Of a stretch of 64,000 nucleotides of DNA, positions 1 to 64,000 are shown in pieces. Under the pieces are notes generated by a model. It worked only from the letters and a program-made list of their open reading frames with translations, made no database searches and was not told the DNA's origin. A program made the translations under genes and the position numbers. This DNA is from a phage. Location of the stretch: the sequence record PZ168832.1. One strand, 5' to 3'. How positions within the stretch are numbered: position 1 is the stretch's first letter; every line of letters starts with the position of its first letter.

Positions 1-354
1 ATTATTAGAACTCATTGATGTAAAGATTTCTGCACCAGAACGGTTTTCACCAATCAGGTTAATAAAGCCGCCAGTTGAACGAGGCTGAACGAAAGTGAAA
101 CGTTGCATCCACGGAGTGCGGTTGGCACCTTTCCCTGTGAATCCTTGAATCTGAATATTCAGGCCTTCTTGCTCGTTCACACCGATGTAAGTGGTAATTG
201 TTGCGCCAGTCGTCGCTGCGGTCTTGCCGTCCATCGCTTCGCAATCGTAAACAGCGATTGAATCGGAAGTACGGACAGCGGCTTCAGTCGCTTCCATATA
301 CATGGTTCCGAGAATAGCAGTTGCGGCAAGCGCGATTCCAGTGATGCGTTTCAT
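1..354 (-). CDS. Secreted protein, partial (ATG at 354; runs off the window start with no stop)
   Basis: Open frame read by hand from ATG 354..352 to position 1 (118 codons, not in the ORF track because it lacks a stop). N-terminus MKRITGIALAATAILGTMYMEA is signal-peptide-like. Confidence 0.45.
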   Translation of the reverse strand, partial: MKRITGIALAATAILGTMYMEATEAAVRTSDSIAVYDCEAMDGKTAATTGATITTYIGVNEQEGLNIQIQGFTGKGANRTPWMQRFTFVQPRSTGGFINLIGENRSGAEIFTSMSSNN

Positions 355-419
355 TTTCGTTTCCTCTATGATTTCTGCTTCAATGATTAAAGTATACGCC
401 CATTGAAGCAGAAAGCAAA

Positions 420-1415
420 TTATTTATTAGCAATATAAGCAAATTTTTGATAGTTATTTGCTTTGATGAGTTTTTCAACTTCAACAAGGTCATGAGCTAC
501 GTCATCAAGCAAGATGTTGCGCCATGTAGCGAATCGGCCAACACTGAATACGTTCAAATCCATAGTCAGCTGGAGCAGTAAGGCGTGTCGCAAGTCTTTC
601 GGAATGTCGACAATCTTGCCATATTTCTGGTCGACCTTTTCAACTTCTTCAAGAGCAATGTCACTCCATGAGAGGCCAAAGGCTGTCAATACTTCGTCAA
701 CTTCTGCACGCAACTTAATGTCACGGTAACGAGTGATGCCGCCAGCGGCTTCAATTGCGGCTTCACTTACGCTAACCAAAGGAATTGTTTCAATGATCAA
801 TGTGTCGCCAGTGATTGATGCGCGGTAAGTTCTGACGGAGTAGTCAGGAAAGTAAATGGTTTGATACAGTTCACACTTGCGTTTAATCTTAAAGCGGTAA
901 ACACGAATGTTTGCCTTGTCGAATGAGAAATCAATCTTTTGATCAATCCCAGCAAGCTTCATTATGACTGGCAGCGGCGATGTGTTGATGATTGGCGTCT
1001 CGCTATAGCCGCAAAGAGTATCAACAGGAGTATTAAAGAATATGCGGTCACCCAGTTTGTCGACAAGCTGATCATAAAAGTCATCAGGCGCAATATAACG
1101 CGTTGCAGTTTTAAGCTTCATGATTGAACGGCTGCCAAACTGATTGGTGACCTTCATGGAATACATGTTGGCAAGGTTGATTGGGCAATGGTCGTGGTAG
1201 TAGTTGCCGCGAAAATACACAGCCTTGTCAACTGTCACTGCCTTAAAAGGGATTCCGGTAATACGGCTTACTTCTTCGCCGCGAAAGCGTAGCAGCGCCT
1301 TGTGCTGTGGCGCTCGCTCCCCTGCTTCGTACACAATAGAGTTCGGGAAGTGACACGCGGTAATAAGTCCTGCCAAACCGCCGCCGATAATCATTACAGG
1401 TTGTTTCATGTTCAT
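420..1415 (-). CDS. FAD/NAD(P)-binding oxidoreductase, UDP-galactopyranose-mutase / amine-oxidase-like
   Basis: N-terminal dinucleotide-binding motif MIIGGGLAGL (GxGxxG) and C-terminal GRFATWRNILLDDV resembling the GR..Y..MD flavoenzyme motif. ATG at 1415 and 1409; AAGGA RBS is better spaced for 1409. Confidence 0.6.
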   Translation of the reverse strand: MNMKQPVMIIGGGLAGLITACHFPNSIVYEAGERAPQHKALLRFRGEEVSRITGIPFKAVTVDKAVYFRGNYYHDHCPINLANMYSMKVTNQFGSRSIMKLKTATRYIAPDDFYDQLVDKLGDRIFFNTPVDTLCGYSETPIINTSPLPVIMKLAGIDQKIDFSFDKANIRVYRFKIKRKCELYQTIYFPDYSVRTYRASITGDTLIIETIPLVSVSEAAIEAAGGITRYRDIKLRAEVDEVLTAFGLSWSDIALEEVEKVDQKYGKIVDIPKDLRHALLLQLTMDLNVFSVGRFATWRNILLDDVAHDLVEVEKLIKANNYQKFAYIANK

Positions 1416-1439
1416 TTGTCCTTTGTGGGTGATATGAGA

Positions 1440-1468
1440 AGTATAATAGCTAAATTATTTTACAGCAA
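1440..1468 (-). promoter_or_regulatory. Sigma70-like promoter for the oxidoreductase / secreted-protein unit
   Basis: On minus strand TTGCTG, 17-nt spacer, TATACT, between the upstream terminator and the ATG at 1415. Confidence 0.35.
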
Positions 1469-1494
1469 CAAGTCATTTCTATTTAGTACAGACG

Positions 1495-1521
1495 AAAAAA
1501 GACCCACAACAAGTGTGGGTC
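1495..1521 (-). terminator. Rho-independent terminator after the Lys/Ala/Glu-repeat gene
   Basis: Perfect 8-bp stem GACCCACA/TGTGGGTC with 5-nt loop, followed on the minus strand by TTTTTT. Confidence 0.5.
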
Positions 1522-1549
1522 AATTACCGCTATATAACCGTCCTACAGG

Positions 1550-2389
1550 TTATTCCGCTTGATCACCGTCTTCGGCATTGTCGTTGGATTCAACATCGAC
1601 AAACTCGATGTGTCCCATCTCTTCCAGCTTGCTCAGGTAGGAGCGAACGGAAGCGCCAAACAGTTGATCTTTAACTTTCTCGCCCAGCTCATCGATAGAC
1701 TGTGCCACGCCAACTTCGCCTTCTTTGATCGCCGCCAGAACGCGTCCACGGGTGGAATGCTCTTGCGGCTGGCTCAGGCCATTGCCAGTGTAGATGAAGT
1801 GAGTGGCTTTTGCACGACGCTGACCGTTTGCCTTTTTAGCAGCCTTGCGCTCTGCGATAGCTTTGCGACGTTCTTCAGCTTCTTTCTTACGCTGTTCTTT
1901 CTGCTGTTCCGCAGCTTCTTTCGCCGCAATCTTAGCAGCTTCACGCTCTGCCTTGCGTTTCGCCTTGGCTTCTTCTTTGGCCTTCTCTTTTTCGGCCTTC
2001 GCTGCAGCACGGGCTTGATCACGCTCTGCTTTCTTAGCAGCAGCCTGCTCTGCTTTCAGGCGCTTGGCTTCTTCTTTAGCCTTTGCCTTTTCGATTTCTT
2101 TTGCTGCTTTAGCGGCTTCACGCTCTGCTTTCTTAGCAGCAGCCTTTTCTGCACGCTCTTTAGCTTTCTTAGCTGCTTCTTCAGCACGCTTCTGAGCCTT
2201 CTCATCAGCAGCCTGTTTGCGCTTCAGCGCGGCTTCTTCACGCTTGGCTTGTTTTTCCTGCTCACGCTTCTGGCGTTTTTCTTCGGCTTCTTTCTTTTTA
2301 GCCAGGCGTTTTTCTTCAGCCACGCGACGACGTTCTGCTGCGGCTGCTTGTTTTTCTTCTTTAGATAATACTTTGATTGCTTCGGCCAT
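1550..2389 (-). CDS. Lys/Ala/Glu-rich low-complexity protein with a C-terminal globular domain (histone-H1-like / nucleoid-associated candidate)
   Basis: About 200 aa of KAE repeats (AEKAAAKKAEREAAKAAKE...), then a roughly 80-aa non-repetitive C-terminal region. ORF-track start at 2395 is GTG; ATG at 2389 has an AAGGA RBS 8 nt upstream. Confidence 0.6.
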   Translation of the reverse strand: MAEAIKVLSKEEKQAAAAERRRVAEEKRLAKKKEAEEKRQKREQEKQAKREEAALKRKQAADEKAQKRAEEAAKKAKERAEKAAAKKAEREAAKAAKEIEKAKAKEEAKRLKAEQAAAKKAERDQARAAAKAEKEKAKEEAKAKRKAEREAAKIAAKEAAEQQKEQRKKEAEERRKAIAERKAAKKANGQRRAKATHFIYTGNGLSQPQEHSTRGRVLAAIKEGEVGVAQSIDELGEKVKDQLFGASVRSYLSKLEEMGHIEFVDVESNDNAEDGDQAE

Positions 2390-2548
2390 ATTCACAGTCC
2401 TTAAATAAATTAGTTTATTTTATATTCCCCGTTTGGGATAACTTAATTATGCCTTCAGTCGCCGCCAGTAGCAACTAAAAACTATGGCGGCAATGCCACT
2501 TTAATTAAACTGATTTTCAGTTTTATTTTTCGTAAATTTACGTCAACA

Positions 2549-3733
2549 TTAACGCGCTTTCAAATCACGGTACACGGTCAGATTCTTCTTAGCACGGGTG
2601 ATAGCGGTGTACATCATCTTGGAGTACGGAACGCCGCGCAGGATTTCTTCCAGCACGCACACGTTGTCCCACTCGCTGCCTTGCGATTTGTGGACCGTGA
2701 TTACATAGCCATAGTCCATCCCGCCAACAGCGCGTTGAGCCTCTTTGCGCACTTCCTGATCAGTAGAGAAGGAAAGAGGATTAATCTTAACCTTTATATC
2801 TTTGCCATCGGTAAGCGAGCGCAAATTGACATACATGATTTCATTGGACTCGTCTTCGTCCCTTTCAAAGTCCGGCACTGGCTCATAGCTAATAACAATC
2901 CCTTGCTCGCCATTACAGAATCCTGGGCCGTGTTGGTTGAAGGTGCAAATAACCTTCTCGCCGATTCCTGGCATTGGCGTTATACGTCCGCTCACTTGCC
3001 GTAATAATGAATTCCATTTGTCTTTGGTGCTATTATAGGAGCAAATAATTTGATCATCTTCGCCCATGAATTTCTTCAATGCAGTAACGCGCGGCGATTC
3101 TGCCAACACTTTGACGTCATCATATTCACGCGGAGGAAGGCGGTTGCCTTGGCGCACGAAGAAGGAGGCGCGGATAATGTTGGACTCTTTCCCTTGCCGC
3201 ATGATTTCTGTTAACAGTACGTCAACGGCTTCTTCGGTAAAGTAGGCGGCGGCTTTTACCGGAGGGACTTGTCCAATGTCGCCTAATGCCAGGACAGGGA
3301 TGCGGTGATCAAGAAGGCGCTCTGTGTCCCACTCGCCAACCATCGACGCTTCATCGAGTACAACAAGGTGCGGCCTTTCATCCAGCTTTGACTTTCTCGA
3401 AAAGATTGGCTCATTGTCGTCATTTACGCCGCGCACGTTATAGATGAACTGGTGAAGGGTCTTAGCGCCACGACAGCCTTTTTGCTTTAATCGGCTTGCA
3501 GCCTTTCCGGTCGGCGCAATATAGATAGCGCCGTACTCACCGACACAGCGGCGCACAATCTCGCGAGCAATAGAGGTTTTACCAGTCCCTGCATAGCCAG
3601 CGATGAAAAACACGCGCTTCGTCGTTTTACCGTCCTGCAATCGCTTGTACCATGCAACGGCTTTCTCGATGGCGTCGATTTGTTGCGCGTTAAACTGAAT
3701 CACTGGCTCATCATTAAATTCTGGAATGTTCAT
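2549..3733 (-). CDS. dda: Dda/RecD-like SF1 DNA helicase
   Basis: Walker A GYAGTGKT, DEAS-like LVVLDEASM, C-terminal VITVHKSQGSEWD motif; 394 aa. Confidence 0.8.
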   Translation of the reverse strand: MNIPEFNDEPVIQFNAQQIDAIEKAVAWYKRLQDGKTTKRVFFIAGYAGTGKTSIAREIVRRCVGEYGAIYIAPTGKAASRLKQKGCRGAKTLHQFIYNVRGVNDDNEPIFSRKSKLDERPHLVVLDEASMVGEWDTERLLDHRIPVLALGDIGQVPPVKAAAYFTEEAVDVLLTEIMRQGKESNIIRASFFVRQGNRLPPREYDDVKVLAESPRVTALKKFMGEDDQIICSYNSTKDKWNSLLRQVSGRITPMPGIGEKVICTFNQHGPGFCNGEQGIVISYEPVPDFERDEDESNEIMYVNLRSLTDGKDIKVKINPLSFSTDQEVRKEAQRAVGGMDYGYVITVHKSQGSEWDNVCVLEEILRGVPYSKMMYTAITRAKKNLTVYRDLKAR

Positions 3734-4059
3734 TATAACTCCACTACGCTTTCAAGGTCCAGATATACTGGAATAAAATGGCAATCTTCTTTTCGTTCAA
3801 ACATCTCACCATCAACATGGCTGAAGAAAACAGTTGTGTTTGGTATCTTCCATCCTTTCTCGTCGCGCACTAAGTACGCCATGGATTCAACAGGGATGTA
3901 CAGCGATACCGGATTCGCGGCAAAAATAAATTTGATTCTGTCTGGTTGACCCAGGAATCGCATGATTGTTAGGCTTGAATTCAATCTTGTATTAAGGAAG
4001 GACTCAACGATTCCGACGTGTGTTGCACGCTCGCGTTGCTTCGTCTCTTTTTCGTTCAT
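3733..4059 (-). CDS. Hypothetical protein
   Basis: 108-aa ORF with AAGGT RBS; its stop overlaps the helicase start (TAATG), suggesting translational coupling. Confidence 0.5.
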   Translation of the reverse strand: MNEKETKQRERATHVGIVESFLNTRLNSSLTIMRFLGQPDRIKFIFAANPVSLYIPVESMAYLVRDEKGWKIPNTTVFFSHVDGEMFERKEDCHFIPVYLDLESVVEL

Positions 4060-4162
4060 TTCAGGCGACCTTTGTTAGTGCGGAAATATTTTTTGATAGT
4101 ATAATTGCAGATATAGTATAAAGCAAAGTAAATCGAAATTGTGAACTAAATGGTAAATATTG

Positions 4163-4190
4163 TTGACTTTGTATCACTCAATATTATACT
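4163..4190 (+). promoter_or_regulatory. Sigma70-like promoter upstream of the primase-polymerase gene
   Basis: TTGACT (4163-4168), 16-nt spacer, TATACT (4185-4190), in the divergent intergenic region. Confidence 0.45.
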
Positions 4191-4219
4191 GCAGGTATTG
4201 ATTACCGAAGGAAAGAAAG

Positions 4220-5302
4220 ATGGCTAGTTTAAGAGAAGAAGCAAAAATAATTGAAGAGTTTTTAACAGAACTCCAAAGAGGCATCCCAGAAGATGAGCGC
4301 GTCATGACGGTGTTTGCTCCTGAAGCAACGGTACAGACCGACGAGCGCGGCAAGAAGATCAACAGCAGCTTCTGGCCTAAGCCTTGGAAGTTGGGCAAGC
4401 CGCTCATGCAGCACCAAAACGGCTATGCGTGCATCAGTTCAATGCGTAAGTCTCCCAACCCAAAGACGGGTGAGATGCGATACTGGCGTACAGAGTCGGC
4501 CTTTGGTCACGGTATGGCGATGATGGTCGACGACATCGGCCACGGTAAAGGGTCCAAAGGCGATTTAGATTTGGAATTCTTTTTCGAGCGACTGAAGCCG
4601 ACTGTCATTGTCGAGACGTCACCGAACAACCACCAGCTTTGGTACTTCTTTAAAGAGCCGATTGACCATCTTATTCAGTTCAAAGCATTCCTTGGGTCTT
4701 TCGTAAACATGGTACTCAAGAAGGGCGGCGACAATACGATTAAAGACGTGACGCGCGTGGGCCGTGTTCCTGGGTGCATCAACAACAAGCGTGTGACTCA
4801 CGACGGCCCCTATAAATATGTCGATGAGAACGGCGACCCGTTCCGCTGCCGACTTGTCCATGCAGACTACTCCTTGCGCTACACCATCGAAGACATCTGT
4901 CAGGCATTTGGCTTTCACGTCGTTATGTCGCAAAAGCGTGAGATTCAAATTGACGTCGATGAATACAAGTACGATGCTGTTTGGTATAAAATAGCCCAGC
5001 AGATTCTAGCGCGCAACAAAATGGGTGAAGGGTCTGATGGCGACGTCATCGAGAACATGTCAGGCAAGTGCCGCATAATCTGTCCTTGGGGTGAAGAACA
5101 CACCAACGGCGACCCGTATGGCGCTTATTTTCGCGGCCCCATCCCTGGTGCTGAACATGAATTCGTTTTCGGTTGCGCTCACGACTGTCACCGGAAAGGG
5201 GAAGGCAAGAAAGGTTGGACCGCTTTTGTTGAAGCAGTAGTCATGCCTTATATTGAGAATCAACTTGATATGATAAATCGTCGCGCAGGTGGCATAAAAT
5301 AG
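4220..5302 (+). CDS. Primase-polymerase (archaeo-eukaryotic primase superfamily, Prim-Pol type)
   Basis: Motifs consistent with Prim-Pol: acidic MVDDIG, SPNNHQLWYF (sG.G.H-like), DVTRVGRVPGCINNK (D...R.PG..N.K); Cys/His-rich C-terminus. Confidence 0.6.
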   Translation: MASLREEAKIIEEFLTELQRGIPEDERVMTVFAPEATVQTDERGKKINSSFWPKPWKLGKPLMQHQNGYACISSMRKSPNPKTGEMRYWRTESAFGHGMAMMVDDIGHGKGSKGDLDLEFFFERLKPTVIVETSPNNHQLWYFFKEPIDHLIQFKAFLGSFVNMVLKKGGDNTIKDVTRVGRVPGCINNKRVTHDGPYKYVDENGDPFRCRLVHADYSLRYTIEDICQAFGFHVVMSQKREIQIDVDEYKYDAVWYKIAQQILARNKMGEGSDGDVIENMSGKCRIICPWGEEHTNGDPYGAYFRGPIPGAEHEFVFGCAHDCHRKGEGKKGWTAFVEAVVMPYIENQLDMINRRAGGIK

Positions 5303-5360
5303 TTTGCTTTTATTTTCATAGCAACTATAATCATTTTATGAACTGAAGCAGAGGTGATTT

Positions 5361-5507
5361 ATGCAAAGCGAAGAATTGAACATCGAGGTTGAATGTCTGT
5401 TAAAGTCGTTAGAACATAAACCAGTAGAGCTTCCGACCCTTCAAGGAGTCATGGCTCACCATCAAGCGGCTGCGGCCAAACACTACTCTGAATTTGTTAA
5501 GGAATAA
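5361..5507 (+). CDS. Small hypothetical protein (48 aa)
   Basis: GAGGTG RBS then ATG at 5361; below the ORF-track length cutoff; fills the gap before 5510. Confidence 0.3.
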   Translation: MQSEELNIEVECLLKSLEHKPVELPTLQGVMAHHQAAAAKHYSEFVKE

Positions 5508-5509
5508 AA

Positions 5510-5800
5510 ATGAACGAACCAAAAATGATGACCGTTGAAGAAGCGCAAAAGCTTCGTGTTGAAAACGAGCTTAAGCTTGTCAACCAGATTCTCCCCTTGT
5601 TTGCAGGCTACGCAGTGGAGGAAGTTGTTGGGGCAATCCTTAACGTATCCACACATGTCGCTATGAATCTTCAGGCCGAACGATTCAATACGCTGCTGAC
5701 TATTAAAAACCTTACGGTCAGTGCAACGTTCACCGTTGAGCCAGTCAATTTTGACGAAGCTGCAGCCGCGATTCAACAACAGCGAGATCAAGAGGTGTAG
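5510..5800 (+). CDS. Hypothetical protein
   Basis: 96-aa ORF in a coupled gene array. Confidence 0.5.
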   Translation: MNEPKMMTVEEAQKLRVENELKLVNQILPLFAGYAVEEVVGAILNVSTHVAMNLQAERFNTLLTIKNLTVSATFTVEPVNFDEAAAAIQQQRDQEV

Positions 5801-5801
5801 C

Positions 5802-6065
5802 ATGGGTGCTTTCCGTAACGAGTTCACCTGGAACGTTACCAGAAATCTCTCGACTTGTCCTAACTGTGCAAGCGATGTTATCAAGGTGCGGCAGCATCGC
5901 AACGCGGAGGAAGGTGCCTGGGAAGATGGCGACCTTGTAGAGTGCCAGTGCTGCTCTCATGAAGGCGTTGTGGAGCTTTACGCTGGCGAAGGTTGCCCAC
6001 CAGCAGAGCGCACAGCACGCGTTGAATGGGATGCAACAGACTCCATTGGTGATCCTCAACAGTAA
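5802..6065 (+). CDS. Cys-rich (zinc-ribbon-like) small protein
   Basis: AGAGGTG RBS then ATG at 5802; CPNC ... CQCCSHEG pattern. Confidence 0.5.
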   Translation: MGAFRNEFTWNVTRNLSTCPNCASDVIKVRQHRNAEEGAWEDGDLVECQCCSHEGVVELYAGEGCPPAERTARVEWDATDSIGDPQQ

Positions 6066-6083
6066 ATTTAGGTATAGATACTT

Positions 6084-6188
6084 ATGAAAGCCGTAAAGAA
6101 ATACACATTAATCATTTCCCTTGTCATCATCCTGGGGCTATTATATGTATTGGATATGGCATATTATTTGGCAGGGGTGAGTGGATGA
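6084..6188 (+). CDS. Small hydrophobic peptide (34 aa)
   Basis: MKAVKKYTLIISLVIILGLLYVLDMAYYLAGVSG; stop overlaps the next ATG (ATGA). Confidence 0.3.
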   Translation: MKAVKKYTLIISLVIILGLLYVLDMAYYLAGVSG

Positions 6189-6475
6189 ATATTGTAATTC
6201 TTTATGGTGAAAATATCAGCGATGACGACATCGAAGTTGCCGTTGATGTTTACGGTATCGATGAGGTGAAACGTGTTGAAGAAATTAGTGGCGCAAATCT
6301 CAATGAGATTGTCAAAGAAGCTGGCTGCCCTTCGGAAGAGATTCTGGTGGTTACTAACGATGACCTGTCTTCTATGGATCATTTGCGCCGCATCTTCACC
6401 GATTGCCAATACCTTCATGCTGTTCAATCAGTAAACAAATTGAGAAAGGCATACGCCAACCAATTTCCTTGCTGA
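6185..6475 (+). CDS. Hypothetical acidic protein
   Basis: 96-aa ORF. Confidence 0.5.
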   Translation: MNIVILYGENISDDDIEVAVDVYGIDEVKRVEEISGANLNEIVKEAGCPSEEILVVTNDDLSSMDHLRRIFTDCQYLHAVQSVNKLRKAYANQFPC

Positions 6476-6525
6476 TAGTTCACCAGTTATATTGCTTTAA
6501 ATTGAGTTTTACTATATTAATATAC

Positions 6526-6550
6526 AACGCCAGATTTCTGGCGTTTATTT
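6526..6550 (+). terminator. Rho-independent terminator
   Basis: Stem AACGCCAG/CTGGCGTT, loop ATTT, followed by a T-rich tract. Confidence 0.5.
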
Positions 6551-6611
6551 ACCGCACCCTGAAAGGATATATCCATGCAACAATATAACAAAGCCGTATC
6601 AGGAGGATTAA

Positions 6612-8282
6612 ATGTCAATTGAACATGACAATCTTCCAGAGGATACAGGTGATGAATTTGGTGCAATCTTTGACGAAATTCAAGACGCTGGTGTTTCAGA
6701 AGAAATGCAAGCAGCAGAGCAGCAAGGCACCAGAGCTAAAATAAGCCTTCAGCACAAGGCTGTTGAGAAAGATGCAGAGCGCATGGAATGCTACGGTGAA
6801 GAAGACTTGGTTGAAAGGGCACGTTTGCTCGCCTCACTTCAGGTAATCAAGTTCCCTCACTATAAACCGACGAAAGATGATTTTGTTCTTCAGGCGGACC
6901 GGACGAGTGACATGAACCGTTATGCGGTTTTCGACGCGTTGTTTGATAAGGGAAGCGGCGTTGTTCCATTCCCTCACAAAGATACTTTTCGTGGGCGCTT
7001 AGTCGACCATCGCGGCGAAACATTCACCGACCGGACGTTGGAAGTCACAGAGATAGTTGCCGCTGTCGACGCAGCAGGCCTGTCCAACCCAAACTCACGG
7101 CAGGTCGCTCAATCCTATAAGGAATGGGCCATGCGTTATCAGCGCGACGACCTGATGGACTTCTTCTACAAGAAGCTGCCTGAATGGGACGGTACTGCGC
7201 GCATTGAGAAATACCTTATCGAGCTATTCCGACCGTTCGATACAGAGTTAAACCGACAAATCGGTGTGTATTTTTGGCTATCGCTCTATAACCGCCTGAC
7301 CAACCCTGGCTGTCAAGCGCCAATATCCATTGCGCTCATCGGCGGCCAGAACGCAGGGAAGAGTTATTTTAGTAAGCTGCTTTGCGAAGCTATTATGAAC
7401 GACCGCCACGCAACACCGATTCCGTTGAACTTGGCCGCGCAAAACTTCAACCCGTTCTTGCGAGCTATTACGGGTCGCTCAATTATCGCGAACGTTGGCG
7501 AGATGACAGGCTTTAAAAAGGCCGACATCGAAAACATGAAAGCATTCCTGACTAAGACGGAAGATGACCTGGACTTCAAATTTGAAGACACGCAGGTTAA
7601 ACCACGCCAGTGGATTGCGATCATGGACGGCAACGAATACGCAGGCATGCAGCGTGACGACACGGGCAACCGTCGTGTTTACCCTATCTTTGTTGGCCAA
7701 CTTGCTGACAAGGACGGGCAACCGAACTGGTCTAAAGACTTCCAAGCTGACCTTTCCACTTTGAAAGAAGATGTTTGGCAGCTTATGGCTGAGTGCGCTG
7801 CGTGGATGGAGAAGCACGGCGAAGCAGGTTACAACGCCTTTGTTGGTGAAACGTCTCGTATGCTTACTGAGTTCAGCAAGAATGAAATGGAACGCGCTCG
7901 CGGCGTTATCCGTGATGAGATGGTCGACAACGACCTTGTTGAAGTCGTCATTACTGCGCCTTATGACCGACATCACAGCGGACGCTGGCACATCACCAGT
8001 GGTGCAATCGCTATGGGATTCAGAGCTAAGTGCGGCAAGTCGCCTTTCTCACGTACCCTTGCGCCGCACATGTCGAAACTTGGATTTGAGCCTGCAACCT
8101 ATCGCAACCAGCGTGGTTACTTTACGCCGCTGATTAAGAATGAAGCAGGGGAATACATTTCTGACTTGATGACTATCTTGGCGTATCTTATCCGCGACGA
8201 GTCTGACCCTGAAGATATTGAATTCTTGAAGAAGGTTATTGAACGCAAACGTTCTTTAGGAAGAGATAAGGATGAATTCTGA
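6612..8282 (+). CDS. Primase-associated P-loop helicase (VirE / D5-like, SF3-type)
   Basis: Walker A GGQNAGKSYFSKLL; 556 aa; sits downstream of the Prim-Pol gene, giving a split primase-helicase arrangement. Confidence 0.6.
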   Translation: MSIEHDNLPEDTGDEFGAIFDEIQDAGVSEEMQAAEQQGTRAKISLQHKAVEKDAERMECYGEEDLVERARLLASLQVIKFPHYKPTKDDFVLQADRTSDMNRYAVFDALFDKGSGVVPFPHKDTFRGRLVDHRGETFTDRTLEVTEIVAAVDAAGLSNPNSRQVAQSYKEWAMRYQRDDLMDFFYKKLPEWDGTARIEKYLIELFRPFDTELNRQIGVYFWLSLYNRLTNPGCQAPISIALIGGQNAGKSYFSKLLCEAIMNDRHATPIPLNLAAQNFNPFLRAITGRSIIANVGEMTGFKKADIENMKAFLTKTEDDLDFKFEDTQVKPRQWIAIMDGNEYAGMQRDDTGNRRVYPIFVGQLADKDGQPNWSKDFQADLSTLKEDVWQLMAECAAWMEKHGEAGYNAFVGETSRMLTEFSKNEMERARGVIRDEMVDNDLVEVVITAPYDRHHSGRWHITSGAIAMGFRAKCGKSPFSRTLAPHMSKLGFEPATYRNQRGYFTPLIKNEAGEYISDLMTILAYLIRDESDPEDIEFLKKVIERKRSLGRDKDEF

Positions 8283-8929
8283 TGAATAAAGCAATCAACA
8301 TCGCTAAATTCTTTCAAAATCTCGGTGAACTGAACAAAGAGAGTGACGTTCACGGAGAAGAAATGAACCGGATGATTTCAACCGTGTTGCGTGGTTTTGG
8401 GTACGATAAGGACTCCATCAACTGTAAGCGCACGAAGCTTGTCGATGAGACATACCTTTACTACGTTGAATTGCGCGTAGGGAAAGAGTTGATGATCATC
8501 GACCCTAAATTGGAAGGGGCGCACTGTTTTGGCGCTCACCCTCGTGCGAGTGAATTCAAGGGTCGCGGTCGCAACCGACTCCAGAAGCTTGATGATGCAG
8601 GCGACTTGAACATCTCGATGTTCCTCAAAGAGTTCCTTGCGCTGCCGAAGGTTGCATCCTCAACGGGCCGTGATGACCTGTGCAAGATTGGATTCAGAAC
8701 TAAAGATTTGCGCAATGCGCTACGCAAGAAGGGATTTGTACCTTCTTATGATAACGTCGCCGCGCTGATGGCTTCCATGGAGGAAGCTGAAGCAATGGAT
8801 AAAGTGCGCGGCTATTTCCTGAATACAGGCTACACAATGTATGAGTGGCACACCAAAGGATTGACTGTCGCCGACTTCATCTATTCATTAGAGCAGAAGT
8901 ATGTACGCAATATGCAGGCCACAGGATAA
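8282..8929 (+). CDS. Hypothetical protein
   Basis: 215-aa ORF, start overlaps upstream stop. Confidence 0.55.
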   Translation: MNKAINIAKFFQNLGELNKESDVHGEEMNRMISTVLRGFGYDKDSINCKRTKLVDETYLYYVELRVGKELMIIDPKLEGAHCFGAHPRASEFKGRGRNRLQKLDDAGDLNISMFLKEFLALPKVASSTGRDDLCKIGFRTKDLRNALRKKGFVPSYDNVAALMASMEEAEAMDKVRGYFLNTGYTMYEWHTKGLTVADFIYSLEQKYVRNMQATG

Positions 8930-8968
8930 TTATCATCAAAATATTTGCTTTTCTGACGAGGTGATATT

Positions 8969-9193
8969 ATGATTAACTTAGACAGGATTGAGTTAGCACT
9001 TAGTACCTTAATCAAATATTACCAGTTTGCTTTTAAGGCTAGTTTGTTCGGCTTGTTCAATCCTCATCAAGCAGCAAAGGCGCGAAGCAATGCCAACCGC
9101 CTGCGCTGTACTGGTATAGTTATCCACGACCGGATATTGACAGAGGGTAGATTCAGCCATGAATACACAAGGGAGAATAACAAATCAACGTAG
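8969..9193 (+). CDS. Hypothetical protein
   Basis: GAGGTGA RBS then ATG. Confidence 0.4.
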   Translation: MINLDRIELALSTLIKYYQFAFKASLFGLFNPHQAAKARSNANRLRCTGIVIHDRILTEGRFSHEYTRENNKST

Positions 9194-9368
9194 GGCTTTA
9201 CAAGTCCTCATCCACTACCTGTCACGCCTTTATCCAACGGCGCACGAGCAGAATCCATCAACGGGTCACCTGTTTAAGCGCCGTAACCTTTCGTTAAAAA
9301 CATTTGCTTTAATCCAATATGACCGCTACCTGGACGGGCGCTACTGCGGCCCGAAGGATTCTCTATGA
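9159..9368 (+). CDS. Hypothetical protein (doubtful)
   Basis: Overlaps the previous ORF by 35 nt; no clear RBS. Confidence 0.25.
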   Translation: MNTQGRITNQRRALQVLIHYLSRLYPTAHEQNPSTGHLFKRRNLSLKTFALIQYDRYLDGRYCGPKDSL

Positions 9369-9643
9369 TTACTACATACAAAGTATTCTTTGTCAAGTGC
9401 ACATCATCTATTGATGACCAATTTACTGCTGGCAAGAATTATCCCGTGATTTCTGAGTCAAGGCTAGATATAATCTTGAACGATCATGAAATCTATGAGC
9501 CGATGCCAGCGACTGCGTTTGATGTTATCGGTCATGTTCGGATTAAGACGAATGTTGAAACGATGCATGACCCGTTGTTCAAGAAGCAAATCAAGAATGC
9601 CATGCAAGACTTTTGCGCGGCCATGTTTAAATATTATAAGTGA
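9365..9643 (+). CDS. Hypothetical protein
   Basis: 92-aa ORF. Confidence 0.45.
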   Translation: MITTYKVFFVKCTSSIDDQFTAGKNYPVISESRLDIILNDHEIYEPMPATAFDVIGHVRIKTNVETMHDPLFKKQIKNAMQDFCAAMFKYYK

Positions 9644-9650
9644 GTTGAAG

Positions 9651-9872
9651 ATGAGCAAGAAAACCCTTAAGGCTGGCGACCGTATCCGTTGGGTGTCAGG
9701 ACAGCATATGCGCGCAGGCACCATCCTTGAGCTGGATGAATACCTTACCGATTCGCGCGGTCGCAATCATTACCGTGTAAGAATCGATACAGTAAAAGAA
9801 GATGACAAGTCACTGGTTGGTGAAGTCGTCATCGTAACTCCACGTCAAATCAAGGCGGCTTGTGAAGCATGA
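9651..9872 (+). CDS. Hypothetical protein
   Basis: In-frame ATG at 9651 within ORF-track entry 9486..9872. Confidence 0.45.
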   Translation: MSKKTLKAGDRIRWVSGQHMRAGTILELDEYLTDSRGRNHYRVRIDTVKEDDKSLVGEVVIVTPRQIKAACEA

Positions 9873-10024
9873 ATAAATATCAATTTAGCGATAATAAAAT
9901 CAGTAAGGCAGATGCAATCAAGCAGCTTCGCCGCGTACTTGAAGCCAGCGGCCATACGAAAGAGCGCGCACGCGTCCTGGCCAAAGAGCATTATAAACGT
10001 TTTGTGTCACAAATCAGAGGTTGA
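9869..10024 (+). CDS. Small hypothetical protein (51 aa)
   Basis: ATGA overlap with the upstream stop; below ORF-track cutoff. Confidence 0.3.
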   Translation: MNKYQFSDNKISKADAIKQLRRVLEASGHTKERARVLAKEHYKRFVSQIRG

Positions 10025-10026
10025 CC

Positions 10027-10374
10027 ATGGCTCATGTTAAAGACGAAGTGTTGTATGGCGCAGAAATTAAGAAGCGCGTGCGTGAGATGGCTTCCGGTGG
10101 CACGCTGCTGCCGCCGCGCGTTCGATGCGACCATGTGATTGGCGTATCCGGCACGAAAGAGATGGGTGTGTTGGTAAAAGACATTCGCGTTGGCGATGTC
10201 ATGGTCATAGACCGACAAGCACGCGTCGTTATCCAGGTGCAACCGAACGATGATGAAGGCTGTGTTCTATTGAAGCTGAAGAAGCTTTCATCCAGCCCAG
10301 CGAAGGCCGTCATCAAGAAGGTGTGGCCCGAAGGATTACGCAAACTCATTCGTCGACCCGTGGAGAATGTATAA
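10027..10374 (+). CDS. Hypothetical protein
   Basis: GAGGT RBS then ATG at 10027 (track start 10021 is TTG). Confidence 0.5.
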   Translation: MAHVKDEVLYGAEIKKRVREMASGGTLLPPRVRCDHVIGVSGTKEMGVLVKDIRVGDVMVIDRQARVVIQVQPNDDEGCVLLKLKKLSSSPAKAVIKKVWPEGLRKLIRRPVENV

Positions 10375-10610
10375 TGGAAGATTATATCAACGCTATGTAT
10401 ATGGCATTCTATGTCGTGCAACTTCCCAATGGCGCGGTATTCTATGGCGAGTATACCTTTGACGTTCAATATGACGTTTCAGAGCGTACAGTGTTAACAA
10501 GGGAGTTAATCGCGGACCTTAAGGACGACATCAAACGCGTCGCGCGGCAGCAGTTCAATTTGGATGACACCGTCATCGTTCGAATTACCGGAATAACAGA
10601 GGTGCAGTGA
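10374..10610 (+). CDS. Hypothetical protein
   Basis: ATG at 10374 overlapping the upstream stop. Confidence 0.5.
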   Translation: MEDYINAMYMAFYVVQLPNGAVFYGEYTFDVQYDVSERTVLTRELIADLKDDIKRVARQQFNLDDTVIVRITGITEVQ

Positions 10611-10939
10611 TGACCCGTGATCAGATACTCGCCGCGCATGAGCGTGGATTGATAAAGGAAGTTTGGAAGAAGGCCAATGTCTTTGCTGATTCTTATTACT
10701 TCTTAAAGAAGTGCATAAAAGAAAATGCAAGAATGGGCAACACAGTATTGACTTTTAATCTTCTATCTTATGGCGAAAAGCTTAATGCAATATATGCTTG
10801 TCGACTAGCCAGCATGAAGTTCGATAGAGGAAACGACGGAGAGTTGACCATCTATCGATTCTCTCACCGGACGGGTGATACAAAGATAACAAGGACACGT
10901 GACCAGATAGAGATTGACCTACTCCACTATGTAAAATGA
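10610..10939 (+). CDS. Hypothetical protein
   Basis: ATG at 10610 in a GTGATGA overlap. Confidence 0.5.
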   Translation: MTRDQILAAHERGLIKEVWKKANVFADSYYFLKKCIKENARMGNTVLTFNLLSYGEKLNAIYACRLASMKFDRGNDGELTIYRFSHRTGDTKITRTRDQIEIDLLHYVK

Positions 10940-10945
10940 ATATCA

Positions 10946-10978
10946 AAAGGTGAGCTAAATGCTTGCCTTTTATTTTAT
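10946..10978 (+). terminator. Rho-independent terminator (copy 1 of a duplicated element)
   Basis: AAAGGTGAGC-TAAAT-GCTTGCCTTT hairpin (10 bp including 2 G-U pairs) plus T-tract; identical to 12199-12223. Confidence 0.55.
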
Positions 10979-10991
10979 CAATACTTATACT
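10963..10991 (+). promoter_or_regulatory. Sigma70-like promoter overlapping the terminator tail
   Basis: TTGCCT (10963-10968), 17-nt spacer, TATACT (10986-10991). Confidence 0.35.
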
Positions 10992-11023
10992 ATTTTCATC
11001 AAGACAAACAAGTGAGGCGAATT

Positions 11024-11341
11024 ATGATTTACTTAGGCATCGACCAGGAACAAGACGAGCGTTTAGGAAGCGTGTTAAACGTAGACTTAAACACAGCTGT
11101 ACACATCAAGCCTTGGCCAGAGGACCACGGCGACGTAGTTGTACCCGTTGCGCCTTGGACGCGTTACGTGGCCATTGACAATGACGGCCTTGTACATTGT
11201 TATTCAGAAAAGCCGACCTACTTCGAAAAGTATCACCAATGGCTCATGACTGGTTGGGCATTGGTACGCTGTTGCGGCGAAGTCGGTCTGGATGGCTGGA
11301 GCTTCGAGGCTAGTGAATCGTGTGTCGAGGTGCGATTATGA
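11024..11341 (+). CDS. Hypothetical protein
   Basis: TGAGGCG RBS then ATG at 11024; the ORF-track start lies inside the terminator. Confidence 0.5.
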   Translation: MIYLGIDQEQDERLGSVLNVDLNTAVHIKPWPEDHGDVVVPVAPWTRYVAIDNDGLVHCYSEKPTYFEKYHQWLMTGWALVRCCGEVGLDGWSFEASESCVEVRL

Positions 11342-11556
11342 ATGCCGCGCTGGGTAAGCTGTCTTTCAACAAGCGCAACGAGTTGCGTATGGTGTCGCGC
11401 TTTCAACAAACGCATTTATCACTAATCAAGATTGCAAACAAGGCCTACTCTCTAAATTGTCCTGAAGAAGAATGGAAAGAATTGAATGAGCGTCGTAAAC
11501 AATTACAAAAGGCTGCGTTTAAGCTGCAGCAATATGCCATGGAGTATGCAAAATGA
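11338..11556 (+). CDS. Hypothetical protein
   Basis: ATGA overlap with upstream stop. Confidence 0.45.
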   Translation: MNAALGKLSFNKRNELRMVSRFQQTHLSLIKIANKAYSLNCPEEEWKELNERRKQLQKAAFKLQQYAMEYAK

Positions 11557-11936
11557 GAATGAAGCGTTGCCCTTACTGCCACGATGTAATGCACCTTCCA
11601 CACGAAGAGTTTGTGCAGCACATGACTAACTGTGATAAGAATCCTAAGAGCGAAAGCCAACTTGAAGAAAGAATGTTCTTGGTGTCATTCAAAGCTTCTG
11701 CTTATGAAGTGCAACGTTCTTACGGCGCACCAAGTACGATTTACTGCCCAACAACATTGAGAAGCGACATCGACTCAATTCAGCTTGCGGCCTGGATTAA
11801 CGTTAAGGAAGGAGTCACGCCGCACTTTATTGCGCGCCTCCAATCTCAGATTCTACAAATGAAGCGCGAATACAACCGTGACATAACTGAAGTGAAGGTG
11901 TTGTCTATCACGCCTATGAATAAGGAGTTGCCGTGA
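11553..11936 (+). CDS. Hypothetical protein with Cys/His cluster
   Basis: N-terminal CPYCHDVMHLPHEEFVQHMTNC. Confidence 0.5.
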   Translation: MRMKRCPYCHDVMHLPHEEFVQHMTNCDKNPKSESQLEERMFLVSFKASAYEVQRSYGAPSTIYCPTTLRSDIDSIQLAAWINVKEGVTPHFIARLQSQILQMKREYNRDITEVKVLSITPMNKELP

Positions 11937-12193
11937 ACAAGGGTCCGATGACGAAGTTGGCCGTTGCCGCGCGGAAGCTTCGACAAGCCGTTAATGGGTC
12001 GCGGCCCGTGGCGTTAACACTCGACGATGCAAAGGCACTGGTAGAGCTGCTCGACGAGCACAACCGACGCAAGAATCTGGAGAACACATTACGCTGGCGC
12101 GTTACTCCGAAAGGGCGGGAGAGCGAAAAGAAAGCTTACTTGCGGCGCAAACTAAGGTCGGTCGGCCTTCACGAAGAGGCGAAGAATATTTAA
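11933..12193 (+). CDS. Hypothetical protein
   Basis: TAAGGAG RBS 5 nt before a GTG start. Confidence 0.45.
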   Translation: MNKGPMTKLAVAARKLRQAVNGSRPVALTLDDAKALVELLDEHNRRKNLENTLRWRVTPKGRESEKKAYLRRKLRSVGLHEEAKNI

Positions 12194-12198
12194 TTCAA

Positions 12199-12230
12199 AA
12201 AGGTGAGCTAAATGCTTGCCTTTTTATTTG
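12199..12230 (+). terminator. Rho-independent terminator (copy 2 of the duplicated element)
   Basis: Same hairpin sequence as 10946-10970, followed by TTTTTATTT. Confidence 0.55.
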
Positions 12231-12243
12231 CCTGTATTATACT
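12216..12243 (+). promoter_or_regulatory. Sigma70-like promoter overlapping the terminator tail
   Basis: TTGCCT (12216-12221), 16-nt spacer, TATACT (12238-12243). Confidence 0.35.
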
Positions 12244-12265
12244 TAGTTCATCAAGCAAAGGAGAA

Positions 12266-12574
12266 ATGATTATGAGTTACGACGAAAGGTTTGGCAGAAG
12301 CGGATTATTTCATGACGCTGTACACAAAGACAGCAAAGATGTTGTCTGCGCATTCAAGGTTGATTCTTACGGTACACTGAAACCTTTTAAGGTCGGCGAA
12401 ACATACAAGCTGTTTCACGGCTGGTTGACGCGTCGCAACAACTTGCCTGACGTGGAGGTGTGGTGGATAGAATACAAGGGTCAGGCTCATCGGTGCAAGG
12501 TTGTAGAGATGCACGGCGTCAAATACTATCAATCGATCATCAGCGGCTTTGTTTTTAAAGAGGGTGAGCTATGA
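12266..12574 (+). CDS. Hypothetical protein
   Basis: AAAGGAG RBS then ATG at 12266; the ORF-track N-terminus is a terminator artefact. Confidence 0.5.
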   Translation: MIMSYDERFGRSGLFHDAVHKDSKDVVCAFKVDSYGTLKPFKVGETYKLFHGWLTRRNNLPDVEVWWIEYKGQAHRCKVVEMHGVKYYQSIISGFVFKEGEL

Positions 12575-12876
12575 GTACAGAAGCGATGAAGAAAAAGATT
12601 TTGAACGCTTTGCAAGAAGGCGTGAACTGTGGTGCTATCAAAGAGTTTAATGAGGCGCAAGTCAGCGGAGAGAATGCAATAGGATTTAGTAATAATAAAG
12701 GCGGCATCGCCGCAATCCTTTTGTTAAACAACACCGATGATAAGTTTATACTTTACGTCGGAGGGTATGAGCTTGTTGTTGATGATTTATTCATCACTTG
12801 TGCCGACGGCCTTAACCCTATGTTGACATTTGAACGTTGCGGAATTCGTGTTGCAACGTTTGGAGGGAATTTATGA
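12571..12876 (+). CDS. Hypothetical protein
   Basis: ATGA overlap. Confidence 0.5.
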   Translation: MSTEAMKKKILNALQEGVNCGAIKEFNEAQVSGENAIGFSNNKGGIAAILLLNNTDDKFILYVGGYELVVDDLFITCADGLNPMLTFERCGIRVATFGGNL

Positions 12877-13058
12877 GTACCGAAGTCCATAACGCTTCAG
12901 CACTGGTGAGCTTTTACCGCAACAAAGGCGTGTCACTCGTTAAAACGCCGCAAGGCATGCTGTTCTTTGGCACGCGCTTCCTTAAGGCTTCGGAGCGTGA
13001 AACGCTGTCCAAGTTTGACCAGAAAACATTGCACGCAGTTTGGAGAAGACAACAATGA
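12873..13058 (+). CDS. Hypothetical protein
   Basis: GGAGGG RBS then ATG at 12873. Confidence 0.45.
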   Translation: MSTEVHNASALVSFYRNKGVSLVKTPQGMLFFGTRFLKASERETLSKFDQKTLHAVWRRQQ

Positions 13059-13291
13059 CATCCAATCTTAAAGCCCGTTTGTTATTCATCAAGCCGCATG
13101 TGCCTTATAAGATTAGTAAGCGCACCTGGCTTAACATTTACAACCGCAGCGGCGACCGTTGTTTGTACAAGGCAAAGCGACGCAAGAAGGTATATTTAAA
13201 GGCTGTGGTGTCGCATCCTGTTGATGCATTCCTCGTCGGCGAAAATGAATTATCAATCGGCTATCAAATTGAATTAGGAGTAAAGAAATGA
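13055..13291 (+). CDS. Hypothetical basic protein
   Basis: ATG at 13055 overlapping the upstream stop. Confidence 0.45.
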   Translation: MTSNLKARLLFIKPHVPYKISKRTWLNIYNRSGDRCLYKAKRRKKVYLKAVVSHPVDAFLVGENELSIGYQIELGVKK

Positions 13292-13614
13292 AAATCGAAC
13301 AACTCGAAGCATTATTGGAAATGGCTGTAAAGGCAGGCGCAATAAAAAGCTATCGCCGCGAGAAGTCTGACGATGCTGCGCACTTTTGTCGCAACTTCTA
13401 TATTGTCGGCAACCTTAACGACCACTACACCATCGAGTGGTATACTAATATGATGACGCTTAAGTCGCGCACCATGGAGCTTTGGTGCGATGACGTTTGT
13501 CTTTCTCATAGCCACCCGTGCTACGACGTTGCGCTTGGATTCTTTTACAAAAGCAACCAGCCAATCGCCCACATCGGAGAGAAGTACGACCACTTGAAGG
13601 AGAAGGTTGAATAA
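13288..13614 (+). CDS. Hypothetical protein
   Basis: ATGA overlap. Confidence 0.5.
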   Translation: MKIEQLEALLEMAVKAGAIKSYRREKSDDAAHFCRNFYIVGNLNDHYTIEWYTNMMTLKSRTMELWCDDVCLSHSHPCYDVALGFFYKSNQPIAHIGEKYDHLKEKVE

Positions 13615-13955
13615 TGGAAGAGCAAGAAGGTCGTGAGCTAACGTTCGACGAGCAAATGAAAGAGCTTCAGCGCACATCGCCGCTGCGCGGTAAGATTGTT
13701 GACATCGAGGCGAGCGAATCCAATCTCACCCAGTGGCGGCTCAAGTGCACCAGCACAAGCAAGGATATGTTAAGCTTCAAAGTCGGTCATACTTATTTGC
13801 TTTATGAGGCAAAAGGACTTATTATTGATGGAAGGCAAATTGTCTTCACCGTCGTCAACGGCATGCGTTGGTTCGTGAAGCGTGATGTCGAGGGCCGTGA
13901 CATGTTTGTCGCAGGCTTTCTAGAAACAAGATTCCAATTGGAGAAGGTTAAATGA
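13614..13955 (+). CDS. Hypothetical protein
   Basis: 113-aa ORF. Confidence 0.5.
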   Translation: MEEQEGRELTFDEQMKELQRTSPLRGKIVDIEASESNLTQWRLKCTSTSKDMLSFKVGHTYLLYEAKGLIIDGRQIVFTVVNGMRWFVKRDVEGRDMFVAGFLETRFQLEKVK

Positions 13956-14284
13956 AATTGAAATGGTATGTGGACCCTGAGCCGACAGGCCAATACAGGT
14001 CATTCCAACGTCGCGGCTGGCCGACTTGTTACAGCGGCAATCCCGATAAAGAAGACTGCGAGCTGCTTGCCGCTATCGTAAGCCTCGACCATCACGGCTA
14101 TGAAGGCCACTACGCGAGAGCAACCAACCTTCGGCTCAAGGTGCGCATCCATTTCAAGGTCGCAGGCGAGGACCGCACCGGACTCTCCAAGGAAGAGTTC
14201 AGCAGCATCGCCGACGCAAAGGCGTGGCTCAAGGCTTTCTATAAGAACAACCCTAAATTCTATCCAACTAAGGATGCATCATGA
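13952..14284 (+). CDS. Hypothetical protein
   Basis: ATGA overlap. Confidence 0.5.
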   Translation: MKLKWYVDPEPTGQYRSFQRRGWPTCYSGNPDKEDCELLAAIVSLDHHGYEGHYARATNLRLKVRIHFKVAGEDRTGLSKEEFSSIADAKAWLKAFYKNNPKFYPTKDAS

Positions 14285-14772
14285 CTAATAAAACTCAGCG
14301 CATCAAGTTCGAAGGCAAAGAATACAAAATAGACGTTCGTGCAAGATTCATTGCGCGCGATTCCAATGGCGGCATTTGGTTGTATGAGTCAAAACCTGTA
14401 TGGGAAGAGCGGCGCGGCCAGTGGTTGTACGAGACTTGTGGTTCGGTTTGGTGCGAGCGCATCGACCAAGTGAAGACGTTGAAAAAGAACCGACCAGCAT
14501 CACGAGATTCTCTGCAAGAAGTCGAATCAATCAAAATCCAAGACCCAGCAACGTCGACCGATAAACAATACGCAGTCGGGCAACGTGACATCGAGCAACT
14601 CGACGAGGGTGGCTATTATACGCGCCACATCTATGCCATGACTCATGAAGGACTTTACAGCAAGTCAGACATCGCCGCTGAACTGGCTCACCGTGACTTG
14701 CAAATTGACCTTCTCAAGATAGAAGTGCAAAACTTACGCAACACCCTGTTAAATACTTGGAGCTTAAAATGA
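14281..14772 (+). CDS. Hypothetical protein
   Basis: 163-aa ORF. Confidence 0.5.
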   Translation: MTNKTQRIKFEGKEYKIDVRARFIARDSNGGIWLYESKPVWEERRGQWLYETCGSVWCERIDQVKTLKKNRPASRDSLQEVESIKIQDPATSTDKQYAVGQRDIEQLDEGGYYTRHIYAMTHEGLYSKSDIAAELAHRDLQIDLLKIEVQNLRNTLLNTWSLK

Positions 14773-15194
14773 TACAACGTTACGACCTGACATATGATGT
14801 GGTATCAGAAGATTGCGCCATCACTCCCGTTCCAGAGAGTCATGAAGGACGTTTTGTTGAATATGAGGACTATGCTGCGCTGGAAGCGAAATATAGTGAA
14901 GCGCAACGCGAGTTGGTTGCATTACGCTCACAGGTCCGTGATGCGTCGGCGCTTGTTAAGCAGTTGCACGACGTCGTTGCTACTATAGGCGTGGATGATG
15001 ATGCACCGAAGGAGGAAGCGTGGACCGTGTGGCTTGGTGGAGATAATCCGGTGCCTGGGAAGATGGTTGAGTTTGAATTACTCAACGGTTATAAATCAAA
15101 AGCTGCCGTTCCTTCGGACAGTTTGACATGGGATAAAGTCACAAGCCCGACTGGTGCAAAGATTATTGCCTATCGGGTCGTTAAGGAGGGGTGA
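14769..15194 (+). CDS. Hypothetical protein
   Basis: ATG at 14769 overlapping the upstream stop. Confidence 0.5.
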   Translation: MIQRYDLTYDVVSEDCAITPVPESHEGRFVEYEDYAALEAKYSEAQRELVALRSQVRDASALVKQLHDVVATIGVDDDAPKEEAWTVWLGGDNPVPGKMVEFELLNGYKSKAAVPSDSLTWDKVTSPTGAKIIAYRVVKEG

Positions 15195-15643
15195 TGGGTA
15201 AAAAGCTTATCGCCGCTGGTTGGGCCATCCCGAAGTGGGCTCATCGTGCGCACTACTTTGATGAAGGAGAAGTGCAAAGCCTTTGTGGTCGCGCAACTTA
15301 TTTCGGTGATGAGCGCGTCAGCGGCGATTACATCGACTCGCTTTTAGGCAAAGGTGATTGCAAGAAATGTCAGGATATATTAAGAGATATTCTTACGCAA
15401 AGAGGATTGCTTGAGCTTGATGAATCGGAGGAAGTAATTGAACTTAAGCTTGAAGCGAATTACCTTATTTATACGTTCAAGAACTATTACGCAACTAATA
15501 TGCGCTCAAAAATGAGCGAGGAAGTAATAGAAAAGGTGTTCACCTACAATCCGCTAAGGATGAATAAAACTAAATTGAAGAAGTTTAATATAATGTTAAG
15601 GAAAGAATTTAAAAGGCTTGGAGTGAAGAATTTTATATTTTAA
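15194..15643 (+). CDS. Hypothetical protein
   Basis: AGGAGG RBS then ATG at 15194; last gene before a strong terminator. Confidence 0.5.
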   Translation: MGKKLIAAGWAIPKWAHRAHYFDEGEVQSLCGRATYFGDERVSGDYIDSLLGKGDCKKCQDILRDILTQRGLLELDESEEVIELKLEANYLIYTFKNYYATNMRSKMSEEVIEKVFTYNPLRMNKTKLKKFNIMLRKEFKRLGVKNFIF

Positions 15644-15660
15644 TAGTGATTAATGTTAAG

Positions 15661-15684
15661 AGGGCCGATTGGCCCTTTTTGTTT
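15661..15684 (+). terminator. Rho-independent terminator ending the plus-strand early array
   Basis: AGGGCC-GATT-GGCCCT hairpin followed by TTTTTGTTTG. Confidence 0.6.
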
Positions 15685-15798
15685 GCCTGTGGAATGTGAG
15701 GCTTTTGTGGTTATTTACGATTCAAGGCTGTAATTTAAGAGAGCGAAAATATTATAATAATTTATCAAGATTATTGCATATTGTGGCAATCAACGTTT

Positions 15799-16499
15799 AT
15801 ACGTATTTATGACAGTTTAATCCACTAAATAATACGGATAGAACAGTGAGGAAAATACAGCGGTGTATTTTAGTGTAAATATTGAATCAAAAATAAATAA
15901 TTATGGTGCTATTATATACGCAGATTGTTTGTAATTTATAGGATATTTTATCGTGGAGTATTGGCTAACGGTGCGTTAGCCGTGGGTCTTGGTGCTTGTG
16001 GTGTTGATGCTCAGAATTTTAATAATGTTTTAGTTTTAGTAATCGTAGTCAATGATGATACGTATAAGAAAATGAGAGTCACCCCTTCACAGGATATTGT
16101 ACCGTGGCCCTGTGGTGCGCCGCGCCTGGGATTGCTGGTATACACTGGTGCTATTTTGCCGCGAAGGCAGTCATTCATACGTATCATGACGTATCATTGG
16201 GCTATTGATTTATAAGGAAAAATACGCTGATACGGATGATACGGGTGCAAACATAATATATATAGAATTCCAGAAAATTAATTAACTCCATTTTGAATTA
16301 ATTTAAATTAATTTTTTTCTACATCCTCATACTTATACTAAACTTATATTTATACGTATCATCCGTAAGATATAAGTAAAAACAAAGACTTGCGGCAATA
16401 CGGATGATACGTCATGATACGCTTCAACCAGCCATCTGCGGCTAAGTCATTGATTTGCATAACAAGCGGCGAAAGGGATGGATTTCTTTTATACGTATC
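15799..16499. repeat. Iteron cluster A: 9-10-bp CGTATCATC / GATGATACG units in both orientations around an AT-rich core
   Basis: Units at about 16057-16065, 16176-16200, 16229-16245, 16353-16369, 16398-16422, 16491-16499; AT-rich core 16261-16316; 8-bp palindrome GGCTAACG..CGTTAGCC at 15962-15980. Confidence 0.6.
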
Positions 16500-16635
16500 A
16501 AACAGTACACCACGCACCACGGTCCGCAATCCACGCAGCATTATGATTTGTGTACATTTATAGCCATAATGAACATCAATCTGCACTTGAATATAATGTC
16601 CATCCATTGTATAATTCACACTATTAATTTGCACT

Positions 16636-17124
16636 ATGGGATTTTGCACTATGAGTCAAGACTATGTAGCGATGCCTGAAGACTTTGAAGACCCGCGATT
16701 TGCAGAGCACAATCAGGCTTTATTCGATGAGTTCATTGACCTTGTTATTCAGGGCCATGACATGCGCGCAGCTTTTGCACTAGTATTTGGAATGGAAGTT
16801 GCAACGGATAACTACACTGGACAGCGAATCCTTTGCGCGCAACGCAACCCATACTACAAAATGCGCTTCAAAAAGCGTATGGAAGAGATGCCACTCAAGG
16901 ATTTGTGGAGCGTAAAAGGTGCAATTCACAATTTGGTTAAGCTTGTGCGTGATCCAGAAGTCGCGGCGTCAGCCAAGCTTAATGCTATTCGCGAACTGAA
17001 TATCATCTACGGCATCACGATGATTGATGAAAACGGCAATAGTAAAATGGGCCGTTCCATGGACGATTTCTACAAGGATTTTGGAGAGGCAGCCAAAGAA
17101 GGCGAGCAATTCTCCCGCCACTAG
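16636..17124 (+). CDS. Terminase small-subunit-like DNA-binding protein (tentative)
   Basis: N-terminal FDEFIDLVIQGHDMRAAFALVFG and QRNPYYKMR resemble the small-terminase HTH pattern (F..EY..d.n...AA..AGYS ... LL.NP.V), by recall only. Alternative starts at 16651 and 16672. Confidence 0.4.
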   Translation: MGFCTMSQDYVAMPEDFEDPRFAEHNQALFDEFIDLVIQGHDMRAAFALVFGMEVATDNYTGQRILCAQRNPYYKMRFKKRMEEMPLKDLWSVKGAIHNLVKLVRDPEVAASAKLNAIRELNIIYGITMIDENGNSKMGRSMDDFYKDFGEAAKEGEQFSRH

Positions 17125-17142
17125 CCAATTTGCACTATAAAA

Positions 17143-17178
17143 CGGCCCTAGAACACATCTTCTCCACTTCTAGGGCCG
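17143..17178 (+). other. 11-bp perfect inverted repeat (stem-loop) just after the terminase-small-like gene
   Basis: CGGCCCTAGAA, 14-nt loop, TTCTAGGGCCG; no T-tract follows. Confidence 0.3.
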
Positions 17179-17523
17179 TCGGTAATACGACGGGGAAGGT
17201 TGCAACCGTAAACGCGTTAGAAAGTGTATTATTATAAGTCATCTTTTAGTCACCTTACGTAACAATTTACGACCTTCAGCCGTCCAATCGAACGACTCCA
17301 CCAGCAGATTCGCACTATAACCTAAGATGATGCGCCCTTTCTCGTTATCGACCCGCCAACAAGTCTCGAATAGCATTCGATTTGCACTATTAACTATCGC
17401 CGCAACGCGCGTAGGGTAAACGCAATTTGCACTATGGTCATAAAGGGATAAGGTGCGACCACTTCCGATGGACAACGTAGCGATGAGAATGAGCGTATTC
17501 ATAAGCCACCAATTTGCACTATG

Positions 17524-17546
17524 AAAAGCGACCCCGAAGGGCCGCC
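17524..17546 (-). terminator. Rho-independent terminator ending the minus-strand arm of the cassette
   Basis: On minus strand GGCGGCCC-TTCG-GGGTCGC (7-bp stem with one G-U, TTCG tetraloop) followed by TTTT. Confidence 0.45.
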
Positions 17547-17552
17547 ATTCGA

Positions 17553-18179
17553 TTAGATAATCTGGAAGGTGTAGGACTTGTTGCCGAACTCGAAGTTCAA
17601 GCGCCCAGCTTCCTTAAGCTTCATGCGGAAGCGAATATGTTTGCTATCCGGTAAGCCCAGCGCGGCGAACGCTACGCGGACCGATTTGAACTCTCCTACA
17701 CCCTCGACCATAACGCCGTTACGGGTAAGACGCTTTTGCGCCACTTCCTTATTATCCCAACTTTTTGCAATGCCTTCGCTATTCGAACGGCGATGGGAAG
17801 GAGTTCCGTTTTGCACTACGCAATTTGCACTATCGTTTAAACCGCTCTTAACGAAGGCTTCATACTCTTCGTCGGTCATCGCGTCGAGTTCTTCCTGCGT
17901 CGGCTCGGCCTTTTTAACGACCGCACGCGCCTTATGCGTTTTTACATCGCTGGACACTTCCTCGCGCGGCTTCGCGTCGGGGATGGGCGATTCGTTGGAC
18001 GGCTCATCGAGCGCGTTTAAGGACTCGATTAACGCGATTACGCGAGTCTCGGCGGTCCGGCGGTCCGAAAACTTCTTAATCGGTTTTGAGCCGGAATTTG
18101 CATTATAGAATGCAACGAGGTCGGCGGTCTTAGTTGCGATAACGTCGCCGCTAGTCGAGAAGCGATTTAAGCTAACCAT
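17553..18179 (-). CDS. Hypothetical protein (208 aa), cassette gene
   Basis: Strong third-position bias with abundant CGC/TCG/GCG/TTA codons unlike the rest of the window; the antisense ORF 17578..18108 is Ser-rich low complexity. Confidence 0.55.
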   Translation of the reverse strand: MVSLNRFSTSGDVIATKTADLVAFYNANSGSKPIKKFSDRRTAETRVIALIESLNALDEPSNESPIPDAKPREEVSSDVKTHKARAVVKKAEPTQEELDAMTDEEYEAFVKSGLNDSANCVVQNGTPSHRRSNSEGIAKSWDNKEVAQKRLTRNGVMVEGVGEFKSVRVAFAALGLPDSKHIRFRMKLKEAGRLNFEFGNKSYTFQII

Positions 18180-18259
18180 AATAAACTCCTATTTGTTAGG
18201 GCGCTAGGCGCGAAAGAATTTTATTAAAGCGCCGCGCACGACGCTCTAAAAATCCTCTC

Positions 18260-18544
18260 TTACGCTTCGACGAGGGAGAAGGTTTCAAATTCTTCTTCTC
18301 CCATAACGAGTAAAATATTCCCGATTTCGACCGCTTCGAAGAAGTATCCGTTAACGTTTACTTCGAATGATTCGCGGTCCGATTCCGGTAACGCCGCGTA
18401 AAGTTTAAAAGCCTCGGCGACCGTTACCCCACCCGCTTCAATAGTTTGATCTACGTTCGCGGCGTAGACTTCGGATAAATTTTGTTTTACGCCGTAGTTC
18501 TCGACGATAGCGTTACGGATAGAAGAAACGTTAAGAATAGCCAT
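18260..18544 (-). CDS. Small acidic protein, paralogue of 19176..19466
   Basis: Aligns by eye with 19176..19466: SIRNA/SAIRAA, LSEVYAANVDQTIE vs LESVYLSNVDATIE, VNVNGYFFEAVEIG vs VTINGFVYTITEIG. Confidence 0.55.
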   Translation of the reverse strand: MAILNVSSIRNAIVENYGVKQNLSEVYAANVDQTIEAGGVTVAEAFKLYAALPESDRESFEVNVNGYFFEAVEIGNILLVMGEEEFETFSLVEA

Positions 18545-18612
18545 TTTAAACTCCTAGTTGGGATAGGCGTTAACGACCTATTCGTTAACTCATCCCGTCC
18601 CGATATGAGTAC

Positions 18613-18640
18613 ATTATAATATAGTGTAGAAAAAAGTAAA
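18613..18640 (-). promoter_or_regulatory. Cassette promoter P1 (sigma70-like)
   Basis: On minus strand TTTACT, 16-nt spacer, TATAAT, followed by a conserved TATCGGGACGGG block. Confidence 0.5.
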
Positions 18641-18684
18641 GCACTTTTTCGATAAAAATGCGATAAATTATTTTATCTTTTTTC

Positions 18685-18712
18685 TTTACTTCTTCGTACA
18701 CTCGCGTATACT
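18685..18712 (+). promoter_or_regulatory. Cassette promoter P2 (sigma70-like)
   Basis: TTTACT (18685-18690), 16-nt spacer, TATACT (18707-18712), then conserved GTTTATATCGAGACGG. Confidence 0.5.
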
Positions 18713-18767
18713 TGTTTATATCGAGACGGGCGATGGCCTTTCTTCTACTAGCATCGGGAGCTTTATT

Positions 18768-19070
18768 ATGACTACTTTGATCTCTTCCATCCTTACTTAC
18801 GACGAAGACCGCTTAACCGTTCGCTCTCTTATCGCCGCCGTTAACGCGGAACTAGAATCTAGCGCCATTAAGGTCCGCGCGGTCGCCTTCATCGGCCTTT
18901 CCTTCGACGATATGAAGTACGCCGAACGTAGCGCCATCCGCTTCACGAAGACCGACGACGAAGCCGTTACCCTTATCGAGACGGTTACGCCGCGCGACGA
19001 AGCGTTAATTATCATCGAGTATATCGATATAGAAGGTGATAAAGCTTATAAATATTTTATCGCAAAATAA
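18768..19070 (+). CDS. Small acidic protein (100 aa), cassette gene
   Basis: ORF with GGGAG RBS; same codon bias as the other cassette genes. Confidence 0.55.
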   Translation: MTTLISSILTYDEDRLTVRSLIAAVNAELESSAIKVRAVAFIGLSFDDMKYAERSAIRFTKTDDEAVTLIETVTPRDEALIIIEYIDIEGDKAYKYFIAK

Positions 19071-19081
19071 CGAAAAATTGC

Positions 19082-19110
19082 TTTACTTATTCGTACACTA
19101 AGACTATAAT
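19082..19110 (+). promoter_or_regulatory. Cassette promoter P3 (sigma70-like)
   Basis: TTTACT (19082-19087), 17-nt spacer, TATAAT (19105-19110), then conserved GTTTATATCGAGAGGG. Confidence 0.55.
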
Positions 19111-19175
19111 GTTTATATCGAGAGGGATGAGGAAGCGAATAGGTCGCTACCCTCCCGACTAACTAGGAGAATATT

Positions 19176-19466
19176 ATGATTACTTTATCCGCTATCCGCG
19201 CCGCTCGCGTCGAAACTTCCGAAAACTCTAATGTATTTGGCGAAACCTTAGAGAGCGTTTATCTCTCTAACGTAGACGCGACTATCGAGTCTATTTATGA
19301 ACCGATCAACTTCCTCGACCTTTACAAGTATCGCGACGAGGACGTAGCATCCTACCGCGTAACGATTAACGGCTTCGTCTATACGATTACCGAAATCGGC
19401 GGCGAATATCTCGCGATCCCGCAACTCGGCGGAGAAGTGACTTATTTTAAAATCGTAAGCCTTTAA
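19176..19466 (+). CDS. Small acidic protein, paralogue of 18260..18544
   Basis: See alignment under 18260..18544; TAGGAG RBS. Confidence 0.55.
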   Translation: MITLSAIRAARVETSENSNVFGETLESVYLSNVDATIESIYEPINFLDLYKYRDEDVASYRVTINGFVYTITEIGGEYLAIPQLGGEVTYFKIVSL

Positions 19467-19477
19467 GGAGAAGAAAA

Positions 19478-19687
19478 ATGACTAATATGAATAACTCTCT
19501 TAACGCGCGCGCCCATCGTACCGCCGTCATCGATATGTTCCGCGAACTTAAGGAATTATGCGATAATATGAACGCGATGTTATCCATCGGCGGCTGGGGA
19601 TACGAAGAAGAGGTTAAATACGCGGTTATGCGTCGTAAGCGCGATAACGTCCTGGGACAAATTAAACGCGCCGGATTATTCCTTTAA
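19478..19687 (+). CDS. Small hypothetical protein (69 aa), cassette gene
   Basis: GGAGAAG RBS then ATG; followed by a terminator. Confidence 0.45.
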   Translation: MTNMNNSLNARAHRTAVIDMFRELKELCDNMNAMLSIGGWGYEEEVKYAVMRRKRDNVLGQIKRAGLFL

Positions 19688-19713
19688 TTATAATTACCCA
19701 CCGTTACTAATAG

Positions 19714-19739
19714 GCCGCGCTTAGTCGCGGCTTTTCTTC
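19714..19739 (+). terminator. Rho-independent terminator ending the plus-strand arm of the cassette
   Basis: GCCGCG-CTTAGT-CGCGGC hairpin followed by TTTTCTTCG. Confidence 0.55.
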
Positions 19740-19857
19740 GTCCCTATTTCGATGCGCTTCTCCGCGAAAACTCCTTTATCCTTCCCTTCGTCGTCGCATA
19801 ATCTTCTTCGAGATGCTCCTTAGTTCGCATAACAGGTATTACGTTAAATGGAGAACA

Positions 19858-19931
19858 TCGCGTAAGTCCTTGTTTTATATAGACACCTATATCGGACCGT
19901 TAGGGCGGGTCGCGTAAGTCGTTGTTTTATA
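19858..19931 (+). repeat. Direct repeat pair TCGCGTAAGTC(C/G)TTGTTTTATA
   Basis: Copies at 19858-19879 and 19910-19931, 52 bp apart, in a non-coding stretch. Confidence 0.5.
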
Positions 19932-20056
19932 AAGGCGCAAAACTTTCCCTTCGTTCCGAACTAAAACGAGGAATATGCCGACCCTTCGTCCGAAAATAGT
20001 ACGCATGCGAAATTACATGCATCTAGAATAATCCCCACCGATATTATCCTACACGC

Positions 20057-20120
20057 AATCATTCGCTTTCGAATCATTATGCTTCATATTGTTATGCGTC
20101 AAATCATTCGCTTTCGAATT
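20057..20120 (+). repeat. Direct repeat pair of an internally palindromic unit AATCATTCGCTTTCGAAT
   Basis: Copies at 20057-20075 and 20102-20120; each contains the inverted repeat ATTCG..CGAAT. Confidence 0.5.
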
Positions 20121-20391
20121 GTAACGCTGGAAACTGTAACGGCTATTGATTATTGCGTTCGTGTGGTTTTTATGGCATGGGTCTTTTGGTGCGTTTTGGT
20201 ACTTGATGGAATTTGCGGTACACTAATCAAAATACGACACATTTGGTCCACTAACTTTTCAAAGAAAAAGTCCCAGACAGTACCGTACTATTTTGTACCC
20301 ACAGTAAATTTGCAGTACACTCCTGCGCGGCAGGCAAAATAAAGGGCCGCCACAGCGACCCACGATTCACGGTTAAATCAACAAGCACCCA

Positions 20392-20772
20392 CTATTCACT
20401 CTTATGGGCATCACCAAAGCCATCCGCAATCTGGCTGATCAGCGATTCAATGGACACAGTTTTACCAATTGATCGAGCGGTAATAGCAAGCATATTATCA
20501 ATCAAACCATGATTGGATGCATATGATCCAGGTTTTGAATCATCTTCAGAACAACCAAAAAGCTGGTCGCGCAGACTTTCAAGAGAACGCTCAATATTTT
20601 CCAACTTCTCTTCTAAATCGGATTGGCGACGTAAAACCCACGTCAAGTCACGGTTGCCAACTTCCAATCCATCAGAATAGCAAGGTGGAGCGTCAATTTT
20701 GATGCTGGAACCAAAAGCAATGCCGCTGCCTTTAGTATATGTGTGACTCATAGAATCATTTTTATTTGACAT
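20392..20772 (-). CDS. Hypothetical protein downstream of the tail fibre (possible fibre assembly factor)
   Basis: AAGGT RBS then ATG at 20772 (track start 20838 is TTG). Confidence 0.45.
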   Translation of the reverse strand: MSNKNDSMSHTYTKGSGIAFGSSIKIDAPPCYSDGLEVGNRDLTWVLRRQSDLEEKLENIERSLESLRDQLFGCSEDDSKPGSYASNHGLIDNMLAITARSIGKTVSIESLISQIADGFGDAHKSE

Positions 20773-20847
20773 ATCGTTACCTTCAATATTTGGGTGATTA
20801 ACAATAAGTATAATAAAGCCGCATAGCGCGGCATTCAAATCGATTTA

Positions 20848-21096
20848 TTAATTGTGACGATTGGATTCATCAATCGATACCAATTGTGCAGGGTCGCCGG
20901 ATACAGTTGCGCCGATGATGCCCATCTGAGAGAAAAATTCTGAATAAACTTCCTTCCAGTACTTACGCGCTGCTTTCTGGGCTTGTCCTTTGCGCTTGAA
21001 GCTTTTGCCTTGAAAGATGAAACGGTCTTTTGGCGCGGAATACTCCACCACACCTTCCAGCCATTGTAAGAATGCTACTGATTCATTTTGATTCAT
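20848..21096 (-). CDS. Hypothetical protein
   Basis: GAGGA RBS 5 nt before the ATG. Confidence 0.5.
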   Translation of the reverse strand: MNQNESVAFLQWLEGVVEYSAPKDRFIFQGKSFKRKGQAQKAARKYWKEVYSEFFSQMGIIGATVSGDPAQLVSIDESNRHN

Positions 21097-21103
21097 ATAA
21101 TCC

Positions 21104-21505
21104 TCAATATTTTAATAAGAAAGCGCCCAACCAACTTTCCTCAATCTCGCGGCCAGTAGCCACACGGTCGGTCTTTGCTATGGGTCTGGATTCGCCGCAG
21201 GGTAATCCGTCTTGTAGCTGTGTACTATTGCCAATTCTCACCAAAACCTTTCCATCAGGGTCGATATAAGCGCGACAACCCATGATTTCGAGTCGCTGTA
21301 GACACTGGCGAATCGTTTTCAGCTTCTCACCGGACCGGATAGAGCGTGGTCGCGACCGCGACCGCTGACCGTTCTTATTCACTGTACGCTTGAAAACCGG
21401 AATATCATTGGTGCGTTGTGGCTTGGGTCGGTAGTAGGCTTCTTCACCAGGAGTTGCGCCTGGTGTCAGTTCGCGCTTAAGCGCCTTTTCGATATCGATG
21501 ATCAT
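21104..21505 (-). CDS. Hypothetical basic protein
   Basis: 133-aa ORF, Arg/Lys-rich; no clear RBS. Confidence 0.45.
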   Translation of the reverse strand: MIIDIEKALKRELTPGATPGEEAYYRPKPQRTNDIPVFKRTVNKNGQRSRSRPRSIRSGEKLKTIRQCLQRLEIMGCRAYIDPDGKVLVRIGNSTQLQDGLPCGESRPIAKTDRVATGREIEESWLGAFLLKY

Positions 21506-21506
21506 A

Positions 21507-21607
21507 ATTCATGCCGCAGCAGCATGGATGATTGCGTAAACAATTCCAAACAGGGCGACAACACAAACAGTGCCCCAAAATGCAAAGCGTCGTGACTCTT
21601 TATCCAT
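21507..21607 (-). CDS. Small hydrophobic peptide (32 aa)
   Basis: MDKESRRFAFWGTVCVVALFGIVYAIIHAAAA, bridging two genes with overlapping start and stop. Confidence 0.25.
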
Positions 21608-21809
21608 TGTCCACCGCCCCAATATCAGTTAAGAACTCGTGCAACGCGCCTTTCTTATTGAGTCTTTGCATAGTTTTGATATCATCAAGCGATATACTCT
21701 GATCACTTTGCTGTTTATCTATGCAGACAAGGCCGCCTTTCTTAGCCTTGATTGTCATGCCTTTGGCTTCAATACTTTTTACGAAATCGGACAATAATTT
21801 AATTTCCAT
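21600..21809 (-). CDS. Hypothetical protein
   Basis: GAGGTG RBS then ATG at 21809. Confidence 0.45.
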   Translation of the reverse strand: MEIKLLSDFVKSIEAKGMTIKAKKGGLVCIDKQQSDQSISLDDIKTMQRLNKKGALHEFLTDIGAVDNG

Positions 21810-21890
21810 AATACACCTCACTTGTTAACGTATAATGAGTATAACTTAATAGCCCATAAAGTAAAGGCGCTTTTCAGCGCCTTGAGTGAA

Positions 21891-24248
21891 TTATTTCGCT
21901 GCTTTCAGCGCGGCTATCTCTGCCTTGAGTTCATCTATCTGATCCATCAATGCAAGAATAGCCTCGTGGTGCAGTGCTGCTGCTACACCTGGTGTGTTGA
22001 CAGATTTTATGTTATCCAACGTCGAACCGTCGCGCAGAGTAACAGGCGATGACTGTGTTTCAGATACTGCTTCAGGAAAGTCTTTCTCTACATCCTGGGC
22101 GATGAAGCCAAAACCGACGGAGCCATTAGTTTCCAGAGTCCATGCCACGCCTCTGATGTTGCGCATCTTGACAAGTGGATCAGTGATCCGCTCAATGTTA
22201 CTTTTAATACGTTCATCAGATATACTCCGCCACTCCTGACACCTTGCTATTCCATCGGAGCCAAAAAGATAAGAGGCCGCGCCGCCTGTCCCGCTGTAAA
22301 CGTTCAATTGCGCGCGGTCCAGCGTGGTCGTGCTACTCCTTATGCCTCCGAGAATCCAGCTTCCACTGTACCAGTCACCGCTGATTGAGTTTACAAAATT
22401 TCCTTCTGGAACGTTGGCATAGTTTTGAATCCTTATGGCGTTGTTTTCTGCAGCAGCAACGCCTACTGAATTAACTGGGGATGCAACAAGGTCTTTAGAC
22501 CGGATATATGCATCAACAACTATTGTCCCATCAGGGCGCAGAGTTCCAATCTGGGATGTGGAATTCGGCAACACCAATTTGCCATCTTGGTTAAATGCCC
22601 ACTCTTGCACCCCATTAGATATCACAGCACCTTGTTCAGACGTCAATCCATCAATTTTGCCGTATGCCTGCAAGAATGCTTGATACGCGATGTTCGTGCC
22701 AATCTTATATTCAGATTTTACACTACCGCCTCTGACAAGCATTCCGGCTGCAGGTTTTACTGCGTCGCCGTTAATCACACTCCAAGAAGTATTCGCGGCA
22801 ACAAATCCACCCGATGCACGAATCACCCAAACGCCAACAAAGTTGCGACCCATGATTTCGTCAGTTGCCGCTCCATAAATCGGGCTTGATCTGGATGCAT
22901 CAATATTTATTGTATTGAGACGCCCCTCTACTGCCCCGCTTCCAACAGGTATGGTGTCGCCAGCGCCTTGGGGGTACAAATCGTTGTTTGTGTAAAAAGC
23001 ACCTCGGACGGCTGTGCCAAAGATTTGCGCATAAGTGCCTGCCGATACACCAGCGGCTGAGCCTGTGATGTTTGGTGCAGCAGATTCAAATATTTGACCG
23101 TTCGCAGTGGAGTTGCCGCCATCACCGCGCCCGTAAAGCGCCCGTACAGAGCCTGTCTGAACACCGTTAAGGTCTGGGACACGGAATGTCGTTGTGCCGT
23201 TACCTGAAGAATATTTTGCACGTTTGAACTTATCCGCAAGCCAGTCGGCATCTGCGATGGGCGAAAGCATTTGCGCATACGCCCAAAGTTCAGGCCAGTC
23301 AGCACGGTTTAGCAATTGCCCGTCTGCAACGACTTCGTATGGCTGAATATATGATCTACTATTGCGAAGATGGAAATCGCCAACACCATAGTTCATGACG
23401 CCGTTCATACTTGGACCAACGGTGCCTGTGTTTACTAAGTTTTCAACCCAACGCTTAGTCGCGGCATCATAATCATTTACAGGGTCGCCAGCGAGCGGCG
23501 TTGATCCTTGTGGACGGATGTTTAGCCACGCCTGAGCATTATCTGCAGAGCCTGTGCCGCCCATTGAAGTTGGAACGATGCTCTGATCAGCAACAGGGCC
23601 GAATCCAAAAGCAGACTTCATCCCTTGGATGGTAGTTTGCCCTGTGCCGCCGTTGGCGACTGGGATGACAGATTTACTGTTGTATAATTGCGCCCATTGA
23701 CTCCAAACCCCATTTACCGCGTTGTAAGTCCTTTGGTATGTAACATTGTTGTAATATGTTGAGTATCTTTGGACGCAACTTTCTATTGATGGTCCAGTTT
23801 TTAGGACTTCAAGGACTCCTGCTTGTGAAACTGGGTAATTAAGAACAGTCTGAGCATCTGCATTGAAGTCTTGGAAATAATTTCCAAACCAAGAGCCTGT
23901 CAGAAAGTTGAGATTTATCCCAGAAGGAAGTTTGCCATAATTTCTTACAACCCCTGTTAAGGTCGCAGCAGTGTTACGAATAGAAAGCATGTCACCAGCA
24001 GACCATGCACGCGCTGCCGTACCTTCTTGTGCGCGCTGCACGGTCAGGACGTCTCCAACCACGGCTGTCACTGTGACAATTTCGAATTGGCGGCCTGTTG
24101 CAGCGTCGACGATTGTCGCCACTACACGCTCGTTCGCGCCCAAGGTCGGAAATCCCGACCCTGAGCGAATTGTGATTGTGGTGTCTGAAGTCGTCGTTGG
24201 TTGAGCCAGCGCGACCTCAAAGTTGTTTTTGAATATTAGCCTTGGCAT
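21891..24248 (-). CDS. Tail fibre / tailspike protein with C-terminal intramolecular chaperone (peptidase S74-like) domain
   Basis: 785 aa; Gly/Ser/Thr-rich beta-type body; collar-like FRVPDLNGVQ...GRG; C-terminus SDERIKSNIERI ... GFIAQDVEKDFPEAV ... ALMDQIDELKAEIAALKAAK typical of auto-cleaving chaperone domains; GAGGA RBS. Confidence 0.75.
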   Translation of the reverse strand: MPRLIFKNNFEVALAQPTTTSDTTITIRSGSGFPTLGANERVVATIVDAATGRQFEIVTVTAVVGDVLTVQRAQEGTAARAWSAGDMLSIRNTAATLTGVVRNYGKLPSGINLNFLTGSWFGNYFQDFNADAQTVLNYPVSQAGVLEVLKTGPSIESCVQRYSTYYNNVTYQRTYNAVNGVWSQWAQLYNSKSVIPVANGGTGQTTIQGMKSAFGFGPVADQSIVPTSMGGTGSADNAQAWLNIRPQGSTPLAGDPVNDYDAATKRWVENLVNTGTVGPSMNGVMNYGVGDFHLRNSRSYIQPYEVVADGQLLNRADWPELWAYAQMLSPIADADWLADKFKRAKYSSGNGTTTFRVPDLNGVQTGSVRALYGRGDGGNSTANGQIFESAAPNITGSAAGVSAGTYAQIFGTAVRGAFYTNNDLYPQGAGDTIPVGSGAVEGRLNTINIDASRSSPIYGAATDEIMGRNFVGVWVIRASGGFVAANTSWSVINGDAVKPAAGMLVRGGSVKSEYKIGTNIAYQAFLQAYGKIDGLTSEQGAVISNGVQEWAFNQDGKLVLPNSTSQIGTLRPDGTIVVDAYIRSKDLVASPVNSVGVAAAENNAIRIQNYANVPEGNFVNSISGDWYSGSWILGGIRSSTTTLDRAQLNVYSGTGGAASYLFGSDGIARCQEWRSISDERIKSNIERITDPLVKMRNIRGVAWTLETNGSVGFGFIAQDVEKDFPEAVSETQSSPVTLRDGSTLDNIKSVNTPGVAAALHHEAILALMDQIDELKAEIAALKAAK

Positions 24249-24286
24249 TTTACGGTCCTCGTTTTGTCGACAACCGTATTATAACC

Positions 24287-24628
24287 TTAATTTCTTTTGA
24301 GAGGAATATGACGGTGGCTGCCATTATTTGGTTTAATAATGAGCATAAAAACGATTAGAAAGATGATGGCTGATATACTTAATTCAATCAGCGCGGCTTG
24401 AGATATGGATTGGTCTTCGTGATACTGCTTTTGCATTTCCGCTTTCTTCTGAGCGCAAACTTCAGGTGATATATAATCGCCTTTTGAGTTGCCATAATAA
24501 ATCTCGCCATTCTCAGAAATAAGTCTGCCGCAAATATCAGTTTCAGCCTTTGCGCTTGACATCATAATGACGGTGCCGATGATAGCGGCAATTGTCCAGA
24601 TTAGCAGTTGTGATAAAGTGTTGTTCAT
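24287..24628 (-). CDS. Membrane/secreted protein (N-terminal signal or anchor, C-terminal TM)
   Basis: AAAGAGG RBS then ATG at 24628; MNNTLSQLLIWTIAAIIGTVIMMSSAKA ... AALIELSISAIIFLIVFMLII. Confidence 0.45.
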   Translation of the reverse strand: MNNTLSQLLIWTIAAIIGTVIMMSSAKAETDICGRLISENGEIYYGNSKGDYISPEVCAQKKAEMQKQYHEDQSISQAALIELSISAIIFLIVFMLIIKPNNGSHRHIPLKRN

Positions 24629-24824
24629 GATGACCTCTTTAAATTCCCTTCCCACATCGGGAAGGGTGAATATTATTTTAAACGAAAGAATAGGCGCGTG
24701 CCACACAGAGAGTCCCAACGGCCTTCGCCGTCCCATATCGAACCAACGCCAGCAGTGATTGGGCCAGCAGAATTGGCGGCATTGGCCCAAGCGAGACGTT
24801 TCAACTTCCAACTGCACCAACGAT

Positions 24825-25058
24825 TCACAGTTCACCTCCAGATTGCAAAACAAGTCCCGCATAGAGGATTGCTAAAGCTAAAGGCGCACCACTTCCAGCT
24901 TCTCTATTCTCTTTGATTTGAAGAGTGTCCTTAAGGAATTGCAGCTGAACGTTGAATTCATTTTCAATTCCAAGCACTCCAGCTAATTCTTTTACAGAAT
25001 CTGCATATGCCTTGTCTAGCACTTCTTTTGGTACTGTTAAAGTCAATTCATTTGCCAT
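24825..25058 (-). CDS. Hypothetical protein
   Basis: In-frame ATG at 25058 (track start is GTG). Confidence 0.4.
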   Translation of the reverse strand: MANELTLTVPKEVLDKAYADSVKELAGVLGIENEFNVQLQFLKDTLQIKENREAGSGAPLALAILYAGLVLQSGGEL

Positions 25059-25269
25059 TTTCTTTCCACTCCACAAATGTGCTGCCACTTGTTTCTCTAT
25101 TTAGCAGGTATCTGCCGCGCATTCCATGAAGGCTGAATTCAACCGTCGATGGATTAGATTTTGAAAGCCACATCGCTTGACCGTCGAATGGTCCGCCAAC
25201 GCATGTGTATTTGGCTTTTGGCTCACTCCTTTTGGGCCGTTTTGCCCGCTCTTTGATTGATAGTCTCAT
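25048..25269 (-). CDS. Hypothetical basic protein
   Basis: 73-aa ORF with ATG. Confidence 0.4.
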   Translation of the reverse strand: MRLSIKERAKRPKRSEPKAKYTCVGGPFDGQAMWLSKSNPSTVEFSLHGMRGRYLLNRETSGSTFVEWKENGK

Positions 25270-25484
25270 CAGTCTTCACCTTGAGATTCAAGACAAGTAA
25301 GAACAAGCCATGTCATCGGAAGAATCAAAACCAGAGAAATAAGGGACCAGATGGACCAGCACAAGATGACAGACTTGAATGTGTGAACGTCGCCAAACGC
25401 AGCAGTGAAACAAAATCCCATCACGAAAGCAAGCGCGGTGGAGTGGTTATCAATGGCTTTGATGGCACGGTCGATGAGTTTCAT
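25269..25484 (-). CDS. Two-TM small membrane protein (holin-like candidate)
   Basis: GGAGG RBS 5 nt before ATG; two hydrophobic segments TALAFVMGFCFTAAFG and VILCWSIWSLISLVLILPMTWLVLTCL. Confidence 0.45.
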   Translation of the reverse strand: MKLIDRAIKAIDNHSTALAFVMGFCFTAAFGDVHTFKSVILCWSIWSLISLVLILPMTWLVLTCLESQGED

Positions 25485-25573
25485 ATTACCTCCGGTTTTG
25501 AGTTAATATGATTATAACGCAGAGCTTCAGAAAGGCAAACTTTTTGTGAATTTATGCCGTCCATGGCAAATGA

Positions 25574-25804
25574 TTAGTGAGAAGACACGACTAATGTGCC
25601 GCTTCCTTTCGCGAAAATCTCAACACCTGGCGGGATTGTGACCGTGCCAACCACTGCGATTCCGATCAACTTGTCATCGGCTTTTTCTTCGAAACAGATC
25701 TCTGCGGCACCGCCGCGAACTTGAATAAGTGCGCCTGATACGTTTTCAGCAACAGAAAGAACGGAAGTGTAAGATGGAGTGAGTTGAATATTTACTAGGG
25801 CCAT
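25574..25804 (-). CDS. Hypothetical protein
   Basis: AGGAG RBS 7 nt before ATG. Confidence 0.4.
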   Translation of the reverse strand: MALVNIQLTPSYTSVLSVAENVSGALIQVRGGAAEICFEEKADDKLIGIAVVGTVTIPPGVEIFAKGSGTLVVSSH

Positions 25805-25818
25805 GATTTACTCCTGAT

Positions 25819-25845
25819 AAAAAAATGGCCAGAAAGAATCTGGCC
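25819..25845 (-). terminator. Rho-independent terminator on the minus strand, directly upstream of the RBS of 25574..25804
   Basis: On minus strand GGCCAGA-TTCTT-TCTGGCC followed by ATTTTTTT. Confidence 0.4.
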
Positions 25846-25922
25846 GAAAAGATCACCCTTTATCCACTACTAAGCTGGAATCATAATTTTACTTGATATA
25901 GCTGTCGCAAGCAAACTATAAT

Positions 25923-27383
25923 ATGAATAAAATATTAACACATAATTGGAAAGTCATGTACCAGTTGAATCCTGCTTTAAGAGAAGTCTGGAAGACGAAA
26001 GCGCGATACAAAGTAATATACGGCGGTCGTGCATCTTCCAAATCGCATGATGCCGCTGGTTTTGCTATTTATTTGGCGGCAAACTTTAAATTAAAATTCC
26101 TTTGCGTTCGACAATTCCAGAACAAGATTTCTGAATCAGTATATACGCTATTAAAAGACAAAATAGAAATTTCTGATTTCAAAGATGAGTTCAACTTGTT
26201 AAAGAACTCCATTGAACACAAAAGAACAAAATCTGAATTCTTATTTTACGGTATCGCACGCAACGTTGACGAAATCAAATCAACAGAAGGCGTTGATGTT
26301 CTTTGGCTTGAAGAAGCGCACGCACTTACTGAAGAGCAGTGGGACATCATTGAGCCGACAATTCGTAAGGAAGGGTCCGAAATATGGATCATATTTAACC
26401 CTGATGAAGAGGCTGATTTCGTCTACCAGAACTTTGTTATGCGACCGCCTAAAAATGCCATCGTTAAGAAGATTAACTGGCAGGACAATCCATTCTTGTC
26501 GCAAACAATGCTGGACGTTATCGCTGGCATGTATGAGCGCGACCCGAAAAAGGCAGAACACGTTTATGGCGGAGTACCGAAGACAGGCGGCGACAAGTCG
26601 GTCATCAACCGTGCATTCGTCAAGGCCGCACTAAACCTCCACAAACACCCTACGTTGGGATGGAGCTTGTCAGGGTCTAACCGTATAGGCTTTGACGTGG
26701 CAGACGACGGCGACGACTTAAACGCCACAGCATTTGTCACGGGCAACGTATTGCGCGGCATAAAGACATGGGAAGGTCTGGAAGATGAATTGCTTAAGTC
26801 CGCAAGCGGAGTTTGGAAAGATGCATTAACATTCGGCGCATCAATTACCTATGACGCCATCGGTGTTGGTGCATTTGCTGGTTCAAAATTTGATGAGCTT
26901 AATGAGTATGCAATCCATGAAAATCCAACATTCCCAAGAATCGAATTTAATGCGTTCAACGCGCAAGGTGCTGTTGATGATCCTGATGACGTCTTCCTTG
27001 AGTTACCACACGTTGAAATACTCAATAAAGACCATTTCGCAAACATAAAAGCGCAAAAATGGACTGAGATTGCCGAACGATTCAGGAAGACATATGAGTA
27101 TGCAACAGGGCAGGCCGTATACCCGACTGATGAGCTGATTTCCATCGACACAGACGGCATTCCAGAACTTGGGATTCCTGCTTGGTCTGCGGAAGAAATT
27201 GAGACATTTCTTTTTGAGATGTCAGCGCCGCGCAAAGACACGTCTGTGCTTGGTAAGTTTAAAGTTGAATCGAAAAAGGATATGGCAAAGCGTGGAGTCA
27301 AATCGCCTAACAAAGCGGACGCAGCAATCATGGCGTTGATGAAACCAATTGTTGCAGCATCCGGCTTCTTCTCTAACCTTTAA
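25923..27383 (+). CDS. terL: Terminase large subunit
   Basis: P-loop KVIYGGRASSKSH, Walker B-like VDVLWLEEAH, acidic nuclease-type C-terminal half; 486 aa. Confidence 0.85.
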   Translation: MNKILTHNWKVMYQLNPALREVWKTKARYKVIYGGRASSKSHDAAGFAIYLAANFKLKFLCVRQFQNKISESVYTLLKDKIEISDFKDEFNLLKNSIEHKRTKSEFLFYGIARNVDEIKSTEGVDVLWLEEAHALTEEQWDIIEPTIRKEGSEIWIIFNPDEEADFVYQNFVMRPPKNAIVKKINWQDNPFLSQTMLDVIAGMYERDPKKAEHVYGGVPKTGGDKSVINRAFVKAALNLHKHPTLGWSLSGSNRIGFDVADDGDDLNATAFVTGNVLRGIKTWEGLEDELLKSASGVWKDALTFGASITYDAIGVGAFAGSKFDELNEYAIHENPTFPRIEFNAFNAQGAVDDPDDVFLELPHVEILNKDHFANIKAQKWTEIAERFRKTYEYATGQAVYPTDELISIDTDGIPELGIPAWSAEEIETFLFEMSAPRKDTSVLGKFKVESKKDMAKRGVKSPNKADAAIMALMKPIVAASGFFSNL

Positions 27384-27386
27384 CAA

Positions 27387-27626
27387 TTAAAGCATTCCGT
27401 GCTGAAGGTCGAGTTTTCTTGCGGCAAACGACCTGGCACGGAATCGCTTACCCGCCCTTACTGCCTGTCGAATCTTCTTTTGCAAACACTTACGATCAAA
27501 ATCGTTGCGGTCGACGGCTTCGAGTAAATCACGACGCAAAGCACCCAGTGTCGACTTTTCAGAGACTTCAACGCCCAGCGCCGCTGCAACGTCTTTCAAA
27601 ACATCGAGTTCGGTTAAAGTTCTCAT
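27387..27626 (-). CDS. Small basic protein
   Basis: 79 aa; N-terminal TLTELDVLKDVAAALGV looks helix-hairpin-helix / SAP-like; basic C-terminus. Confidence 0.45.
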   Translation of the reverse strand: MRTLTELDVLKDVAAALGVEVSEKSTLGALRRDLLEAVDRNDFDRKCLQKKIRQAVRAGKRFRARSFAARKLDLQHGML

Positions 27627-28039
27627 TTGATAATCCCCTTGATGTCTGATTCTGCCATAAAGATTGGAGTTCCGCCGCCAGGAACAATCGAGCGCGTGAC
27701 TTTATCAAACATATCGTTTTCTTCAACTTGAATACGATAGAATTTATTTTTGGATGAAGATGGGCACAATCCCATAAATTTGCCGATTCCGCGAACGCAT
27801 TCATCTTCAAAGTATACTGTTTCACCTTGAATGGAGTCGATGTTGTCTACTGGATAGACTTTGCGACCCAACAACCACTCATCCAAAGTAGCTTGCAAGA
27901 CGTTTCGCGCATCTAAAATCCACGGGTCAATAATAGCACCTTCATATCGCGCAGCAGTGGCTTTTGCCAGCTCTTCATATTCGCATACGTTTACCACTTC
28001 GCCTTGATGAAGGACGACAAATACAATTGTTGTGCTCAT
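27623..28039 (-). CDS. Hypothetical protein
   Basis: AAAGGAG RBS 6 nt before ATG; 138 aa. Confidence 0.5.
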   Translation of the reverse strand: MSTTIVFVVLHQGEVVNVCEYEELAKATAARYEGAIIDPWILDARNVLQATLDEWLLGRKVYPVDNIDSIQGETVYFEDECVRGIGKFMGLCPSSSKNKFYRIQVEENDMFDKVTRSIVPGGGTPIFMAESDIKGIIK

Positions 28040-28201
28040 TTCAATCTCCTTTCGTTTGGTTAACTAAAATATAACTCAAAATGATACAAAAGCAAAATAT
28101 TTTATGAACTATTTATGATTACTATACATATCATTTGCTTACAAACACATGAATATTTATAATATAGATTGATTCCCTTTCACTGTCAGGTGGCGTTAAC
28201 A

Positions 28202-30577
28202 ATGAAAATTCTTGGCATAAAACTCTGGGAGAAGACGCAACCAGAAGCCGAACCAGCGGAGATGCCGCCAGGCGACCCATTGGCACCGTTTGAACGCCTT
28301 GAAAGGCGCGGCAGCGGTCAACGCTGGGAAAAGACTGAAAGCAATCGACCGACCTTTAAAACGGTTGATGACTTCCCTTTATATGAGCCTGATATTAATG
28401 GCGATGGTGTTGCAATCATAAAAGGTCGTTCAGTCGATTCCGCAACAGTATCCAAAAAGGTTATGGATAATGCCTTAAAGAACATCAGTTCAGAAGGGCA
28501 AGTCAACCCATACACAGTACCTATTCAACTTCAAAACTGGTATTTGTCACAGTCATTTATCGGCTATCAAGCTTGTGCCATCATCGCACAGCATTGGCTG
28601 GTGAACAAGGCTTGCTCTATGGTAGGCCGTGATGCAGTGCGTAAAGGTTGGGAAGTAAAATCAAGCTCTGAATCAGAATTGTCTGTGCAGGCCAGCGAAC
28701 GCTTAAAGCAAATTGATAAAGAATTTAATATCAAAGAGCACTTAGTTGAAGCCGAACGATTCAAAAATATTTTTGGTATCCGCGTCATCATATTTGATGT
28801 GCGTAGCGATGATCCAGAATACTACAGCAAACCTTTTAACATTGATGGTGTGACAAAGGGGTCTTATAAGGGAATCATTCAGGTTGACCCTTATTGGATG
28901 ATGCCATTTTTGACGTCTGAAAACACCGCCGACCCTGCATCACAGCACTTCTATGATCCAGAATACTGGGTGATCAGCGGACAACGTTATCATCGAAGCC
29001 ACCTGATCATTTTGCGAAACGATGAGCCAGCTGATATTCTCAAGCCGACTTATATTTACGGCGGCATCCCTCTGACTCAGCAGATTTATGAACGCATCTA
29101 TGCCGCTGAACGTACCGCTAACGAAGCGCCATTGCTGGCGATGTCCAAGCGTACAACCACGCTGCGGACCGACGTTGACAAGGCGATTGCCAATGAGCGG
29201 TCTTTTGCTGAACGTCTGATGATGTGGATTAAGTACCGCGACAACTATGCAGTCAAAGTGCTTGGTCAAAAAGAAGAGATGGACCAGTTCGACATCAACT
29301 TGTCAGACTTCGACAGCATCATCATGAACCAGTACCAGCTGGTGGCCGCAATCGCAAAAGTTCCGTCGACCAAACTTCTTGGGACTTCGCCAAAAGGCTT
29401 TAACGCCACTGGTGAATTTGAGATGGTCAGCTATCACGAAGAGTTGGAAACGTGCCAGCAGCATGACCTGACAAAAATTCTCGACCGCCATTACAAAATC
29501 CTTCTCAAATCAGAAGGGGTGGAAGTCGACGTTAAGGTTGCATGGGAACCAGTTGGCTCACTTACTGCTACTCAACTTGCAGAAATCAACGACAAGCGAG
29601 CTAACACTGGCAAAACTCTCATTGATGCTGGCGTCATTTCTCCTGATGAAGAGCGCGACCGCATCAAAGACGACAAAAACAGCGGCTACAACCGTCTGCC
29701 GGAAGACGCAGCAGAAGAAACCCCAGGGATGTCTCCAGAGAATATGGCATTGCTTGGCAAGTCTGCTGGTGAAGTCCTGCAAGGTAAGGCCGATATTGAA
29801 CAGGCGAAAGTTGATGTCGTTAAGATGGGCGGCCAGTTCTATAGCGAAACAGGTATTATGCCAGAGGGTGCCGCGCGTGGTGAGTTGGCGGAAAACCCTG
29901 ACAAAGCGCCTGTCGAAATCAACATGGACGATACCGATGATGAATCAAGCCATCAGGTTGATGTCCTAACGCAGTTGAAAGAAGGGCTGGAGGGTATTGC
30001 GGATTACTACCTGAAAGAAGGTCAGGATGTGGATTTTGACCCTCAAAAAGATTCACGGTCGGTGCAACCGTCTACCCTTCCAAGCGTTAAAGGACACGTC
30101 GTCAACTTACGCCACAACGTGGGTAAAATGGACGCAGCATCATTACCTAAGATGAAGTTGCACGGAATGATTCTTGGCATTGAGAATCCGCGAAACAGCA
30201 TTCGTAGAGGAAACAGCCTTGACGGTGAATGGGCCGTGAAGATGCCGCACCACTACGGATTCATCAAGGGCACCAAGGGCGCAGACGGTGATGAAGTCGA
30301 CTGCTTTGTGGGTCCAAATCTGAAGTCGCCGAAAGTCTTTATCGTGAACCAAAACGATAACTACTCTGGCGAGTTTGATGAACACAAGTGTATGCTTGGA
30401 TTCGATTCAGCAGAAGAAGCGAAAGAAGCTTATCAAGCATCATTTGGTAACGGTTGGAACGGATTCGACTCAATCCACGAATTAGATGTGAACTCATTCA
30501 AGGAGTGGTTGAAGGGTGATTGCTCTCAAGCATACGGAGCACTCAATAATCCTACTAATTCACCGAAGCAAGGTTGA
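28202..30577 (+). CDS. Portal protein with an unassigned C-terminal extension (tentative)
   Basis: Position directly after terminase and before a Mu-F-like head morphogenesis gene; AGGTGG RBS then ATG at 28202; about 790 aa, larger than typical portals. Confidence 0.6.
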   Translation: MKILGIKLWEKTQPEAEPAEMPPGDPLAPFERLERRGSGQRWEKTESNRPTFKTVDDFPLYEPDINGDGVAIIKGRSVDSATVSKKVMDNALKNISSEGQVNPYTVPIQLQNWYLSQSFIGYQACAIIAQHWLVNKACSMVGRDAVRKGWEVKSSSESELSVQASERLKQIDKEFNIKEHLVEAERFKNIFGIRVIIFDVRSDDPEYYSKPFNIDGVTKGSYKGIIQVDPYWMMPFLTSENTADPASQHFYDPEYWVISGQRYHRSHLIILRNDEPADILKPTYIYGGIPLTQQIYERIYAAERTANEAPLLAMSKRTTTLRTDVDKAIANERSFAERLMMWIKYRDNYAVKVLGQKEEMDQFDINLSDFDSIIMNQYQLVAAIAKVPSTKLLGTSPKGFNATGEFEMVSYHEELETCQQHDLTKILDRHYKILLKSEGVEVDVKVAWEPVGSLTATQLAEINDKRANTGKTLIDAGVISPDEERDRIKDDKNSGYNRLPEDAAEETPGMSPENMALLGKSAGEVLQGKADIEQAKVDVVKMGGQFYSETGIMPEGAARGELAENPDKAPVEINMDDTDDESSHQVDVLTQLKEGLEGIADYYLKEGQDVDFDPQKDSRSVQPSTLPSVKGHVVNLRHNVGKMDAASLPKMKLHGMILGIENPRNSIRRGNSLDGEWAVKMPHHYGFIKGTKGADGDEVDCFVGPNLKSPKVFIVNQNDNYSGEFDEHKCMLGFDSAEEAKEAYQASFGNGWNGFDSIHELDVNSFKEWLKGDCSQAYGALNNPTNSPKQG

Positions 30578-30578
30578 T

Positions 30579-31430
30579 ATGGCTTTTAAAGCTTCGAAAA
30601 AACGTGAACGCCGCTCACCCGATAGAATCGGACGCGGCAGTCCGATAATCCCATCAAACGCTATTGCGATGGCCTACCGTCGTGAGATGAAAGGTCTTTG
30701 CTATGCGATGATTGATGACTATCAGGCAGGCATTTCAGAATGGCTTGACAAGAAGCAGGTGCAGAAGTTTTTTGCGCAAGACTCTGCTGATTCGACATTC
30801 CAGACCCTTATGAAACGGCTGCAACTGAAATGGGCAAAGGCGTTTGCACGTGTTGGGTCGAAGATTGCCGCTGATTTTATCAAATCGGTCGAAAAGGGTG
30901 CCACTTCTGCTACATTCGCAAGCCTTAAGTCCGCAGGCATAGAAGCGCCAAAGGCCACATATAACAAATTCGTTGAGAACACTCTTAGAACAAGCGAGAA
31001 GTTTAACACGACTCTAGTGACTAAGGTCGGCGAGGATATTCACAACAGGGTGTACGAAGCGGTGATGCTTTCGCTGACTTCGCCAGACCCAGCACAGCAA
31101 GGCGCATCCGGCATTCAGGCGGCATTAAGAAATGTCAAACACTTCTCTGCAAAACGCGTAGACCTTATCGCCAAAGACCAAACGAGCAAACTTTATTGCG
31201 TATTAAGTGATGAAAGGATGCGACAGAATGGCGTGGAGGAATTTGAGTGGGCGCATTCAGGAGCAGGCAAAGAGCCGCGAATATCACATGAGCACGTCGA
31301 CGGCATGAGATTCAAGCTTGATGACAAACGCTTATGGGAAGTAGGTGGAGAACTTAAGTTCAAAAAGGGTGACATCGGTCCTCCTGGATGGGCAATACAC
31401 TGCAAGTGCAGAAAAATACCAATTATCTGA
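30579..31430 (+). CDS. Head morphogenesis protein (Mu gpF / SPP1 gp7-like)
   Basis: C-terminal HEHVDGM ... PPGWAIHCKCRKIPI, characteristic of this family. Confidence 0.7.
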   Translation: MAFKASKKRERRSPDRIGRGSPIIPSNAIAMAYRREMKGLCYAMIDDYQAGISEWLDKKQVQKFFAQDSADSTFQTLMKRLQLKWAKAFARVGSKIAADFIKSVEKGATSATFASLKSAGIEAPKATYNKFVENTLRTSEKFNTTLVTKVGEDIHNRVYEAVMLSLTSPDPAQQGASGIQAALRNVKHFSAKRVDLIAKDQTSKLYCVLSDERMRQNGVEEFEWAHSGAGKEPRISHEHVDGMRFKLDDKRLWEVGGELKFKKGDIGPPGWAIHCKCRKIPII

Positions 31431-31502
31431 ATTAAGATAGTTGTAAATAAGCGCAATTTAAACTGTGCAATTATTAATTTGATATGAACTAAAGAGGAAG
31501 TT

Positions 31503-31640
31503 ATGCAAAAGATTATTCAGTCACGTTATGTTAAAGTGCGAAATATTAATTGCAACTCTTTGCTTTCTTGGAAATGGGCTGTTTATGACTCAATGCTGAT
31601 TGGCGTTTTAGTTGCTGGAGTGCTTTTTAATATTCACTGA
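31503..31640 (+). CDS. Small hydrophobic peptide (45 aa)
   Basis: AGAGGA RBS then ATG; hydrophobic C-terminus MLIGVLVAGVLF. Confidence 0.3.
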   Translation: MQKIIQSRYVKVRNINCNSLLSWKWAVYDSMLIGVLVAGVLFNIH

Positions 31641-31672
31641 ATCGCCTGGCAATGGATTGCCGCAGGATTTCA

Positions 31673-31950
31673 CGCGTATAATGACGTATCATCCGTATCA
31701 AGTAAGTAGTTGTTTTCAAAAGAATCTTACGGATGATACGGATGATACGCGTTGCCGCGATACTTTATAGGAATTCAAATAAATTAATTTAAAATTATAT
31801 ATCTAATTTAATTTTATTTTTTTATAAACTCTTATATATGAAAAGTATCCGTATCATCCGTATCATCCGTAGCACACCAGTGATAGCGCGGCTTATACAC
31901 CGATACGGATAAAAATACGCCTCATTTTATCCGTATCATCCGTATCACAC
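31673..31950. repeat. Iteron cluster B: same 9-bp CGTATCATC / GATGATACG units and a homologous AT-rich core
   Basis: Units at 31681-31700, 31727-31750, 31845-31873, 31901-31920, 31925-31950; AT-rich core 31767-31824 shares TATAG(G)AATTC and AATTAATTTAAA with cluster A. Confidence 0.6.
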
Positions 31951-32062
31951 TAATTAAGGCGCGGCTATATCGGTTGTTATACATATTCAAACCATAATTA
32001 TTGTTTGCCTAAGTTTTTTTCATTAGATATAATACACAATACTTATTTGAGGGTGGATGCGA

Positions 32063-33475
32063 ATGCAAACGGCACGCGAAATTGACAAAAATGGATTCTT
32101 GACGATTGTGGGTTGTCCCATTTCGTCATTTGGCATTTTTGATTATTCTGCAGGTCAGGTTGGACTTGATGGTGATCCGAATCGCATCGTAAAAGTTTAT
32201 CGCCCAGAGTCAGCGGTGAAAGACCCCGAAGCGATAGATTCATTCAAAAATATCCCTTTCATCGACAATCACGAAATGCTTTCTGGATTCGAAGGTGATG
32301 AGGATAACACAGCACCCGAAGAGTATGGAGTTGATGGCGTTCTGACTGGCAATGTTTATTATGACAAGCCATGGATGCGCGGCGACCTTAAAGTGTTTAG
32401 CCGTCGTCTGAAGAAGGCCATTGATTCTGGAAAGGTTGACTTGTCTTTGGGCTATGACTGTGAATTCATCATACAGTCTGGAGAGTTTGACGGGCAGCCG
32501 TATGAAGTGGTGCAGACAACTCTTCGCGGCAACCACATTGCTCTCGTGGACGTTGGTCGAGTACCAGGTGCACGGGTGCTGGATGGTCGTTGCTTTGACC
32601 ATCTTTGTTTGACGACTGTAACACCATCCAACGAGGATTTAGACATGCCAAAACCGTTAAAAGGTAAAGCGCGTGATAATGCTGTTGAACAGCTGAAATC
32701 ACTGATCCCTGCGCTCGAACAATTTCTGAATGAAGAGAGTACTGAAGCTGCTCATCAGGACGAAGTTGAAGTGAAAGCAGAAGAGAAGGACTCAACCGAA
32801 AATCGTGAAGAAGTAATGGTTGATCCAGAAGTCAAGGCAGAAGCAGAAGAAACCCCAGAAGGTGAAGAGAAGTTTGAAGTTGAAACTGAATCTAACGCTG
32901 GCGGCGAACTTCCGCAATTGATCAGCCAAATCGAAGCACTTATTGCAAAACTGAAAGGTGGCGCGGTAGGTGATGAAGAAGAAGTTGAAGCCGAAGTCAA
33001 AGACGAAGAAGTTGAAGTCAAGGCTGAAGATGTATCACCTTGCGACAAAGCTGAAGATGTGGTTAGCGGCCTGCAAAACAGCAACGTAAAGGGGGCTTCG
33101 GTCGAAAAAGATGACAAACCGACAAAAGCGGCGAAAGCGTCGCCAGGTCCAGCAAAAGGGGAACACTCAATGGCATCTGATTCAGCAGTTGCTGCTTTCT
33201 ACGCTGATTCTGCTCGTAAGAATAGCCTCTACCAGCGCCTGTCTAAAGTTGTTGGTGCCTTTGATCATGCAACTATGGACTCCAAGTCCGTAGCGAAATA
33301 TGGCGCTAAAAAGTTAGGCTTGAAGTGCGTTGATGGTGCTGAGTTTGACGTGGTGGATAATTATCTGCGTGGCGTTGAACACGGTCAAAAACAGCGTGTA
33401 GTCGCAAAACAAAAGGCCGCTGCGGATTCTGCAGCAACTGACGAAGCATTTGAAGCTTGGTTGAAAGGGGAATAA
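32063..33475 (+). CDS. Prohead protease / scaffold-like protein with acidic repeats (tentative)
   Basis: Lies between the head morphogenesis gene and the capsid gene; central region of EVEVKAEE-type acidic repeats. Confidence 0.5.
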   Translation: MQTAREIDKNGFLTIVGCPISSFGIFDYSAGQVGLDGDPNRIVKVYRPESAVKDPEAIDSFKNIPFIDNHEMLSGFEGDEDNTAPEEYGVDGVLTGNVYYDKPWMRGDLKVFSRRLKKAIDSGKVDLSLGYDCEFIIQSGEFDGQPYEVVQTTLRGNHIALVDVGRVPGARVLDGRCFDHLCLTTVTPSNEDLDMPKPLKGKARDNAVEQLKSLIPALEQFLNEESTEAAHQDEVEVKAEEKDSTENREEVMVDPEVKAEAEETPEGEEKFEVETESNAGGELPQLISQIEALIAKLKGGAVGDEEEVEAEVKDEEVEVKAEDVSPCDKAEDVVSGLQNSNVKGASVEKDDKPTKAAKASPGPAKGEHSMASDSAVAAFYADSARKNSLYQRLSKVVGAFDHATMDSKSVAKYGAKKLGLKCVDGAEFDVVDNYLRGVEHGQKQRVVAKQKAAADSAATDEAFEAWLKGE

Positions 33476-33477
33476 AT

Positions 33478-34095
33478 ATGACTTTCCAAACTAGTGTAGG
33501 CCGTCAATATACAACTGGCTTTCCTGGCGACATCGTTCGCGACGGCCCACAGCGTGGGAAGCCAGGTCGAATTGCCAACGCCAACGAAGGCGCAAACGTA
33601 AACGCCATCAGCCGTGTGTTCGGTTTTAAGGCTGACGTATCCTTAATGGGTACTGGTCAAACCAAAACTTTGGGCGCGCAGGACTTTGAAGTTGAGCTGG
33701 GCGGCACCAACTACTACGGCATCCTCGGCAATAGCAAGCGTTACGCGCTGTATGGCAACTCTACTGGTCCTTTGGGCGCCAGCATGGTTCTGCCTCAATA
33801 TAGCGAAGGCGAGTTCTACGACATGTGCACGGGCCTCGTAGTTGAAGTATTCAACCCAAGCACCAGCCCGCAGACGCTTAACTATGGCGATTTGCTCGCT
33901 TATGTACCTAAAGGCATCTCCAGCACGGATAACCCGAACAACTTGCCTATTGGTGCAATTATCGCCTATACTGGCTCACTGCCAACTGGCATGGTTGCCA
34001 TTCCAGGCGGTATCGTGATTGACCCGACTGCTATTGCCCTTTCCGGCCCAAGCGTCCAGTCTTCCACTTATACCATTGTACAATTGACTCGTTAA
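33478..34095 (+). CDS. Capsid-associated structural protein (decoration or scaffold candidate)
   Basis: Immediately upstream of the major capsid gene; Gly/Thr-rich. Confidence 0.45.
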   Translation: MTFQTSVGRQYTTGFPGDIVRDGPQRGKPGRIANANEGANVNAISRVFGFKADVSLMGTGQTKTLGAQDFEVELGGTNYYGILGNSKRYALYGNSTGPLGASMVLPQYSEGEFYDMCTGLVVEVFNPSTSPQTLNYGDLLAYVPKGISSTDNPNNLPIGAIIAYTGSLPTGMVAIPGGIVIDPTAIALSGPSVQSSTYTIVQLTR

Positions 34096-34109
34096 TAGGC
34101 AGGTGAATA

Positions 34110-35249
34110 ATGACTCGCATTAGCCAAACACACTCTCGCCTCCCAGCGAGCAAGGTGCGCCCTTTTGATATGCAATCCGTCACCGACGCGGCTGTTTCCC
34201 AGCTTGCTCGTATCGGTATTGTGTTTGATTCCGCGATTGTGCGTGATCAGATTGAGCACTTAAACCGTGCAGGCGCTTTCCGCGTAGGTGATGCCGCGTT
34301 TACTGCGCCGCAGACTACTCCGTCAATCCCGACCCCGTTGCAGTTCCTGCAGCAGTGGTTGCCTGGCTTCGTCAAAATCATGACAGCTGCTCGTAAAATC
34401 GACGAGCTGGTTGGTATTGATACCGTTGGTCAGTGGGAAGATGCAGAAATCGTTCAGGGCATCGTTGAACCAGCTGGCACCGCAGTTGAATATGGTGATT
34501 TCACCTCTATTCCTCTGGCAAGCTGGAACGTAAACTTTGAACGTCGCTCTATCGTTCGCGGTGAAATGGGCATGGCAGTTGGTATGCTGGAAGAAGGCCG
34601 CGCGTCTGCGATGCGTCTGAACTCCGCAGAAACCAAACGCCAGCAGGCTGCTGTATCTCTGGAAATCATGCGTAACGCAATCGGCTTCTATGGTTGGTAC
34701 AACGGGAACAACCGCACGTTCGGCTTCCTGAATGATCCAAACCTGCCAGCGGCGATGACTTCCACCACCACTTCCGGCTGGGCCACTGCGACTTTCCAAC
34801 AGGTGACTGCAGACATCCGTTTGATGGTTCGTCAAATTCGTGTGAACTCTCAGGACCAGATTGATCCAGAGAAGGTTGACATGACTCTTGCGCTGCCGAC
34901 TAACTCTATCGATTGGCTGTCCAACACCACTGACTTCGGTATTTCTGTACGTGACTGGATCACCCAGACTTATCCGAAGATGAAGATCAAGTCTGCACCG
35001 GAACTCAACGGCGCACTTGGCAGCGACCCGACTTTCTTGAACGTGGCATACCTGTACGCTGATCACATCGATTCCTCAATCGATGGTTCAAGCGATGATG
35101 GTTCCGTATTCAGTCAGCTGGTTCAAACCAAGTTCATGACTCTGGGCGTTGAAAAGCGTGCTAAGAGCTACGTTGAAGACTACGCAAACGCAACAGCAGG
35201 CGTTCTGCTCAAGCGTCCGTTCGCAGTCGTCCGTATGACTGGTATTTAA
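34110..35249 (+). CDS. Major capsid protein (tentative)
   Basis: 379-aa ORF in the canonical position; AGGTG RBS; followed by a stem-loop. Confidence 0.55.
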
Positions 35250-35364
35250 TTGCTGTGATTACACAGTAAAACACATGGGGCGTGGTCGAAAGGCTTCGCC
35301 CCATATCAATAGACCTCAAGGGCTGTAGGGGCTTATCTGAGGCTTATATAAATAGGACTACAAA

Positions 35365-35829
35365 ATGCCAAAATACATCGTTTCAACTATGTCTATGTCA
35401 GTCAACTACACTTTCTATACGGAAGTGAAAGAAAACCCGAATGCAAAAGCTGGTTCAGGCGCTCTTCCAAATATTCGCAAACAGATTCTGATCAAGGGCG
35501 GTGCTGGTCTTACTTCGGCAACTTCCGGCTTTGGTGAAATGGCAAAAGGCGCTGATGGTGCACCTTTGTGGACTCCTGAAGGAATCGTCACCGTTGTAAG
35601 CGATGCTGATTTTGAACATTTAAAAGATCATCACGTATTCAAGCAGCACCTTGAAAAAGGTCTGGTTAAAGTGGTTAACCACGACATCGTTGGCAATCAT
35701 AAAGCTGTCGCTAAAGAAGTGCGCGGCATGTCAGATGACCCGTTCGCACCTATGACGCGTGAGACGGCTGACAAGCGCATCAAGGTTAAATTGAGCGGCG
35801 AACAAGAAGATGATTTGTTCCGCGTTTAA
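35365..35829 (+). CDS. Virion structural protein, unknown function
   Basis: 154-aa ORF in the head-tail joining region. Confidence 0.5.
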   Translation: MPKYIVSTMSMSVNYTFYTEVKENPNAKAGSGALPNIRKQILIKGGAGLTSATSGFGEMAKGADGAPLWTPEGIVTVVSDADFEHLKDHHVFKQHLEKGLVKVVNHDIVGNHKAVAKEVRGMSDDPFAPMTRETADKRIKVKLSGEQEDDLFRV

Positions 35830-35843
35830 ATAAGGTGAATGCC

Positions 35844-36299
35844 ATGTCATTAGATTACGAAAAGTTCAGAATAAAATTTCCACAGTTTGCTGATCAGGTA
35901 AAATTCCCTGACACAACGCTTCAAGTATTCTATGACATGGCATGTGAATTTATTGAATCACAAGACAGTCCTTGTCGTGTTTTAAATGGCAGTAAATTGG
36001 AGCTGGCATTGGAATATATGACGGCTCATCTTTTATGCATAGCCACAGACCAACAGGTGTCTGTGTCTTCTGGTGACGGAGTCGAACAAGGCGGCTTCGT
36101 GACTGGTGCAACAATCGGTGACATCACCGTGAATAAGGTAGCGCCGCCTGCAAGTGATGGTTGGGAATACTGGCTTTCAAGCACTCCTTATGGCATGGCG
36201 CTTTGGGCGCTTCTGCAAGCACTGGCTGTCGGCGGCTTGTCGTTTGGCGGTCTTCCAGAGCGCGAAGGATTTCGTAAAATTGGTGGGGTATTCTGGTGA
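35844..36299 (+). CDS. Head-tail connector candidate
   Basis: AAGGTG RBS then ATG at 35844. Confidence 0.45.
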   Translation: MSLDYEKFRIKFPQFADQVKFPDTTLQVFYDMACEFIESQDSPCRVLNGSKLELALEYMTAHLLCIATDQQVSVSSGDGVEQGGFVTGATIGDITVNKVAPPASDGWEYWLSSTPYGMALWALLQALAVGGLSFGGLPEREGFRKIGGVFW

Positions 36300-36682
36300 G
36301 GATTCCTGGCGTAAACTTATATCGAGTTGCGACAAAGGTCATCGGTCGCCAACCGATTCAATATTACATGTACAAGGGGCGCACTCTTGATAAAATGCGC
36401 AACTACGTTACCACTTATGAAGAACCAATCACGCTACTTGCTTCGGTGCAGGCTGTTCTTCGAAATCAATACGTCGAGCTTGGATTGGAGCTTCAAAAGA
36501 ACTATGTCAAAATATGGGTAGACAAAGACATTGTTGACCTTGACCGCGACGCTTCCGGCGACTATTTTGTGTTTGGTGGGAAAACGTATAAAATGGAAGA
36601 TGAAACGACATGGTTTGACCAAGATGGTTGGACTACTTGCCTTGCCGTGGAAATAAAACAAAGCTTTCCAGTGTCTACTTGA
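36296..36682 (+). CDS. Hypothetical structural protein
   Basis: GTG start overlapping upstream stop. Confidence 0.45.
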   Translation: MRIPGVNLYRVATKVIGRQPIQYYMYKGRTLDKMRNYVTTYEEPITLLASVQAVLRNQYVELGLELQKNYVKIWVDKDIVDLDRDASGDYFVFGGKTYKMEDETTWFDQDGWTTCLAVEIKQSFPVST

Positions 36683-36689
36683 GGTGTAT

Positions 36690-37265
36690 ATGACAGATGT
36701 CGACCTGATTGACATGCTGGCAACGCGAATTGAAGAAGGTCTGGCGGCGTATAGTCGTGCAGACCTTTCTGCTGTTCCGGTCCAGAAAAAGTATCAACCG
36801 ACTCAACAGGGTATTCCGACTGGTGACCAAATTTGGTTTAACCTTTTATTCTCAGTTCCGTTTGGATGGTCCATGAGGAAAAGTGAATTTGTCAATGATG
36901 AGTCTCAATTTGTAAACGGAAAATTCAAAGATATTGAAGATCAAATATACGCTACACGTTTTCAAATCAGCGGCTTATTTCCAGAAGTTCCTGGCAATCC
37001 AGAAAAGCCTACTGCTAATGACGTATTGACTTATTTGGCAAGATTCATAACTCATAAAGCGAATTTGAGGGATTGGTTCAAAAAGCATCAGGCATCAGTA
37101 TATCGAATCGACATGAATAATAATGAAAAGTTTTATGATGACATGTCGCAATTTGAATCATTCCCTTCTTTTGATTTGGTAATACTTCACAGAAACGCAA
37201 TTTCAATTGATACTCCTGCTGTTGCAAGAGCTGTTAATAATGATTTGGGTGATATTCCGGTGTAA
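36690..37265 (+). CDS. Hypothetical structural protein
   Basis: GAGGTG RBS; ATG at 36690. Confidence 0.5.
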   Translation: MTDVDLIDMLATRIEEGLAAYSRADLSAVPVQKKYQPTQQGIPTGDQIWFNLLFSVPFGWSMRKSEFVNDESQFVNGKFKDIEDQIYATRFQISGLFPEVPGNPEKPTANDVLTYLARFITHKANLRDWFKKHQASVYRIDMNNNEKFYDDMSQFESFPSFDLVILHRNAISIDTPAVARAVNNDLGDIPV

Positions 37266-37266
37266 T

Positions 37267-37752
37267 ATGACAAAATCAAAAATGATAGAAAAACAGATTA
37301 AGGCGCTTCAGTCTATGAAGGGTCTTACTGTTGAGGCAGGATGGTTTGATTCTACCAGATACCCTTCAGAAACTGGTGGAGAAGGAATACTGGTGTCAGA
37401 AGTCGCGCGGCTTAACGAGTTTGGTCACATAGCCGTTTTGAACTTTGGACAAGGACCAGTCAGGGTAGAAGTGCCACCCAGACCATTCATGAGATATGCC
37501 TATGAATTATTCGTTAGTGAGCGCAGTGAAATAGAGAATAAAATTGCTAAAAAGATTTTTTCCGGTAAAATAGACGCTAGACAGGCATTGGGTCAAATTG
37601 GGCTTGCGATGGAAGCAAAGATTGTCGAATCAATTAAAAACGGACCGTGGCAACCAAATGCCAGATATACTGTACGTGTGAAGGGATTCGACAAGCCTTT
37701 GATTCACACTAGCCTCATGTGGCAATCTGTCAGCAGCCAAGTCATTAAATAA
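37267..37752 (+). CDS. Neck / tail completion candidate
   Basis: ATG 1 nt after upstream stop; immediately precedes the sheath gene. Confidence 0.5.
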   Translation: MTKSKMIEKQIKALQSMKGLTVEAGWFDSTRYPSETGGEGILVSEVARLNEFGHIAVLNFGQGPVRVEVPPRPFMRYAYELFVSERSEIENKIAKKIFSGKIDARQALGQIGLAMEAKIVESIKNGPWQPNARYTVRVKGFDKPLIHTSLMWQSVSSQVIK

Positions 37753-37764
37753 GAGGACACCGAC

Positions 37765-39303
37765 GTGATCAGTCAATCTCGTTATATTAAAATTGTATCA
37801 GGGGTCGGAGCAGGCGCGGCTGTTGCAGTTCGCAAACTGTCGCTTCGCATCATGACTTCCAATACAGTTCTGCCGCCAGGCATTGTAGCAGAATTTTCAA
37901 CTGCTGATGCCGTTGGATCATATTTCGGTTTTTCTTCCGAAGAATACAAGCGTGCAGCACTGTATTTTGGATTCATCAGCAAGCAAATCAACTCGCCTGA
38001 TTCAATCAGTTTTTCTCGCGTTGTATCCACGGCGATTCCTGCAATGGTTATCGGCGATACTGAGCCTAAAACACTTGCTACTTTTCAGGCATTCACTGGC
38101 GCTATCTTAAGCATCACTTATGACGGCACAGACTACCTGACCGACGCAATCAACCTTTCAGCGGCAACAAGCCTTGCCAACGTAGCGGAACTTTTGGAAA
38201 CGGCAATCAACACCAAGTTTGCAGCAGAAGGTGGGACATCGGTGCCTGCACTTGCTGATGCAGAAGTGTATTGGAACGCCAACACCCAGCAGTTCACTTT
38301 GGAAGCCGCGCCGTCGACCGCTGGCGCTGGCAACCTTTCGATTAACGTTACAGGTCAACCGACAGACCCATCTCAGGCGCTTGGTTGGACGACTACTGGC
38401 ACCGTTACGGTCGATGGTCAGGGCGTAGCAAGTCCGGTAGAAGCCATCGCGGCATCTGTAGAGATTTCCAACAACTTTGGCTCATTCCTTTTCGCTGGAG
38501 CAGACCGAACGCTGGAAGAAATCACCGCTGTTGCAGCTTGGACTCACTCGCAGAACAATATGTACATGTATCTGTTCTCGACTGCATTCGCCAACATCGG
38601 CTCATACTATACCGCGCTGAAAGGTTACTCAGGCGTTGGCATGATGATCCGTGCAACCAACCTCGCGAATGATTACATCGACCAGGCACCTGCTGAAATT
38701 CTTGCGGCAACAAACTATAATACTGTAAACGCAACTCAAAACTACATGTATTATCAGTTTGACACGCGAAATGTTACTGTATCGACTGATTCACGCGCAG
38801 ATACTGCTGATCAAAACCGTGCAAACTATATCGGCGCTACTCAGCAAGCTGGTCAAACGCTCGCATTCTTCCAGCGTGGCGTTCTGATGGGCGGGTCTAC
38901 CGCAGCAGTTGACATGAACACTTATGCCAACGAGATGTGGCTTAAATCTGCTATCACTTCTCAATTGTTCAGCATGTTCTTGAATCTTGGTCGCGTGCCT
39001 GCAAACGAAGAAGGCAAAGCGACTGTACAAGCCATGATTCAAGTTGCTGTTGACAATGCGAAGGTTAACGGCACCATCTCTGTCGGTAAGGCGCTGACGG
39101 AAATCCAGAAACAGTACATCACGCAAACTTCCGGTGACAACACTGCTTGGCGGCAGGTTGAGACTATCGGCTATTGGTTGACTGTCGATTTTGACACTGA
39201 AACCACTTCCGATAACCGAACCGAATACTATGCAACATACACGCTAATCTACTCTAAAGATGATGCTGTGCGTCGCGTTGAAGGTCGTGACGTTCTTATT
39301 TAA
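37765..39303 (+). CDS. Tail sheath protein (tentative)
   Basis: 512 aa, directly upstream of the tube gene; AAGAGGA RBS then GTG start. Confidence 0.55.
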   Translation: MISQSRYIKIVSGVGAGAAVAVRKLSLRIMTSNTVLPPGIVAEFSTADAVGSYFGFSSEEYKRAALYFGFISKQINSPDSISFSRVVSTAIPAMVIGDTEPKTLATFQAFTGAILSITYDGTDYLTDAINLSAATSLANVAELLETAINTKFAAEGGTSVPALADAEVYWNANTQQFTLEAAPSTAGAGNLSINVTGQPTDPSQALGWTTTGTVTVDGQGVASPVEAIAASVEISNNFGSFLFAGADRTLEEITAVAAWTHSQNNMYMYLFSTAFANIGSYYTALKGYSGVGMMIRATNLANDYIDQAPAEILAATNYNTVNATQNYMYYQFDTRNVTVSTDSRADTADQNRANYIGATQQAGQTLAFFQRGVLMGGSTAAVDMNTYANEMWLKSAITSQLFSMFLNLGRVPANEEGKATVQAMIQVAVDNAKVNGTISVGKALTEIQKQYITQTSGDNTAWRQVETIGYWLTVDFDTETTSDNRTEYYATYTLIYSKDDAVRRVEGRDVLI

Positions 39304-39309
39304 ATAATT

Positions 39310-39327
39310 GCCGCCGTAACTGGCGGC
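39310..39327 (+). other. Stem-loop between the sheath and tube genes
   Basis: GCCGCC-GTAACT-GGCGGC, no T-tract. Confidence 0.3.
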
Positions 39328-39350
39328 CATCTCTCTGAGAGGAATCTGTA

Positions 39351-39818
39351 ATGATTAACGTTTCCGGTTTTGGCGCTTCGATTCGTTTGGTAGCATCAAA
39401 CACTTTTCCGAATGGTGTGACTCTTTCTGATTTTGCAGATGATGCTGATCCGATTGACGCGCCGGACCTGCAAATCTCTGAGGCCGCAATGGGCCTTAAC
39501 GGTGACCTAGTAGTATGGAACCGTGCAAACCCACTTGAAGTAGGTGTGAACATCATCCCTACTTCTGAAAGTGATGTCAACTTGGACGTTCTTGCAGCTG
39601 CAAACCGCGTAGGCAAGCGTAAGAACTCCGCAAAAGACGTGATCACACTTGTGCTGACTTATCCTTCTGGAATGGTTATCACGCTAAACAAAGGCACCTT
39701 GACAACTGGTTCAGTAATTCCTGGCATCCAGTCTCAAGGTCGTGTGAAAACACGTCAATATCGCTTCAAGTTTGAGAACGTAGTCAAAACTGGCGTGAGC
39801 AACCAAGAGATTTTATAA
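39351..39818 (+). CDS. Tail tube protein
   Basis: 155 aa directly after the sheath gene; paralogous to 40769..41266 (MINVSGFGASIRLVA vs MVNISGFGTSIRIVA). Confidence 0.55.
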   Translation: MINVSGFGASIRLVASNTFPNGVTLSDFADDADPIDAPDLQISEAAMGLNGDLVVWNRANPLEVGVNIIPTSESDVNLDVLAAANRVGKRKNSAKDVITLVLTYPSGMVITLNKGTLTTGSVIPGIQSQGRVKTRQYRFKFENVVKTGVSNQEIL

Positions 39819-40147
39819 TGTATCAAATACCACTTGACAGCGTACCTAACCAGAATATCAGCTTTAACGTTGACGGTGCATATTGGCAGTTGCACATTTT
39901 TGCCGCTATCGAGCATATGTGTGCCGACGTATATCGCAATGGTGAACTTTTGATTCAAGGGGTGCGCTGTTTTGGTGGTATCCCAATGGTGCCTTATAAG
40001 TATCTCATGATTGGGTACGGTAATTTCATTTTCGACAGCGTACCTGATTATGAAAGTTTTAACTCTGGCGGCTGTAATCTATATTACATGTCAGAATCTG
40101 AGTTGGCTGAATTCCAGGCCACTGCTGAAGCGGAGTTTGCAATTTGA
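39818..40147 (+). CDS. Hypothetical tail protein
   Basis: 109-aa ORF. Confidence 0.45.
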   Translation: MYQIPLDSVPNQNISFNVDGAYWQLHIFAAIEHMCADVYRNGELLIQGVRCFGGIPMVPYKYLMIGYGNFIFDSVPDYESFNSGGCNLYYMSESELAEFQATAEAEFAI

Positions 40148-40500
40148 CAACTCTAACCATTGAAGTGAACGAAAATAATGACCTTTTTCTACCTGATGGA
40201 AGAAACTTAAATATTCTTTCAGGAGAAAAAGCAATGGTGCAAGTAATCAAGGCCGCGCATCAGATGCGACTTGGTGAAGACTTGTACGATATAGAAAACG
40301 GGGTCGATTATTTGGGGACCGTTTTCAAGTCGCCCGTTGACGAAGACGGTGCGCGAAAGTCGATTGCAGATGCTATTCTGAAGAAAGCAGACGTTGCCGG
40401 AATCGACTCATTGACTGTCACCATCCAAAACGGTATCCTTGGATTCACTGCAGAAGTGGTGACTATTTATGGCGAACGTATAAAGGTGAGTAATCAATAA
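40144..40500 (+). CDS. Hypothetical tail protein
   Basis: TTG start with GGAG RBS, overlapping upstream stop. Confidence 0.4.
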   Translation: MTTLTIEVNENNDLFLPDGRNLNILSGEKAMVQVIKAAHQMRLGEDLYDIENGVDYLGTVFKSPVDEDGARKSIADAILKKADVAGIDSLTVTIQNGILGFTAEVVTIYGERIKVSNQ

Positions 40501-40766
40501 TGGCACAAGTAATTCATTTTGCAAATGGCGTCATGAAATTTGGCGAAAAATTTGAAGACGCATCAGAGCTGTTTAATAAGAAGGTTGAGCCTGTTACAGA
40601 AATCAAAGAGCAGGTCGAAGAAAAGTCCGTTGAACAAAAACTCGATTTTGATTCCATGAGCGTTTCAGAATTGAAGTCTTATGCCAAAGAAAATGGCATC
40701 GACATCAAGGGTCTTTCTTATAAGGATGAAATTCTTGCTGCAGTTAAATCTGCATCTGCGGAGTAA
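40500..40766 (+). CDS. Small protein with SAP / Rho-N-like helix-extension-helix motif
   Basis: MSVSELKSYAKENGIDIKGLSYKDEILAAV. Confidence 0.45.
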   Translation: MAQVIHFANGVMKFGEKFEDASELFNKKVEPVTEIKEQVEEKSVEQKLDFDSMSVSELKSYAKENGIDIKGLSYKDEILAAVKSASAE

Positions 40767-40768
40767 AC

Positions 40769-41266
40769 ATGGTCAATATTAGTGGATTTGGCACAAGCAT
40801 TAGAATTGTCGCTCTTCAATCTTTTCCTGTTGGGCTGAATATCAGTTCTTTGTCTGATGACCAGGATTCGCTAATTATTGAGGAAGTTGAATCAGTAGGT
40901 TATCAACTTACTTACGACGGCGGCATTTGCATATACGACAAAGCCGCCGTCGTTCGCGTATCCATTGCGGTCATTCCAAACACTGAAGATGACATAAATC
41001 TTAAGCTTTTATTATCTGCCCGTAAAGGTGGATTCAAGTGGTTGCCAATTCAGGATGTGACATCAATGCTTATTACATATCCTGACGGTGGAAGGGTGGC
41101 ATTCTCTAACGGAACAATAATCAGCGGTCCGCTTGGTGACTCCATAGAGCAATCAGGCCGTCGCAAGACAAACCGATACACATTTGTGTTTGCCAGCTAC
41201 GGTGGCGCACAGAGCACGTCTCAAATTGCCAAGGGCGTGGTGCAAAGCATATTGGGGTCCATTTAA
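40769..41266 (+). CDS. Tail tube protein paralogue
   Basis: Aligns along its length with 39351..39818 (shared KGTL/NGTI ... QSGR.KT.RY.F). Confidence 0.55.
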   Translation: MVNISGFGTSIRIVALQSFPVGLNISSLSDDQDSLIIEEVESVGYQLTYDGGICIYDKAAVVRVSIAVIPNTEDDINLKLLLSARKGGFKWLPIQDVTSMLITYPDGGRVAFSNGTIISGPLGDSIEQSGRRKTNRYTFVFASYGGAQSTSQIAKGVVQSILGSI

Positions 41267-41799
41267 TGGCTATCGATTTACTGTCATATAGTCTATCAAA
41301 CAGAAGCTTCACGATAAAGAGCTTCAACCTTGGAGAAGTATCCACGCTTGGATGGGCCATAGTCAACGTCAAAATAAGACTCCAAGCGAAGATATTCAAA
41401 AACCAAAGGGAAGACGGCAGCTATATTGTCGATGGCAGAGTAAAGATGCCGCGAATACTCACTGTCACCGTGATAGCTCAGACGAAAAGCGCATCAGACG
41501 CAATAGCTAAGATGTTGCAAAACAGGTCGACTATATACACAATTAATTCCCGTGGTCTAATATTCGAACGTATGGTGCTGCAAAATAACAACTTCAGCCA
41601 GGACGCTGACAATATAACGTCTCAGCCCATACAATTGGTCTTCCATGAGATATTAACACAGCAGGATGTGTCTATTCAAACAGCGCAGGCAGGCGACTCA
41701 ACAGTAATAGAGCGCGGCATTGCATACATAAAAGAAACTTCTGCCAGCGTCACTGGCGTCGCTACAAAGGTGATGAATGGTATCAAGGGGATGTTCTGA
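41266..41799 (+). CDS. Hypothetical tail protein
   Basis: 177-aa ORF. Confidence 0.5.
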   Translation: MAIDLLSYSLSNRSFTIKSFNLGEVSTLGWAIVNVKIRLQAKIFKNQREDGSYIVDGRVKMPRILTVTVIAQTKSASDAIAKMLQNRSTIYTINSRGLIFERMVLQNNNFSQDADNITSQPIQLVFHEILTQQDVSIQTAQAGDSTVIERGIAYIKETSASVTGVATKVMNGIKGMF

Positions 41800-42359
41800 T
41801 GGACTTCGTTTCGATTCTGCTTTCTGGTCAATCTTTGACCATAACGAATGAGTCAACAGGTCTTCCTGTCTGGACAAGGCTTTCACCTGTTTCTGCAGAA
41901 ATAACATCCCCAGCAGAAACAACTCAATTCCCTCTTGCTGGTACAGCCATGCAGGTTGTCGAAGTATCAAGCACGTCATCAGTAAGCAATTTACAGGCGG
42001 CAAAGGTTGTAATGCCAGCCCATATGGCGTTAAACGTAATTTGCAATGACCAGTCTACAATTGAAAATATCATAAATTCATTTGATGATGACGAAGTCAC
42101 ATTTTCAATAACTTCTCGAAGCATCATTGCCAGTAAAATGTCGATGTCCGACGTTGAAATAACCCAGTCAGAAGAAAACTTGAATGGAGTCTCAATAGTA
42201 ATAACTTTCGAGCAAACGTCATTTAGCATTCAAGGAAGCTTCGACCCTAAACAATCTGCAGACGAATCATCAAATGGTGTTGCTATTAAAGAACCAGTCA
42301 GTTTGACTACAACTGTGAGTTCGTTATATAATAAAATAAAATCAACAGTAGGAATATAA
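41799..42359 (+). CDS. Hypothetical tail protein
   Basis: 186-aa ORF. Confidence 0.5.
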   Translation: MDFVSILLSGQSLTITNESTGLPVWTRLSPVSAEITSPAETTQFPLAGTAMQVVEVSSTSSVSNLQAAKVVMPAHMALNVICNDQSTIENIINSFDDDEVTFSITSRSIIASKMSMSDVEITQSEENLNGVSIVITFEQTSFSIQGSFDPKQSADESSNGVAIKEPVSLTTTVSSLYNKIKSTVGI

Positions 42360-42360
42360 A

Positions 42361-42777
42361 ATGAAGATCACCAACAAACAAACTGGTCGTACAGTAGAAA
42401 TTAAAATCAGCAAAATGACTGCGATGGAAGGCTGGAATATTCAGCGTCGCTTTGTCGAATTTGCAATGTCGAAGGACCCTGCGTTTCGTTCAGAGTATAC
42501 GATGGAAGTGTTGAGCTTCGCAAAAGTCGAGCTTGATGTTGGCCAAGAAATCCCATTAAGTACTGGTGCACTAATTGACAACCATCTTGGTGACTGGGAA
42601 AACCTTAAAGAAGTCTTCGAAGCAGTCCTCATGGAGAACGGTATAAACCCAGATACTCACGCCGAGCGTGAAGGCTACTGGGAACAAGCTGGCGGCGAAA
42701 TGGCTGCAGCATTCATCGGCGAATCGATGCGATTAATCGCGCCATTCCTCAGCGGCGAGACTCCAAACAAGGGGTAA
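42361..42777 (+). CDS. Tail assembly chaperone candidate
   Basis: 138-aa ORF immediately upstream of the tape-measure gene. Confidence 0.45.
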   Translation: MKITNKQTGRTVEIKISKMTAMEGWNIQRRFVEFAMSKDPAFRSEYTMEVLSFAKVELDVGQEIPLSTGALIDNHLGDWENLKEVFEAVLMENGINPDTHAEREGYWEQAGGEMAAAFIGESMRLIAPFLSGETPNKG

Positions 42778-42780
42778 ACT

Positions 42781-44961
42781 GTGTCTGACTCATTAGAAAA
42801 ATTTGTGCTTCAATATACGGTGGACTTGAAAGAGTCCATCAATCGTCTTGAGCAATTGCAAGATAAGGTTGATCAGACAAACAAAAAGGCAAAATCCGCT
42901 GGCAAAGATTTCTCTGGAGCATTCAAAGATGTTTTTGGCGAGCTAAAGCCGCTTACTGGTGAGCTAGGGTCAATTGACGGAATACTTGCGCGGCTGACAT
43001 ATCGTTTTGCCGCGCTCGTCCCTGTTGTCGCAGGATTGGCAGTCGTCGTCAAATCCATCGTTGATGTTCGAAAAGAATACGAAGCGCAAAGAAAGCTTGG
43101 TTTTGAAGCCGGACTCTCTCCAATGGGTGTCGAACAACTACAACGACAGTTGAATGAAAGTTCAGGTGGCATCCTTGGCGCACAGGGGTCGCGAGACTTA
43201 ATCAGCAAAGCTTCTAATCTGGCATTCAATGCATACACCAACCCCGATGTGATGAACAAGGACAACTTGTTGTTGAACAAGATGGGGACAAGTCCTTTCA
43301 ACAGTAACGGCGGCATCAAAGACACGAATCAGCTGCTTGATGAAATTGGAACAAAGCTGAGAAGTGTGAATGAGCAAACCGCTCGTGCTATTGGTGCTCT
43401 GGCAGGTTTTACCGCCGATGAAGTCCGCGCCCTTCGCGAGCGCAACCAGTCTGTGAAAGAAAGCACACGCATAAGCGATGAGGAAACGGCAAAGCTGCAG
43501 CGCCAACAAGCTGCTCTTGAGACTATACGAAATAGTATGGGGCAAATTCAAGAAGATTGGCGGCGTATTGAGCTGGTTATCGGTGAAAACGTTATGCCTG
43601 CATTCTCGACGCTTGTCAGCAAAACCGCCGATACAGTCGAAGGATTCCAGATGATGTTCCAAAGAATGTCTGACGGATGGAGCGAATTTGTCGACAATTT
43701 CATCGCTGACTTGAAACACCCGTTTGATAAACAGGCGGCTGTTAACGAGCGTCACGAGCGTGCCGTTGATAGATGGATCACGCAGATGGCCGAAGGCGAT
43801 GTGAAACGCCAGAGGAACCAGGAGCAAAACGCAGCTGAACAACGTTCTGCGCAAGCACTTTTCACTCGCGATATAAACCTGTTTTCAAGCGCCGTTTCAA
43901 CATTTGCTGGCGTCATTGATGAGCGACAAGCATGGGCTGCATGGGCTGGTGAAATAGGACGAAGCGCAGGTCAATCTGCCATGCCTGGAACACCAGCACT
44001 AAGTACTGGCGCGACCGTAGGCAACAACTTGGGATCAGGCAATCCGACCGCTTACGACTCAATATATGAGGAAGCATCCAAGCGTTATGGAATCCCTGTT
44101 GCGATGATGAAGGCCGTAACAGAAGTCGAATCTGGATTCAACCCCAATGCCGTAAGCGGAGCAGGTGCGACCGGACTGATGCAAATCATGCCTTCCAACT
44201 TCAAGGGCCTTGGTATCACAGACGGCAACGACCCTAGACAAAACATTATGGGCGGCGCTCAACTGTTGAAAGAGTATTTAAACGCTGCCAACGGCGATTG
44301 GAATCTTGCGCTGACGATGTATCACGGCGGCTACGACCGCAGCGGCTGGGGCAAGAATACACGCGCTTATCCTGGAAAGGTCATGGCCGCTCTCGACCGA
44401 CAATCCAATGGTGAGTATGCCACGGCAGCGCCGCAAGGTGCACCAGTTACTCCAGTACTTAGCGGTAGCGGAGCGGAAGCACCAAAGGGCAGCTATGCAC
44501 CAGTACAAGGCCAATCGCGCCAAACGGTGCAATACAGGCAATTGCAAGAAGCCATTGCAGGATACCTGAACGTACCAGTTGAGCAGTTGATGCAGGGACA
44601 AGTAAACAAAGGTGATATTGACTTTGCTCAAACTTACCTTAAGCTTGGAACGCAAAGGGATTATATTAAAAATATGCAGCTGGCTTCAACTCCAGGTGTA
44701 AGACCGAACATTCAAGCCGAAGCGATGAAAAACGCTCGTCTTGCTGCATTCCAACTTGAAGCATTCCAGAAATATGGCGGCGACCTTTCCGCGAATAGTC
44801 GACCTGGTGGGCGTGATATTACTATGGGTCAGAAAAACGTTGTCATCAACGTAAACGGCGCTCAAGACCCACGCAGCACGGCGTTCGAAACGAAACGGGT
44901 GCTTGAACAAGATGATATCAACGACATAAACAACCTTACTGCTACACCTTTGAAGTGGTGA
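42781..44961 (+). CDS. Tape measure protein with lytic transglycosylase (SLT) domain
   Basis: Coiled-coil-rich N-terminal half; SLT motifs EVESGFNPNAVS ... GLMQIMPSNF ... LTMYHGGY; GTG start with AAGGGG RBS. Confidence 0.7.
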   Translation: MSDSLEKFVLQYTVDLKESINRLEQLQDKVDQTNKKAKSAGKDFSGAFKDVFGELKPLTGELGSIDGILARLTYRFAALVPVVAGLAVVVKSIVDVRKEYEAQRKLGFEAGLSPMGVEQLQRQLNESSGGILGAQGSRDLISKASNLAFNAYTNPDVMNKDNLLLNKMGTSPFNSNGGIKDTNQLLDEIGTKLRSVNEQTARAIGALAGFTADEVRALRERNQSVKESTRISDEETAKLQRQQAALETIRNSMGQIQEDWRRIELVIGENVMPAFSTLVSKTADTVEGFQMMFQRMSDGWSEFVDNFIADLKHPFDKQAAVNERHERAVDRWITQMAEGDVKRQRNQEQNAAEQRSAQALFTRDINLFSSAVSTFAGVIDERQAWAAWAGEIGRSAGQSAMPGTPALSTGATVGNNLGSGNPTAYDSIYEEASKRYGIPVAMMKAVTEVESGFNPNAVSGAGATGLMQIMPSNFKGLGITDGNDPRQNIMGGAQLLKEYLNAANGDWNLALTMYHGGYDRSGWGKNTRAYPGKVMAALDRQSNGEYATAAPQGAPVTPVLSGSGAEAPKGSYAPVQGQSRQTVQYRQLQEAIAGYLNVPVEQLMQGQVNKGDIDFAQTYLKLGTQRDYIKNMQLASTPGVRPNIQAEAMKNARLAAFQLEAFQKYGGDLSANSRPGGRDITMGQKNVVINVNGAQDPRSTAFETKRVLEQDDINDINNLTATPLKW

Positions 44962-44965
44962 TAAT

Positions 44966-45838
44966 TTGAAAAAGAGAATCCTTAAAGTCACCTTATCTAT
45001 GCCGGATGGCACAAGCCAAGTGCTTGATGAAGGATTGATGCTTAGATGCCGAATCAAAAAGGCAGCACTTTCCGTGCAAAATAAGGCCACAATCGAAGTC
45101 GCAGGATTGACAGGGTACTTGAGAGAGCACCTGCTTTCCAACTTCACCGCATTCAACAAACGTCTGCGTGATCAAGGCCAATTGGCGGCGAATTACGTCA
45201 ACGTAACAATTGAAGCTGGATATAGAGAAGGCAACGTTGTTAGCAGCAACTTAGTCTACAAGGGGCAAGTCACAACGGTCGAGATAACAGCGCCGCCGCC
45301 GAACATCGTCATACGCATCACTTGCTACACCAACCAGATAAACAGGACTAAGTTCATCACTCAAGCTGCACCGTCAAACCCAACATTCAAAGAGTTTGTG
45401 GAGTGGTCGGCAAAGCAAATGGATATTGATACTGTTATCTGCGATACTTCGATTAACAATCAGCGTCTTGTTAACCCAGGCCGCACAACATATGTTGCAG
45501 CCGCCTTGCTGCTTGAGATTCAGAACTATCAAAGGAACTCTATTGCGGCATATATCGATGATGATACGCTCATCGTCAAGGATAAAGACAAAATTCTGAA
45601 TCCAGAACAGATAACGGTGATTGAGGAATTTGTCGGAATACCGATGTGGAACGAGTGGGGCGCTGACTTCACTTGCATGTATAACGCGGATTTGAAGCTT
45701 GCCCAAGGTGTGAAATTCAAATCAGTCTTAAACCCAAGCTTGAACGACACCACATTCGTCATCATGCAACTTGAATATGATTTAGCAAGTCGTGATGACA
45801 TATTTACGGTGACGGGCGGCGTTGCACCATCGGCCTAA
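44966..45838 (+). CDS. Tail / baseplate hub-associated protein
   Basis: 290-aa ORF between the tape measure and baseplate genes; TTG start. Confidence 0.45.
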   Translation: MKKRILKVTLSMPDGTSQVLDEGLMLRCRIKKAALSVQNKATIEVAGLTGYLREHLLSNFTAFNKRLRDQGQLAANYVNVTIEAGYREGNVVSSNLVYKGQVTTVEITAPPPNIVIRITCYTNQINRTKFITQAAPSNPTFKEFVEWSAKQMDIDTVICDTSINNQRLVNPGRTTYVAAALLLEIQNYQRNSIAAYIDDDTLIVKDKDKILNPEQITVIEEFVGIPMWNEWGADFTCMYNADLKLAQGVKFKSVLNPSLNDTTFVIMQLEYDLASRDDIFTVTGGVAPSA

Positions 45839-45840
45839 AT

Positions 45841-46362
45841 ATGAGAAAGAATAAAGTAATTGAGTTGTTTGGAGTTACTTATGAAATACATCAATTCAGC
45901 GCAATAGATGCGTTTGAAATGGTTGATGCGATAAGCATATTAACTCCACTTGAATTATTAAGTGAATGTCATGTTATTAAATATGACGGAACTAAAGTCA
46001 GGTTAAACTCTGAGAAGGCCATAAGTGAAGAAGTGAAAAGTGTGCCAAATCACTTGCCGCCAAACCTTGTATTGAAAGTTCTAATGGAAGCGGTAAAGAA
46101 GCACAATTTTGGATTCCTCAGTGATTGGAAAGGCACTAAGATTCCAAATAGATTCTTGGCTGACGTTCCGACCGTGGAGCCTAATTATCTTGAGCCGATG
46201 GTTGCAAGCCTAATAAACAATGGTCTTGCTTCGTTAAAAGAACTGGAAGAATATTATTCATTGCGTGATGCATTCGCCATGTTTGATGGACTAATAGCAA
46301 AATCACTTAATGAAGCCTACTCAAACGAAGCTGCCATTAAAGAATCAAAGTCAAATCGCTAA
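45841..46362 (+). CDS. Hypothetical baseplate protein
   Basis: 173-aa ORF. Confidence 0.5.
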   Translation: MRKNKVIELFGVTYEIHQFSAIDAFEMVDAISILTPLELLSECHVIKYDGTKVRLNSEKAISEEVKSVPNHLPPNLVLKVLMEAVKKHNFGFLSDWKGTKIPNRFLADVPTVEPNYLEPMVASLINNGLASLKELEEYYSLRDAFAMFDGLIAKSLNEAYSNEAAIKESKSNR

Positions 46363-46373
46363 AATATTGCTTA

Positions 46374-46420
46374 TAGACTCCTTATAGATTATAATTTGTT
46401 GATCAGATATAAGGAGTCTA
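46374..46420 (+). promoter_or_regulatory. 13-bp perfect inverted repeat pairing with the RBS of the next gene
   Basis: TAGACTCCTTATA (46374-46386) and TATAAGGAGTCTA (46408-46420); the second arm contains AAGGAG just before ATG 46420; spacer contains TATAAT. Confidence 0.35.
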
Positions 46421-47148
46421 TGATGGCAGAAAAGTTAACCCAACTTACAAGCCCCAACCAAACTGACAAATCAAGTATGTTTGCCGCGCTGCAGGGAATG
46501 CTGGACCGTGGCAAGTATACCACTGACGGCATGATTCCTGCACAAGTAATATCTTATGACCGCAAACAGAATTTAGCAGTCATAAAGCCTGTTATTCATT
46601 TCGTAAGTCTTGATGATAGACCAGTGGAGCGTCAACCACTGGTGTCAATTCCTGTATTGGCAATCGGCGGCGGCGGCTTCGTAATCAACTTTCCTCTGAA
46701 AGAGGGTGATTTGGGCTGGATATTCGCTGGCGACCGCGAGTTGTCGACATTCCTTGAAGAATTGAAGCCGACCGCGCCTACCAATGGCCGCGCGAAAACT
46801 TTCGCTGATGGACTGTTCATACCGGATGTATTTCGAAAATACACCATAAGCGGAGAGGATGCAGGCTCAATGGTAATCCAGTCACTCAGCGGAGCTGTCC
46901 GCATCGCATTAAGTGATGACTCGATAAACATAACTGCATCGGCTGGAGTAAATGTGAAAACACCAATAACCACTATCGACCAACAATTGATAGTTAATGG
47001 AAAGGCAACGTTCAATGGTGGTATAGAAGGGAAAGAAGGAACGACGGCAACGCTTCCGACTGGCACAACAATCGGCGGCACAAATGTATCCACTCACGGT
47101 CACATAGGTAACGGACCTGGAAACAGAACTGGGGATATGATAGAATGA
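46420..47148 (+). CDS. Baseplate spike / hub protein (gpV-like, tentative)
   Basis: About 240 aa with a Gly-rich beta-type C-terminus, upstream of a gpJ-like gene. Confidence 0.45.
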   Translation: MMAEKLTQLTSPNQTDKSSMFAALQGMLDRGKYTTDGMIPAQVISYDRKQNLAVIKPVIHFVSLDDRPVERQPLVSIPVLAIGGGGFVINFPLKEGDLGWIFAGDRELSTFLEELKPTAPTNGRAKTFADGLFIPDVFRKYTISGEDAGSMVIQSLSGAVRIALSDDSINITASAGVNVKTPITTIDQQLIVNGKATFNGGIEGKEGTTATLPTGTTIGGTNVSTHGHIGNGPGNRTGDMIE

Positions 47149-48416
47149 GTGCACAATATTCTTACATAGTAAGCACTGGTGTAATAACCATCGACACAGC
47201 CGATTTGCTGGCTGACGTTCAAAGTGAATGGATTGAGTCATTAGGGGTCGGGCTTGACGTTGATGCCTCGACACCGCAAGGCACCCTAATCGCGACAGAG
47301 ACTTTGGCAAGAACTTCAGTCATGAAGAATAACGCCGAGCTGGGAAGTCTCATCAACCCTAATTATTCATATGGCGTATACCTTGATGCCATCGCGGCGT
47401 TGCTTGGTATTGAGCGAACGAAAAACATCAGCACGATGTTGAAAGGCATTACCGCAGAAGGAACGCCGCTGTTGGAAATTCCTGCTGGAAGTTTGCTGAC
47501 GGATTCAAATGGCACATACTGGTATGTTTTGGAAGACGTTCAAATCACTTCGACTGGCAAGACAAGCAATATGACTCTTGCATCAAAAGAGTATGGCTCA
47601 TTTACTGTTGCACCTGATGAAGAGTTTACCGTGGTGCAAGGATATGACGTCATCGGATGGTCAAGAACGTATTCAACATCAGCAACGACGACCGTACCAG
47701 GTACGCAATACATGGGCGACGGAGCGTTAAAGGCCGCTCGCGTTAAGCGCCTTTACCAGCAGGGAATTGCATCGCTTGGTGCTATTCGCGCTCGCGCCAT
47801 GTCGGTCGACGGCGTGGAATCGGTGATGGTAGTGGAGAATGACACGGGATTGCCTGGAACGGTGCGCGGCATCACCTTTTCAACGCCTAACGGTGTCTGG
47901 GTGTGCGCAAGCGGAACGTTCGATAAGCAAGTTTTTGCTGAGACTATTTTCAAGGCAAAGATGGGCGGCCAACCGTGGGACTTTGGTGCTACCAACCAGG
48001 GTGATCCAGTCAACTCGCCTGATGGAATAGAAGTTGTCGACGAAGAATCGCAACTGTCTTATTTCGTAAAGTTCAACACTGCTGTCATATATGACTTGTA
48101 TGTCGACATTACTGTTGTAAGAGGCACCGCAACCGCCGATGCCGAATCTATTATTGCCGCTGTGTTGAATTACGGTAATGGAAATTTTAACGGCGAGCAA
48201 GGATATGCAGTGGGTCAATCTCAATCTTCTTTTGAGATTGCTTCATCAGTGTCTTGCGAGTATCCAGGTCTGTACATTAAAGATTGCAAAATTGCAGCAG
48301 TTAAAAGCGGACAGGCAGCGCCAAATTATCCATCCGATTACGGCAGCGAGTGGATTGCCAATCCTTGGGATAAGGCTAATACTATGCGCGGCTTCATCAA
48401 CGTTAAATTTGTGTGA
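47145..48416 (+). CDS. Baseplate wedge protein (gpJ-like, tentative)
   Basis: 423 aa, positioned between the spike and fibre genes. Confidence 0.45.
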   Translation: MSAQYSYIVSTGVITIDTADLLADVQSEWIESLGVGLDVDASTPQGTLIATETLARTSVMKNNAELGSLINPNYSYGVYLDAIAALLGIERTKNISTMLKGITAEGTPLLEIPAGSLLTDSNGTYWYVLEDVQITSTGKTSNMTLASKEYGSFTVAPDEEFTVVQGYDVIGWSRTYSTSATTTVPGTQYMGDGALKAARVKRLYQQGIASLGAIRARAMSVDGVESVMVVENDTGLPGTVRGITFSTPNGVWVCASGTFDKQVFAETIFKAKMGGQPWDFGATNQGDPVNSPDGIEVVDEESQLSYFVKFNTAVIYDLYVDITVVRGTATADAESIIAAVLNYGNGNFNGEQGYAVGQSQSSFEIASSVSCEYPGLYIKDCKIAAVKSGQAAPNYPSDYGSEWIANPWDKANTMRGFINVKFV

Positions 48417-48422
48417 GGAACT

Positions 48423-51161
48423 ATGCAAAAGTTTGACACAAACCTGTTGCAAAACCTTAAGTGGATGCAGAACAATGCGCCAAACATCACATCTTTGGTG
48501 CAAAAGAAAAGTGACTGGTATGAAAGATACCAAGATCAGTTTTGGACTGACTGGTACAATAACATTTTTAACATTGACACTTGTGATGCAATGGGCATTT
48601 ATATTTGGTGCGACATCCTTTGCATACCAAGAGACTTTGTGGACTTAAGCAACTATGAGCACAACTGGGCGTTTGGACCCACACGCGACAATTTCGAAGG
48701 GCCGGACAATATCGGCGGCAACTTCTTTGGTGCTGGCGGAAAGGTTGTGAAAAACATCGAAGAAGCCCGCATCCTTCTGAAGCTTCGTTATCTGACGCTT
48801 ACAAGTGATGGCCGCATAGAAAGCATCAACCGTATGCTTAAGTGGATTTTCAACCGTGGAGAAGATTGGGATTACTCTTCATCGCGCTACGCATATGTGA
48901 CAGATAATACTCAAGGCGCGGTGTCTTCTTCTGAAGCAACAAACGGCTCATTCCTTCTGTACGACTGGCAGGGGTCAACTGAGATTCAGCACGATTATAA
49001 ACAAGTTCTTTTGAGCCACGGCAACAACGCAGGACTTACCATAAGTGGGGTGGCAGGGACCGTTTCGCGAATGGCACACCCAGACTGGTATTCATGGGGT
49101 AATGGTTCCGGCGCTGGTATTGTCGGTGGCGACACCAGACAGTACGGCGGCCCTGATTACTATGGACAGTTGTGTGGCGATTACCCAGGTGAGGCAATAG
49201 AGAATTTTGCCAACGCAGTAAGGGTCGTCAAGACGGCTTCAAGCGGTGAGCCTGTGTATTCTTTGGCTAATAATCCAAGCGCACAGTCAATTGCCCTTCC
49301 TTCGCAGGCTGGCGTTAACGTTTGCTATAGCTTCTACATAAAGGTGCTTTCTGAAAACGTCGCTTCTGTTTCTGTTACAGAGAATAGTGATGCATCGAGC
49401 AATGGAAAGCTGTTTGACCCCGTCACCGGCCAGTTCAACTTGGACCCGTCATTGAGCTATTTCATCAAAGGCAAATTCGATGGAGTAAGAAGGGAATCAA
49501 ACCGTGGTGGCATAAAAGCAATTGGCGGCGATTGGTATCGAATCTGGATTGTAGAGCAGACGGCAACCGCTGCTTCTGGAGTAAGTACCAGCTTTTCAAT
49601 AGAGTTGAAGGCGACTGCCGCTGGATCAACTCAAACTCGTGAATTGCCTGAAGGGTCTGATGCACTTCTTTTTGGATACTCGATTTGCGTCTGCGACCCT
49701 GTTCAGAATCCAAATGGGCCTGAGCCTTATTTTTATGGAACGCAAAACCCTCCTTCTGACGGAACAGCAATACTGTCTGTAACGGCGGGAACGCTCAACA
49801 ACATCTCCTGTGCAAACGGACCGCTGACGACAAGAAACGGTGTGGTTGGCGAGTCATTCATGCAACCTGGCTCATCACTTGCATACTCTGGCTCAATCGG
49901 CGGCTACCCGTACCCAGGGAACGCCACATTGATTGCAGAGACTGACGGCATCAGACGCTCATGGAACGTTAGCAGGCTTGATGGAGTACCGCCGCCGCCG
50001 ACCGCTGACTATTACATGGAATACGTCATCGGACCTTATTTCGCCAACAACCTGTCAGACAACTTTAAGACGCTAGTTGGCGACAGGAATGAAGGATTCT
50101 TGCCAGCAAATGCCGGAATACGTTGGCAGCTTTACCAAGAAGTCGCAGACTTATCTGATATTGATTTGACCGTCAGCAACATAACAGACACGCGAGTAGG
50201 ATTCGAAACGGAAGGTGTCGCATGGATTAACACTGACGGCATCATCAGAGTTGGCGGCATAAACGAGTGGCCGTTGAACAACTTCAAAGGTGTTATACGA
50301 CAGCTTGAATCTTTGAAAGGTGTGAACCAAGTTATCGACGGCGCACTTGTCAACGACTATTCAATCTCAAAAGCATCAAGAGATGACTTTGGTCGTGAAA
50401 TCCCACGTGCCGCGATCACAAACTACTGGCGATACACACAGCCCAATGACGGCACATCTTTTGGAAATATCGTCAAGGACGGAGATAACACGGTAACGGC
50501 GACGCCAATCAGCGGTGTGCCCAACCAGTTCCCATCATTCAAGCTTTCCGCTACAATAGGGACTGTGCCAGCGTCCGGCTATGCACGTGCTGTACTTGCT
50601 ACTAAATACACTGGCAACCTGACTGGTCCTTTGTCATTTATCGCAATAGTTAAAAACAACACGGTAAACGGTCAAAAACTTTTCGTAACCGTACCGGATG
50701 GTATGGGCGGCTATATCCCTAAATTCTACAGCATAGGCGCAGGTGATTTGCAACGTATCGAAATTGACCTTGCCGCTGAGATTGTTGCAGGAACGACTTG
50801 GGATGGTTCGACAGGTGGAATCAGCATTGGTTTGATATCAGGGAAAGACTTGCCGACCGAAGTTGGTACGACTCTTGAACTTGATATTTTAAGCTTGATG
50901 CTTGTTTCTGGTAATACGATGAATGCTCTTGCGATTTCAACAAGCGAAGATTTTGCAAAGAAAACTGCAACTTCTATATACATCAAAAACCCAGGGTCAC
51001 TGGCGACTGGAGTTCAATTGATAGCTTCGAATGGGGATGTTGTAGCGACAGTAAACTTTCCAAGAAGTGCTGCTGGCGGTTATGTTTCAAGCATGAATAT
51101 AACTGACTTGACTGGTGATTGGGCATCGACCCTTTTATCAAAAATTAAATACATCGTGTAG
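48423..51161 (+). CDS. Large tail fibre / baseplate-attached protein
   Basis: 912 aa, Gly/Ser/Thr/Asn-rich; GAGGAA RBS. Confidence 0.55.
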   Translation: MQKFDTNLLQNLKWMQNNAPNITSLVQKKSDWYERYQDQFWTDWYNNIFNIDTCDAMGIYIWCDILCIPRDFVDLSNYEHNWAFGPTRDNFEGPDNIGGNFFGAGGKVVKNIEEARILLKLRYLTLTSDGRIESINRMLKWIFNRGEDWDYSSSRYAYVTDNTQGAVSSSEATNGSFLLYDWQGSTEIQHDYKQVLLSHGNNAGLTISGVAGTVSRMAHPDWYSWGNGSGAGIVGGDTRQYGGPDYYGQLCGDYPGEAIENFANAVRVVKTASSGEPVYSLANNPSAQSIALPSQAGVNVCYSFYIKVLSENVASVSVTENSDASSNGKLFDPVTGQFNLDPSLSYFIKGKFDGVRRESNRGGIKAIGGDWYRIWIVEQTATAASGVSTSFSIELKATAAGSTQTRELPEGSDALLFGYSICVCDPVQNPNGPEPYFYGTQNPPSDGTAILSVTAGTLNNISCANGPLTTRNGVVGESFMQPGSSLAYSGSIGGYPYPGNATLIAETDGIRRSWNVSRLDGVPPPPTADYYMEYVIGPYFANNLSDNFKTLVGDRNEGFLPANAGIRWQLYQEVADLSDIDLTVSNITDTRVGFETEGVAWINTDGIIRVGGINEWPLNNFKGVIRQLESLKGVNQVIDGALVNDYSISKASRDDFGREIPRAAITNYWRYTQPNDGTSFGNIVKDGDNTVTATPISGVPNQFPSFKLSATIGTVPASGYARAVLATKYTGNLTGPLSFIAIVKNNTVNGQKLFVTVPDGMGGYIPKFYSIGAGDLQRIEIDLAAEIVAGTTWDGSTGGISIGLISGKDLPTEVGTTLELDILSLMLVSGNTMNALAISTSEDFAKKTATSIYIKNPGSLATGVQLIASNGDVVATVNFPRSAAGGYVSSMNITDLTGDWASTLLSKIKYIV

Positions 51162-51171
51162 AGGAACGGCA

Positions 51172-52959
51172 ATGCCAACACTTATTAACAGACCTTTCGC
51201 GCAAAGCGGTGATGTATCCGTGGTGCCGGATGCAAGCCCAAGTGGTTATGTGAACTTCCAGCGCGGATACACCCCTGACTATGCGCTTGCTCTGGCGGCT
51301 GGAAACGTCTCCGCGAAAGCTGTTGAGCGCGAATCGATGAACTGGTTGTTGAATCTGATTACAGACAACCTTATGTTTATTCAAGATCATGGCGCTCAAC
51401 AATATTTCTCTTCTGACTTGAAGCCGGATGGATACCCGAAAAACGCCATCGTAGTAAGCAACTCTGGAACTCCTTCAGCGCCTGAATGGCGCATTTTCCA
51501 GAGCGTAGTTGACGGAAACACAAGCGCCGTCCCGGCCAACGGAGAAACGGAATCTTGGCAGGAATTAACACTGCCCAGCGAAGCGCGAAAATACATTCCT
51601 ATGCCTGCTGGCGGCGATGCGCAAAACCCGTATTTTGTTCGCGGATTGATTTCAAGTGTTGTTGACTTTGACAATATCACGACTTCCACAACTATCGTGA
51701 TTCAATCCGATGCCGTTGCCGCTCTGTGCTCTAACATACCGAATGCTGTTGGCGCAACGAAGGTTGCAGGTCGGCTGCAGGTATGCGCTTGGCAGGTCGA
51801 TGAACAAACCTTTGCCTTGCAGCAATATACATCAATGAATGGCTATTTGTTTACTCGCTCTTATACTTCTGGTGCTTGGAGTGCTTGGATTCAAAATGCC
51901 ACTGTTCAAGACGTTCAAATTGGAACGCCGAATCTTGCATCAGGTAAAGGAGCGCAAGACATAATCCTTACCGTCCCAGCAGGTTATTCATGGCCTCCGT
52001 CAGCAGGTAGTCGCCTGACAATCGTCAATGATGTGACGACTACCGGACCTGTCACTGTGACCATTGGTGTAAACAAAGTTGCCGTTCTTGGATTCGACGG
52101 CAGCGAGTTGCCAGCTGGCGCTATCGTAGGCCTGTTGCCATTCACCATCATCTATGACGGCACTGTTTGGCGTCTTCTTCAGGCATTCGGCGCGGCGCAA
52201 ATCGGCGTTGATGCTACGGAGCCGCAGCAGTTTGTTACCAAAAGGCAACTTGACGCGCTTGCCGCGAAGTTGATTACCATGGGTGACGTATTCGAAGTCG
52301 GTGAGACTCGATTCCTTACCAACGGGACCAACCCGAATACTAAACTGGGCGCTTACGGCCAGGTATGGACACGACTGCCTGATAACATGGTGATTCGCAC
52401 GTCCGGCGCTGCGCGAAACGGTCTTGATACAGGCGGAGCAGACTCTGTTACTCTCACCGCCGCCATGCTTCCTCTCCATAATCACAGCGTGAACATTACC
52501 ACGCGACAAAGTGGTCCATGGTCCAATACCACTGGAGACGCAGGCAACCATAACCACACAGGCGATACCAGTCAAAACGGCGCTCACGTGCACGGAATGG
52601 ACACGGCAGGCAACCACCATCATGACAGTAGCTGGGGTGAAGCGAATACGAACGATGCACGATACGGCGTTTATGATGGAACACACAACAACTTCGGAAG
52701 TCGAAAGGGCGGCGACTGGGACAACTACAAATACAACACTTCAACCAACGGCAACCACGTCCATAATATTCAGTCGTCTGGATCACACACCCATGGGTTG
52801 AATATAAATTACGCTGGCAATCACAGCCATAGCTATACCCTTCCCGCTCACACTCACGATGTGGTCGGTAACACTGGCAACGCAGGGCAGTCCGTTCCAA
52901 CGGCTGTTTCAACCCTGCCGCGATATGTCGTCTTGAACGGCTGGTACAGAAGCGCATAA
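51172..52959 (+). CDS. Tail fibre protein with His-x-His repeat tip
   Basis: GAGGA RBS then ATG at 51172; C-terminal region has seven HxH motifs (NHNH, AHVH, NHHH, NHVH, SHTH, NHSH, AHTH). Confidence 0.65.
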   Translation: MPTLINRPFAQSGDVSVVPDASPSGYVNFQRGYTPDYALALAAGNVSAKAVERESMNWLLNLITDNLMFIQDHGAQQYFSSDLKPDGYPKNAIVVSNSGTPSAPEWRIFQSVVDGNTSAVPANGETESWQELTLPSEARKYIPMPAGGDAQNPYFVRGLISSVVDFDNITTSTTIVIQSDAVAALCSNIPNAVGATKVAGRLQVCAWQVDEQTFALQQYTSMNGYLFTRSYTSGAWSAWIQNATVQDVQIGTPNLASGKGAQDIILTVPAGYSWPPSAGSRLTIVNDVTTTGPVTVTIGVNKVAVLGFDGSELPAGAIVGLLPFTIIYDGTVWRLLQAFGAAQIGVDATEPQQFVTKRQLDALAAKLITMGDVFEVGETRFLTNGTNPNTKLGAYGQVWTRLPDNMVIRTSGAARNGLDTGGADSVTLTAAMLPLHNHSVNITTRQSGPWSNTTGDAGNHNHTGDTSQNGAHVHGMDTAGNHHHDSSWGEANTNDARYGVYDGTHNNFGSRKGGDWDNYKYNTSTNGNHVHNIQSSGSHTHGLNINYAGNHSHSYTLPAHTHDVVGNTGNAGQSVPTAVSTLPRYVVLNGWYRSA

Positions 52960-52967
52960 GGTGATTT

Positions 52968-53612
52968 ATGATTAATGCAAACGTAATATCTAAAGGGACC
53001 GGATGCAGCATGGATGTCGCAGAGAAATGGGTGGACCCTTTCAAGCAGGCTTGTGAGCACTACGGAATCAAAAGCAAGAATGCCATCGCGGCATTCCTTG
53101 CAAACGTAGGAGTAGAGACAGGCAGCTTGAGAACATTTGTGGAAAATCTCAACTACTCTGCACAGGGTCTTGCCAACACGTGGCCTAGCCGTTACAGCGT
53201 CAGCGGTCGTTTCGGTGGCGCACCAAACTCCTTGGCGTTGTCGATTGCCCGTAAACCAATGGAAATCGCCAATAATACATATGCAAACCGAATGGGAAAT
53301 GGTTCGGTAGCATCTGGCGACGGTTGGAAGTACCGTGGCCGTGGTGCCATTCAGCTGACTGGAAAGGACAACTATGCAGAGTATTCAAAGCAATCAGGGT
53401 ATGACGCCTTGAATAACCCTGACATTTTGACTGAGCCGAAATACATCGCTGACAGCGCGGCGTGGTTCTTCAAGAACAGCGGTTGCATTCCACTTGCCGA
53501 TGCGGGTGCATTTGATTCGACCGTGAAGCGGATTAACGGGGCCGCGCCGAATACGGCTAACCATGGGGATTTGCGACGGAAGCGTTACAAGGATGCACTA
53601 GCAGTTATGTAA
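52968..53612 (+). CDS. Endolysin, glycoside hydrolase family 19 (chitinase-like)
   Basis: AAFLANVGVETGSL and YRGRGAIQLTGKDNY match GH19 catalytic signatures; no signal peptide or TM. Confidence 0.8.
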   Translation: MINANVISKGTGCSMDVAEKWVDPFKQACEHYGIKSKNAIAAFLANVGVETGSLRTFVENLNYSAQGLANTWPSRYSVSGRFGGAPNSLALSIARKPMEIANNTYANRMGNGSVASGDGWKYRGRGAIQLTGKDNYAEYSKQSGYDALNNPDILTEPKYIADSAAWFFKNSGCIPLADAGAFDSTVKRINGAAPNTANHGDLRRKRYKDALAVM

Positions 53613-53615
53613 GAA

Positions 53616-53635
53616 AAAGGCCCATATGGGCCTTT
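53616..53635. terminator. Bidirectional rho-independent terminator between convergent units
   Basis: 20-bp perfect palindrome AAAGGCCCATATGGGCCTTT flanked by T-rich sequence on both strands. Confidence 0.55.
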
Positions 53636-53637
53636 GT

Positions 53638-53850
53638 TTATTTCACGGCTTCAACCTGGACTGGCGGCGCGGAACTTGTATCAATGTCTGGCAAGTCGAA
53701 GTAATACCCCGCCATGCCAATCACGCCAACAATCGCGGCCCGTGCCACCTTGTTGCTAATTGACTCCCCAATAAGCTTTACCAACAGGGACAAGATTTGA
53801 GACGTCAAAGCCTTTTTCAGCCTTTTGTTTTCTTCCAAATCTTTCTGCAT
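53638..53850 (-). CDS. Small single-TM membrane protein
   Basis: GGTGG RBS then ATG at 53850; hydrophobic VARAAIVGVIGMAGYYF. Confidence 0.4.
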   Translation of the reverse strand: MQKDLEENKRLKKALTSQILSLLVKLIGESISNKVARAAIVGVIGMAGYYFDLPDIDTSSAPPVQVEAVK

Positions 53851-53864
53851 AACTACCACCCATG

Positions 53865-54407
53865 TCAACGCACATCCTGTGTCTTAACATTACCTGAAGC
53901 ATCTCTTAAGGGCAGTGGATAGTAGGCCATTTGGTAGTCTGATACGCCTTCAACATGATAAAACACGATTACGTCTTTGCTGTTGATGAGCATGTTAACG
54001 ACATCTGATTTATCTTCTGGAGTGAGTATGAGTGCGCCGCCTGTCCTGCTGTCTACTGCAACAGGGTATGTCTTGTCGACAAGGCCGCTGTCCAATGTAT
54101 TATACCTGACAACGATTTCAGCGGCATCAACTTTTGCAATTGACATTCCGAACACAAACGACACGACTTGGCGACCGCGATCATTCATTACGCACATCTT
54201 TTCCTTATCAAACCTTTCCTTTATCACATCATATTTGTTCCAGCAAAATTCGAACGATTGGCCGTTGTTAAAATATCTCGTTAACACTTTGGCATTACTA
54301 TTTGGCGGCGTAAACATACTTTCAGCCGCTGCACTTTTGGTGAAGAACAAGACTGTCAGCATAGCCATGATGGTGATCAAAACAATCTTTAAAGTTTTCG
54401 ATTTCAT
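53865..54407 (-). CDS. Secreted / periplasmic protein, unknown function
   Basis: N-terminal MKSKTLKIVLITIMAMLTVLFFTKSAAA; AAAGGTG RBS. Confidence 0.5.
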   Translation of the reverse strand: MKSKTLKIVLITIMAMLTVLFFTKSAAAESMFTPPNSNAKVLTRYFNNGQSFEFCWNKYDVIKERFDKEKMCVMNDRGRQVVSFVFGMSIAKVDAAEIVVRYNTLDSGLVDKTYPVAVDSRTGGALILTPEDKSDVVNMLINSKDVIVFYHVEGVSDYQMAYYPLPLRDASGNVKTQDVR

Positions 54408-54438
54408 TATAATTCACCTTTTGATTACGAATATTAAT

Positions 54439-54466
54439 AGTATAGGCCGAAGGTTTTGAAAGTAAA
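54439..54466 (-). promoter_or_regulatory. Sigma70-like promoter for the 54407-53638 two-gene unit
   Basis: On minus strand TTTACT, 16-nt spacer, TATACT. Confidence 0.3.
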
Positions 54467-54480
54467 TAAGGCGAAAGGTA

Positions 54481-54511
54481 AATAAAAGAAAAGCCGGAGA
54501 TTTCCGGCTTT
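54481..54511 (-). terminator. Rho-independent terminator after the ligase gene
   Basis: Stem AAAGCCGG/CCGGCTTT, 6-nt loop, followed on the minus strand by a T-rich tract. Confidence 0.5.
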
Positions 54512-54583
54512 ATGTATACACTGTATATTAAATTCTATAAAACGACGCGATAGATTATCCGCACCAATTATTTATCTAGTGTC

Positions 54584-55546
54584 TTAAAAATACTCCATAT
54601 CGGTAATATCACGGAAGCATTTATACAAAGCAGAGCGCGGCACATCAACGATGCCAAAGTTAAAGAATTTATACGTTAGATATTTATCGCGATAGTTCTC
54701 GCGATTCTCCCAAAGCATTTTTCTCTCTGCCATAGGCATTGAACCAGCGGATACGCGGAAAGGAATCATTTCACCTTTTTCATCCACATATTTTGGATTG
54801 ACGACTACGAATGAGCCAAGGTGTCCTTTCGCAACTAAACCTTCAGCCTCTTTTGAACGCTTGGTGCGACCCAATTCGTCAATGAATGCTTCGTTGTTGT
54901 TCTCCATCATCTCAACGAAGTCTATGATCAATCCTTCTTCATCCGTCCACGGCTTGTCCTTCCACACATCACGTGACTTCGGCGTCGCGCGGCCATGCTT
55001 GTATTTGCCCGTCCAAGACTTGCCATACAAGCCTTCATATCCAAGCTGGTCTGCTTCGATTTGCATCGCCGCGTACTGTTCCATATTTTCGATGTTTCGA
55101 TATTCGAGAGCGCGAAGGAATGGGCGTCGACCATGGTTGATGAGATGTTGATTAACTTCAGCAACTCTGGCTCGATAGTTTGCATAACGCTTTTCAAAAG
55201 GCAGATCAGGGTCGCTGAAGTCATCAAACACCCACCATGTAAAGTTAGTTATTGCGTCAGTATTCATGCATGCAGTATAGGCCTGTTGCATTACGTTCTT
55301 ATCATTTGGATTGCCGTCGATTAGCTCTCCATCAAGTCCGTGAATTAGTTCACCCAAAAAGAGGAACTCTTTTTTGATTTGAACGTTGCGCAACGGCATG
55401 CCGGAAGTGCCCATTGGCAAGTTGTCATACGCCATTGCACGTATGCCATCGACCTTGAATGACAGTCCGCAAGGCAGCGGCACGTCTTCGCCGCGCTCGA
55501 TAATCTGCTTACGTTGGCAACCCTTCATTGGTTTTAATGCTGTCAT
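54584..55546 (-). CDS. ATP-dependent DNA ligase
   Basis: Nucleotidyltransferase motif I KVDGIR (KxDG); 320 aa, similar in size to small phage ligases. Confidence 0.7.
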   Translation of the reverse strand: MTALKPMKGCQRKQIIERGEDVPLPCGLSFKVDGIRAMAYDNLPMGTSGMPLRNVQIKKEFLFLGELIHGLDGELIDGNPNDKNVMQQAYTACMNTDAITNFTWWVFDDFSDPDLPFEKRYANYRARVAEVNQHLINHGRRPFLRALEYRNIENMEQYAAMQIEADQLGYEGLYGKSWTGKYKHGRATPKSRDVWKDKPWTDEEGLIIDFVEMMENNNEAFIDELGRTKRSKEAEGLVAKGHLGSFVVVNPKYVDEKGEMIPFRVSAGSMPMAERKMLWENRENYRDKYLTYKFFNFGIVDVPRSALYKCFRDITDMEYF

Positions 55547-55548
55547 AA

Positions 55549-56172
55549 TTATTGTCCTGTAACTTCTCTGATCACACGGTCTTCAAGTTCCAGCTTCTTT
55601 ACCATTTTGCAGGAGTGCTCATAAGCTGGATCAGTCGATTTGATAAACGTGCCGTTGTACATGACACCTTTGCGGTCCTTGATGTCTTCGTAGGCCGCTT
55701 GCGCACAGTCGGATAATCGAAGGCCATAATCATGAGCTACGCCGGAAAGGTAATCGACTGCGGCCATGATAGTGACGTCAATATCCATGGCCTGATTCTT
55801 GGCAATAGCATCACCAAGTCGTCCAAGGGTCTTTGCCAGGCGAAGGATAAATGAATGAGGGTGAGCGCCCTTATCAGCGCAACCGCCGCCATTAATGTTT
55901 TCGATTTCAGTACCGTTTTGCGCTGCCAGGATGGCCAACACAACAAGGCAATCGCCGATGTCGTCCTTAATTGCCGCCTGCAAGTCACAGATGGCCTGCT
56001 CTGTATATCCAATTTCAGGGTCAAAGAACACAAGGTCATGGAGTTGATCAACGTGGTCGGTTAACTCCCCAAACTCGCTGATAAGCTTCGGATATTGGTC
56101 TTTAAGGTCGCAACCTTGGATGATGTTACGGTCAGAAGCCCACTGGCGAATGTTTGCATAAATCTGGTTCAT
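55549..56172 (-). CDS. MazG-like nucleoside triphosphate pyrophosphohydrolase
   Basis: EFGELTDHV and IGDCLVVLAILAAQNG fit the MazG helical EExxE / D motif pattern. Confidence 0.6.
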   Translation of the reverse strand: MNQIYANIRQWASDRNIIQGCDLKDQYPKLISEFGELTDHVDQLHDLVFFDPEIGYTEQAICDLQAAIKDDIGDCLVVLAILAAQNGTEIENINGGGCADKGAHPHSFILRLAKTLGRLGDAIAKNQAMDIDVTIMAAVDYLSGVAHDYGLRLSDCAQAAYEDIKDRKGVMYNGTFIKSTDPAYEHSCKMVKKLELEDRVIREVTGQ

Positions 56173-56687
56173 TTATTTTCCTTTGATGCATTTAATTGAT
56201 CGATTTTTATTTTAGCCTGATTATAAGTATCAATCAAGCTATTAACTTTCTCTTTTAATCGGTTTGTTTCTGCGGCGAACTGAACAAGAAATCTGACATC
56301 CTCTTCTGATAGTCCACAGTTTCCTTCTGGGATAGAGAGGCGTCCAGTGGTCGCAGAGTCGGGCACACTCCTGAGTAACTCACGGGAGCAGCTGAGTTGC
56401 TCGCGCAGCTTGATATTCCCAGACTTGTAACGAGCAATAGTGTCATCAGCAACCAGTTGCGCTTCCTGGCGACCCTTCTCATATGCCGATGCCGATTCAA
56501 CCTGTAAAGTTGCAATTTGCTCTTCGAGTGCATTTATCTTGTCCTTACGCTCATTAAGCGATGTCAGATATTGATTATCCTTGGCCAGTGATGCGTTGGT
56601 TTGCTGCAGGTCTTCAACGTATGATCCAGCGGCAAACGCACCAACAAGGGCCAGAATCTTCAGGAGCGGTACAATTCTTTCTATCAT
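56169..56687 (-). CDS. Inner-membrane spanin (Rz-like)
   Basis: N-terminal TM LLKILALVGAFAAGS, long coiled-coil region, embedded +1-frame lipoprotein gene; GGTG RBS. Confidence 0.6.
   Translation of the reverse strand: MIERIVPLLKILALVGAFAAGSYVEDLQQTNASLAKDNQYLTSLNERKDKINALEEQIATLQVESASAYEKGRQEAQLVADDTIARYKSGNIKLREQLSCSRELLRSVPDSATTGRLSIPEGNCGLSEEDVRFLVQFAAETNRLKEKVNSLIDTYNQAKIKIDQLNASKENK
56255..56482 (-). CDS. Outer-membrane lipoprotein spanin (Rz1-like), fully embedded in the Rz frame
   Basis: MRRVARKRNWLLMTLLLVTSLGISSC: positive n-region, hydrophobic core, lipobox ISSC; Pro-containing mature part. Start ambiguous (ATG at 56533, 56482, 56446). Confidence 0.5.
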   Translation of the reverse strand: MRRVARKRNWLLMTLLLVTSLGISSCASNSAAPVSYSGVCPTLRPLDASLSQKETVDYQKRMSDFLFSSPQKQTD

Positions 56688-56744
56688 GATGCACCAGATA
56701 AATAAAAGGCCGCCAAACGGCAGCCTTGTTGATTTGATTGTCGA

Positions 56745-57605
56745 TTAAAACTCTTCTGCGTCGGTCGGAGTTTCATTGACAGGACCAGCGGCACCGCTTG
56801 CTTCTTCCTGCTTGCTGCGGTCGATGTTAACGTTACCGCCAACTACGTCGTTGTGGAATGCCTTGGCGACTTCGTACAGGCCTTTGTCCTGCACCAGACC
56901 TTCCAGCTCAAACTTCAGAACAGACCAGGTGTTGCCGTCTTTGGACTGGGATGCAGTACCCATGCGAACGATGTTCATAAAGGTCGGCGGCGTTTTCAGA
57001 CCCTGCGGAGTCTGAACTTTCTTCTGCTGCAGCGCGGTCATCAGCATGCGAGACGGCTTGATCATGGAAGAAGTCAGAGACAGCATTGCGCTACCAAATT
57101 CACCAGTTTCTTCGTTCAACAGAATCACAAAGTGGTTGCGTGTATCTGCGTAGTAAGGCGATTTCTTCTCGTGCACCTTGCCGTTTTCGTCTGGCACAAA
57201 CACCTTACCGTTGATCTCAACAGCGCGGCCTGCCGCGACTTCTGCATCAACGTGCTCTTTGGTGAATTCACCTTTAAAGCCTTTATCGTCGGACTCGCGA
57301 CCGCCCCAAAGAATGAAGGTGCGTTTGAATGCGCAAGGGATGATCTGCACGCCTTTCTTGCCGTCATACAACTCACCAGTAACGGTGTTGTAAAGCATGC
57401 CAGCTTTTGCGCCAGGAACGTGTTTTGGATCATCTTCGTCGACCATAGGAGACATCTTCTGCAGTACGACGATAAAAGGAATGGCATACGCATCGGCATC
57501 GGCACCTTCAAAACCAGCGCCAAAATCGGTCATGTCGACAAAATCAGCCATAGCGGACATCTGGGTGTTTTTCACTGCAACTTCGGTGGTTTCTTTCTTA
57601 GACAT
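56745..57605 (-). CDS. Putative ssDNA-binding / recombination protein (product uncertain)
   Basis: 286 aa; acidic C-terminus ending in Phe (ETPTDAEEF), a feature of T7 gp2.5-type and bacterial SSBs. Confidence 0.45.
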   Translation of the reverse strand: MSKKETTEVAVKNTQMSAMADFVDMTDFGAGFEGADADAYAIPFIVVLQKMSPMVDEDDPKHVPGAKAGMLYNTVTGELYDGKKGVQIIPCAFKRTFILWGGRESDDKGFKGEFTKEHVDAEVAAGRAVEINGKVFVPDENGKVHEKKSPYYADTRNHFVILLNEETGEFGSAMLSLTSSMIKPSRMLMTALQQKKVQTPQGLKTPPTFMNIVRMGTASQSKDGNTWSVLKFELEGLVQDKGLYEVAKAFHNDVVGGNVNIDRSKQEEASGAAGPVNETPTDAEEF

Positions 57606-57664
57606 TTGATATTTTCCTATAGTATCAAGTTTCGTGGCAACCTGATTTCAAGATAAAGGTTAAA

Positions 57665-58222
57665 TTACTTTTTGCTTTTAGGCAAGGTTATTTTAGCTTC
57701 TTTGTATTCAAAAACGCTAATATCTTCACTAACTGGATTGCCCGCTTCCAGCTGTTCTTTTACAAACGACTTCAGTGTAGCAGAATGAACGCCTTGTTTC
57801 AACGTGGCTTCAACACCATCTTCACGCAGCGCGGCAACAATCTCTTGCGCCTGTTCGATTTCTTCGCGACCGAACTCAGCCGTGACGCTGGACTTGATCA
57901 AGCCGCCGTAACCGTTGTTGACAAGCCAATCGAAAACTTTTAATTCGTTTTCTTTCTTGATTGAAGCGTTCACCTTGGACTCGACCTTGATTTTGGTCTT
58001 GTCCTCAAGCTTGATTTCGGACACGCCAAGCTCATCCATAACGCCAGGAAGCAGAACAGTTTTGATTTCACTGATGCGCTGCTTTTGCATATCAGCTTCA
58101 TCTTCAAGCTTTGTCAAAACTTCTTGTCGTTCTGCCAGTTCAGACACTAAGCGCGCAAGGCGCTCTTGAATGCTCTCAGGAGCAACCTGCGGCAAATCAT
58201 CTTCCCAATTAATATTGCTCAT
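57665..58222 (-). CDS. Hypothetical coiled-coil protein
   Basis: 185-aa ORF, ATGA overlap with the upstream gene. Confidence 0.5.
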   Translation of the reverse strand: MSNINWEDDLPQVAPESIQERLARLVSELAERQEVLTKLEDEADMQKQRISEIKTVLLPGVMDELGVSEIKLEDKTKIKVESKVNASIKKENELKVFDWLVNNGYGGLIKSSVTAEFGREEIEQAQEIVAALREDGVEATLKQGVHSATLKSFVKEQLEAGNPVSEDISVFEYKEAKITLPKSKK

Positions 58223-58482
58223 ATTTTACCTTCTTGCATTAGCCCTTCAACACGGGTCATTTGATAACGTTCAGGCTTCCAAGCCGCCAAAGCCTTCTCA
58301 GCGCCTTTTAAGGTTTTATATGCCTTGATGCCAGGCATAATAACGGTATTCACCCCAGCACCGTTGCCATAATCAAACTCTTTAACAACGCGGAACATAC
58401 CGTCAATTTCTTTGACCAAAAGACGTTTGAAAGCGATTGCGCCAGTAGCTTCATTTTTGTAACGTTCAAGGATGCGTACCAT
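58219..58482 (-). CDS. Hypothetical protein
   Basis: AGAGGA RBS 7 nt before ATG. Confidence 0.5.
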   Translation of the reverse strand: MVRILERYKNEATGAIAFKRLLVKEIDGMFRVVKEFDYGNGAGVNTVIMPGIKAYKTLKGAEKALAAWKPERYQMTRVEGLMQEGKI

Positions 58483-58556
58483 TTTGTGTTCCTCTGTTTC
58501 GTTTCGATGAAGTAATTATGACTCATCTTCCATGACAAGTCAAATTATTTTTGATA

Positions 58557-60080
58557 TTAATTCATCTTTTTGCCGTCGAGGATGTGATCAGCAAGCATAG
58601 ATTTCATGCTCAGTGAACGCTGAATTTCTTCGTCGATGGTATCAACGCCAATAAAATCAACATACAACACGCTTGATTTGGTGCCGATGCGGTGATTTCG
58701 GTCTTCGGATTGCTTGCGCAACTCGTTGTCATAGTTGCAAGAATAATAGATTGCCAAGTCGGCGGCTGTAAGCGTGATTCCGATGCCTGCCGCTGCAGCG
58801 TGACAAACAAGCACTTGCGTCCCACCGTTCTCGACTGTGTTCTTCTGGAAGTCATCAATCAAGAACTCACGCTGCTCTTTTGACGTCTCACCGTTATATA
58901 AACCAGTGACCACTCCTTCAGACTCAAGCCAATCCTTAATCTGGTTCATCTCTTCCTTAAAGATGGCCCAAACAATGAATTTGCGCTCTGGGTCGTCTTC
59001 CAGCACCCCTTCCACATAGTCCTTAAAGGCCGTGAATCGTGGGTTGTCTTCCATGTAGACCATCTCATCATACACCTTAACAAAGCCTGATGTAACCTGC
59101 TTCATCTTAGTGCGAGATGCGATCATCTCAAACTTAACGTTTTCTTCTTCGCCCTTGTATTCCATCAAATAGTTGTACTCATTCTTGAGTTCATCGTAGA
59201 CATCGCGTTGTTTAGGCGACAGCTCGAAGTCGATAAACTTATACACCTTCTCTGGAAGGTCAGGCAAGTATTCCGCTTTTGTCGCACGAAAATAGTGCGG
59301 TTCCATCAGCCGGATAAGCTTGTCAAGGTTTTTGTACATCGGTCGGCCAAACTGGTCTTTGCGCGGCACTTGCGGAATCCCATGGCCATTGCCGCCGATT
59401 TTCTTGAGAATGGCCTGCATCTCTGGGTCGTGCGCTTCAAGCAGCACCGTGAATTCAGAATTGAATGCACGGAACGATTTTGTGCCAAGCAAGCCAGCTT
59501 CAAGGAAGTGATACTGCATGTAAATATCAGCAGGCGAGCGCGGCAGCGGCGTACCGGAAAGGATTCGACGGGCCTTTGCCAGCCGTCCCAATTCCACAAC
59601 CTTGATGGAGCGTTTGGCTGTGTTATTTTTGATACGCGTCGATTCATCAATGATCATCAAACAGCGGTACTTCTTCAGGACGGACTCAATGTGTTGATAA
59701 CCGACTGGCGTATTCACCGTATCAATGTTGAATGAGAAGATGCGCGCAGGCACTTCACCTTCAGGGTAGTGATCAGCAAACATCTTCTCCCAAAGCGCCT
59801 TGCCCTTTTTAGTCTTCATCTTGTCATTGCCGCGCCAGTAATGCCCAATCCACTTGATGGAAAGGTGTTCTGGTGCTTCACGACGAATCCAGTTTGAGTG
59901 CACACCGTTAGGAGCGATGACAACCATGGCATCAAATGCGCCAGCGGCGAAGTGTTTTTCAAACTCTGCCAAAGCAGTCCAGGTTTTGCCAAGACCCTGC
60001 TCCATGAAATAAGCAAAGTATTTTCTGCGGCCTGCTTTATCAAGCGCCAATAATTGGTGGCGCATTCCTTGTGTTTTCAT
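58557..60080 (-). CDS. SNF2-family (SF2) helicase / ATPase
   Basis: Walker A MEQGLGKTW, DEAH-like MIIDESTRIK, helicase C-terminal motifs. Confidence 0.8.
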   Translation of the reverse strand: MKTQGMRHQLLALDKAGRRKYFAYFMEQGLGKTWTALAEFEKHFAAGAFDAMVVIAPNGVHSNWIRREAPEHLSIKWIGHYWRGNDKMKTKKGKALWEKMFADHYPEGEVPARIFSFNIDTVNTPVGYQHIESVLKKYRCLMIIDESTRIKNNTAKRSIKVVELGRLAKARRILSGTPLPRSPADIYMQYHFLEAGLLGTKSFRAFNSEFTVLLEAHDPEMQAILKKIGGNGHGIPQVPRKDQFGRPMYKNLDKLIRLMEPHYFRATKAEYLPDLPEKVYKFIDFELSPKQRDVYDELKNEYNYLMEYKGEEENVKFEMIASRTKMKQVTSGFVKVYDEMVYMEDNPRFTAFKDYVEGVLEDDPERKFIVWAIFKEEMNQIKDWLESEGVVTGLYNGETSKEQREFLIDDFQKNTVENGGTQVLVCHAAAAGIGITLTAADLAIYYSCNYDNELRKQSEDRNHRIGTKSSVLYVDFIGVDTIDEEIQRSLSMKSMLADHILDGKKMN

Positions 60081-60499
60081 GACAATTCCTCTAAATACTT
60101 GATGATGTGATGAATAGTTCCCTTCACGATTATCTCACGTTGAACGTCTGCAGTATTATAACGCTTTAATTCAATAGAAGGGTGGACTAAATAAAACATC
60201 TTCTCAGAATCAACCTTAAGCAAAACGAATGATGGGTATCGCCAATCATTCCACGAAGAAAGGAAGCTGCACTGTCCTTTCTCAAATGCATTTCTGAAAG
60301 GTGCAGTGGTTGCCCTTGCAGGCCACGATTCAAAGAACTTCATTTCAAGCCAAAAGCCGCGCCCTTTCCGGTTGGTGCCGATTACGTCCGGCACGCCATC
60401 ACCAGTCATTGACTCGATTCGTTGAAGCTTCAATACCGATTCTGAATGCTTCTTCAAAGGCACGAATATGTATTTCTGCTCACGGTTATTTGTTGCCAT
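60077..60499 (-). CDS. VRR-NUC domain nuclease
   Basis: GDGVPDVIG ... GFWLEMK fits the PD-(D/E)xK pattern of VRR-NUC. Confidence 0.6.
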   Translation of the reverse strand: MATNNREQKYIFVPLKKHSESVLKLQRIESMTGDGVPDVIGTNRKGRGFWLEMKFFESWPARATTAPFRNAFEKGQCSFLSSWNDWRYPSFVLLKVDSEKMFYLVHPSIELKRYNTADVQREIIVKGTIHHIIKYLEELS

Positions 60500-63383
60500 C
60501 TGGATACACCTGTTTGATCACGTCAACGATGAACATGTCAATGCCTTCAAGCTTACGACCTTTCATCAGGAAGAATGCGCCGTTCCCGACGTTTTCAGCA
60601 ATGTACTTCCCGTACTTCTGGAACTTCTCTGGACGAATCCTGAAGCGCATTGGCGAGTCGGTCGAGTCGTCTTTGCACATAAGGTCGATGAACTGAGTCT
60701 CAAGCTTGTTCCCGTACTGGTCAAACTCTGCGTAGCGGCCATCAGCTTGAAGACCCTTTTTAAGCTTTCCGTACTTTGTATAAATGCCGCGCTCAAGACG
60801 TTTGCGGATGCGTGTTGCTTCGTTCTCGTCTGCAAGCACTTTCTTTGTCAACTTGCCGATTACTATTGCGCGCTCGTCATCACCGACTTCCTTCATCTGG
60901 CGTATTGAAGCGCCGGACGTCACGCCAATAAGATAAGGGTCATTATACGCCCAGCCAAACTTTGTGTGCATCTCTGTAAGGTCGCCGTATTTGACTTCAG
61001 CATTGGCCAATGCATCCTTTTGCTTTTGCGTTAAGGTTCCGGCTTCACGTGCTTCGATATACTTCATCGCCTTCACCATTCCGTACCCTTTCGCGTTCAT
61101 GATGCCGCCGATTAGCTTTCCGTTCGCGATGGTCCAGTTCATTGAAGAGTGATCAGGGTCGATTGGCACATAATCCACGCCTTCCTTCGCAAGTTCACGT
61201 AATATCGCAATCGTCTGGTCTTCATCCTTGGCAGCGCGTAAGCAGGCAGCGGCAAATTCCAACGGGTAGTGTCGCTTAAGCCACAAGGTCCAGTAGGTCA
61301 CGACCGCGTATGACACGGAGTGTGATTTGTTAAAGCCCCATGACCCGAACGTAGCCATCGCTTGCCAAAGCTTTCTTGCATCCGCTTCCGGTACGCCGTT
61401 ATTGATTGCGCCTGCAACAAAGTCCTCGCCAAGCTTGTTAAAGTATTCTTCACCCTTACGGCCTGACATCGCCTTACGGACAGCGGACGTTTTCGCCCAG
61501 TCAAATGAACCAATCTCTTTAACCACGGCCATGATTTGCTCTTGGTAAAGAAACACGCCGTAAGTCTCTTTTAAGTACGGCTCAAGCTGCGGCACGTCGT
61601 ATTCAATCGGCGCACGCCCTGCCGCGCGTTCAATGTATTTCTGGGCCATACCGGATGACAACGGGCCAGGTCGACCCAAAGCCGTCAGGTTGTCGATTTT
61701 GTTAAAGTTATCGACGTGCACAAAGTTTGTTACTGAGCGTACAGCGTCGCCTTCAAACTGGAAGATGCCTGACATCTTGTTTTCGTTAAGAATGTCAAGG
61801 ACGCTTTGATCATCAAGCTTGATGCCGTAGAGCGTTTCAGCATCAATAACGCCTGTATCAGAAATAATGCCGAGAGTACGAAGGCCCAGCGCATCAAGCT
61901 TCAAAAGGTTAAGGTATTCGCTGTCAGGCTTATCGATTTGTGCAATCCCTTCTGCAGTTACAGTACAGTAATCAGAGATTGGGTCATTACACACAATGAT
62001 TCCCGCTGCGTGAACACCTGTGTGGGACGGGTGAATCTCAAGGTCACCCATGCAACGCGCGGCGTCAGGATATTTCGCCACGAACTCTTGGCCCGTGGTC
62101 GTTGTTGCAAAGGTATCCTCCAGGCCGTGACCATAACGGGCGTCACCGGATGAGTATTCAAGCAGTGCGTTTTTAATGTTGGCCGTTTCGTGGTATCCAA
62201 TGTTGAACTTCTTACCAACCTGCGCCATTACTGAGTTGGCCTTAAGCGTGTTGATGTTGCCAAGCTTTGCAACGTTCATTTCGCCGTATTTCTCTTTAAG
62301 GTAATCAAACACCATGTAGCGTTTGGTATCTTCAAAGTCGATGTCGATGTCAGGAAGGTCGGCGCGGCTTACGTCGATGAATCGGGCAAACAGCAGCTTA
62401 TACGGGATTGGGTCCACTTCCGTGATGCCGAGGCAATAGCAAACAAGTGAACCAGCCGATGAGCCGCGAGCAGGACCGACGAGCATTTTTGTTTTTGCGA
62501 ATCGTACAAGGTCCGCTACTACCAGAAAGTATGAGTCGAAATCTTTCAGCTGAATCTGGTGAATTTCTTCGTTGAAGCGGTCCTCATATTCCTGAGTCCA
62601 TTCTTTGATGTGACCTGCTTTGAGACGGTACTCCATCCCCTCACGCGCAAGCTTTACCATATCACCAGCAAGGTGAATAATCGGTGCCTTGCGTAATTTC
62701 AGGTCAAGTCCGACTATGCCGTTTGCTATGTCAACAGCATTGGCCGTTGCCTGATTCAGCTCATCTTCCGTCAAGATGCCTTTAAGCTGTTTGCGCAAGT
62801 CTTCCGCGTCAACGATGCAGTGCGGCTTGACCGTGTCGCGCACTTCCCAAGCATAAGCAAAGTCAACGTGCTCAGGTGAAGGCATGTGGTTGTATCCGGT
62901 TAAAACCAGCGGCCTTCCACCGCTACGATGAGCCAATGCCTGGCGCTTTGCCAAAAGGAACGATGATGGGTTGACGTCTATATAGTCGTAGTCCTCTGGC
63001 CGCAGCAACTCCACGGCACCGCCACAGAATTTAACGACGCCATCGAGCGCACCGAACTCTGCACGGGTAAGCCCACCGCGCTGCGTTGAAAGTGTTGTCG
63101 CGTTGTAAAAAGATTTTAAGTCAAGGGCCAATATCCAAGCCTTCGGTTTGAATCCCTTTTTAGGGTCCGCATCAGGGTCGATGATTGGAATCTCCATCCC
63201 AAACATAGGCTTAATATCATTTTTCTGGCATTCCTTTTCCCAGCGAACGTGACCCCATGTGTTGTTATCAACTAATGCCGCGACTTCGCAGCCCAACTCT
63301 TTGAGCCGTGCTATAATTTCAGGATGCCGTCCATAAACTTCTTTGAACGTGTAACCGCTGCAAACTCTCAATTGTGGAAACAT
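60486..63383 (-). CDS. dnaE: DNA polymerase III alpha-like (DnaE family) with N-terminal PHP domain
   Basis: 965 aa; PHP-like N-terminus; core motif GPARGSSAGSLVCYCLGITEVDP typical of DnaE. Confidence 0.85.
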   Translation of the reverse strand: MFPQLRVCSGYTFKEVYGRHPEIIARLKELGCEVAALVDNNTWGHVRWEKECQKNDIKPMFGMEIPIIDPDADPKKGFKPKAWILALDLKSFYNATTLSTQRGGLTRAEFGALDGVVKFCGGAVELLRPEDYDYIDVNPSSFLLAKRQALAHRSGGRPLVLTGYNHMPSPEHVDFAYAWEVRDTVKPHCIVDAEDLRKQLKGILTEDELNQATANAVDIANGIVGLDLKLRKAPIIHLAGDMVKLAREGMEYRLKAGHIKEWTQEYEDRFNEEIHQIQLKDFDSYFLVVADLVRFAKTKMLVGPARGSSAGSLVCYCLGITEVDPIPYKLLFARFIDVSRADLPDIDIDFEDTKRYMVFDYLKEKYGEMNVAKLGNINTLKANSVMAQVGKKFNIGYHETANIKNALLEYSSGDARYGHGLEDTFATTTTGQEFVAKYPDAARCMGDLEIHPSHTGVHAAGIIVCNDPISDYCTVTAEGIAQIDKPDSEYLNLLKLDALGLRTLGIISDTGVIDAETLYGIKLDDQSVLDILNENKMSGIFQFEGDAVRSVTNFVHVDNFNKIDNLTALGRPGPLSSGMAQKYIERAAGRAPIEYDVPQLEPYLKETYGVFLYQEQIMAVVKEIGSFDWAKTSAVRKAMSGRKGEEYFNKLGEDFVAGAINNGVPEADARKLWQAMATFGSWGFNKSHSVSYAVVTYWTLWLKRHYPLEFAAACLRAAKDEDQTIAILRELAKEGVDYVPIDPDHSSMNWTIANGKLIGGIMNAKGYGMVKAMKYIEAREAGTLTQKQKDALANAEVKYGDLTEMHTKFGWAYNDPYLIGVTSGASIRQMKEVGDDERAIVIGKLTKKVLADENEATRIRKRLERGIYTKYGKLKKGLQADGRYAEFDQYGNKLETQFIDLMCKDDSTDSPMRFRIRPEKFQKYGKYIAENVGNGAFFLMKGRKLEGIDMFIVDVIKQVYPDGNK

Positions 63384-63925
63384 TATTTACTCCAGATGTC
63401 ATATATGCCAATTTGTTGGCAGACTTTGTGCAGTAATATTACGTCGTCTAATGCACGGTGTTTCTGTTCATATTTTCCGAAATATAATTCATACAGCTCT
63501 TGAAGCTTAACTCTTCGGCCAAAAATAGGCAAGGTTTGCTCAACTGTACAAATGTTTATTTCTGGAAAATTAACATCATCAAGCGTAAGTCCTTCGCGCT
63601 GTAGTGCATAATCAAGAATGTTTTTATCGAACGCATGGTTGTGCGCGATAGTGGCATCCGTCTTCTTGAAGATTTCTTTTAGCTGCGGGACAAAATTGAT
63701 GAATGGTGGATTGCACTCAAGGTCTTCATTTGTTAATCCGGTAATCTTTGTGATAATTTCTTCAATCACGATTTCAGGATTAATTATGAATTCAAACGTT
63801 TCAAGAATCTCTTTGCCGTCTGTCAACAGACCTGCAAATTCAATAGGGCGCGGCTGCATCCCAAGCGGCGCTTTCGGGTGCACGGTCAATCCGGTTGTTT
63901 CGAAGTCATAAGGGAGAAATAACAC
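63383..63925 (-). CDS. DnaQ-like 3'-5' exonuclease (proofreading epsilon-like)
   Basis: Exo I motif YDFETTGL; 180 aa; GTG start 7 nt after AGGAGG; stop overlaps the polymerase start. Confidence 0.75.
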   Translation of the reverse strand: MLFLPYDFETTGLTVHPKAPLGMQPRPIEFAGLLTDGKEILETFEFIINPEIVIEEIITKITGLTNEDLECNPPFINFVPQLKEIFKKTDATIAHNHAFDKNILDYALQREGLTLDDVNFPEINICTVEQTLPIFGRRVKLQELYELYFGKYEQKHRALDDVILLHKVCQQIGIYDIWSK

Positions 63926-63936
63926 ATTAGCCTCCT

Positions 63937-63963
63937 ACAAAAAGGCCGCCCATTAGGACGGCC
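63937..63963 (-). terminator. Terminator-like hairpin directly upstream of the exonuclease RBS
   Basis: On minus strand GGCCGTCC-TAAT-GGGCGGCC (one mismatch) followed by TTTTTTG, then AGGAGG. Confidence 0.35.
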
Positions 63964-64000
63964 ACAGATTCACGATTTGTTATACAGTGTACGGAGTACC

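Follow-up and report, generated by a model that had tools for sequence, protein, structure and literature searches.

Introduction

Promoter-early stem-loop (PeSL) cassettes are known from the T4-type phages phi1/RB49, PST, and nt-1 (Arbiol et al. 2010, PMC2839356; Comeau et al. 2014, PMC4122927), and their activity as promoter and as terminator has been shown by lacZ reporters (Arbiol 2010, PMC2839356). They are intergenic and extend from the stop codon of the upstream gene to the Shine-Dalgarno sequence (SD) and start codon of the downstream gene. The same extent is found for two units, termed C1 and C2, of an E. coli myophage of the genus Wifcevirus, which comprises myoviruses of ~68 kb that are distant relatives of Pbunavirus. 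The analysis covered a window of 64,000 nucleotides of this phage (sequence record PZ168832.1) and related database genomes; literature searches for Wifcevirus transcript data returned nothing. Each of the two copies is quite likely a composite of a terminator and a restart promoter, which would insulate and re-boost transcription along the gene array in which it lies.

Anatomy of the Two Cassettes

The 25-mer AAAGGTGAGCTAAATGCTTGCCTTT had been reported in the initial annotation to be duplicated, and it does occur exactly twice in the window, both times on the + strand (10946-10970 and 12199-12223), with no match in 100 shuffles and none expected by chance. Further copies were found in the window neither at up to three to four mismatches nor by sub-motif. 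Exact identity between C1 and C2 amounts to 27 nt in the window (10945-10971 and 12198-12224) and to 30 nt in most relatives. The shared unit exceeds the 25-mer, since both copies also have the box TTCATCAAG and, at the start codon, ATTATGA in common. The order of elements is hairpin, -35 TTGCCT in the 3' arm of the hairpin, a spacer of 16-17 nt, TATACT, TTCATCAAG, SD, and ATG (Table 1); TATACT and TTCATCAAG are held in common, while the spacer between them differs. From stop codon to SD and start codon, the intergenic unit spans 10937-11026 in C1 and 12191-12274 in C2, and each cassette, ~80 nt long, takes up all of the space that separates two ORFan genes in a rightward array of small genes. 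The hairpins begin 5 nt (C1) and 4 nt (C2) past the respective stop codons; the C1 linker AAATGAATATC is kept even where another gene sits upstream. The start codon at 11024 matches the annotations in relatives.

Table 1: Features of C1, C2, and the related junctions in the window.
Feature	Position	Strand	Remarks
Predicted promoter TTGACT-16-TATACT heading the rightward array	4163-4190		
C1 left boundary: stop codon TGA of upstream ORFan	10937-10939	+	gene 10, 10610-10939
C1 27-nt predicted terminator hairpin AAAAGGTGAGC-TAAAT-GCTTGCCTTTT	10945-10971	+	invariant in 16/16 genomes; G/C core 10949-10967, two G.U pairs, then U-tract 10968-10979
C1 putative sigma-70-like promoter TTGCCT-17-TATACT	10963-10991	+	-35 within hairpin 3' arm; TTGCCT 10963-10968, TATACT 10986-10991
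C1 conserved box TTCATCAAG over predicted start A10998	10995-11003	+	start site 7 nt past -10
C1 right boundary: SD (GTGAGG) and ATG (11024)	11012-11026	+	first gene of bracketed block
Four-ORFan block between C1 and C2	11024-12193	+	11024-11341, 11338-11556, 11553-11936, 11948-12193
C2 left boundary: stop codon TAA	12191-12193	+	last gene of block
C2 27-nt predicted terminator hairpin	12198-12224	+	identical to that of C1; then U-tract 12221-12229
C2 putative promoter TTGCCT-16-TATACT	12216-12243	+	TTGCCT 12216-12221, TATACT 12238-12243
C2 box TTCATCAAG	12247-12255	+	predicted start A12250
C2 SD AAGGAG and true start ATG 12272 of downstream gene	12258-12274	+	
Composite junction E4	20773-20838	-	hairpin GCCGCGCTATGCGGC between -35 (TTGAAT) and -10 (TATTAT/TATACT)
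Composite junction E3, after tail-fibre gene	21800-21883	-	hairpin AAGGCGCTGAAAAGCGCCTT (21883-21864); -35 TTTACT overlaps hairpin 3' arm, 16-nt spacer, TATACT (21843-21838)
Junction E5	54439-54511	-	predicted terminator AAAGCCGGAAATCTCCGGCTTT, then TTTACT-16-TATACT 24 nt later

The Hairpin as Putative Terminator

The repeat folds into a hairpin of 11-12 bp with a 5-nt loop. On the + strand, its free energy is -13.8 kcal/mol in C1 and -14.7 kcal/mol in C2 (z = -5.1 and -4.1, resp.), versus -8.8 and -9.7 on the - strand, where it is less stable because two G.U wobbles turn into A.C mismatches; both mismatches of the palindrome are wobble-compatible on the + strand only. The U-rich tails, TTTTATTTTATC and TTTTTATTTGCC, contain 8 U in 9-11 nt. 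With an intrinsic terminator defined by a stem of 5-11 bp, a loop of 3-8 nt, and at least 5 U in the 8 nt immediately 3', both copies qualify, with a G/C-containing stem, a loop, and a U-rich tract on the sense strand just past a stop codon. As terminators, the hairpins are not new; both are already annotated as putative terminators, with a dG of -10.10, in the GenBank records of WFH and WFC, and the terminator annotation is present in MK373776 and MK373777. For a terminator, the hairpin is modest (7-bp G/C core, two G.U pairs), and it would probably be leaky because of the two G.U pairs and the annotated dG of -10.1. The Rfam search assigned no family, the sole match being MicX, whose 19.6 bits (E = 0.15) fall short of the gathering score of 75. 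Covariation is invisible in the stem because the stem never varies. Attenuator-like or SD-occluding alternative folds were found neither in read-through nor in promoter-initiated RNA; the leaders are unstructured and their z-scores are non-significant.

Transcripts arriving from upstream, from the array headed by the promoter at 4163-4190, would meet the RNA hairpin GGUGAGC-UAAAU-GCUUGCC and its U-tract, which would act as intrinsic terminator with predicted 3' ends near 10974-10976 (C1) and 12227-12229 (C2). The 3' arm of the palindrome would, as DNA, supply the -35 (TTGCCT) of a promoter for the host RNA polymerase with TATACT as -10. Restart would occur at about A10998 or A12250, and the resulting leader would be short, unstructured, and equipped with an SD. 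The overall outcome would be insulation and re-boosting along a long array, and the internal promoter would be shielded from occlusion by read-through polymerase. We infer termination and initiation at C1 and C2, their efficiencies, and their timing class from the sequence.

The Putative Promoter and Related Junctions

The spacing of 16-17 nt between TTGCCT and TATACT given in the initial annotation could be verified, with 17 nt in C1 and 16 nt in C2. Either promoter is a 9/12 sigma-70-like match, and such matches alone are no rarer in the window than in shuffles (32 found versus 30 expected). It could thus be argued that merely a terminator was duplicated, that the promoter is a chance match in its AT-rich tail, and that all transcription of the array is read-through from the upstream promoter; the database annotators, too, called terminators alone. 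This reading is nevertheless unlikely, as TATACT and its gap of 16-17 nt to TTGCCT are invariant in both copies across 16 genomes in which the neighbouring positions vary, TATACT and TTCATCAAG, unlike the intervening spacer, are common to C1 and C2, and the promoter geometry is exact in a natural C1/C2 chimera (see below). It is also at odds with the existence of a window-wide class of the same form, TTKMYT-N16/17-TATACT, of which 8 sites were found, all intergenic and correctly oriented, versus 0.10 expected, an enrichment that is partly circular because the degenerate -35 pattern was derived from the sites that were then counted. In the window, TATACT is 3.7-fold enriched in intergenic DNA. 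The box TTCATCAAG is unique to C1 and C2; the remaining six promoters of the class lack it.

The composite layout recurs at three junctions on the opposite strand, E3, E4, and E5, which use hairpins unrelated to that of C1 and C2 and whose layout is conserved in 6 genomes. The E3 hairpin is annotated as terminator in WFC, and the E3 leader, AACAAGTGAGGTGTATTATG, is close to that of C1. The E4 hairpin shows one C>T change among relatives, with pairing kept only as U.G on the transcribed strand. The proposal that the 3' arm of a terminator hairpin doubles as -35 element is supported by the invariance in 16 genomes, by the promoter class, and by the recurrence at E3-E5. The idea of separately regulated blocks that had been attached to it is not supported; with promoter and hairpin the same in both cassettes, one would predict that insulation and re-initiation are repeated at C1 and C2 under one common control. 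The array may be "early", as had been assumed, to the extent that only its sigma-70-like promoters and its ORFan content suggest so.

Conservation within Wifcevirus

The genome-wide search for further copies, which the initial annotation had recommended, was extended to the databases, and two hairpin copies at fixed positions are present in 29/29 Wifcevirus genomes. Outside the genus, no copy was found in 50,697 phage records, E. coli genomes, IMG/VR, metagenomes, and GTDB genomes, save for one terminator in a Clostridia MAG; this has the stems alone in common with the phage hairpin and no flanking homology, and was judged to be convergent or due to chance.

Across the 16 genomes compared, C1 and C2 show no change in the stem of the hairpin, in TATACT, or in the spacing of 16-17 nt, and variation is seen in the flanking genes, the leader, the promoter spacer, and the 3 nt past the -10. 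In one alignment set, variable columns number 1/54 in the hairpin and 0/30 in TATACT plus TTCATCAAG, compared with 16/69 for leader, discriminator, and spacer taken together, and with 28-37% for the orthologous coding sequences upstream; one more loop variant lies outside the alignments that give 1/54. All hairpin substitutions (three variant sequences) are confined to the 5-nt loop, and TAAAT, TAAGT, and TATAT are the C2 loop forms in relatives. About half of the spacer differs between C1 and C2, and either type of spacer is fixed throughout the genus. Since the spacers have diverged and are yet fixed in the genus while the hairpins are identical, the duplication would be old and its identity maintained. 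The overlap of -35, pairing partner, A-tract, and U-tract implies that nearly every stem base is doubly constrained, which would explain the near-perfect identity of C1 and C2; the loop alone is free, and the loop alone varies.

A different, improbable explanation would be that the hairpin and/or TTCATCAAG constitute the sequence-specific recognition site of a phage-encoded factor that switches read-through or initiation during infection, with C1 and C2 kept identical by the need of a single factor to read the two. Such a factor might be an antiterminator acting at a nut-like site, a protein that processes or binds RNA, or the ligand of a DNA operator over the -35. The identity of 27-30 nt between C1 and C2, which includes both G.U pairs and persists after an old duplication with half-divergent spacers, would suit a factor, but the overlapping constraints of -35, pairing, and U-tract suffice for the invariance of the stem, and the loop, usually the specificity determinant of RNA-binding sites, varies in C2 in three genomes. 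Unrelated hairpins in the same position at E3-E5 argue for a generic terminator; a matching Rfam family is lacking, no candidate factor was found, and the neighbouring genes have no Pfam match. What the terminator-promoter model leaves unaccounted for is TTCATCAAG, conserved and exclusive to these two promoters. Should a factor read the hairpin together with this box, be it an antiterminator or processing protein on the RNA hairpin or a regulator bound over the transcription start, which is equally doubtful, the cassette pair would be a timed switch to open or close two ORFan blocks instead of passive punctuation, and would act during an unusually fast infection cycle.

The Loop ATG and Gene Starts

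The ATG in the hairpin loop had been held responsible for false N-terminal extensions in the list of open reading frames. This is true of C2, whose loop ATG (12212) shares the frame of the coding sequence starting at 12272 and opens an ORF of 120 aa (12212-12574). It does not apply to C1, whose loop ATG (10959) lies in another frame than the coding sequence starting at 11024 and opens an ORF of 18 codons only; the listed extension at C1 stems from GTG 11012. The left arm AAGGTGA with the loop ATG might, in principle, form a real start, either of a hydrophobic micropeptide of 17-22 aa or of a longer isoform of the downstream protein, as an SD-like sequence precedes the ATG at a spacing of 5 nt, AAGGTGA serves as SD elsewhere in these phages, and the extended ORF is called in several GenBank records. 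A coding role was rejected because the frame with the downstream gene is not conserved: 1-nt leader indels break it at C2 in WFH, WFC, UViG, and RCIP0363, and the C2 loop ATG reads GTG in Bas100 and TH32. As, in addition, the C1 ORF is out of frame and its length hangs on one SNP, SD and AUG would both be sequestered in the hairpin, and the hydrophobicity is a trivial consequence of the T-rich tract, there is hardly any probability left for such a start. The ORF from 12212, annotated in AV128 and kaset (compare Bas98_0076 across C1), is consequently corrected as a false extension.

Gene Content and Recombination

The cassettes lie among ORFans, at junctions of gene content. In a Pfam search, nothing significant was obtained for the seven cassette-neighbouring genes of the window and three inserted genes, with only DUF7501 appearing below threshold. 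Five insertion or replacement events abut C1 and C2, and parts of the cassettes recur as direct repeats at the junctions. In genomes with other flanking genes, the points of junction coincide with the stop linker and with SD-ATG. WFC gene 11 is bordered by a 21-nt direct repeat of the left end of the cassette, RCIP0319 carries a 1.45-kb insertion of three genes before C2, including a DpdA-like gene (phrog_887) and a membrane protein, and CWP003 gene 36 is flanked by SD-ATG. Other events of gene gain and loss sit at gene boundaries that have no cassette.

A recombinant between the copies is represented by L025 (NZ_JPLE01000312.1), a single short contig of 943 bp from the contaminated Xanthomonas assembly JPLE01 (Xanthomonas pisi DSM 18956). 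It holds one chimera of C1-left and C2-right, reading as C1 through TATACTc and as C2 from agTTCATCAAG (C1xC2 junction ..TATCAATACTTATACTCAGTTCATCAAGCAAAGGAG..), with the promoter geometry exactly preserved; genes 12-15, that is, the four-ORFan block, are absent. An assembly artefact is unlikely, because the switch falls downstream of the 27-nt repeat, within ~7 nt of identity.

These events would suggest that the repeat is primarily a mobile or recombinogenic sequence (MITE-like, a homing target, or an attachment sequence of a PeSL mini-circle) and only secondarily looks regulatory, insertions being located exactly at cassettes in WFC (gene 11), RCIP0319, and CWP003 (gene 36) and L025 being the product of a C1xC2 deletion. 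Against this, exactly two copies occupy fixed positions in 29/29 genomes and, apart from the stem-only terminator of the Clostridia MAG, none lies beyond the genus; terminal inverted repeats, target-site duplications, and endonuclease genes are lacking, with neither a homing endonuclease nor a transposase among the inserted or neighbouring genes, which are ORFans save for the DpdA-like gene and the membrane protein of RCIP0319. Mosaic breakpoints are as strong at ordinary gene boundaries, and a primarily mobile nature of the repeat is very unlikely. Likewise, the cassettes were rejected as privileged recombination hotspots, since two breakpoint scans gave equally strong breaks at cassette-less gene boundaries and none across C2; the congruence of distance matrices is ~0 at the cassette-less 9|10 and 12|13 boundaries and 0.75-0.85 across C2. 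With composite terminator-promoter cassettes, homology patches for the gain, loss, and replacement of genes would arise as a by-product, as with the PeSLs of T4-type phages.

For Wifcevirus, a little-studied and reportedly very fast-replicating genus, 8 candidate host-type promoters and 5 candidate terminator-promoter junctions are gained. The PeSL idea would be extended beyond the T4-like phages, in that stop/restart cassettes would let ORFans and morons come or go with the expression signals kept; L025 as deletion product and the insertion of the DpdA-like gene exactly at a cassette are natural examples. The gene-by-gene mosaicism of these phages needs no such cassettes. For engineering, the cassette boundaries would be obvious safe insertion sites.

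Comparison with Known Systems

With canonical Rho-independent terminators, as predicted by ARNold or TransTermHP, C1 and C2 share the G/C-containing stem, the 5-nt loop, the U-rich tail, and the position after a stop codon. They differ from these in that the 3' arm and the tail double as putative promoter DNA and that the sequence is held identical at two loci throughout the genus. The nut sites of phage lambda (boxB, nutL/nutR) likewise present a near-identical short hairpin at two places in early operons. A nut site follows its promoter and is recognized by the N protein through the loop, whereas the hairpin of C1 and C2 precedes the adjacent promoter, leads into a U-tract, and has the loop as its variable part; we know of no N-like factor for it. 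A reading of TGCTT, formed by loop and arm, as a T4 MotA box was discarded, as the distance to the -10 is 19 nt here and 12 +/- 1 nt in T4.

The closest likeness is to the PeSLs. Wifcevirus is an unrelated ~68-kb myovirus and not T4-like; PeSLs number ~50 per genome and crowd in hyperplastic regions rich in ORFans, compared with two near-identical copies and three composite junctions in 64 kb; with TTGCCT, C1 and C2 have a weak -35, and that of PeSLs is an exact consensus; and the conserved TTCATCAAG box of C1 and C2 is additional. PeSL recombination yields a chimera and a mini-circle, of which the chimera (L025) alone is seen here, and mosaic breakpoints are not concentrated at the cassettes. 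In common are the setting among ORFans in a plastic region, with some indels and replacements adjoining the cassettes, and the single chimera left upon recombination of two flanking cassettes, as in the one short contig L025. As judged by sequence alone, C1 and C2 also share with the PeSLs the combination of a sigma-70-like promoter with a stem-loop terminator or attenuator containing G-T pairs. PeSL stem-loops overlap the -35 or the -10 or lie between the two; the subclass with overlap of the -35 finds its counterpart in C1, C2, and E3, and that with the stem-loop in between finds it in E4. By these features, C1 and C2 are PeSL-like cassettes in a non-T4 phage, and their design is an ordinary one.

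Genome Setting and Cassette Anatomy

The window derives from a Wifcevirus, ~90% identical to database genomes; the group comprises E. coli/Shigella myophages of ~68-72 kb, including WFH, WFC, ECML-117, and Bas98-101, whose biology is largely unexplored (PMC11990801). No tRNAs were found in the window. The two near-identical intergenic cassettes of about 80 bases, C1 and C2, lie among densely packed, rightward-oriented small genes. A divergent promoter region stands at the head of this array, which points to the right genome end in WFH and WFC. The terminal repeats of these two phages measure ~3.7 kb (PMC6563267). The array may be termed "early" on account of its host-type promoters. None of the tested cassette-neighbour genes gave a significant Pfam match. 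Tandem paralogues are present inside and after the block of four ORFans (genes 12-15) between the cassettes; among the relatives compared, family 14 has one or two members and family 16 none to two, with partners that vary, a sign that genes of the array have been duplicated and lost locally.

C1 and C2 are a real, statistically secure, and genus-wide conserved feature, best explained as a composite intrinsic-terminator/sigma-70-promoter cassette that has been duplicated around the four-ORFan block. The hairpin would stop transcription, and the downstream sigma-70-like promoter would restart it, with this insulation and re-initiation being repeated at both cassettes. The duplicated 25-mer reported in the initial annotation is exact at both places, and the search for further copies proposed there, run on the window, returned none with up to three mismatches allowed (0 matches in 100 shuffles). 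Exact identity extends over 27 nt; TATACT, the box TTCATCAAG, and the start codon context ATTATGA are also common to C1 and C2, and the promoter spacer of 13-14 nt differs between them. The 27-mer folds into a stem of 11-12 bp with a 5-nt loop, with a dG of -13.8/-14.7 kcal/mol (z = -5.1/-4.1) on the + strand and of only -8.8/-9.7 kcal/mol on the - strand. The strands differ because the palindrome has two imperfect pairs, which form G.U wobbles in the former and A.C mismatches in the latter. The hairpin is separated from the preceding stop codon by 5 nt (C1) or 4 nt (C2) and is followed by the tails TTTTATTTTATC (C1) and TTTTTATTTGCC (C2). In a consensus scan, it scored as terminator-like, and TTGCCT-17/16-TATACT scored as promoter-like at 9/12. 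In GenBank, both hairpins of WFH and of WFC carry the label "putative transcriptional terminator, -10.10"; the terminator half of the finding was, therefore, already known.

Coordinates of cassette elements, related junctions, and further repeats in the window
Feature	Position	Strand	Description
Small-gene array	about 4220-15650	+	
25-mer	10946-10970; 12199-12223	+	C1; C2
27-nt identity	10945-10971; 12198-12224	+	C1; C2
-10 TATACT	10986-10991; 12238-12243	+	C1; C2
TTCATCAAG box	10995-11003; 12247-12255	+	C1; C2
Tandem paralogues	11553-11936; 12272-12876		
E3	21883-21800	-	3' of tail-fibre gene; -35 TTTACT overlaps hairpin 3' arm; -10 TATACT
E4	20773-20838	-	composite terminator-promoter junction; hairpin unrelated to C1/C2, between -35 (TTGAAT) and -10 (TATTAT/TATACT)
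E5	54511-54439	-	terminator, 24 nt later TTTACT-16-TATACT
Class promoter candidate	391-418	-	TT[G/T][A/C][C/T]T-N16/17-TATACT
Class promoter candidate	4098-4126	-	same pattern
Class promoter candidate, array head	4163-4190	+	TTGACT-16-TATACT
Class promoter candidate, C1	10963-10991	+	TTGCCT-17-TATACT
Class promoter candidate, C2	12216-12243	+	TTGCCT-16-TATACT
Class promoter candidate	18685-18712	+	class pattern
Class promoter candidate, E3	21838-21865	-	-35 TTTACT, -10 TATACT
Class promoter candidate, E5	54439-54466	-	TTTACT-16-TATACT
Second duplicated promoter module	18685-18740; 19082-19140	+	upstream of small genes
ATCCGTATCATCCGTATC/GATACGGATGATACG clusters	16167-16389; 31662-31966		AT-rich, intergenic
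Non-coding gap, 391 nt	19688-20137		strong terminator (19712-19733); two TCGCGTAAGTCNTTGTTTTATA copies (19858-19934); AATCATTCGCTTTCGAATCATT repeats (20057-20137)

An ATG in the hairpin loop had been suggested to produce false N-terminal extensions, which applies to C2 and not to C1. At 12212, the C2 loop ATG shares the frame of the real gene (SD AAGGAG at 12258-12263, ATG at 12272) and makes the 120-aa ORF of the ORF list. In relatives, 1-nt indels in the leader disrupt this frame or GTG replaces the ATG, so the extension is false. The loop ATG of C1 lies in a different frame from the gene and starts an ORF of just 18 codons. The CDS calls in AV128 (L016:3776-4138) and kaset (L018:3785-4141), whose length and position are those that the false C2 extension would have, and Bas98_0076 (L010:2492-2584), a small ORF across C1, are likely GenBank misannotations. 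RCIP0319_00075 (L012:3773-3916) is the 47-aa first ORF of an insert upstream of C2 and not a loop-ATG extension; its ATG is located at a junction resembling the left arm and loop of the hairpin.

Conservation within the Genus

Cassette matches were found at exactly two places in 29 of 29 Wifcevirus records of the phage collection and nowhere in other phage genera, E. coli genomes, or other viral and metagenomic contigs. In a comparison of 16 genomes, the C1 hairpin and the C2 stem do not vary, and the C2 loop has three forms, namely, TAAAT, TAAGT (Bas100, TH32), and TATAT (RCIP0319). Variable columns amount to 1/54 for the hairpin in the main alignments, 0/30 for TATACT and TTCATCAAG, 16/69 for spacer, discriminator, and leader, and 28-37% for the orthologous upstream coding sequence; one metagenome contig has one TTCATCAAT variant. 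Substitutions confined to the loop, wobbles confined to the sense strand, and a -10 element at a kept distance are what a terminator-promoter fusion would predict; as the stem never varies, there is no compensatory change to be seen. Each cassette type has its own spacer, the same throughout the genus, and the two spacers differ at about half of their positions; the duplication is, therefore, older than the genus. Either selection or very local conversion has kept the blocks identical.

The Clostridia MAG CANQCL010000002.1 (L026:3413-3437) has a terminator whose stems are the same (AAAGGTGAGC ... GCTTGCCTTT); its loop is TGTTT, and TTGACT-17-TATAAT follows. No other homology links the locus to the phage, and the likeness is, therefore, probably due to convergence or chance.

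Putative Promoter and Related Junctions

Promoter matches of 9/12 number 32 in the window versus 30 expected, and such a match is worthless if taken alone. Intergenic DNA contains 11 copies of TATACT against 3.0 expected, a 3.7-fold enrichment. The pattern TT[G/T][A/C][C/T]T-N16/17-TATACT occurs at 8 sites versus 0.10 expected (200 shuffles), a figure which overstates significance because the degenerate -35 was derived post hoc from the same sites; all eight are fully intergenic and aimed at the next gene. Together with the conservation pattern, this enrichment and the eight-site class make the C1 and C2 promoters credible, and transcription predicted to start at A10998 (C1) and A12250 (C2) would yield short, unstructured leaders. 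Both copies of a second duplicated promoter module read TTTACTT.TTCGTACACT...TATA(C/A)T.GTTTATATCGAGA.

The same layout recurs with unrelated hairpins at three other junctions, E3, E4, and E5, which argues for generic terminators rather than one specific recognition site. Recognition of the C1/C2 hairpin or the TTCATCAAG box by a phage factor is improbable; it is kept in consideration because the box is found at the C1/C2 promoters only, both G.U pairs persist in more than 30 copies, and the left arm AAGGTGA and the loop ATG after it resemble an SD with its AUG. C1 and C2 carry the same signals, from which a shared control, with insulation and re-initiation occurring at each cassette, would be predicted; the "separately regulated blocks" of the initial annotation are not supported. 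The leaders of E3 and C1 are nearly identical. In six genomes, hairpins, -35, -10, and leaders of E3 and E4 are conserved and the promoter spacer is variable; the gene after E3 is replaced in some of these relatives, exactly at the SD-ATG. A C>T change in the E4 stem of RCIP0319 leaves a pair on the transcribed strand only, as U.G.

The short ATCCGTATCATCCGTATC/GATACGGATGATACG repeat clusters, 15.5 kb apart, look like iterons or operators. The 391-nt non-coding gap would, by comparison with WFH coordinates, be situated near the terminal-repeat boundary.

Gene Gain and Loss and Comparison with PeSLs

By the definition of Arbiol et al. (PMC2839356), PeSLs are cassettes that reach from one stop codon to the next start codon and combine a sigma-70-like promoter with a stem-loop. 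The stem-loop often contains G-T pairs and may overlap the -35 or the -10 or be placed between the two. Located beside ORFans, in hyperplastic regions, PeSLs mediate indels, replacements, and excision via inter-cassette recombination. The corresponding plasticity predictions were checked by a gene-family map and by base-level analysis of junctions. In WFC and Bas100, a 64-aa gene is inserted directly before C1, in WFC between exact 21-nt direct repeats AAATGAATATCAAAAAGGTGA, which consist of the stop linker and the hairpin left arm and of which the left copy is the SD of the inserted gene. CWP003 has an 82-aa gene directly after C1 (flanks GAGGTG..ATTATG). In RCIP0319, three genes (1.45 kb; L020:1608-3036; PV464738.1 55007-56435) are inserted directly before C2, with a left junction like the hairpin left arm and loop; they encode a 47-aa ORF, a multi-pass membrane protein (phrog_4899), and a DpdA-like queuine tRNA-ribosyltransferase homologue (phrog_887, E = 4e-71), and may represent a putative 7-deazaguanine DNA-modification (anti-restriction) module. 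RCIP0363 and ECO71P1 have lost the gene that follows C2, and ECML-117 and FEC19 have a different paralogue in its place.

Gene-content changes are found away from C1 and C2, too. In a rate-independent breakpoint scan, in which pairwise distances in the 200 nt on either side of each position were correlated, the correlation is 0.8-0.9 within genes, ~0 across C1, equally low at the cassette-less boundaries between genes 9 and 10 and genes 12 and 13, and 0.75-0.85 across C2 (genomes sharing the downstream gene). Since cassette-less boundaries break as sharply as C1 and C2 does not, mosaicism of the array is gene by gene; neither the gene map nor the breakpoint scans gave a sign of C1 and C2 being privileged recombination junctions.

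The cassettes can, nonetheless, be used as junctions. Contig NZ_JPLE01000312.1 (943 bp) of the Xanthomonas pisi DSM 18956 assembly, presumably a contamination, is Wifcevirus DNA with a single C1/C2 chimeric cassette, which equals C1 through TATACTc and, from agTTCATCAAG on, C2 of a metagenomic relative; the contig lacks genes 12-15. K-mer collapse is an unlikely source of the chimera, because the switch is placed 3' of the 27-nt repeat, in a stretch of ~7 identical nt. Such a single chimeric cassette is the excision product predicted by the PeSL model. In abundance, itself a defining feature of PeSLs, the systems differ widely, with ~50 PeSLs per genome in phi1 and RB49 and 2 + 3 junctions in the 64 kb analyzed here. 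The anatomical definition of a PeSL is matched by C1 and C2, which have most of the defining features in common with the T4-type cassettes and would work in the same proposed way.

Follow-up and report, generated by a model that had tools for sequence, protein, structure and literature searches.

The window analysed here, by which we mean the whole 64-kb stretch of DNA, comes from a Wifcevirus, a PB1-like myophage of E. coli. The region of interest lies directly upstream of the small terminase gene (Table 1), and the preliminary description was right in seeing no credible gene in it, as the ORFs within the region match no PHROG family. The terminase-small-like gene that it placed directly downstream is a homolog of the TerS of phage E217: in a phmmer search against the PDB, residues 7-152 of the product matched residues 6-150 of 7uxe_A ("Small terminase", E=6.1e-34), 7UXE being the E217 TerS decamer (PMC9611059), and the homologous gene of phage Mansfield is annotated as TerS. 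Pfam and PHROGs gave no function for this protein or for the neighbouring small proteins (TerS is without a Pfam match, and the function of its PHROG family is unassigned), so that TerS was identified only by the search against solved structures. In the whole window, no Rfam family reached the gathering score, hence the region is not a known structured RNA.

The same region carries a dense array of a short repeat. CGTATCATC and its complement occur in 11 exact copies, compared to 0.39 expected in 64 kb, a number reached by none of 100 shuffled controls; four of these copies are found at 16054-16411, six at 31685-31940, and a single one at 45560. The 7-mer CGTATCA is observed 24 times (6.4 expected), with nine copies at 16056-16500 and eight at 31685-31947, and 12 of the 15 phased pairs CGTA-N5/6-CGTA (1.9 expected) fall within the two clusters, which we refer to as A (16054-16500) and its twin B (31675-31947), 15.5 kb away, between a MuF-like head gene and a protease/scaffold gene. 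The pattern CGTA[T/A][C/T] is present in 11 copies in A and 10 in B, and reading of the arms by hand gives about 14 units per cluster, degenerate copies included. With 10 of the 11 CGTATCATC copies in A and B, the repeat cluster is real and the unit is not spread at similar density over the genome; the label "cluster A" used in the preliminary description implied a second locus, although the pairing of A with B and their co-variation were not recognised there. GCGGC motifs were downgraded as a defining part of the element, CGCGGCW being threefold over-represented genome-wide. A search for plasmid relatives found none. GC skew, which here tracks gene orientation, is uninformative as an indicator of an origin.

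Each of the two clusters is a dyad, in which groups of two or three CGTA units at a phase of 9-10 bp form inverted arms, with an AT-rich core of about 100 bp between them. The arms lie some 55-80 and 100-120 bp to either side of the centre. In A, perfect inverted repeats of 18 nt and 13 nt (the latter formed by 16231-16243 and 16355-16367) are centred at about 16300. The earlier observation of repeats in both orientations around an AT-rich core is borne out by this architecture, but "direct iterons" is not the proper name for what is a dyad of inverted groups. Likewise, "at least seven" clusters was slightly generous, as six groups are clear, with weak partial matches near 15799-15842, and the core, which is real, is longer than the 55 bp or so first suggested (111 bp). 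Its best 60 bp, at 16259, are 87% AT and rank second in the window, the cores of A and B being the two most AT-rich stretches. The core of A contains two 24-nt direct repeats (16260-16283 and 16290-16313) with AACTCC between them, and a 9-bp near-palindrome, TTGCGGCAA (16390-16398), precedes the outer-right arm. To the left, 15799-16050 is almost without units, and much of 15705-16228 is non-homologous even between close relatives.

Table 1. Features of clusters A and B, of the predicted terminal repeat and of the associated genes (positions in the window).
Feature	Position	Strand	Basis and remarks
RepB-type primase gene ("pri" of the pri-rep-ori module)	4220-5302	+	PF16793, E=5.5e-36
SaPI-Rep-like helicase gene (VapE/D5-type, SF3), predicted C-terminal winged helix	6612-8282	+	PF05272, E=1.6e-28; PDB 7pds_A, E=4e-11
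A, distal-left single unit GATGATACG	16054-16062	-	Exact match; found only in the window/Bas99-type left arm
A, outer-left arm, two tandem units CGTATCATGA-CGTATCAT, 10-bp phase	16180-16197	+	18-nt perfect inverted repeat with 16404-16421
A, inner-left arm, three tandem units: CGTATCATC, CGTATCAG, CGTAT (minus strand)	16222-16243	-	Unit counts, phased pairs
A, AT-rich core	16244-16354		111 bp between inner arms; dyad centre ~16299-16300
Predicted left end of virion DNA (start of direct terminal repeat), ...AATTAACTCC / ATTTTGAATT...	16289/16290		Transfer from relatives
Predicted direct terminal repeat, ~3.9 kb, single copy in the window	16290-20186	+	Ends transferred from relatives
A, inner-right arm, CGTATCATC and degenerate CGTAAGATA	16355-16372	+	Exact match, phased pairs, inverted repeat
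A, outer-right arm, three tandem units: CGTATCATGA, CGTATCATC, CGTAT (minus strand)	16398-16421	-	Phased pairs, inverted repeat
A, distal-right single unit CGTATCA	16494-16500	+	Conserved in every Wifcevirus record examined, at +203/+204 relative to the end
Tract skewed to C over G, containing the short repeats CACCACG and TGCACTAT	16501-16650	+	A-specific
Small terminase (TerS) gene	16651-17124	+	phmmer vs PDB; alternative ATG at 16636
Right-boundary region of terminal repeat	20040-20230	+	AATCATT/AATGATT units before cut 20186/20187; GTACACTAATCA (20218-20229) after
B, outer-left arm, three units	31675-31700	+	Phased pairs, inverted repeats
B, inner-left arm, three units	31728-31749	-	22-nt perfect inverted repeat with 31850-31871, 100 nt apart
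B, AT-rich core	31750-31849		Most AT-rich 60 bp of window: 95% AT at 31780; dyad centre ~31800
B, right half: inner-right 31850-31874 (+), outer-right 31902-31920 (-), distal-right 31932-31947 (+)	31850-31947	as listed	

In Wifcevirus, Kylevirus, Pbunavirus and metagenomic relatives alike, the two elements occupy the same places in the genome. The repeat unit varies by lineage (CGTATC in Wifcevirus, GGTTAT in Kyle, TAATTTGG in Pbunavirus and CCGCAAC in a metagenomic lineage), yet A and B always match each other: 7-mers repeated in A recur 58, 29, 17, 16 and 7 times in the B of their own lineage, as compared to at most six times in the B of other genera and 12 times between two Pbunavirus genomes. 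The positions of the groups are conserved within about 5 bp between genera, and this joint replacement of the unit with kept spacing argues for selection on a shared binding protein rather than for drift or mobility. In Kyle, the core of B is nearly identical to the core of A at the cut position, and the left arms of the WFH-type A and of B share 79% identity, which suggests exchange between the copies. Two similar inverted-repeat copies with such an identity between arms could also be without function, whether they stem from a small inverted-repeat element of a mobile or selfish kind or are chance remnants of a duplication, but we consider this extremely improbable, given that the copies occupy the same two positions in all the groups listed above and that their unit was replaced in both together while the group spacing stayed within about 5 bp. 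The notion that B is exceptionally conserved, and hence under special constraint, was rejected, since B is 94-99% identical among relatives and the flanking genes are 98-99% identical.

Between A and terS lies a tract whose GC skew is -0.25 to -0.38 in nine of ten lineages and which, because it is specific to A, we regard as a candidate region for recognition by TerS. A promoter scan detected two overlapping sigma-70-like promoters for terS at 16570-16597 and 16587-16615. The latter (TTGAAT-17-TATAAT) and a site at 32005-32033 (TTGCCT-17-TATAAT) are near-consensus promoters 200-290 bp downstream of the elements, and both elements occupy plus/plus intergenic gaps, which would agree with A and B being transcription-control regions, read for example by a phage regulator that times terS and the protease/capsid operon, the end in A being incidental. 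This explanation appears improbable to us: the promoters lie outside the repeat arrays, none stands out in the cores, and the other late operons (TerL, portal, tail) are without such a repeat element according to the window-wide counts of CGTATCATC and CGTATCA. Moreover, it would account neither for the precise core end in three genera (see below) nor for a dyad whose centre is 95% AT. There is no support for a promoter within the AT cores themselves, as promoter-like sites are found 3' of the arrays, in counts not above those of shuffled controls.

The ends of the packaged DNA discussed here come from the records of other groups and from PhageTerm calls, and were transferred to the present genome. 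Base 1 of WFH, WFC, Ro157lw and SP13 aligns to 16289/16290, with the left and right copies of the repeat identical in each record, and so does base 1 of Mansfield, whose record states "direct terminal repeat predicted by PhageTerm". In all five of these deposited relatives the left end corresponds to a position in the AT-rich core that is 10 bp away from the centre of the dyad, and the direct terminal repeat is 3.5-3.9 kb long. Its right end is at a homologous base in WFH, Ro157lw, SP13 and Mansfield, and 81 bp further right in WFC. The right-boundary region at 20040-20230 contains no CGTATC units, and its AATCATT/AATGATT and GTACACTAATCA motifs are also present at the right end in Pantoea phage Kyle. 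Kyle and a Pbunavirus (Ab27) likewise have their ends inside their own A elements, and in the three genera the end is 5-20 bp from the dyad centre. In all Wifcevirus records the cut is 361 bp upstream of the terS ATG, and terS is the next gene after A in every case, whereas the rep-like gene is not always adjacent. Judging from these alignments, A has the features of a packaging site, in that a virion end maps to its core and the element adjoins terS. No DNA end is known at B, and the window contains no right-boundary-like partner for it, as GTACACTAATCA is found exactly only at 20218 and AATCATT clusters only at about 20000-20250. For Pbunavirus, reports on the genome ends conflict (PMC12390725). 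The record of phage SCUT-S1 starts at a position different from the pac site predicted for it.

A less probable, though still credible, alternative is that A is purely a packaging site, in which the CGTATC units are TerS sites flanking the terminase cut, as in pacL/pacR of SPP1 or the pac of P1, and the arms are wrapped by rings of TerS that set TerL on the AT core. The location of the end in three genera and the invariable neighbourhood of terS, with the rep-like gene sometimes elsewhere, agree with this, and so does the 9-10-bp phase of the units, which fits neighbouring helix-turn-helix motifs on a ring oligomer, as inferred from the E217 decamer (PMC9611059). The TerS of SPP1 binds both sides of pacC (PMC6316719), and the N-terminal helix RAAFALVFG of TerS is the same in the two lineages with CGTATC and different in the others. 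However, direct repeats rather than inverted groups would be expected for a cyclic ring. Furthermore, the recognition sequence is not unique in the genome, and the full second array at 31675-31947, a perfect mid-genome site with a core that in Kyle almost equals that of A at the cut, would be unexplained and would invite aberrant cutting. B would then be a further place for TerS to dock, serving as a decoy or in synapsis, the role proposed for T4 genes 16 and 19, or else it would regulate the head operon. Finally, the encoded Rep-like initiator would be left without an origin, despite the fit of A and B to the anatomy of the origins used by its family.

The AlphaFold model of this Rep-like protein (pLDDT 89) reveals a winged-helix topology at 436-504, with helices 436-448, 463-474 and 480-489, a strand 459-462 and a hairpin 493-504. 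The six top matches of the model in Foldseek are chains of 7PDS (SaPI1 Rep1; E ~4e-16), and the alignment of about 480 columns with Rep1 chains of about 450 residues makes it, at the level of predicted structure, a full-length structural homolog. The protein is thus a candidate initiator that may read the units. The origins of SaPIs, which are used by self-loading Rep helicases, have 6-12 short iterons (5-6 bp) around an AT-rich centre, with two or more on each side in opposite orientation, and the match between repeats and Rep is specific (PMC9371898). A VapE/D5-type helicase, the number of iterons, the AT centre and at least two opposed iterons per side are all found in the present case, and the C-terminal winged helix is seen in the predicted structure only. 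An origin directly 3' of rep is what Pbunavirus E217 has, the distance from the end of gp76 to A being about 190 bp. Pbunavirus and several metagenomic relatives show the order pri-rep-A-terS, with roughly 200-350 bp between the rep-like gene and A. The window differs, since its rep-like gene ends at 8282 and A starts at about 16054, some 8 kb away. The putative wing YRNQRGYFTP is the same in both CGTATC lineages and differs elsewhere, while the C-terminal domain as a whole is the most divergent part of the protein even between these two lineages (46-60% vs 80-96% elsewhere). As the helix-turn-helix of TerS and the wing of Rep share the same lineage pattern, co-variation does not have the power to name the binder.

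We propose, with a probability of roughly one half, that A and B are two Rep-type origins and that the core of A doubles as the packaging start. The preliminary description, which left the choice between an origin and a packaging site, thus anticipated both parts of this proposal, and there is evidence for each: the ends of relatives in the AT core on the one hand, the SaPI-Rep-type origin anatomy and the encoded Rep homolog on the other. According to this proposal, the CGTATC units would be iterons read by the C-terminal winged helix of the Rep-like helicase, one hexamer would be loaded on each side so that the AT core melts, and the RepB-type primase would prime synthesis. The AT core of A would also serve to generate the left end of the packaged chromosome: TerS would probably bring the terminase to the C-rich stretch with the terS promoters (16500-16650), which is specific to A, and the enzyme would then cleave the core, in an opened or distorted state, at 16289/16290 and proceed with packaging to the right. 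If replication were to fire from A in the direction of the right boundary (20186), the terminal repeat could be duplicated in a simple way at concatemer junctions; this link between the firing of the origin and the formation of the end we only infer. B would presumably be the vegetative origin.

Several observations count against the paired-origin proposal. The gap of about 8 kb between rep and A and the divergence of the Rep C-terminal domain are among them, as are the putative origins that a GC-skew analysis of Pbunavirus placed elsewhere, within replication genes (PMC12390725). By analogy, repeat arrays that flank a cut are also found as true pac anatomy, as in pacL/pacC/pacR of SPP1 (PMC6316719). 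It is also conceivable, although rather unlikely, that the terminal repeat is set by replication and not by sequence-specific recognition by the terminase. Its left boundary would then be the start of rightward synthesis at A and its right boundary, at 20186, a fixed stop or processing site marked by the other conserved motifs, while renewed local firing of A at the junctions of concatemers would give a second copy of the repeat and an end on which the terminase is loaded. If true, this would explain why TerS of the E217 type showed no appreciable DNA binding in vitro (PMC9611059), why the mapping of Pbunavirus ends is contradictory, and why B, an identical origin that has no right-boundary partner, gives no ends.

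PB1-like phages include the Pbunavirus phages that are in wide use in Pseudomonas therapy and the very fast-growing Wifcevirus phages, and neither their replication origins nor their packaging signal has been defined, the solved TerS of E217 having no known DNA target (PMC9611059). Our analysis supplies candidates for both at base resolution: two conserved elements built like origins, whose repeats are specific to each lineage, a particular protein as candidate initiator, a precise cut position and a separate conserved element at the right boundary. An origin that coincides exactly with one boundary of a long terminal repeat may help to make that repeat, and the mechanism by which long repeats are duplicated is unsolved in most such phages. 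The elements matter for rebooting and engineering, in which ends and origins must stay, and for the prediction of transduction.

Parts of the arrangement proposed here have counterparts in known systems. In P4, a single SF3-type protein, the alpha primase-helicase, uses its C-terminal domain to read two iteron loci, ori and crr, that are separated by several kb; A and B resemble them in being two separate iteron loci, but crr is not a copy of a whole origin, primase and helicase are fused in P4, and there is no relation to the genome ends. In T7, the secondary origins phiOL and phiOR and short repeat arrays adjoin the terminal repeat, and replication through the repeat was proposed to duplicate it before cutting. 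The likeness lies in origin-type elements and short repeats at the boundaries of a direct terminal repeat, although the T7 origins are promoter-driven, without an iteron-binding initiator, and the repeat is 160 bp long, compared to about 3.9 kb here. The pac site of P1 has Dam-methylated TGATCA/G hexamers on both sides of the cleavage region and serves headful packaging; like A, it consists of clusters of short repeats flanking a central cut region, but it has no AT-rich dyad core and no second copy.

Further close parallels are offered by the SaPI ori/Rep system (PMC9371898) and by SPP1. With the former, the elements share short iterons in a number within or just above 6-12, distributed half on each side of an AT-rich centre with at least two per side opposed, the element-specific matching of repeats, a homologous helicase with a (here predicted) C-terminal winged helix and, in the Pbunavirus relatives, the pri-rep-ori order. 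On the other hand, the host of these elements is a virulent 68-kb myophage and not a satellite, there are two copies per genome, the units form tandem groups at a 9-10-bp phase, the origin is 8 kb from rep, and one copy sits on the end of the virion DNA. SPP1 has two similar origins, composed of repeats and an AT-rich unwinding element and served by one initiator, one of them inside the block of head genes (PMC6316719), and B is in the same relative place as this SPP1 oriR. The pac of SPP1 is likewise similar, in that the TerS sites pacL and pacR flank the cut pacC and overlap the terS promoter and start (PMC6316719). However, the origins and pac of SPP1 are separate and read by different proteins, gp38 and gp1, and its packaging is headful, whereas in the present phage the end falls in an origin-type core and the terminal repeat is fixed.

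In sequence comparison, the region 15000-18000 of the window matches Escherichia phages of the genus Wifcevirus at 92-97% identity (ManiWeber_Bas99, HermannAdler_Bas98, WFH, WFC, FEC19, ECML-117, and others), and a sequence search found no plasmid match for it. Wifceviruses are 66-72-kb myophages, distant kin of the Pseudomonas phages of the genus Pbunavirus (PB1-like) (bioRxiv 10.1101/2024.09.12.612763). The gene layout, read with the Bas99 annotation as a guide, is summarized in the table; no Rfam family was matched in the whole window.

The repeat cluster upstream of the terminase-small-like gene (cluster A), pointed out in the preliminary description, is confirmed: the 64-kb window contains 11 copies of CGTATCATC and its complement versus 0.39 expected, with four at 16054-16411, six at 31685-31940 in a second array (cluster B), and one stray. 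The stray copy (45560-45568) lies within a coding region with no units nearby and is probably due to chance. Likewise, 17 of the 24 occurrences of CGTATCA (6.4 expected) fall in A and B. The unit is best described as a CGTA core with a 9-10-bp phase (CGTA-N5/6-CGTA is found 15 times versus 1.9 expected, 12 of them in A and B), and it forms tandem groups of two or three. Cluster A is a dyad, whose centre at ~16300 is common to two perfect inverted repeats of 18 and 13 nt. The AT-rich core described earlier is also present, as 111 bp separating the inner arms, and the two most AT-rich 60-bp stretches in the window are the core of B (95%) followed by that of A (87%). The absence of a credible gene at A holds too, as the overlapping ORFs match no phage protein family.

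Positions of genes, repeat units and related features (window coordinates unless stated otherwise)
Feature	Position	Strand	Remark
Replication genes	start of window	-	Bas99 guide
RepB-type primase	4220-5302
Rep-like protein	6612-8282	+	556 aa
Long block: two 'primase' genes, many small genes	ends 15643	+	Bas99 guide
Cluster A, then small genes	after 15643	small genes in both orientations	Bas99 guide
A left arm variant, window	15705-16228
A left arm variant, relative's locus L001	3712-4070		locus coordinates
A left arm variant, relative's locus L002	3719-4148		locus coordinates
A single unit	16054	-
A group	16180-16197	+
A group	16222-16243	-
A group	16355-16372	+
A group	16398-16421	-
A single unit	16494	+
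A perfect inverted repeat, 18 nt	16180-16197 / 16404-16421
A perfect inverted repeat, 13 nt	16231-16243 / 16355-16367
Predicted terminal repeat	16290-20186
Small terminase gene (terS)	16651-17124	+
Right-boundary element	20040-20230
TerL	~25825		Bas99 guide
Portal, head, tail, lysis genes	after TerL	+	Bas99 guide
Cluster B	31675-31947
Replication genes, second block	after lysis genes	-	Bas99 guide
Outer-left group	-120/-110 from dyad centre		Wifcevirus and Kyle
Inner-left group	-79 to -56 from dyad centre		Wifcevirus and Kyle
Inner-right group	+50 to +73 from dyad centre		Wifcevirus and Kyle
Outer-right group	+97 to +117 from dyad centre		Wifcevirus and Kyle

Cluster B follows the plan of A and is the cleaner copy: its 100-nt core of 95% AT lies between the arms of a perfect 22-nt inverted repeat, and outer and distal groups are present as well. 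It is flanked by a MuF-like head-morphogenesis gene and a 45-codon ORF on one side and by the head protease gene on the other, with a near-consensus promoter downstream (32005-32033). Wifceviruses share B at 94-99% identity, a level similar to that of the flanking genes, in contrast to the left arm of A, which lies outside the terminal repeat. Much of the latter segment is swapped for unrelated sequence in close relatives, and three non-homologous variants exist in the genus, all of which contain CGTATC units. The variant of the WFH/ECML-117/FEC19 type shares 79% identity with the B left arm, a sign that A and B may have exchanged sequence.

Beyond the genus, the sequence of the unit changes in both elements together. 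Pantoea phage Kyle (Kylevirus) carries A and B at the two equivalent genomic positions with a different unit, GGTTAT(T/C); both elements are also found in Pbunavirus E217 (unit TAATTTGG) and in one metagenomic lineage (unit CCGCAAC), and a closer relative, with TerS 68% identical, retains CGTATC and the cut motif. Among 24 TerS-related viral contigs, most lineages possess a 60-bp stretch of 75-88% AT located 300-600 bp upstream of terS, accompanied by repeated 7-mers of their own. In a cross-table, repeated 7-mers of A recur 58, 29, 17, 16, and 7 times in B of the same lineage versus at most 6 times in B of other genera; the cross-match between the two Pbunavirus genomes compared was 12. Measured from the dyad centre, the groups of Wifcevirus and Kyle differ in position by no more than ~5 bp, in A as well as in B. 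Co-variation of this kind, with the fixed spacing, is the signature of a single sequence-specific protein working at both sites with a constant geometry. Xanthomonas phage XcP1 (loci L038 and L059), related by its TerS and protease, has neither element, no shared repeated 7-mers, and an AT peak upstream of terS of only 63%; its lineage may have lost or replaced the pair. A separate motif, CGCGGCW, is found 60 times where 18.6 copies are expected, a density of about one per kb over the whole genome, without clear strand bias (e.g. 16157, 31753, 31887, 31960). Copies of it lie on both sides of each AT core, oriented as a dyad, and in E217 the motif forms the loop in the hairpin AAGCCT-CGCGGCAGT-AGGCTT, which makes up the long inverted repeat around the cores; its excess could be due to codon bias or to a dispersed recognition site.

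Deposited genomes of relatives place the end of virion DNA within A. Four Wifcevirus records contain direct terminal repeats with identical copies (WFH, 3701 bp; WFC, 3784; Ro157lw, 3533; SP13, 3899), and their first bases are homologous, at the junction of AATTAACTCC and ATTTTGAATT, i.e. window 16289/16290, with the dyad centre 10 bp to its right. Mansfield begins at this base too, and its record labels 1-3673 a 'direct terminal repeat predicted by PhageTerm' (PMC6753283); the account by Korf et al. goes no further than 'a terminal repeat of about 3.7 kb' (PMC6563267). In Kyle (TerS 43% identical, terminal repeat of 3603 bp) base 1 is 5 bp from the centre of its A element, and the tentative end of Pbunavirus Ab27 is ~20 bp from that of the Pbunavirus A element; other authors have not seen Pbunavirus ends and favour headful packaging (PMC12390725). 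The location of the left end inside the A core is thus well supported by transfer from the records of relatives, none of which places a genome end in B. The right end corresponds to window 20186/20187 in four of five relatives, that of WFC lying 81 bp further right. A distinct, conserved element is found there, 3.9 kb downstream of A, in which AATCATT/AATGATT units precede the cut and GTACACTAATCA follows it at a distance of 32 bp; Kyle shares both motifs. Within the terminal repeat, a 69-codon gene (19478-19687) matches phrog_10377 'transcriptional regulator' (E=9.5e-38); it is accessory, since 19416-19687 is missing in WFH and WFC.

The gene next to A, tentatively described earlier as terminase-small-like, does encode a small terminase: the solved-structure search matched residues 7-152 to 7uxe_A 'Small terminase' (E=6.1e-34), and the orthologue is annotated as TerS in the Mansfield record. 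Pfam contains no match to it, and its PHROGs family has no assigned function. The 7UXE structure shows the TerS decamer of Pbunavirus E217, which is encoded ~58 kb away from TerL (PMC9611059). Between A and terS there is a 150-bp tract (16500-16650) with a C-rich, G-poor top strand and short CAC-type repeats (CACCACG twice at ~16508-16522, TGCACTAT twice at 16630-16652) that overlap two overlapping sigma-70-type promoters (16570-16597 and 16587-16615) and the start codon. The C-over-G skew is kept upstream of terS in nine of ten lineages; ahead of the protease gene beside B it is weak or missing. The tract with its promoters and the right-boundary element, both missing or weak at B, are natural candidates for terminase-specific signals. 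Promoters thus accompany both A and B; nonetheless, transcription control, or a selfish element, is an unlikely explanation of the pair.

Two proteins could read the units. The ORF 6612-8282, usually annotated as 'DNA primase', contains a VapE-like ATPase domain and matches 7PDS in the PDB (E=4e-11), the complex of SaPI1 Rep1 with DNA (PMC9371898); the actual primase of the window is the RepB-type protein. In a confident AlphaFold2 model (61-sequence alignment; pLDDT 89.1, pTM 0.82), the C-terminal end (436-504) is predicted to form a helix-strand-helix-helix-hairpin, the winged-helix topology. The best six fold matches of this model in the PDB are the six 7PDS chains (E ~4e-16, TM 0.50-0.62, ~480 aligned columns), followed by NrS-1 helicase, poxvirus D5/E5, ASFV PrimPol, and SaPI5 PriRep5. 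By these matches the protein is an SF3 helicase resembling the SaPI Reps, with a winged helix predicted at its C-terminus. Initiators of the SaPI Rep family are self-loading helicases whose C-terminal winged helix reads 5-6-bp iterons; 6-12 of these lie right downstream of rep, half on each side of a central AT-rich region, with at least two per side in opposite directions, and two hexamers are thought to load, one per side (PMC9371898). A and B are built on this plan. The primase gene is followed by the rep-like gene, then by A (~200-350 bp further on) and terS, in Pbunavirus and several metagenomic relatives; in Wifcevirus and Kyle the rep-like gene is separated from A by an inserted block of small genes. 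The C-terminal domain is the most divergent part of the Rep-like protein overall, and its putative wing, YRNQRGYFTP, is identical in the two CGTATC lineages and differs elsewhere. The same is true of the N-terminal helix of TerS, RAAFALVFG, so both candidates fit the co-variation. The main rival reading, in which TerS would bind the units as it does pacL/pacR in SPP1, is less likely: they are inverted rather than direct, a perfect second copy lies in mid-genome, TerS of E217 was reported not to bind DNA (PMC9611059), and the Rep-like initiator would be left without an origin.

Therefore, we propose, with a probability of roughly 0.5, that A and B are a pair of paralogous origins of the Rep type and that the core of A is also the site of the left end of the packaged DNA. 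In favour of the origin part are the presence of a homologous initiator, an anatomy specific to its family, the rank of the two cores as the most AT-rich sites of the window, and the precedent of SPP1. These functions, including that of the Rep-like protein, are deduced from sequence, predicted structure, and ends deposited by others. The left end would be made in the A core, beside terS; the terminase might simply cut the opened core, or rightward firing of A might duplicate the terminal repeat at concatemer junctions. Duplication by such firing was proposed for T7.

Several elements of this picture are already public, namely the terminal repeat and TerS annotation of Mansfield, one sentence tying a pac site of a Pbunavirus to an AT-rich region (SCUT-S1), and the tentative ends of Ab27. 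A full-text search for Pbunavirus with iterons gave no match, and we found no literature description of the arrays of repeats or their arrangement as a dyad, of B as a twin of A, of the co-variation of A and B between genera, of the 'primase' as a Rep-like protein, or of the conserved right-boundary element. The proposed arrangement combines known kinds of elements, a Rep-type iteron origin and a packaging start. SPP1 also has two similar origins, of which oriR is located within the head-gene block (PMC6316719), a relative position that matches that of B. What is unusual here is that the element is duplicated and that a long terminal repeat has its boundary at one of the copies.

Follow-up and report, generated by a model that had tools for sequence, protein, structure and literature searches.

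In the 64-kb stretch of phage DNA analysed here (the window), a short word is repeated in a single orientation across the start of a small terminase gene and into the genes beyond it. The source phage is a Wifcevirus, an E. coli myovirus with ECML-117, WFC and Mansfield among its relatives, and the question raised by this locus is what reads such an array, and why every copy should point the same way. The array itself appears not to have been described previously.

A one-way array in the first half of the terminal repeat

The word RATYYGCACTAY is present in 10-12 copies between 16613 and 18106, on the + strand throughout, which bears out a preliminary description of at least ten same-orientation copies in about 1.5 kb (Table 1). 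A scan of all 64 kb for bias in strand and location, as suggested there, found copies with zero or one mismatch on the + strand only and none outside the array. Eight matches to AATTTGCACTAT with at most one mismatch were found in the window, all on the + strand and inside 16626-18106, compared with a mean of 0.57 and a maximum of 3 in shuffled controls, and the core TTGCACTA was found nine times, again on the + strand only, in the range 16629-17832. Allowing up to two mismatches gave 12 copies (those in Table 1 with starts from 16613 to 18095). The pattern YYGCACTA occurs ten times within 1.3 kb, against a largest cluster that averaged 1.4 and never exceeded 3 in 300 shuffles; the remainder of the window holds one motif match on the + strand and three on the - strand. 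Conservation is confined to the 12 nt of the motif, and the array extends from about -40 to +1450 relative to the terS start, with spacings of 12 to 608 bp that follow no consistent helical phasing.

The limits of the array differ somewhat from those first drawn. It does straddle the start of terS, although the second ATG (16651), which is the start annotated in Mansfield, is most likely the true one, and it does extend into the gene for the 208-aa protein (copies 17808 and 17822), although the terminal copy at 18095 proved degenerate and poorly conserved. The interval 17125-17550, previously taken to be gene-poor, instead contains a conserved 87-aa ORF on the - strand. Homologues of this ORF are present in five related phages and were found only where the array is present. 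The gene for this small secreted-type protein is the only one of the direct terminal repeat (DTR) that tracks the array. The 208-aa protein is kept beside terS in 6 of the 7 PB1-like lineages compared, with no match in the locus of Burkholderia phage Maja, and the two motif copies within its gene fall in a lineage-specific linker insertion.

Table 1 Features of the terminal-repeat region, in window coordinates
Feature	Position	Strand	Remarks
Direct terminal repeat (DTR)	16290..~20187	.	~3.9 kb; left physical end ~16290
Two overlapping sigma-70-type promoter matches for terS	16570..16615	+	TGAACA-16-TATAAT and TTGAAT-17-TATAAT; consensus match only, 10/12 each, TATAAT perfect
Decayed copy AATCTGCACTTG	16578..16589	+	Ortholog of an intact copy in L159, -74 from terS start
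Copy AATTCACACTAT	16613..16624	+	Core G to A; identical in 9 Wifcevirus genomes
Copy AATTTGCACTAT	16626..16637	+	
Copy ATTTTGCACTAT	16641..16652	+	Final two bases and next G form the terS ATG (16651)
terS, 157-aa small terminase (TerS) homologue	16651..17124	+	Annotated as terminase small subunit in Mansfield
Copy CTTTTGCACTAG	16772..16783	+	Within terS, frame F-A-L-V; Kyle has a copy at the homologous codons
Copy AATTTGCACTAT	17127..17138	+	3 nt past terS stop, directly before a bidirectional terminator hairpin
87-aa ORF	17239..17502	-	Signal-peptide-like N terminus; three motif copies antisense within
Exact reverse-complement Chi CCACCAGC	17298..17305	+	Single; orientation active against RecBCD entering the left end
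Copy GATTCGCACTAT	17307..17318	+	- strand reading Y-S-A-N
Copy GATTTGCACTAT	17379..17390	+	- strand reading N-S-A-N
Copy AATTTGCACTAT	17424..17435	+	- strand reading H-S-A-N
Copy AATTTGCACTAT	17511..17522	+	Intergenic; overlaps T-tract of - strand terminator
208-aa protein	17553..18179	-	phrog_4730, function unassigned
Copy GTTTTGCACTAC	17808..17819	+	- strand reading V-V-Q-N; missing from ECML-117 and RCIP0319
Copy AATTTGCACTAT	17822..17833	+	- strand reading D-S-A-N; missing from ECML-117 and RCIP0319
Degenerate copy AATTTGCATTAT (GCATTA)	18095..18106	+	Poorly conserved in Wifcevirus; doubtful array member
Motif-like conserved element AATTTGCGGTACACTAA	20210..20226	+	About 25-40 nt beyond right DTR boundary; array orientation

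The array occupies the first half of the DTR and begins ~325 nt inside the left physical end. This end was located from the Mansfield record, which begins at a PhageTerm-defined DTR boundary corresponding to 16290 in the window; the ECO71P1 record ends at about 16300. The right boundary was placed by homology. The Mansfield repeat is 3673 bp long, those of WFC and WFH are ~3.7 kb, and the two ends of the Kyle record share an exact repeat of 3603 bp; the DTR of the window has a ~230-bp insertion at 19456-19688. Across three genera, terS starts 357-387 nt from the left end. At the other boundary, the motif-like element of the window has counterparts at the equivalent spot in Mansfield (3697) and Kyle (3627), and PA1 has a matching element (7453) where a boundary would be expected. 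No Rfam match at E<=1 was found in 15500-20600.

Strand and zone are conserved while positions turn over

Six other phages (Kyle, PA1 and four metagenomic relatives) share the motif, its strand and its zone, with TerS proteins that are only 41-43% (Kyle and PA1) and 45-68% (the metagenomic four) identical. Counted over all seven phages, the 69 sites of the zone are all on the + strand and none is on the - strand; the 168 kb outside it hold 1 and 7, respectively. Sister phages have only 3-6 of their 9-13 sites at a common position, and retain their number, strand and zone. Such turnover, together with the lack of phasing, fits a set of independent, orientation-dependent sites that are read by a directional machine.

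In an alignment of Wifcevirus genomes 3 of 72 motif columns were variable, compared with 120 of 1129 elsewhere, a difference that reaches only p=0.1 because divergence in this group is too low. Between sister phages, pairwise identity was not elevated overall in motif columns relative to other columns, which we attribute to the turnover of sites rather than to an absence of selection. The same or an analogous array was not found in Pbunavirus LMA2, XcP1, Maja, Gekk3-15 or Myosmarvirus. The three-copy Myosmarvirus repeat AAAAAATAAGCATGCTTTGTA, which overlaps ribosome-binding sites, is probably not an analogue. Among the matches listed in an IMG/VR scan for two close motif copies, only Wifcevirus and unrelated coding repeats were found.

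The reading frames of the copies indicate the level at which the motif is maintained. Within - strand genes it is read in one frame as NAT-AGT-GCA-AAT, giving (N/H/Y/D)-S-A-N, and in another as xTA-GTG-CAA-AAx, giving (V/I/L)-V-Q-(N/K); within terS it encodes x-A-L or (S/L)-H-Y. Since the motif runs through several frames of both coding strands, it is the DNA and not the protein that is under selection. A coding repeat was rejected as its identity, there being at least four frame and strand contexts and a residue before S-A-N that varies among NAT codons.

A candidate polar signal for the packaging machinery

The gene adjoining the array is a genuine TerS homologue, both by sequence, with a phmmer match of E=7e-34 to the decameric TerS of Pseudomonas phage E217 (PDB 7UXE), and by predicted fold, the AlphaFold model (pLDDT 74) having 7UXE as its best structural match (probability 1.0). 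The TerS proteins of array-bearing phages have in common a basic [QKR]-R-NPYYK patch and a PEDF N terminus, both lacking in array-less relatives; these clade-specific residues may reflect phylogeny alone. The motif is invariant across TerS proteins that are 41-100% identical, and it is at the [QKR]R patch that the array-less relatives differ.

We tentatively favour a reading, plausible though well short of secure, in which the phage's own packaging machinery, the terminase, recognises the array as a polar signal at the level of the DNA. We infer both the reader, TerS or terminase, and the packaging step that it would serve. A ring-shaped TerS, alone or with the large terminase on DNA, would recognise RATYYGCACTAY in one orientation only, and the roughly ten dispersed copies would form a redundant, direction-giving zone for landing or reading at the start of the terminal repeat. 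Such a zone could tag the DNA as viral and set the direction of packaging rightward, co-directional with terS; the zone, the motif-like element at the right boundary, or both, might also ready the terminase to make the cuts by which the ~3.9-kb repeat is defined. The element lies ~30 nt beyond that boundary in Mansfield and Kyle and, as judged by homology, in the window, which is the place that a TerS ring moving in front of the nuclease would occupy. A binding array for the packaging protein or for a regulator had been among the options in the preliminary description, and the evidence favours it, short of proof; its position in the DTR and its polarity across genera are new.

Phages lambda, P22 and SPP1 have pac or cosB sites in a comparable place near an end or terS. 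Like lambda cosB (R3, R2 and R1, bound by gpNu1) and the pac sites within terS of P22, SPP1 and SF6, the motif is a short asymmetric site. The TerS sites of lambda cosB, P22 and SPP1 lie between the end or cut and terS, or within terS, and fix the direction of packaging; here the order is the end, ~325 nt, three sites 13-15 bp apart and the terS start codon, and the array adjoins and enters the gene for a TerS with homology to that of E217. The lambda, P22 and SPP1 type has 1-7 sites in 20-200 bp with a fixed geometry, whereas the array has 9-13 sites over 1-1.5 kb that are irregular, turning over and strictly co-oriented, overlap genes of both strands and lie inside a 3.6-3.9-kb terminal repeat.

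Several observations count against a packaging signal. No characterised pac or cosB site comes near this irregular zone of 1-1.5 kb in size or looseness. Myosmarvirus has a homologous TerS and the same DTR layout, but neither a GCACTA array nor a clear substitute. In TerS, the helix predicted to form part of a helix-turn-helix shows no conservation specific to the motif-bearing clade, despite the invariant core of the motif. Finally, E217 TerS, the only relative studied and described as a decamer with a channel of 22-52 A, showed no appreciable DNA binding in vitro (PMC9611059).

A more specific form of the packaging proposal, possible but rather unlikely, is that the array is a polar signal read by the packaging motor while it tracks, as a viral counterpart of Chi or KOPS. 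A DNA-threaded TerS ring would meet some ten co-oriented words and be switched or slowed, and the terminase would then cut only at the far boundary, with the motif-like element ~30 nt beyond the cut; if true, this would account for the way in which the phage measures a direct terminal repeat that is both long and exact. A precedent for the packaging reading as a whole is HK97, in which DNA is threaded through the channel of the TerS ring, which slides while monitoring sequence (Chechik et al. 2024, PMC11331095). A tracking ring of this kind would explain both the uniform orientation of the sites and the benefit of redundancy, and the channel of an E217-type TerS is wide enough for duplex DNA. 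HK97, however, has one specific cos site and a TerS unrelated in sequence.

As with Chi and RecBCD or KOPS and FtsK, the motif is a short, asymmetric, dispersed, strand-biased and individually dispensable word of the sort read by a translocating or direction-loading motor; unlike Chi and KOPS, it has a different sequence and is confined to ~1.5 kb rather than spread genome-wide. Dunn and Studier in 1983 reportedly noted short direct repeats in T7, SRL and SRR, by the boundaries of the terminal repeat and thought them to be involved in concatemer processing. Those are compact, tandem-like heptamers outside a 160-bp repeat, whereas the sites here are dispersed inside a repeat of nearly 4 kb.

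Other possible readers of the array

What recalls promoters of a T7/SP6-type single-subunit RNA polymerase, or of some other transcription system specific to the phage, is a CACTAT(A/G) core after an AT-rich stretch, which approximates positions -7 to +1 of T7 and SP6 promoters. At 12 nt, however, the motif lacks a specificity region, the T7/SP6-type consensus being ~17-23 bp long, and most copies oppose the local genes, at least seven lying antisense inside - strand genes. A terminator hairpin begins no more than 6 nt after several of the copies, the final bases of Kyle-type copies are TAC, TAA or TAG, and ordinary sigma-70-type promoters are present just upstream of terS. The absence of a single-subunit polymerase gene from the window, already noted in the preliminary description, was upheld by a survey of its ORFs and applies to the genome as a whole: ORFs of at least 700 aa encode a tail fibre, the portal, a tape-measure-type transglycosylase, a tail-module protein and Pol III alpha, and in the Mansfield annotation the ~4 kb that the window lacks contain nucleotide-metabolism genes only. 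With no such polymerase gene and most copies antisense, the idea of T7/SP6 promoters raised earlier is rejected as extremely improbable, and the retention of the same one-way array by relatives makes a directional packaging signal more probable than promoters. Neither a sigma-70 nor a MotA-box identity suits the motif: a sigma-70 promoter calls for -35 and -10 hexamers 16-18 bp apart, and the scan placed such promoters at 16570-16615 and not on motif copies, and for a MotA box the partner elements are missing and the orientation is wrong. Reading the sequence by eye, we found no consistent -10 or -35 partner after the motif.

It is unlikely, although a reasonable case can be made, that the array is a polar replication signal near an origin, either start sites for a RepB'-type primase or polar fork-barrier sites, acting on forks that leave an origin at the repeat-rich 15796-16500 or that reach the genome end. 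Genes for a RepB-type primase (PF16793) and a VapE/D5-type helicase are present in the phage, and directly to the left of the array is an AT-rich region in which TGATACGT is repeated in both orientations. In LMA2, Hera, Maja and Gekk3-15 the gene for the primase or primase-helicase neighbours a long non-coding gap and terS; in XcP1 this gene and terS are separated by several small ones. Ter-type barriers and strand-specific priming sites show the same pattern of strict co-orientation, irregular spacing and redundancy. The known target of RepB', however, is a hairpin ssi site and not a linear 12-mer, Myosmarvirus and Pbunavirus have the same primase and helicase without such an array, and no fork-barrier candidate was found among the genes restricted to motif-bearing phages. 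Compared by eye, the motif is to our knowledge unlike the DnaA box and Tus Ter and likewise has no fit to sigma-54, marbox or EcoKI sites. Nor does it have the form of an iteron-type origin, being irregular in spacing and overlapping coding DNA. The repeat set at 15796-16500 is more origin-like than the array.

We consider quite unlikely a Chi-like polar signal for an end-processing or recombination machine entering the left genome end, which would curb degradation and promote recombination between terminal repeats into concatemers. The statistics of the array do resemble those of Chi arrays, with dispersed, redundant copies, full polarity (69:0) and positional turnover. In Kyle, PA1, L160 and L162 the array is interleaved and co-oriented with true Chi arrays on the - strand (in Kyle, 9 of 13 genomic Chi copies lie within 255-1972), and Myosmarvirus has 4 Chi sites in the same zone. 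The motif is nevertheless unrelated to Chi, GCTGGTGG, and is not known to match any Chi variant; the number of Chi sites, 0 to 9, is independent of the motif array (the zone of the window has just one exact reverse complement, 17298). The motif does not stand in for Chi, since real Chi arrays occur alongside it. No phage helicase-nuclease specific to the motif-bearing clade was found, and we know of no second recognition sequence for host RecBCD.

Distinctly improbable, in our view, is an operator array through which a phage or host regulator represses or organises transcription of DTR genes, for example with terS regulating itself through sites at +1 to +40 of its promoter. In the window and in L159, three to five copies do fall on the promoter and leader of terS, and others abut terminators. 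In Kyle and PA1, however, the terS promoter is free of copies, the first being at +118 and +268, and a regulator that binds duplex DNA has no need of 69:0 co-orientation across coding regions of both strands. No gene for a regulator accompanies the array, and the candidates for a reader gene restricted to motif-bearing phages have no recognisable domains.

Significance for phages with long terminal repeats

The array bears on how phages with long, exact terminal repeats recognise their DNA and on how they place the two cuts. It offers a concrete candidate target, conserved across genera, for TerS of the E217/PB1 type, for which no DNA target has been found, and a directional reader is suggested by the strict polarity of the array and the turnover of its positions. 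Should that reader not be the terminase, the array would still be an undescribed polar signal at a phage genome end, and its interleaving with Chi arrays in sister phages is relevant to the way in which these phages handle RecBCD. The BASEL isolates Bas98-101, among them the Wifcevirus Bas99 with 97% identity in this region, are tractable E. coli phages in which the array can be studied.

A one-strand motif array at terS

The preliminary description had noted at least ten same-orientation copies of a short motif at 16626-18107, and this clustering was borne out when matches to AATTTGCACTAT with at most one mismatch were counted: eight were found in the 64-kb window against 0.57 expected, all eight on the + strand and within 16626-18106. 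The core TTGCACTA occurs nine times in the window, each time on the + strand and within the array stretch, and YYGCACTA is repeated ten times over 1.3 kb, whereas its largest cluster in 300 shuffles averaged 1.4 copies and was never above three. Copy 17822 is directly followed, at 17846-17853, by CGCTCTTA, which matches the core of lambda nut boxA exactly and is likely there by chance.

Positions of the motif and of associated elements
Feature	Phage or locus	Position	Strand or orientation	Remark
Motif copies, <=2 mismatches	Window	starts 16613, 16626, 16641, 16772, 17127, 17307, 17379, 17424, 17511, 17808, 17822, 18095	+	n = 12
Decayed motif copy	Window	16578		sequence scan
Motif-like element AATTTGCGGTACACTAA	Window	20210-20226	same as array	conserved
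GTACACTAA-containing element	Window	20210-20226
	Mansfield	3697
	Kyle	3627
	PA1	7453
	Hera	3566
	MyoSmar	~3075
(G)AATCATT repeats	Window	20057-20137
	Kyle	3419-3591
	L161 (metagenomic)	3401-3588
Reverse-complement Chi array (CCACCAGC)	Kyle	255-1972	+
	PA1	3648-5220	+
	Hera	3737-4833	+
	MyoSmar	+1105 to +1445 from left end	+
	L160 (metagenomic)		+
	L162 (metagenomic)		+

The ORF at 16651..17124 is a true small-terminase (TerS) homologue, matching the decameric TerS of Pseudomonas phage E217 (PDB 7UXE) in sequence (E=7e-34) and, through an AlphaFold model (pLDDT 74), finding 7UXE as its sole significant fold match. The large terminase gene lies ~9 kb away. The interval 17125-17550, earlier called gene-poor, in fact contains a - strand ORF of 87 aa that is conserved. 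Its product (17239-17502) has a signal-peptide-like N terminus, two conserved cysteines and repeated xSAN tripeptides imposed by the DNA motif; it was seen in every motif-bearing phage with terS-downstream DNA examined and not in array-less relatives.

The array occupies the first half of a direct terminal repeat

The window region is 93-97% identical to Wifcevirus phages including ManiWeber/Bas99, WFC, WFH, ECML-117 and Mansfield. These are myoviruses of E. coli, with genomes of ~68 kb and the Pseudomonas PB1-like phages as distant relatives. Base 1 of the Mansfield record corresponds to window position 16290, the ECO71P1 record ends at about 16300, and terS lies at 360-831 in the WFC, SP13 and Ro157lw records. 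With the left physical end at 16290, the array (about +324 to +1816) fills the first half of the direct terminal repeat (DTR). The right boundary maps to ~20187 by comparison with Mansfield; relative to that phage there is a ~230-bp insertion at 19456-19688, within the repeat, which makes the repeat of this phage about 3.9 kb (WFC and WFH have reported repeats of ~3.7 kb). In Mansfield and Kyle the AATTTGCGGTACACTAA element is found ~30 nt past the right boundary, a place that homology also gives it in the window; PA1 has a matching element where a boundary would be expected.

Number, strand and zone are conserved across genera

Pantoea phage Kyle, of another genus, has a TerS of 43% identity, and the DNA around it can be aligned to the window over only ~120 nt, within the gene for a 208-aa protein. 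Both ends of the Kyle record bear an exact DTR of 3,603 bp, terS is placed at 357, and in the unique genome YYGCACTA occurs 12 times on the + strand, always within 475-1476, and three times on the - strand, elsewhere. In Pantoea phage PA1, 13 copies are packed into 875 bp. A protein search added four TerS relatives (45-68% identical), one from a 72.5-kb contig and the other three from short metagenomic contigs, all with the motif on the + strand only (9, 9, 6 and 10 copies); two of these contigs, 3.7-4.0 kb long, look like DTR-only assemblies. When strand and location bias was measured over these seven phages (168 kb), the zone from 150 nt before to 1500 nt after the terS start held 69 sites on the + strand and none on the - strand, against one and seven, respectively, in the rest, upholding the suspected bias. 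The consensus is R-A-T-Y-Y-G-C-A-C-T-A-Y, of which the flanking RAT and final Y did not come from the search pattern.

The motif was not found at the corresponding loci of Pbunavirus LMA2, Xanthomonas XcP1, Burkholderia Maja, Aeromonas Gekk3-15 or the Serratia Myosmarvirus phages. The last share the DTR layout despite lacking the motif: in MyoSmar the repeat measures 3,559 bp and terS is 387 nt away from the boundary, and the left end of MTx corresponds to a point 377 nt upstream of Hera terS. No description of the array was found among the papers searched on Wifcevirus, its member phages, PB1-like genome ends or TerS binding sites.

Selection acts on the DNA word

Within - strand genes the reverse complement of the motif is read in two frames, as NAT-AGT-GCA-AAT, giving (N/H/Y/D)-S-A-N with a first residue that varies among NAT codons, or as xTA-GTG-CAA-AAx, giving (V/I/L)-V-Q-(N/K/D); the third would give a TAG stop. 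Within terS the motif reads x-A-L or (S/L)-H-Y. The 208-aa protein has a linker insertion, not shared by relatives, in which two of the window copies sit; both copies are missing from ECML-117 and RCIP0319. These sequence comparisons indicate that selection acts on the DNA word.

Positions are only partly kept between sister phages (5 of ~10 shared between the window and metagenomic locus L159, 6 of ~9 between L160 and L162, 3 of ~12 between Kyle and PA1), while number, strand and zone are kept. Sites stand 12 to 608 bp apart, and their helical phasing is not consistent. We infer that the sites act independently and redundantly, each needing one orientation, which does not fit a fixed nucleoprotein architecture. 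Independent one-way sites call for a reader with built-in directionality, which might be a machine that tracks or translocates, a protein that binds one strand specifically, or one that loads something in a set direction.

Candidate functions of the array

That the copies are T7/SP6-type promoters, one of the readings first raised, deserves almost no credence: a single-subunit RNA polymerase gene was looked for and none was found in the window, as already stated, or in the Mansfield annotation for the part of the genome beyond it, most copies are antisense to local genes, terminator hairpins lie immediately 3' of some, and Kyle-type motif 3' ends are unlike those of the window. Nor are they sigma-70 promoters, for which a scan placed two matches with perfect TATAAT boxes at 16570-16615, just 5' of the first copies. 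No known RNA family in Rfam matched 15500-20600 at E<=1, a coding repeat was excluded by reading-frame analysis, and by eye the motif fits, to our knowledge, none of the DnaA, Tus, sigma-54, MarA-type or EcoKI sites. Some copies overlap the terS promoter, as operators might, but an operator array is very unlikely, leaving the 69:0 polarity and intragenic spread unexplained. A polar replication signal would suit a phage encoding a RepB'-type primase and a VapE-type helicase, with an origin-like repeat set directly left of the array; relatives with the same two proteins nevertheless lack the array, and we regard this as unlikely.

Reverse-complement Chi, the orientation active against RecBCD entering the left genome end, is arrayed over the initial ~2 kb of the terminal repeat in sister phages, with nine of 13 genomic copies there in Kyle, six in L160, five in L162, and four each, at non-homologous positions, in Hera and MyoSmar; the window phage has one in the zone (17298) and L159 none. 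The pattern suggests selection in the group that arises from RecBCD attacking, or using, the left end. A Chi-like end-processing role for the motif could be argued from the interleaving of true Chi arrays with it in Kyle, PA1, L160 and L162, and from the Myosmarvirus phages, which have true Chi alone. Chi number (0-9), however, does not follow the presence of the motif, which has no other known reader; such a role appears distinctly unlikely.

Our tentative preference is for a candidate terminase recognition array. The cosB site of lambda and the pac sites of P22 and SPP1 lie, as here, beside or inside terS and near a genome end, although no known pac or cosB site is nearly as large or as loose as the array zone, which counts against such a role. 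In its favour we count the wide channel of the ring-shaped TerS type encoded next to it (PMC9611059); the AATTTGCGGTACACTAA element at the right boundary; a basic [QKR]-R-NPYYK patch and PEDF N terminus common to TerS of motif-bearing phages and missing from array-less relatives; and a C-terminal T-K-H tail, kept in an alignment of TerS from three genera with exact DTR (degenerate, SRH, in the window) and not present in headful-packaging Pbunavirus, XcP1, Maja and Gekk3-15. Against it stand the TerS helix-turn-helix, which is not clade-specific, the Myosmarvirus phages, with the same DTR and no array, and E217 TerS, which showed no appreciable DNA binding in vitro (PMC9611059). The HK97 TerS ring threads DNA and slides while reading sequence (PMC11331095), a precedent that would give strict polarity and redundancy a physical reason; at the terminal cut, a TerS ahead of the nuclease would be positioned at the AATTTGCGGTACACTAA element. 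We file the array as a candidate packaging-type recognition element, with an unusual dispersed, polar and evolving architecture. The pattern is robust and conserved, gives a terminase family so far without a DNA target one that can be tested, and bears on how long exact terminal repeats arise.

Other features of the terminal repeat

Spanning the left boundary, window 15796-16500 holds ~17 ATGATACGTAT- or TGATACGT-type repeats in both orientations (<=2 mismatches), with perfect 14-18-nt inverted pairs (16180-16197 with 16404-16421; 16054-16067 with 16350-16363); the stretch is a candidate for a replication origin or for the surroundings of a terminase cut site. In Hera (3150-5150) the top strand switches sharply from G/T-rich to C/A-rich exactly at the left boundary, and Chi-like words on both sides point away from the cut. 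The GTACACTAA-containing element, which in Wifcevirus and Kylevirus lies past the right boundary by ~30 nt and in Myosmarvirus 8-25 nt inside the left one, may belong to the signal for terminase cutting. The (G)AATCATT repeats, 50-130 nt inside the right boundary with a ~15-nt period, are of the same kind across genera and resemble a Fur-box half (AATCATTAT).

Divergent promoter regions with long inverted repeats (I1, I2) occur at window 18545-19180 and Kyle 2031-2460; near their TTTACT-N16/17-TATAAT promoters both genera keep a AAAGTAAAGCAC element, probably an operator for DTR genes. The Logan contigs of L161 (3983 nt) and P0006 (3755 nt) begin ~350-520 nt before terS and have roughly the length of one DTR, as if doubled coverage had caused the terminal repeat to be assembled on its own; if DTR-only, they would independently support the repeat in uncultured relatives.
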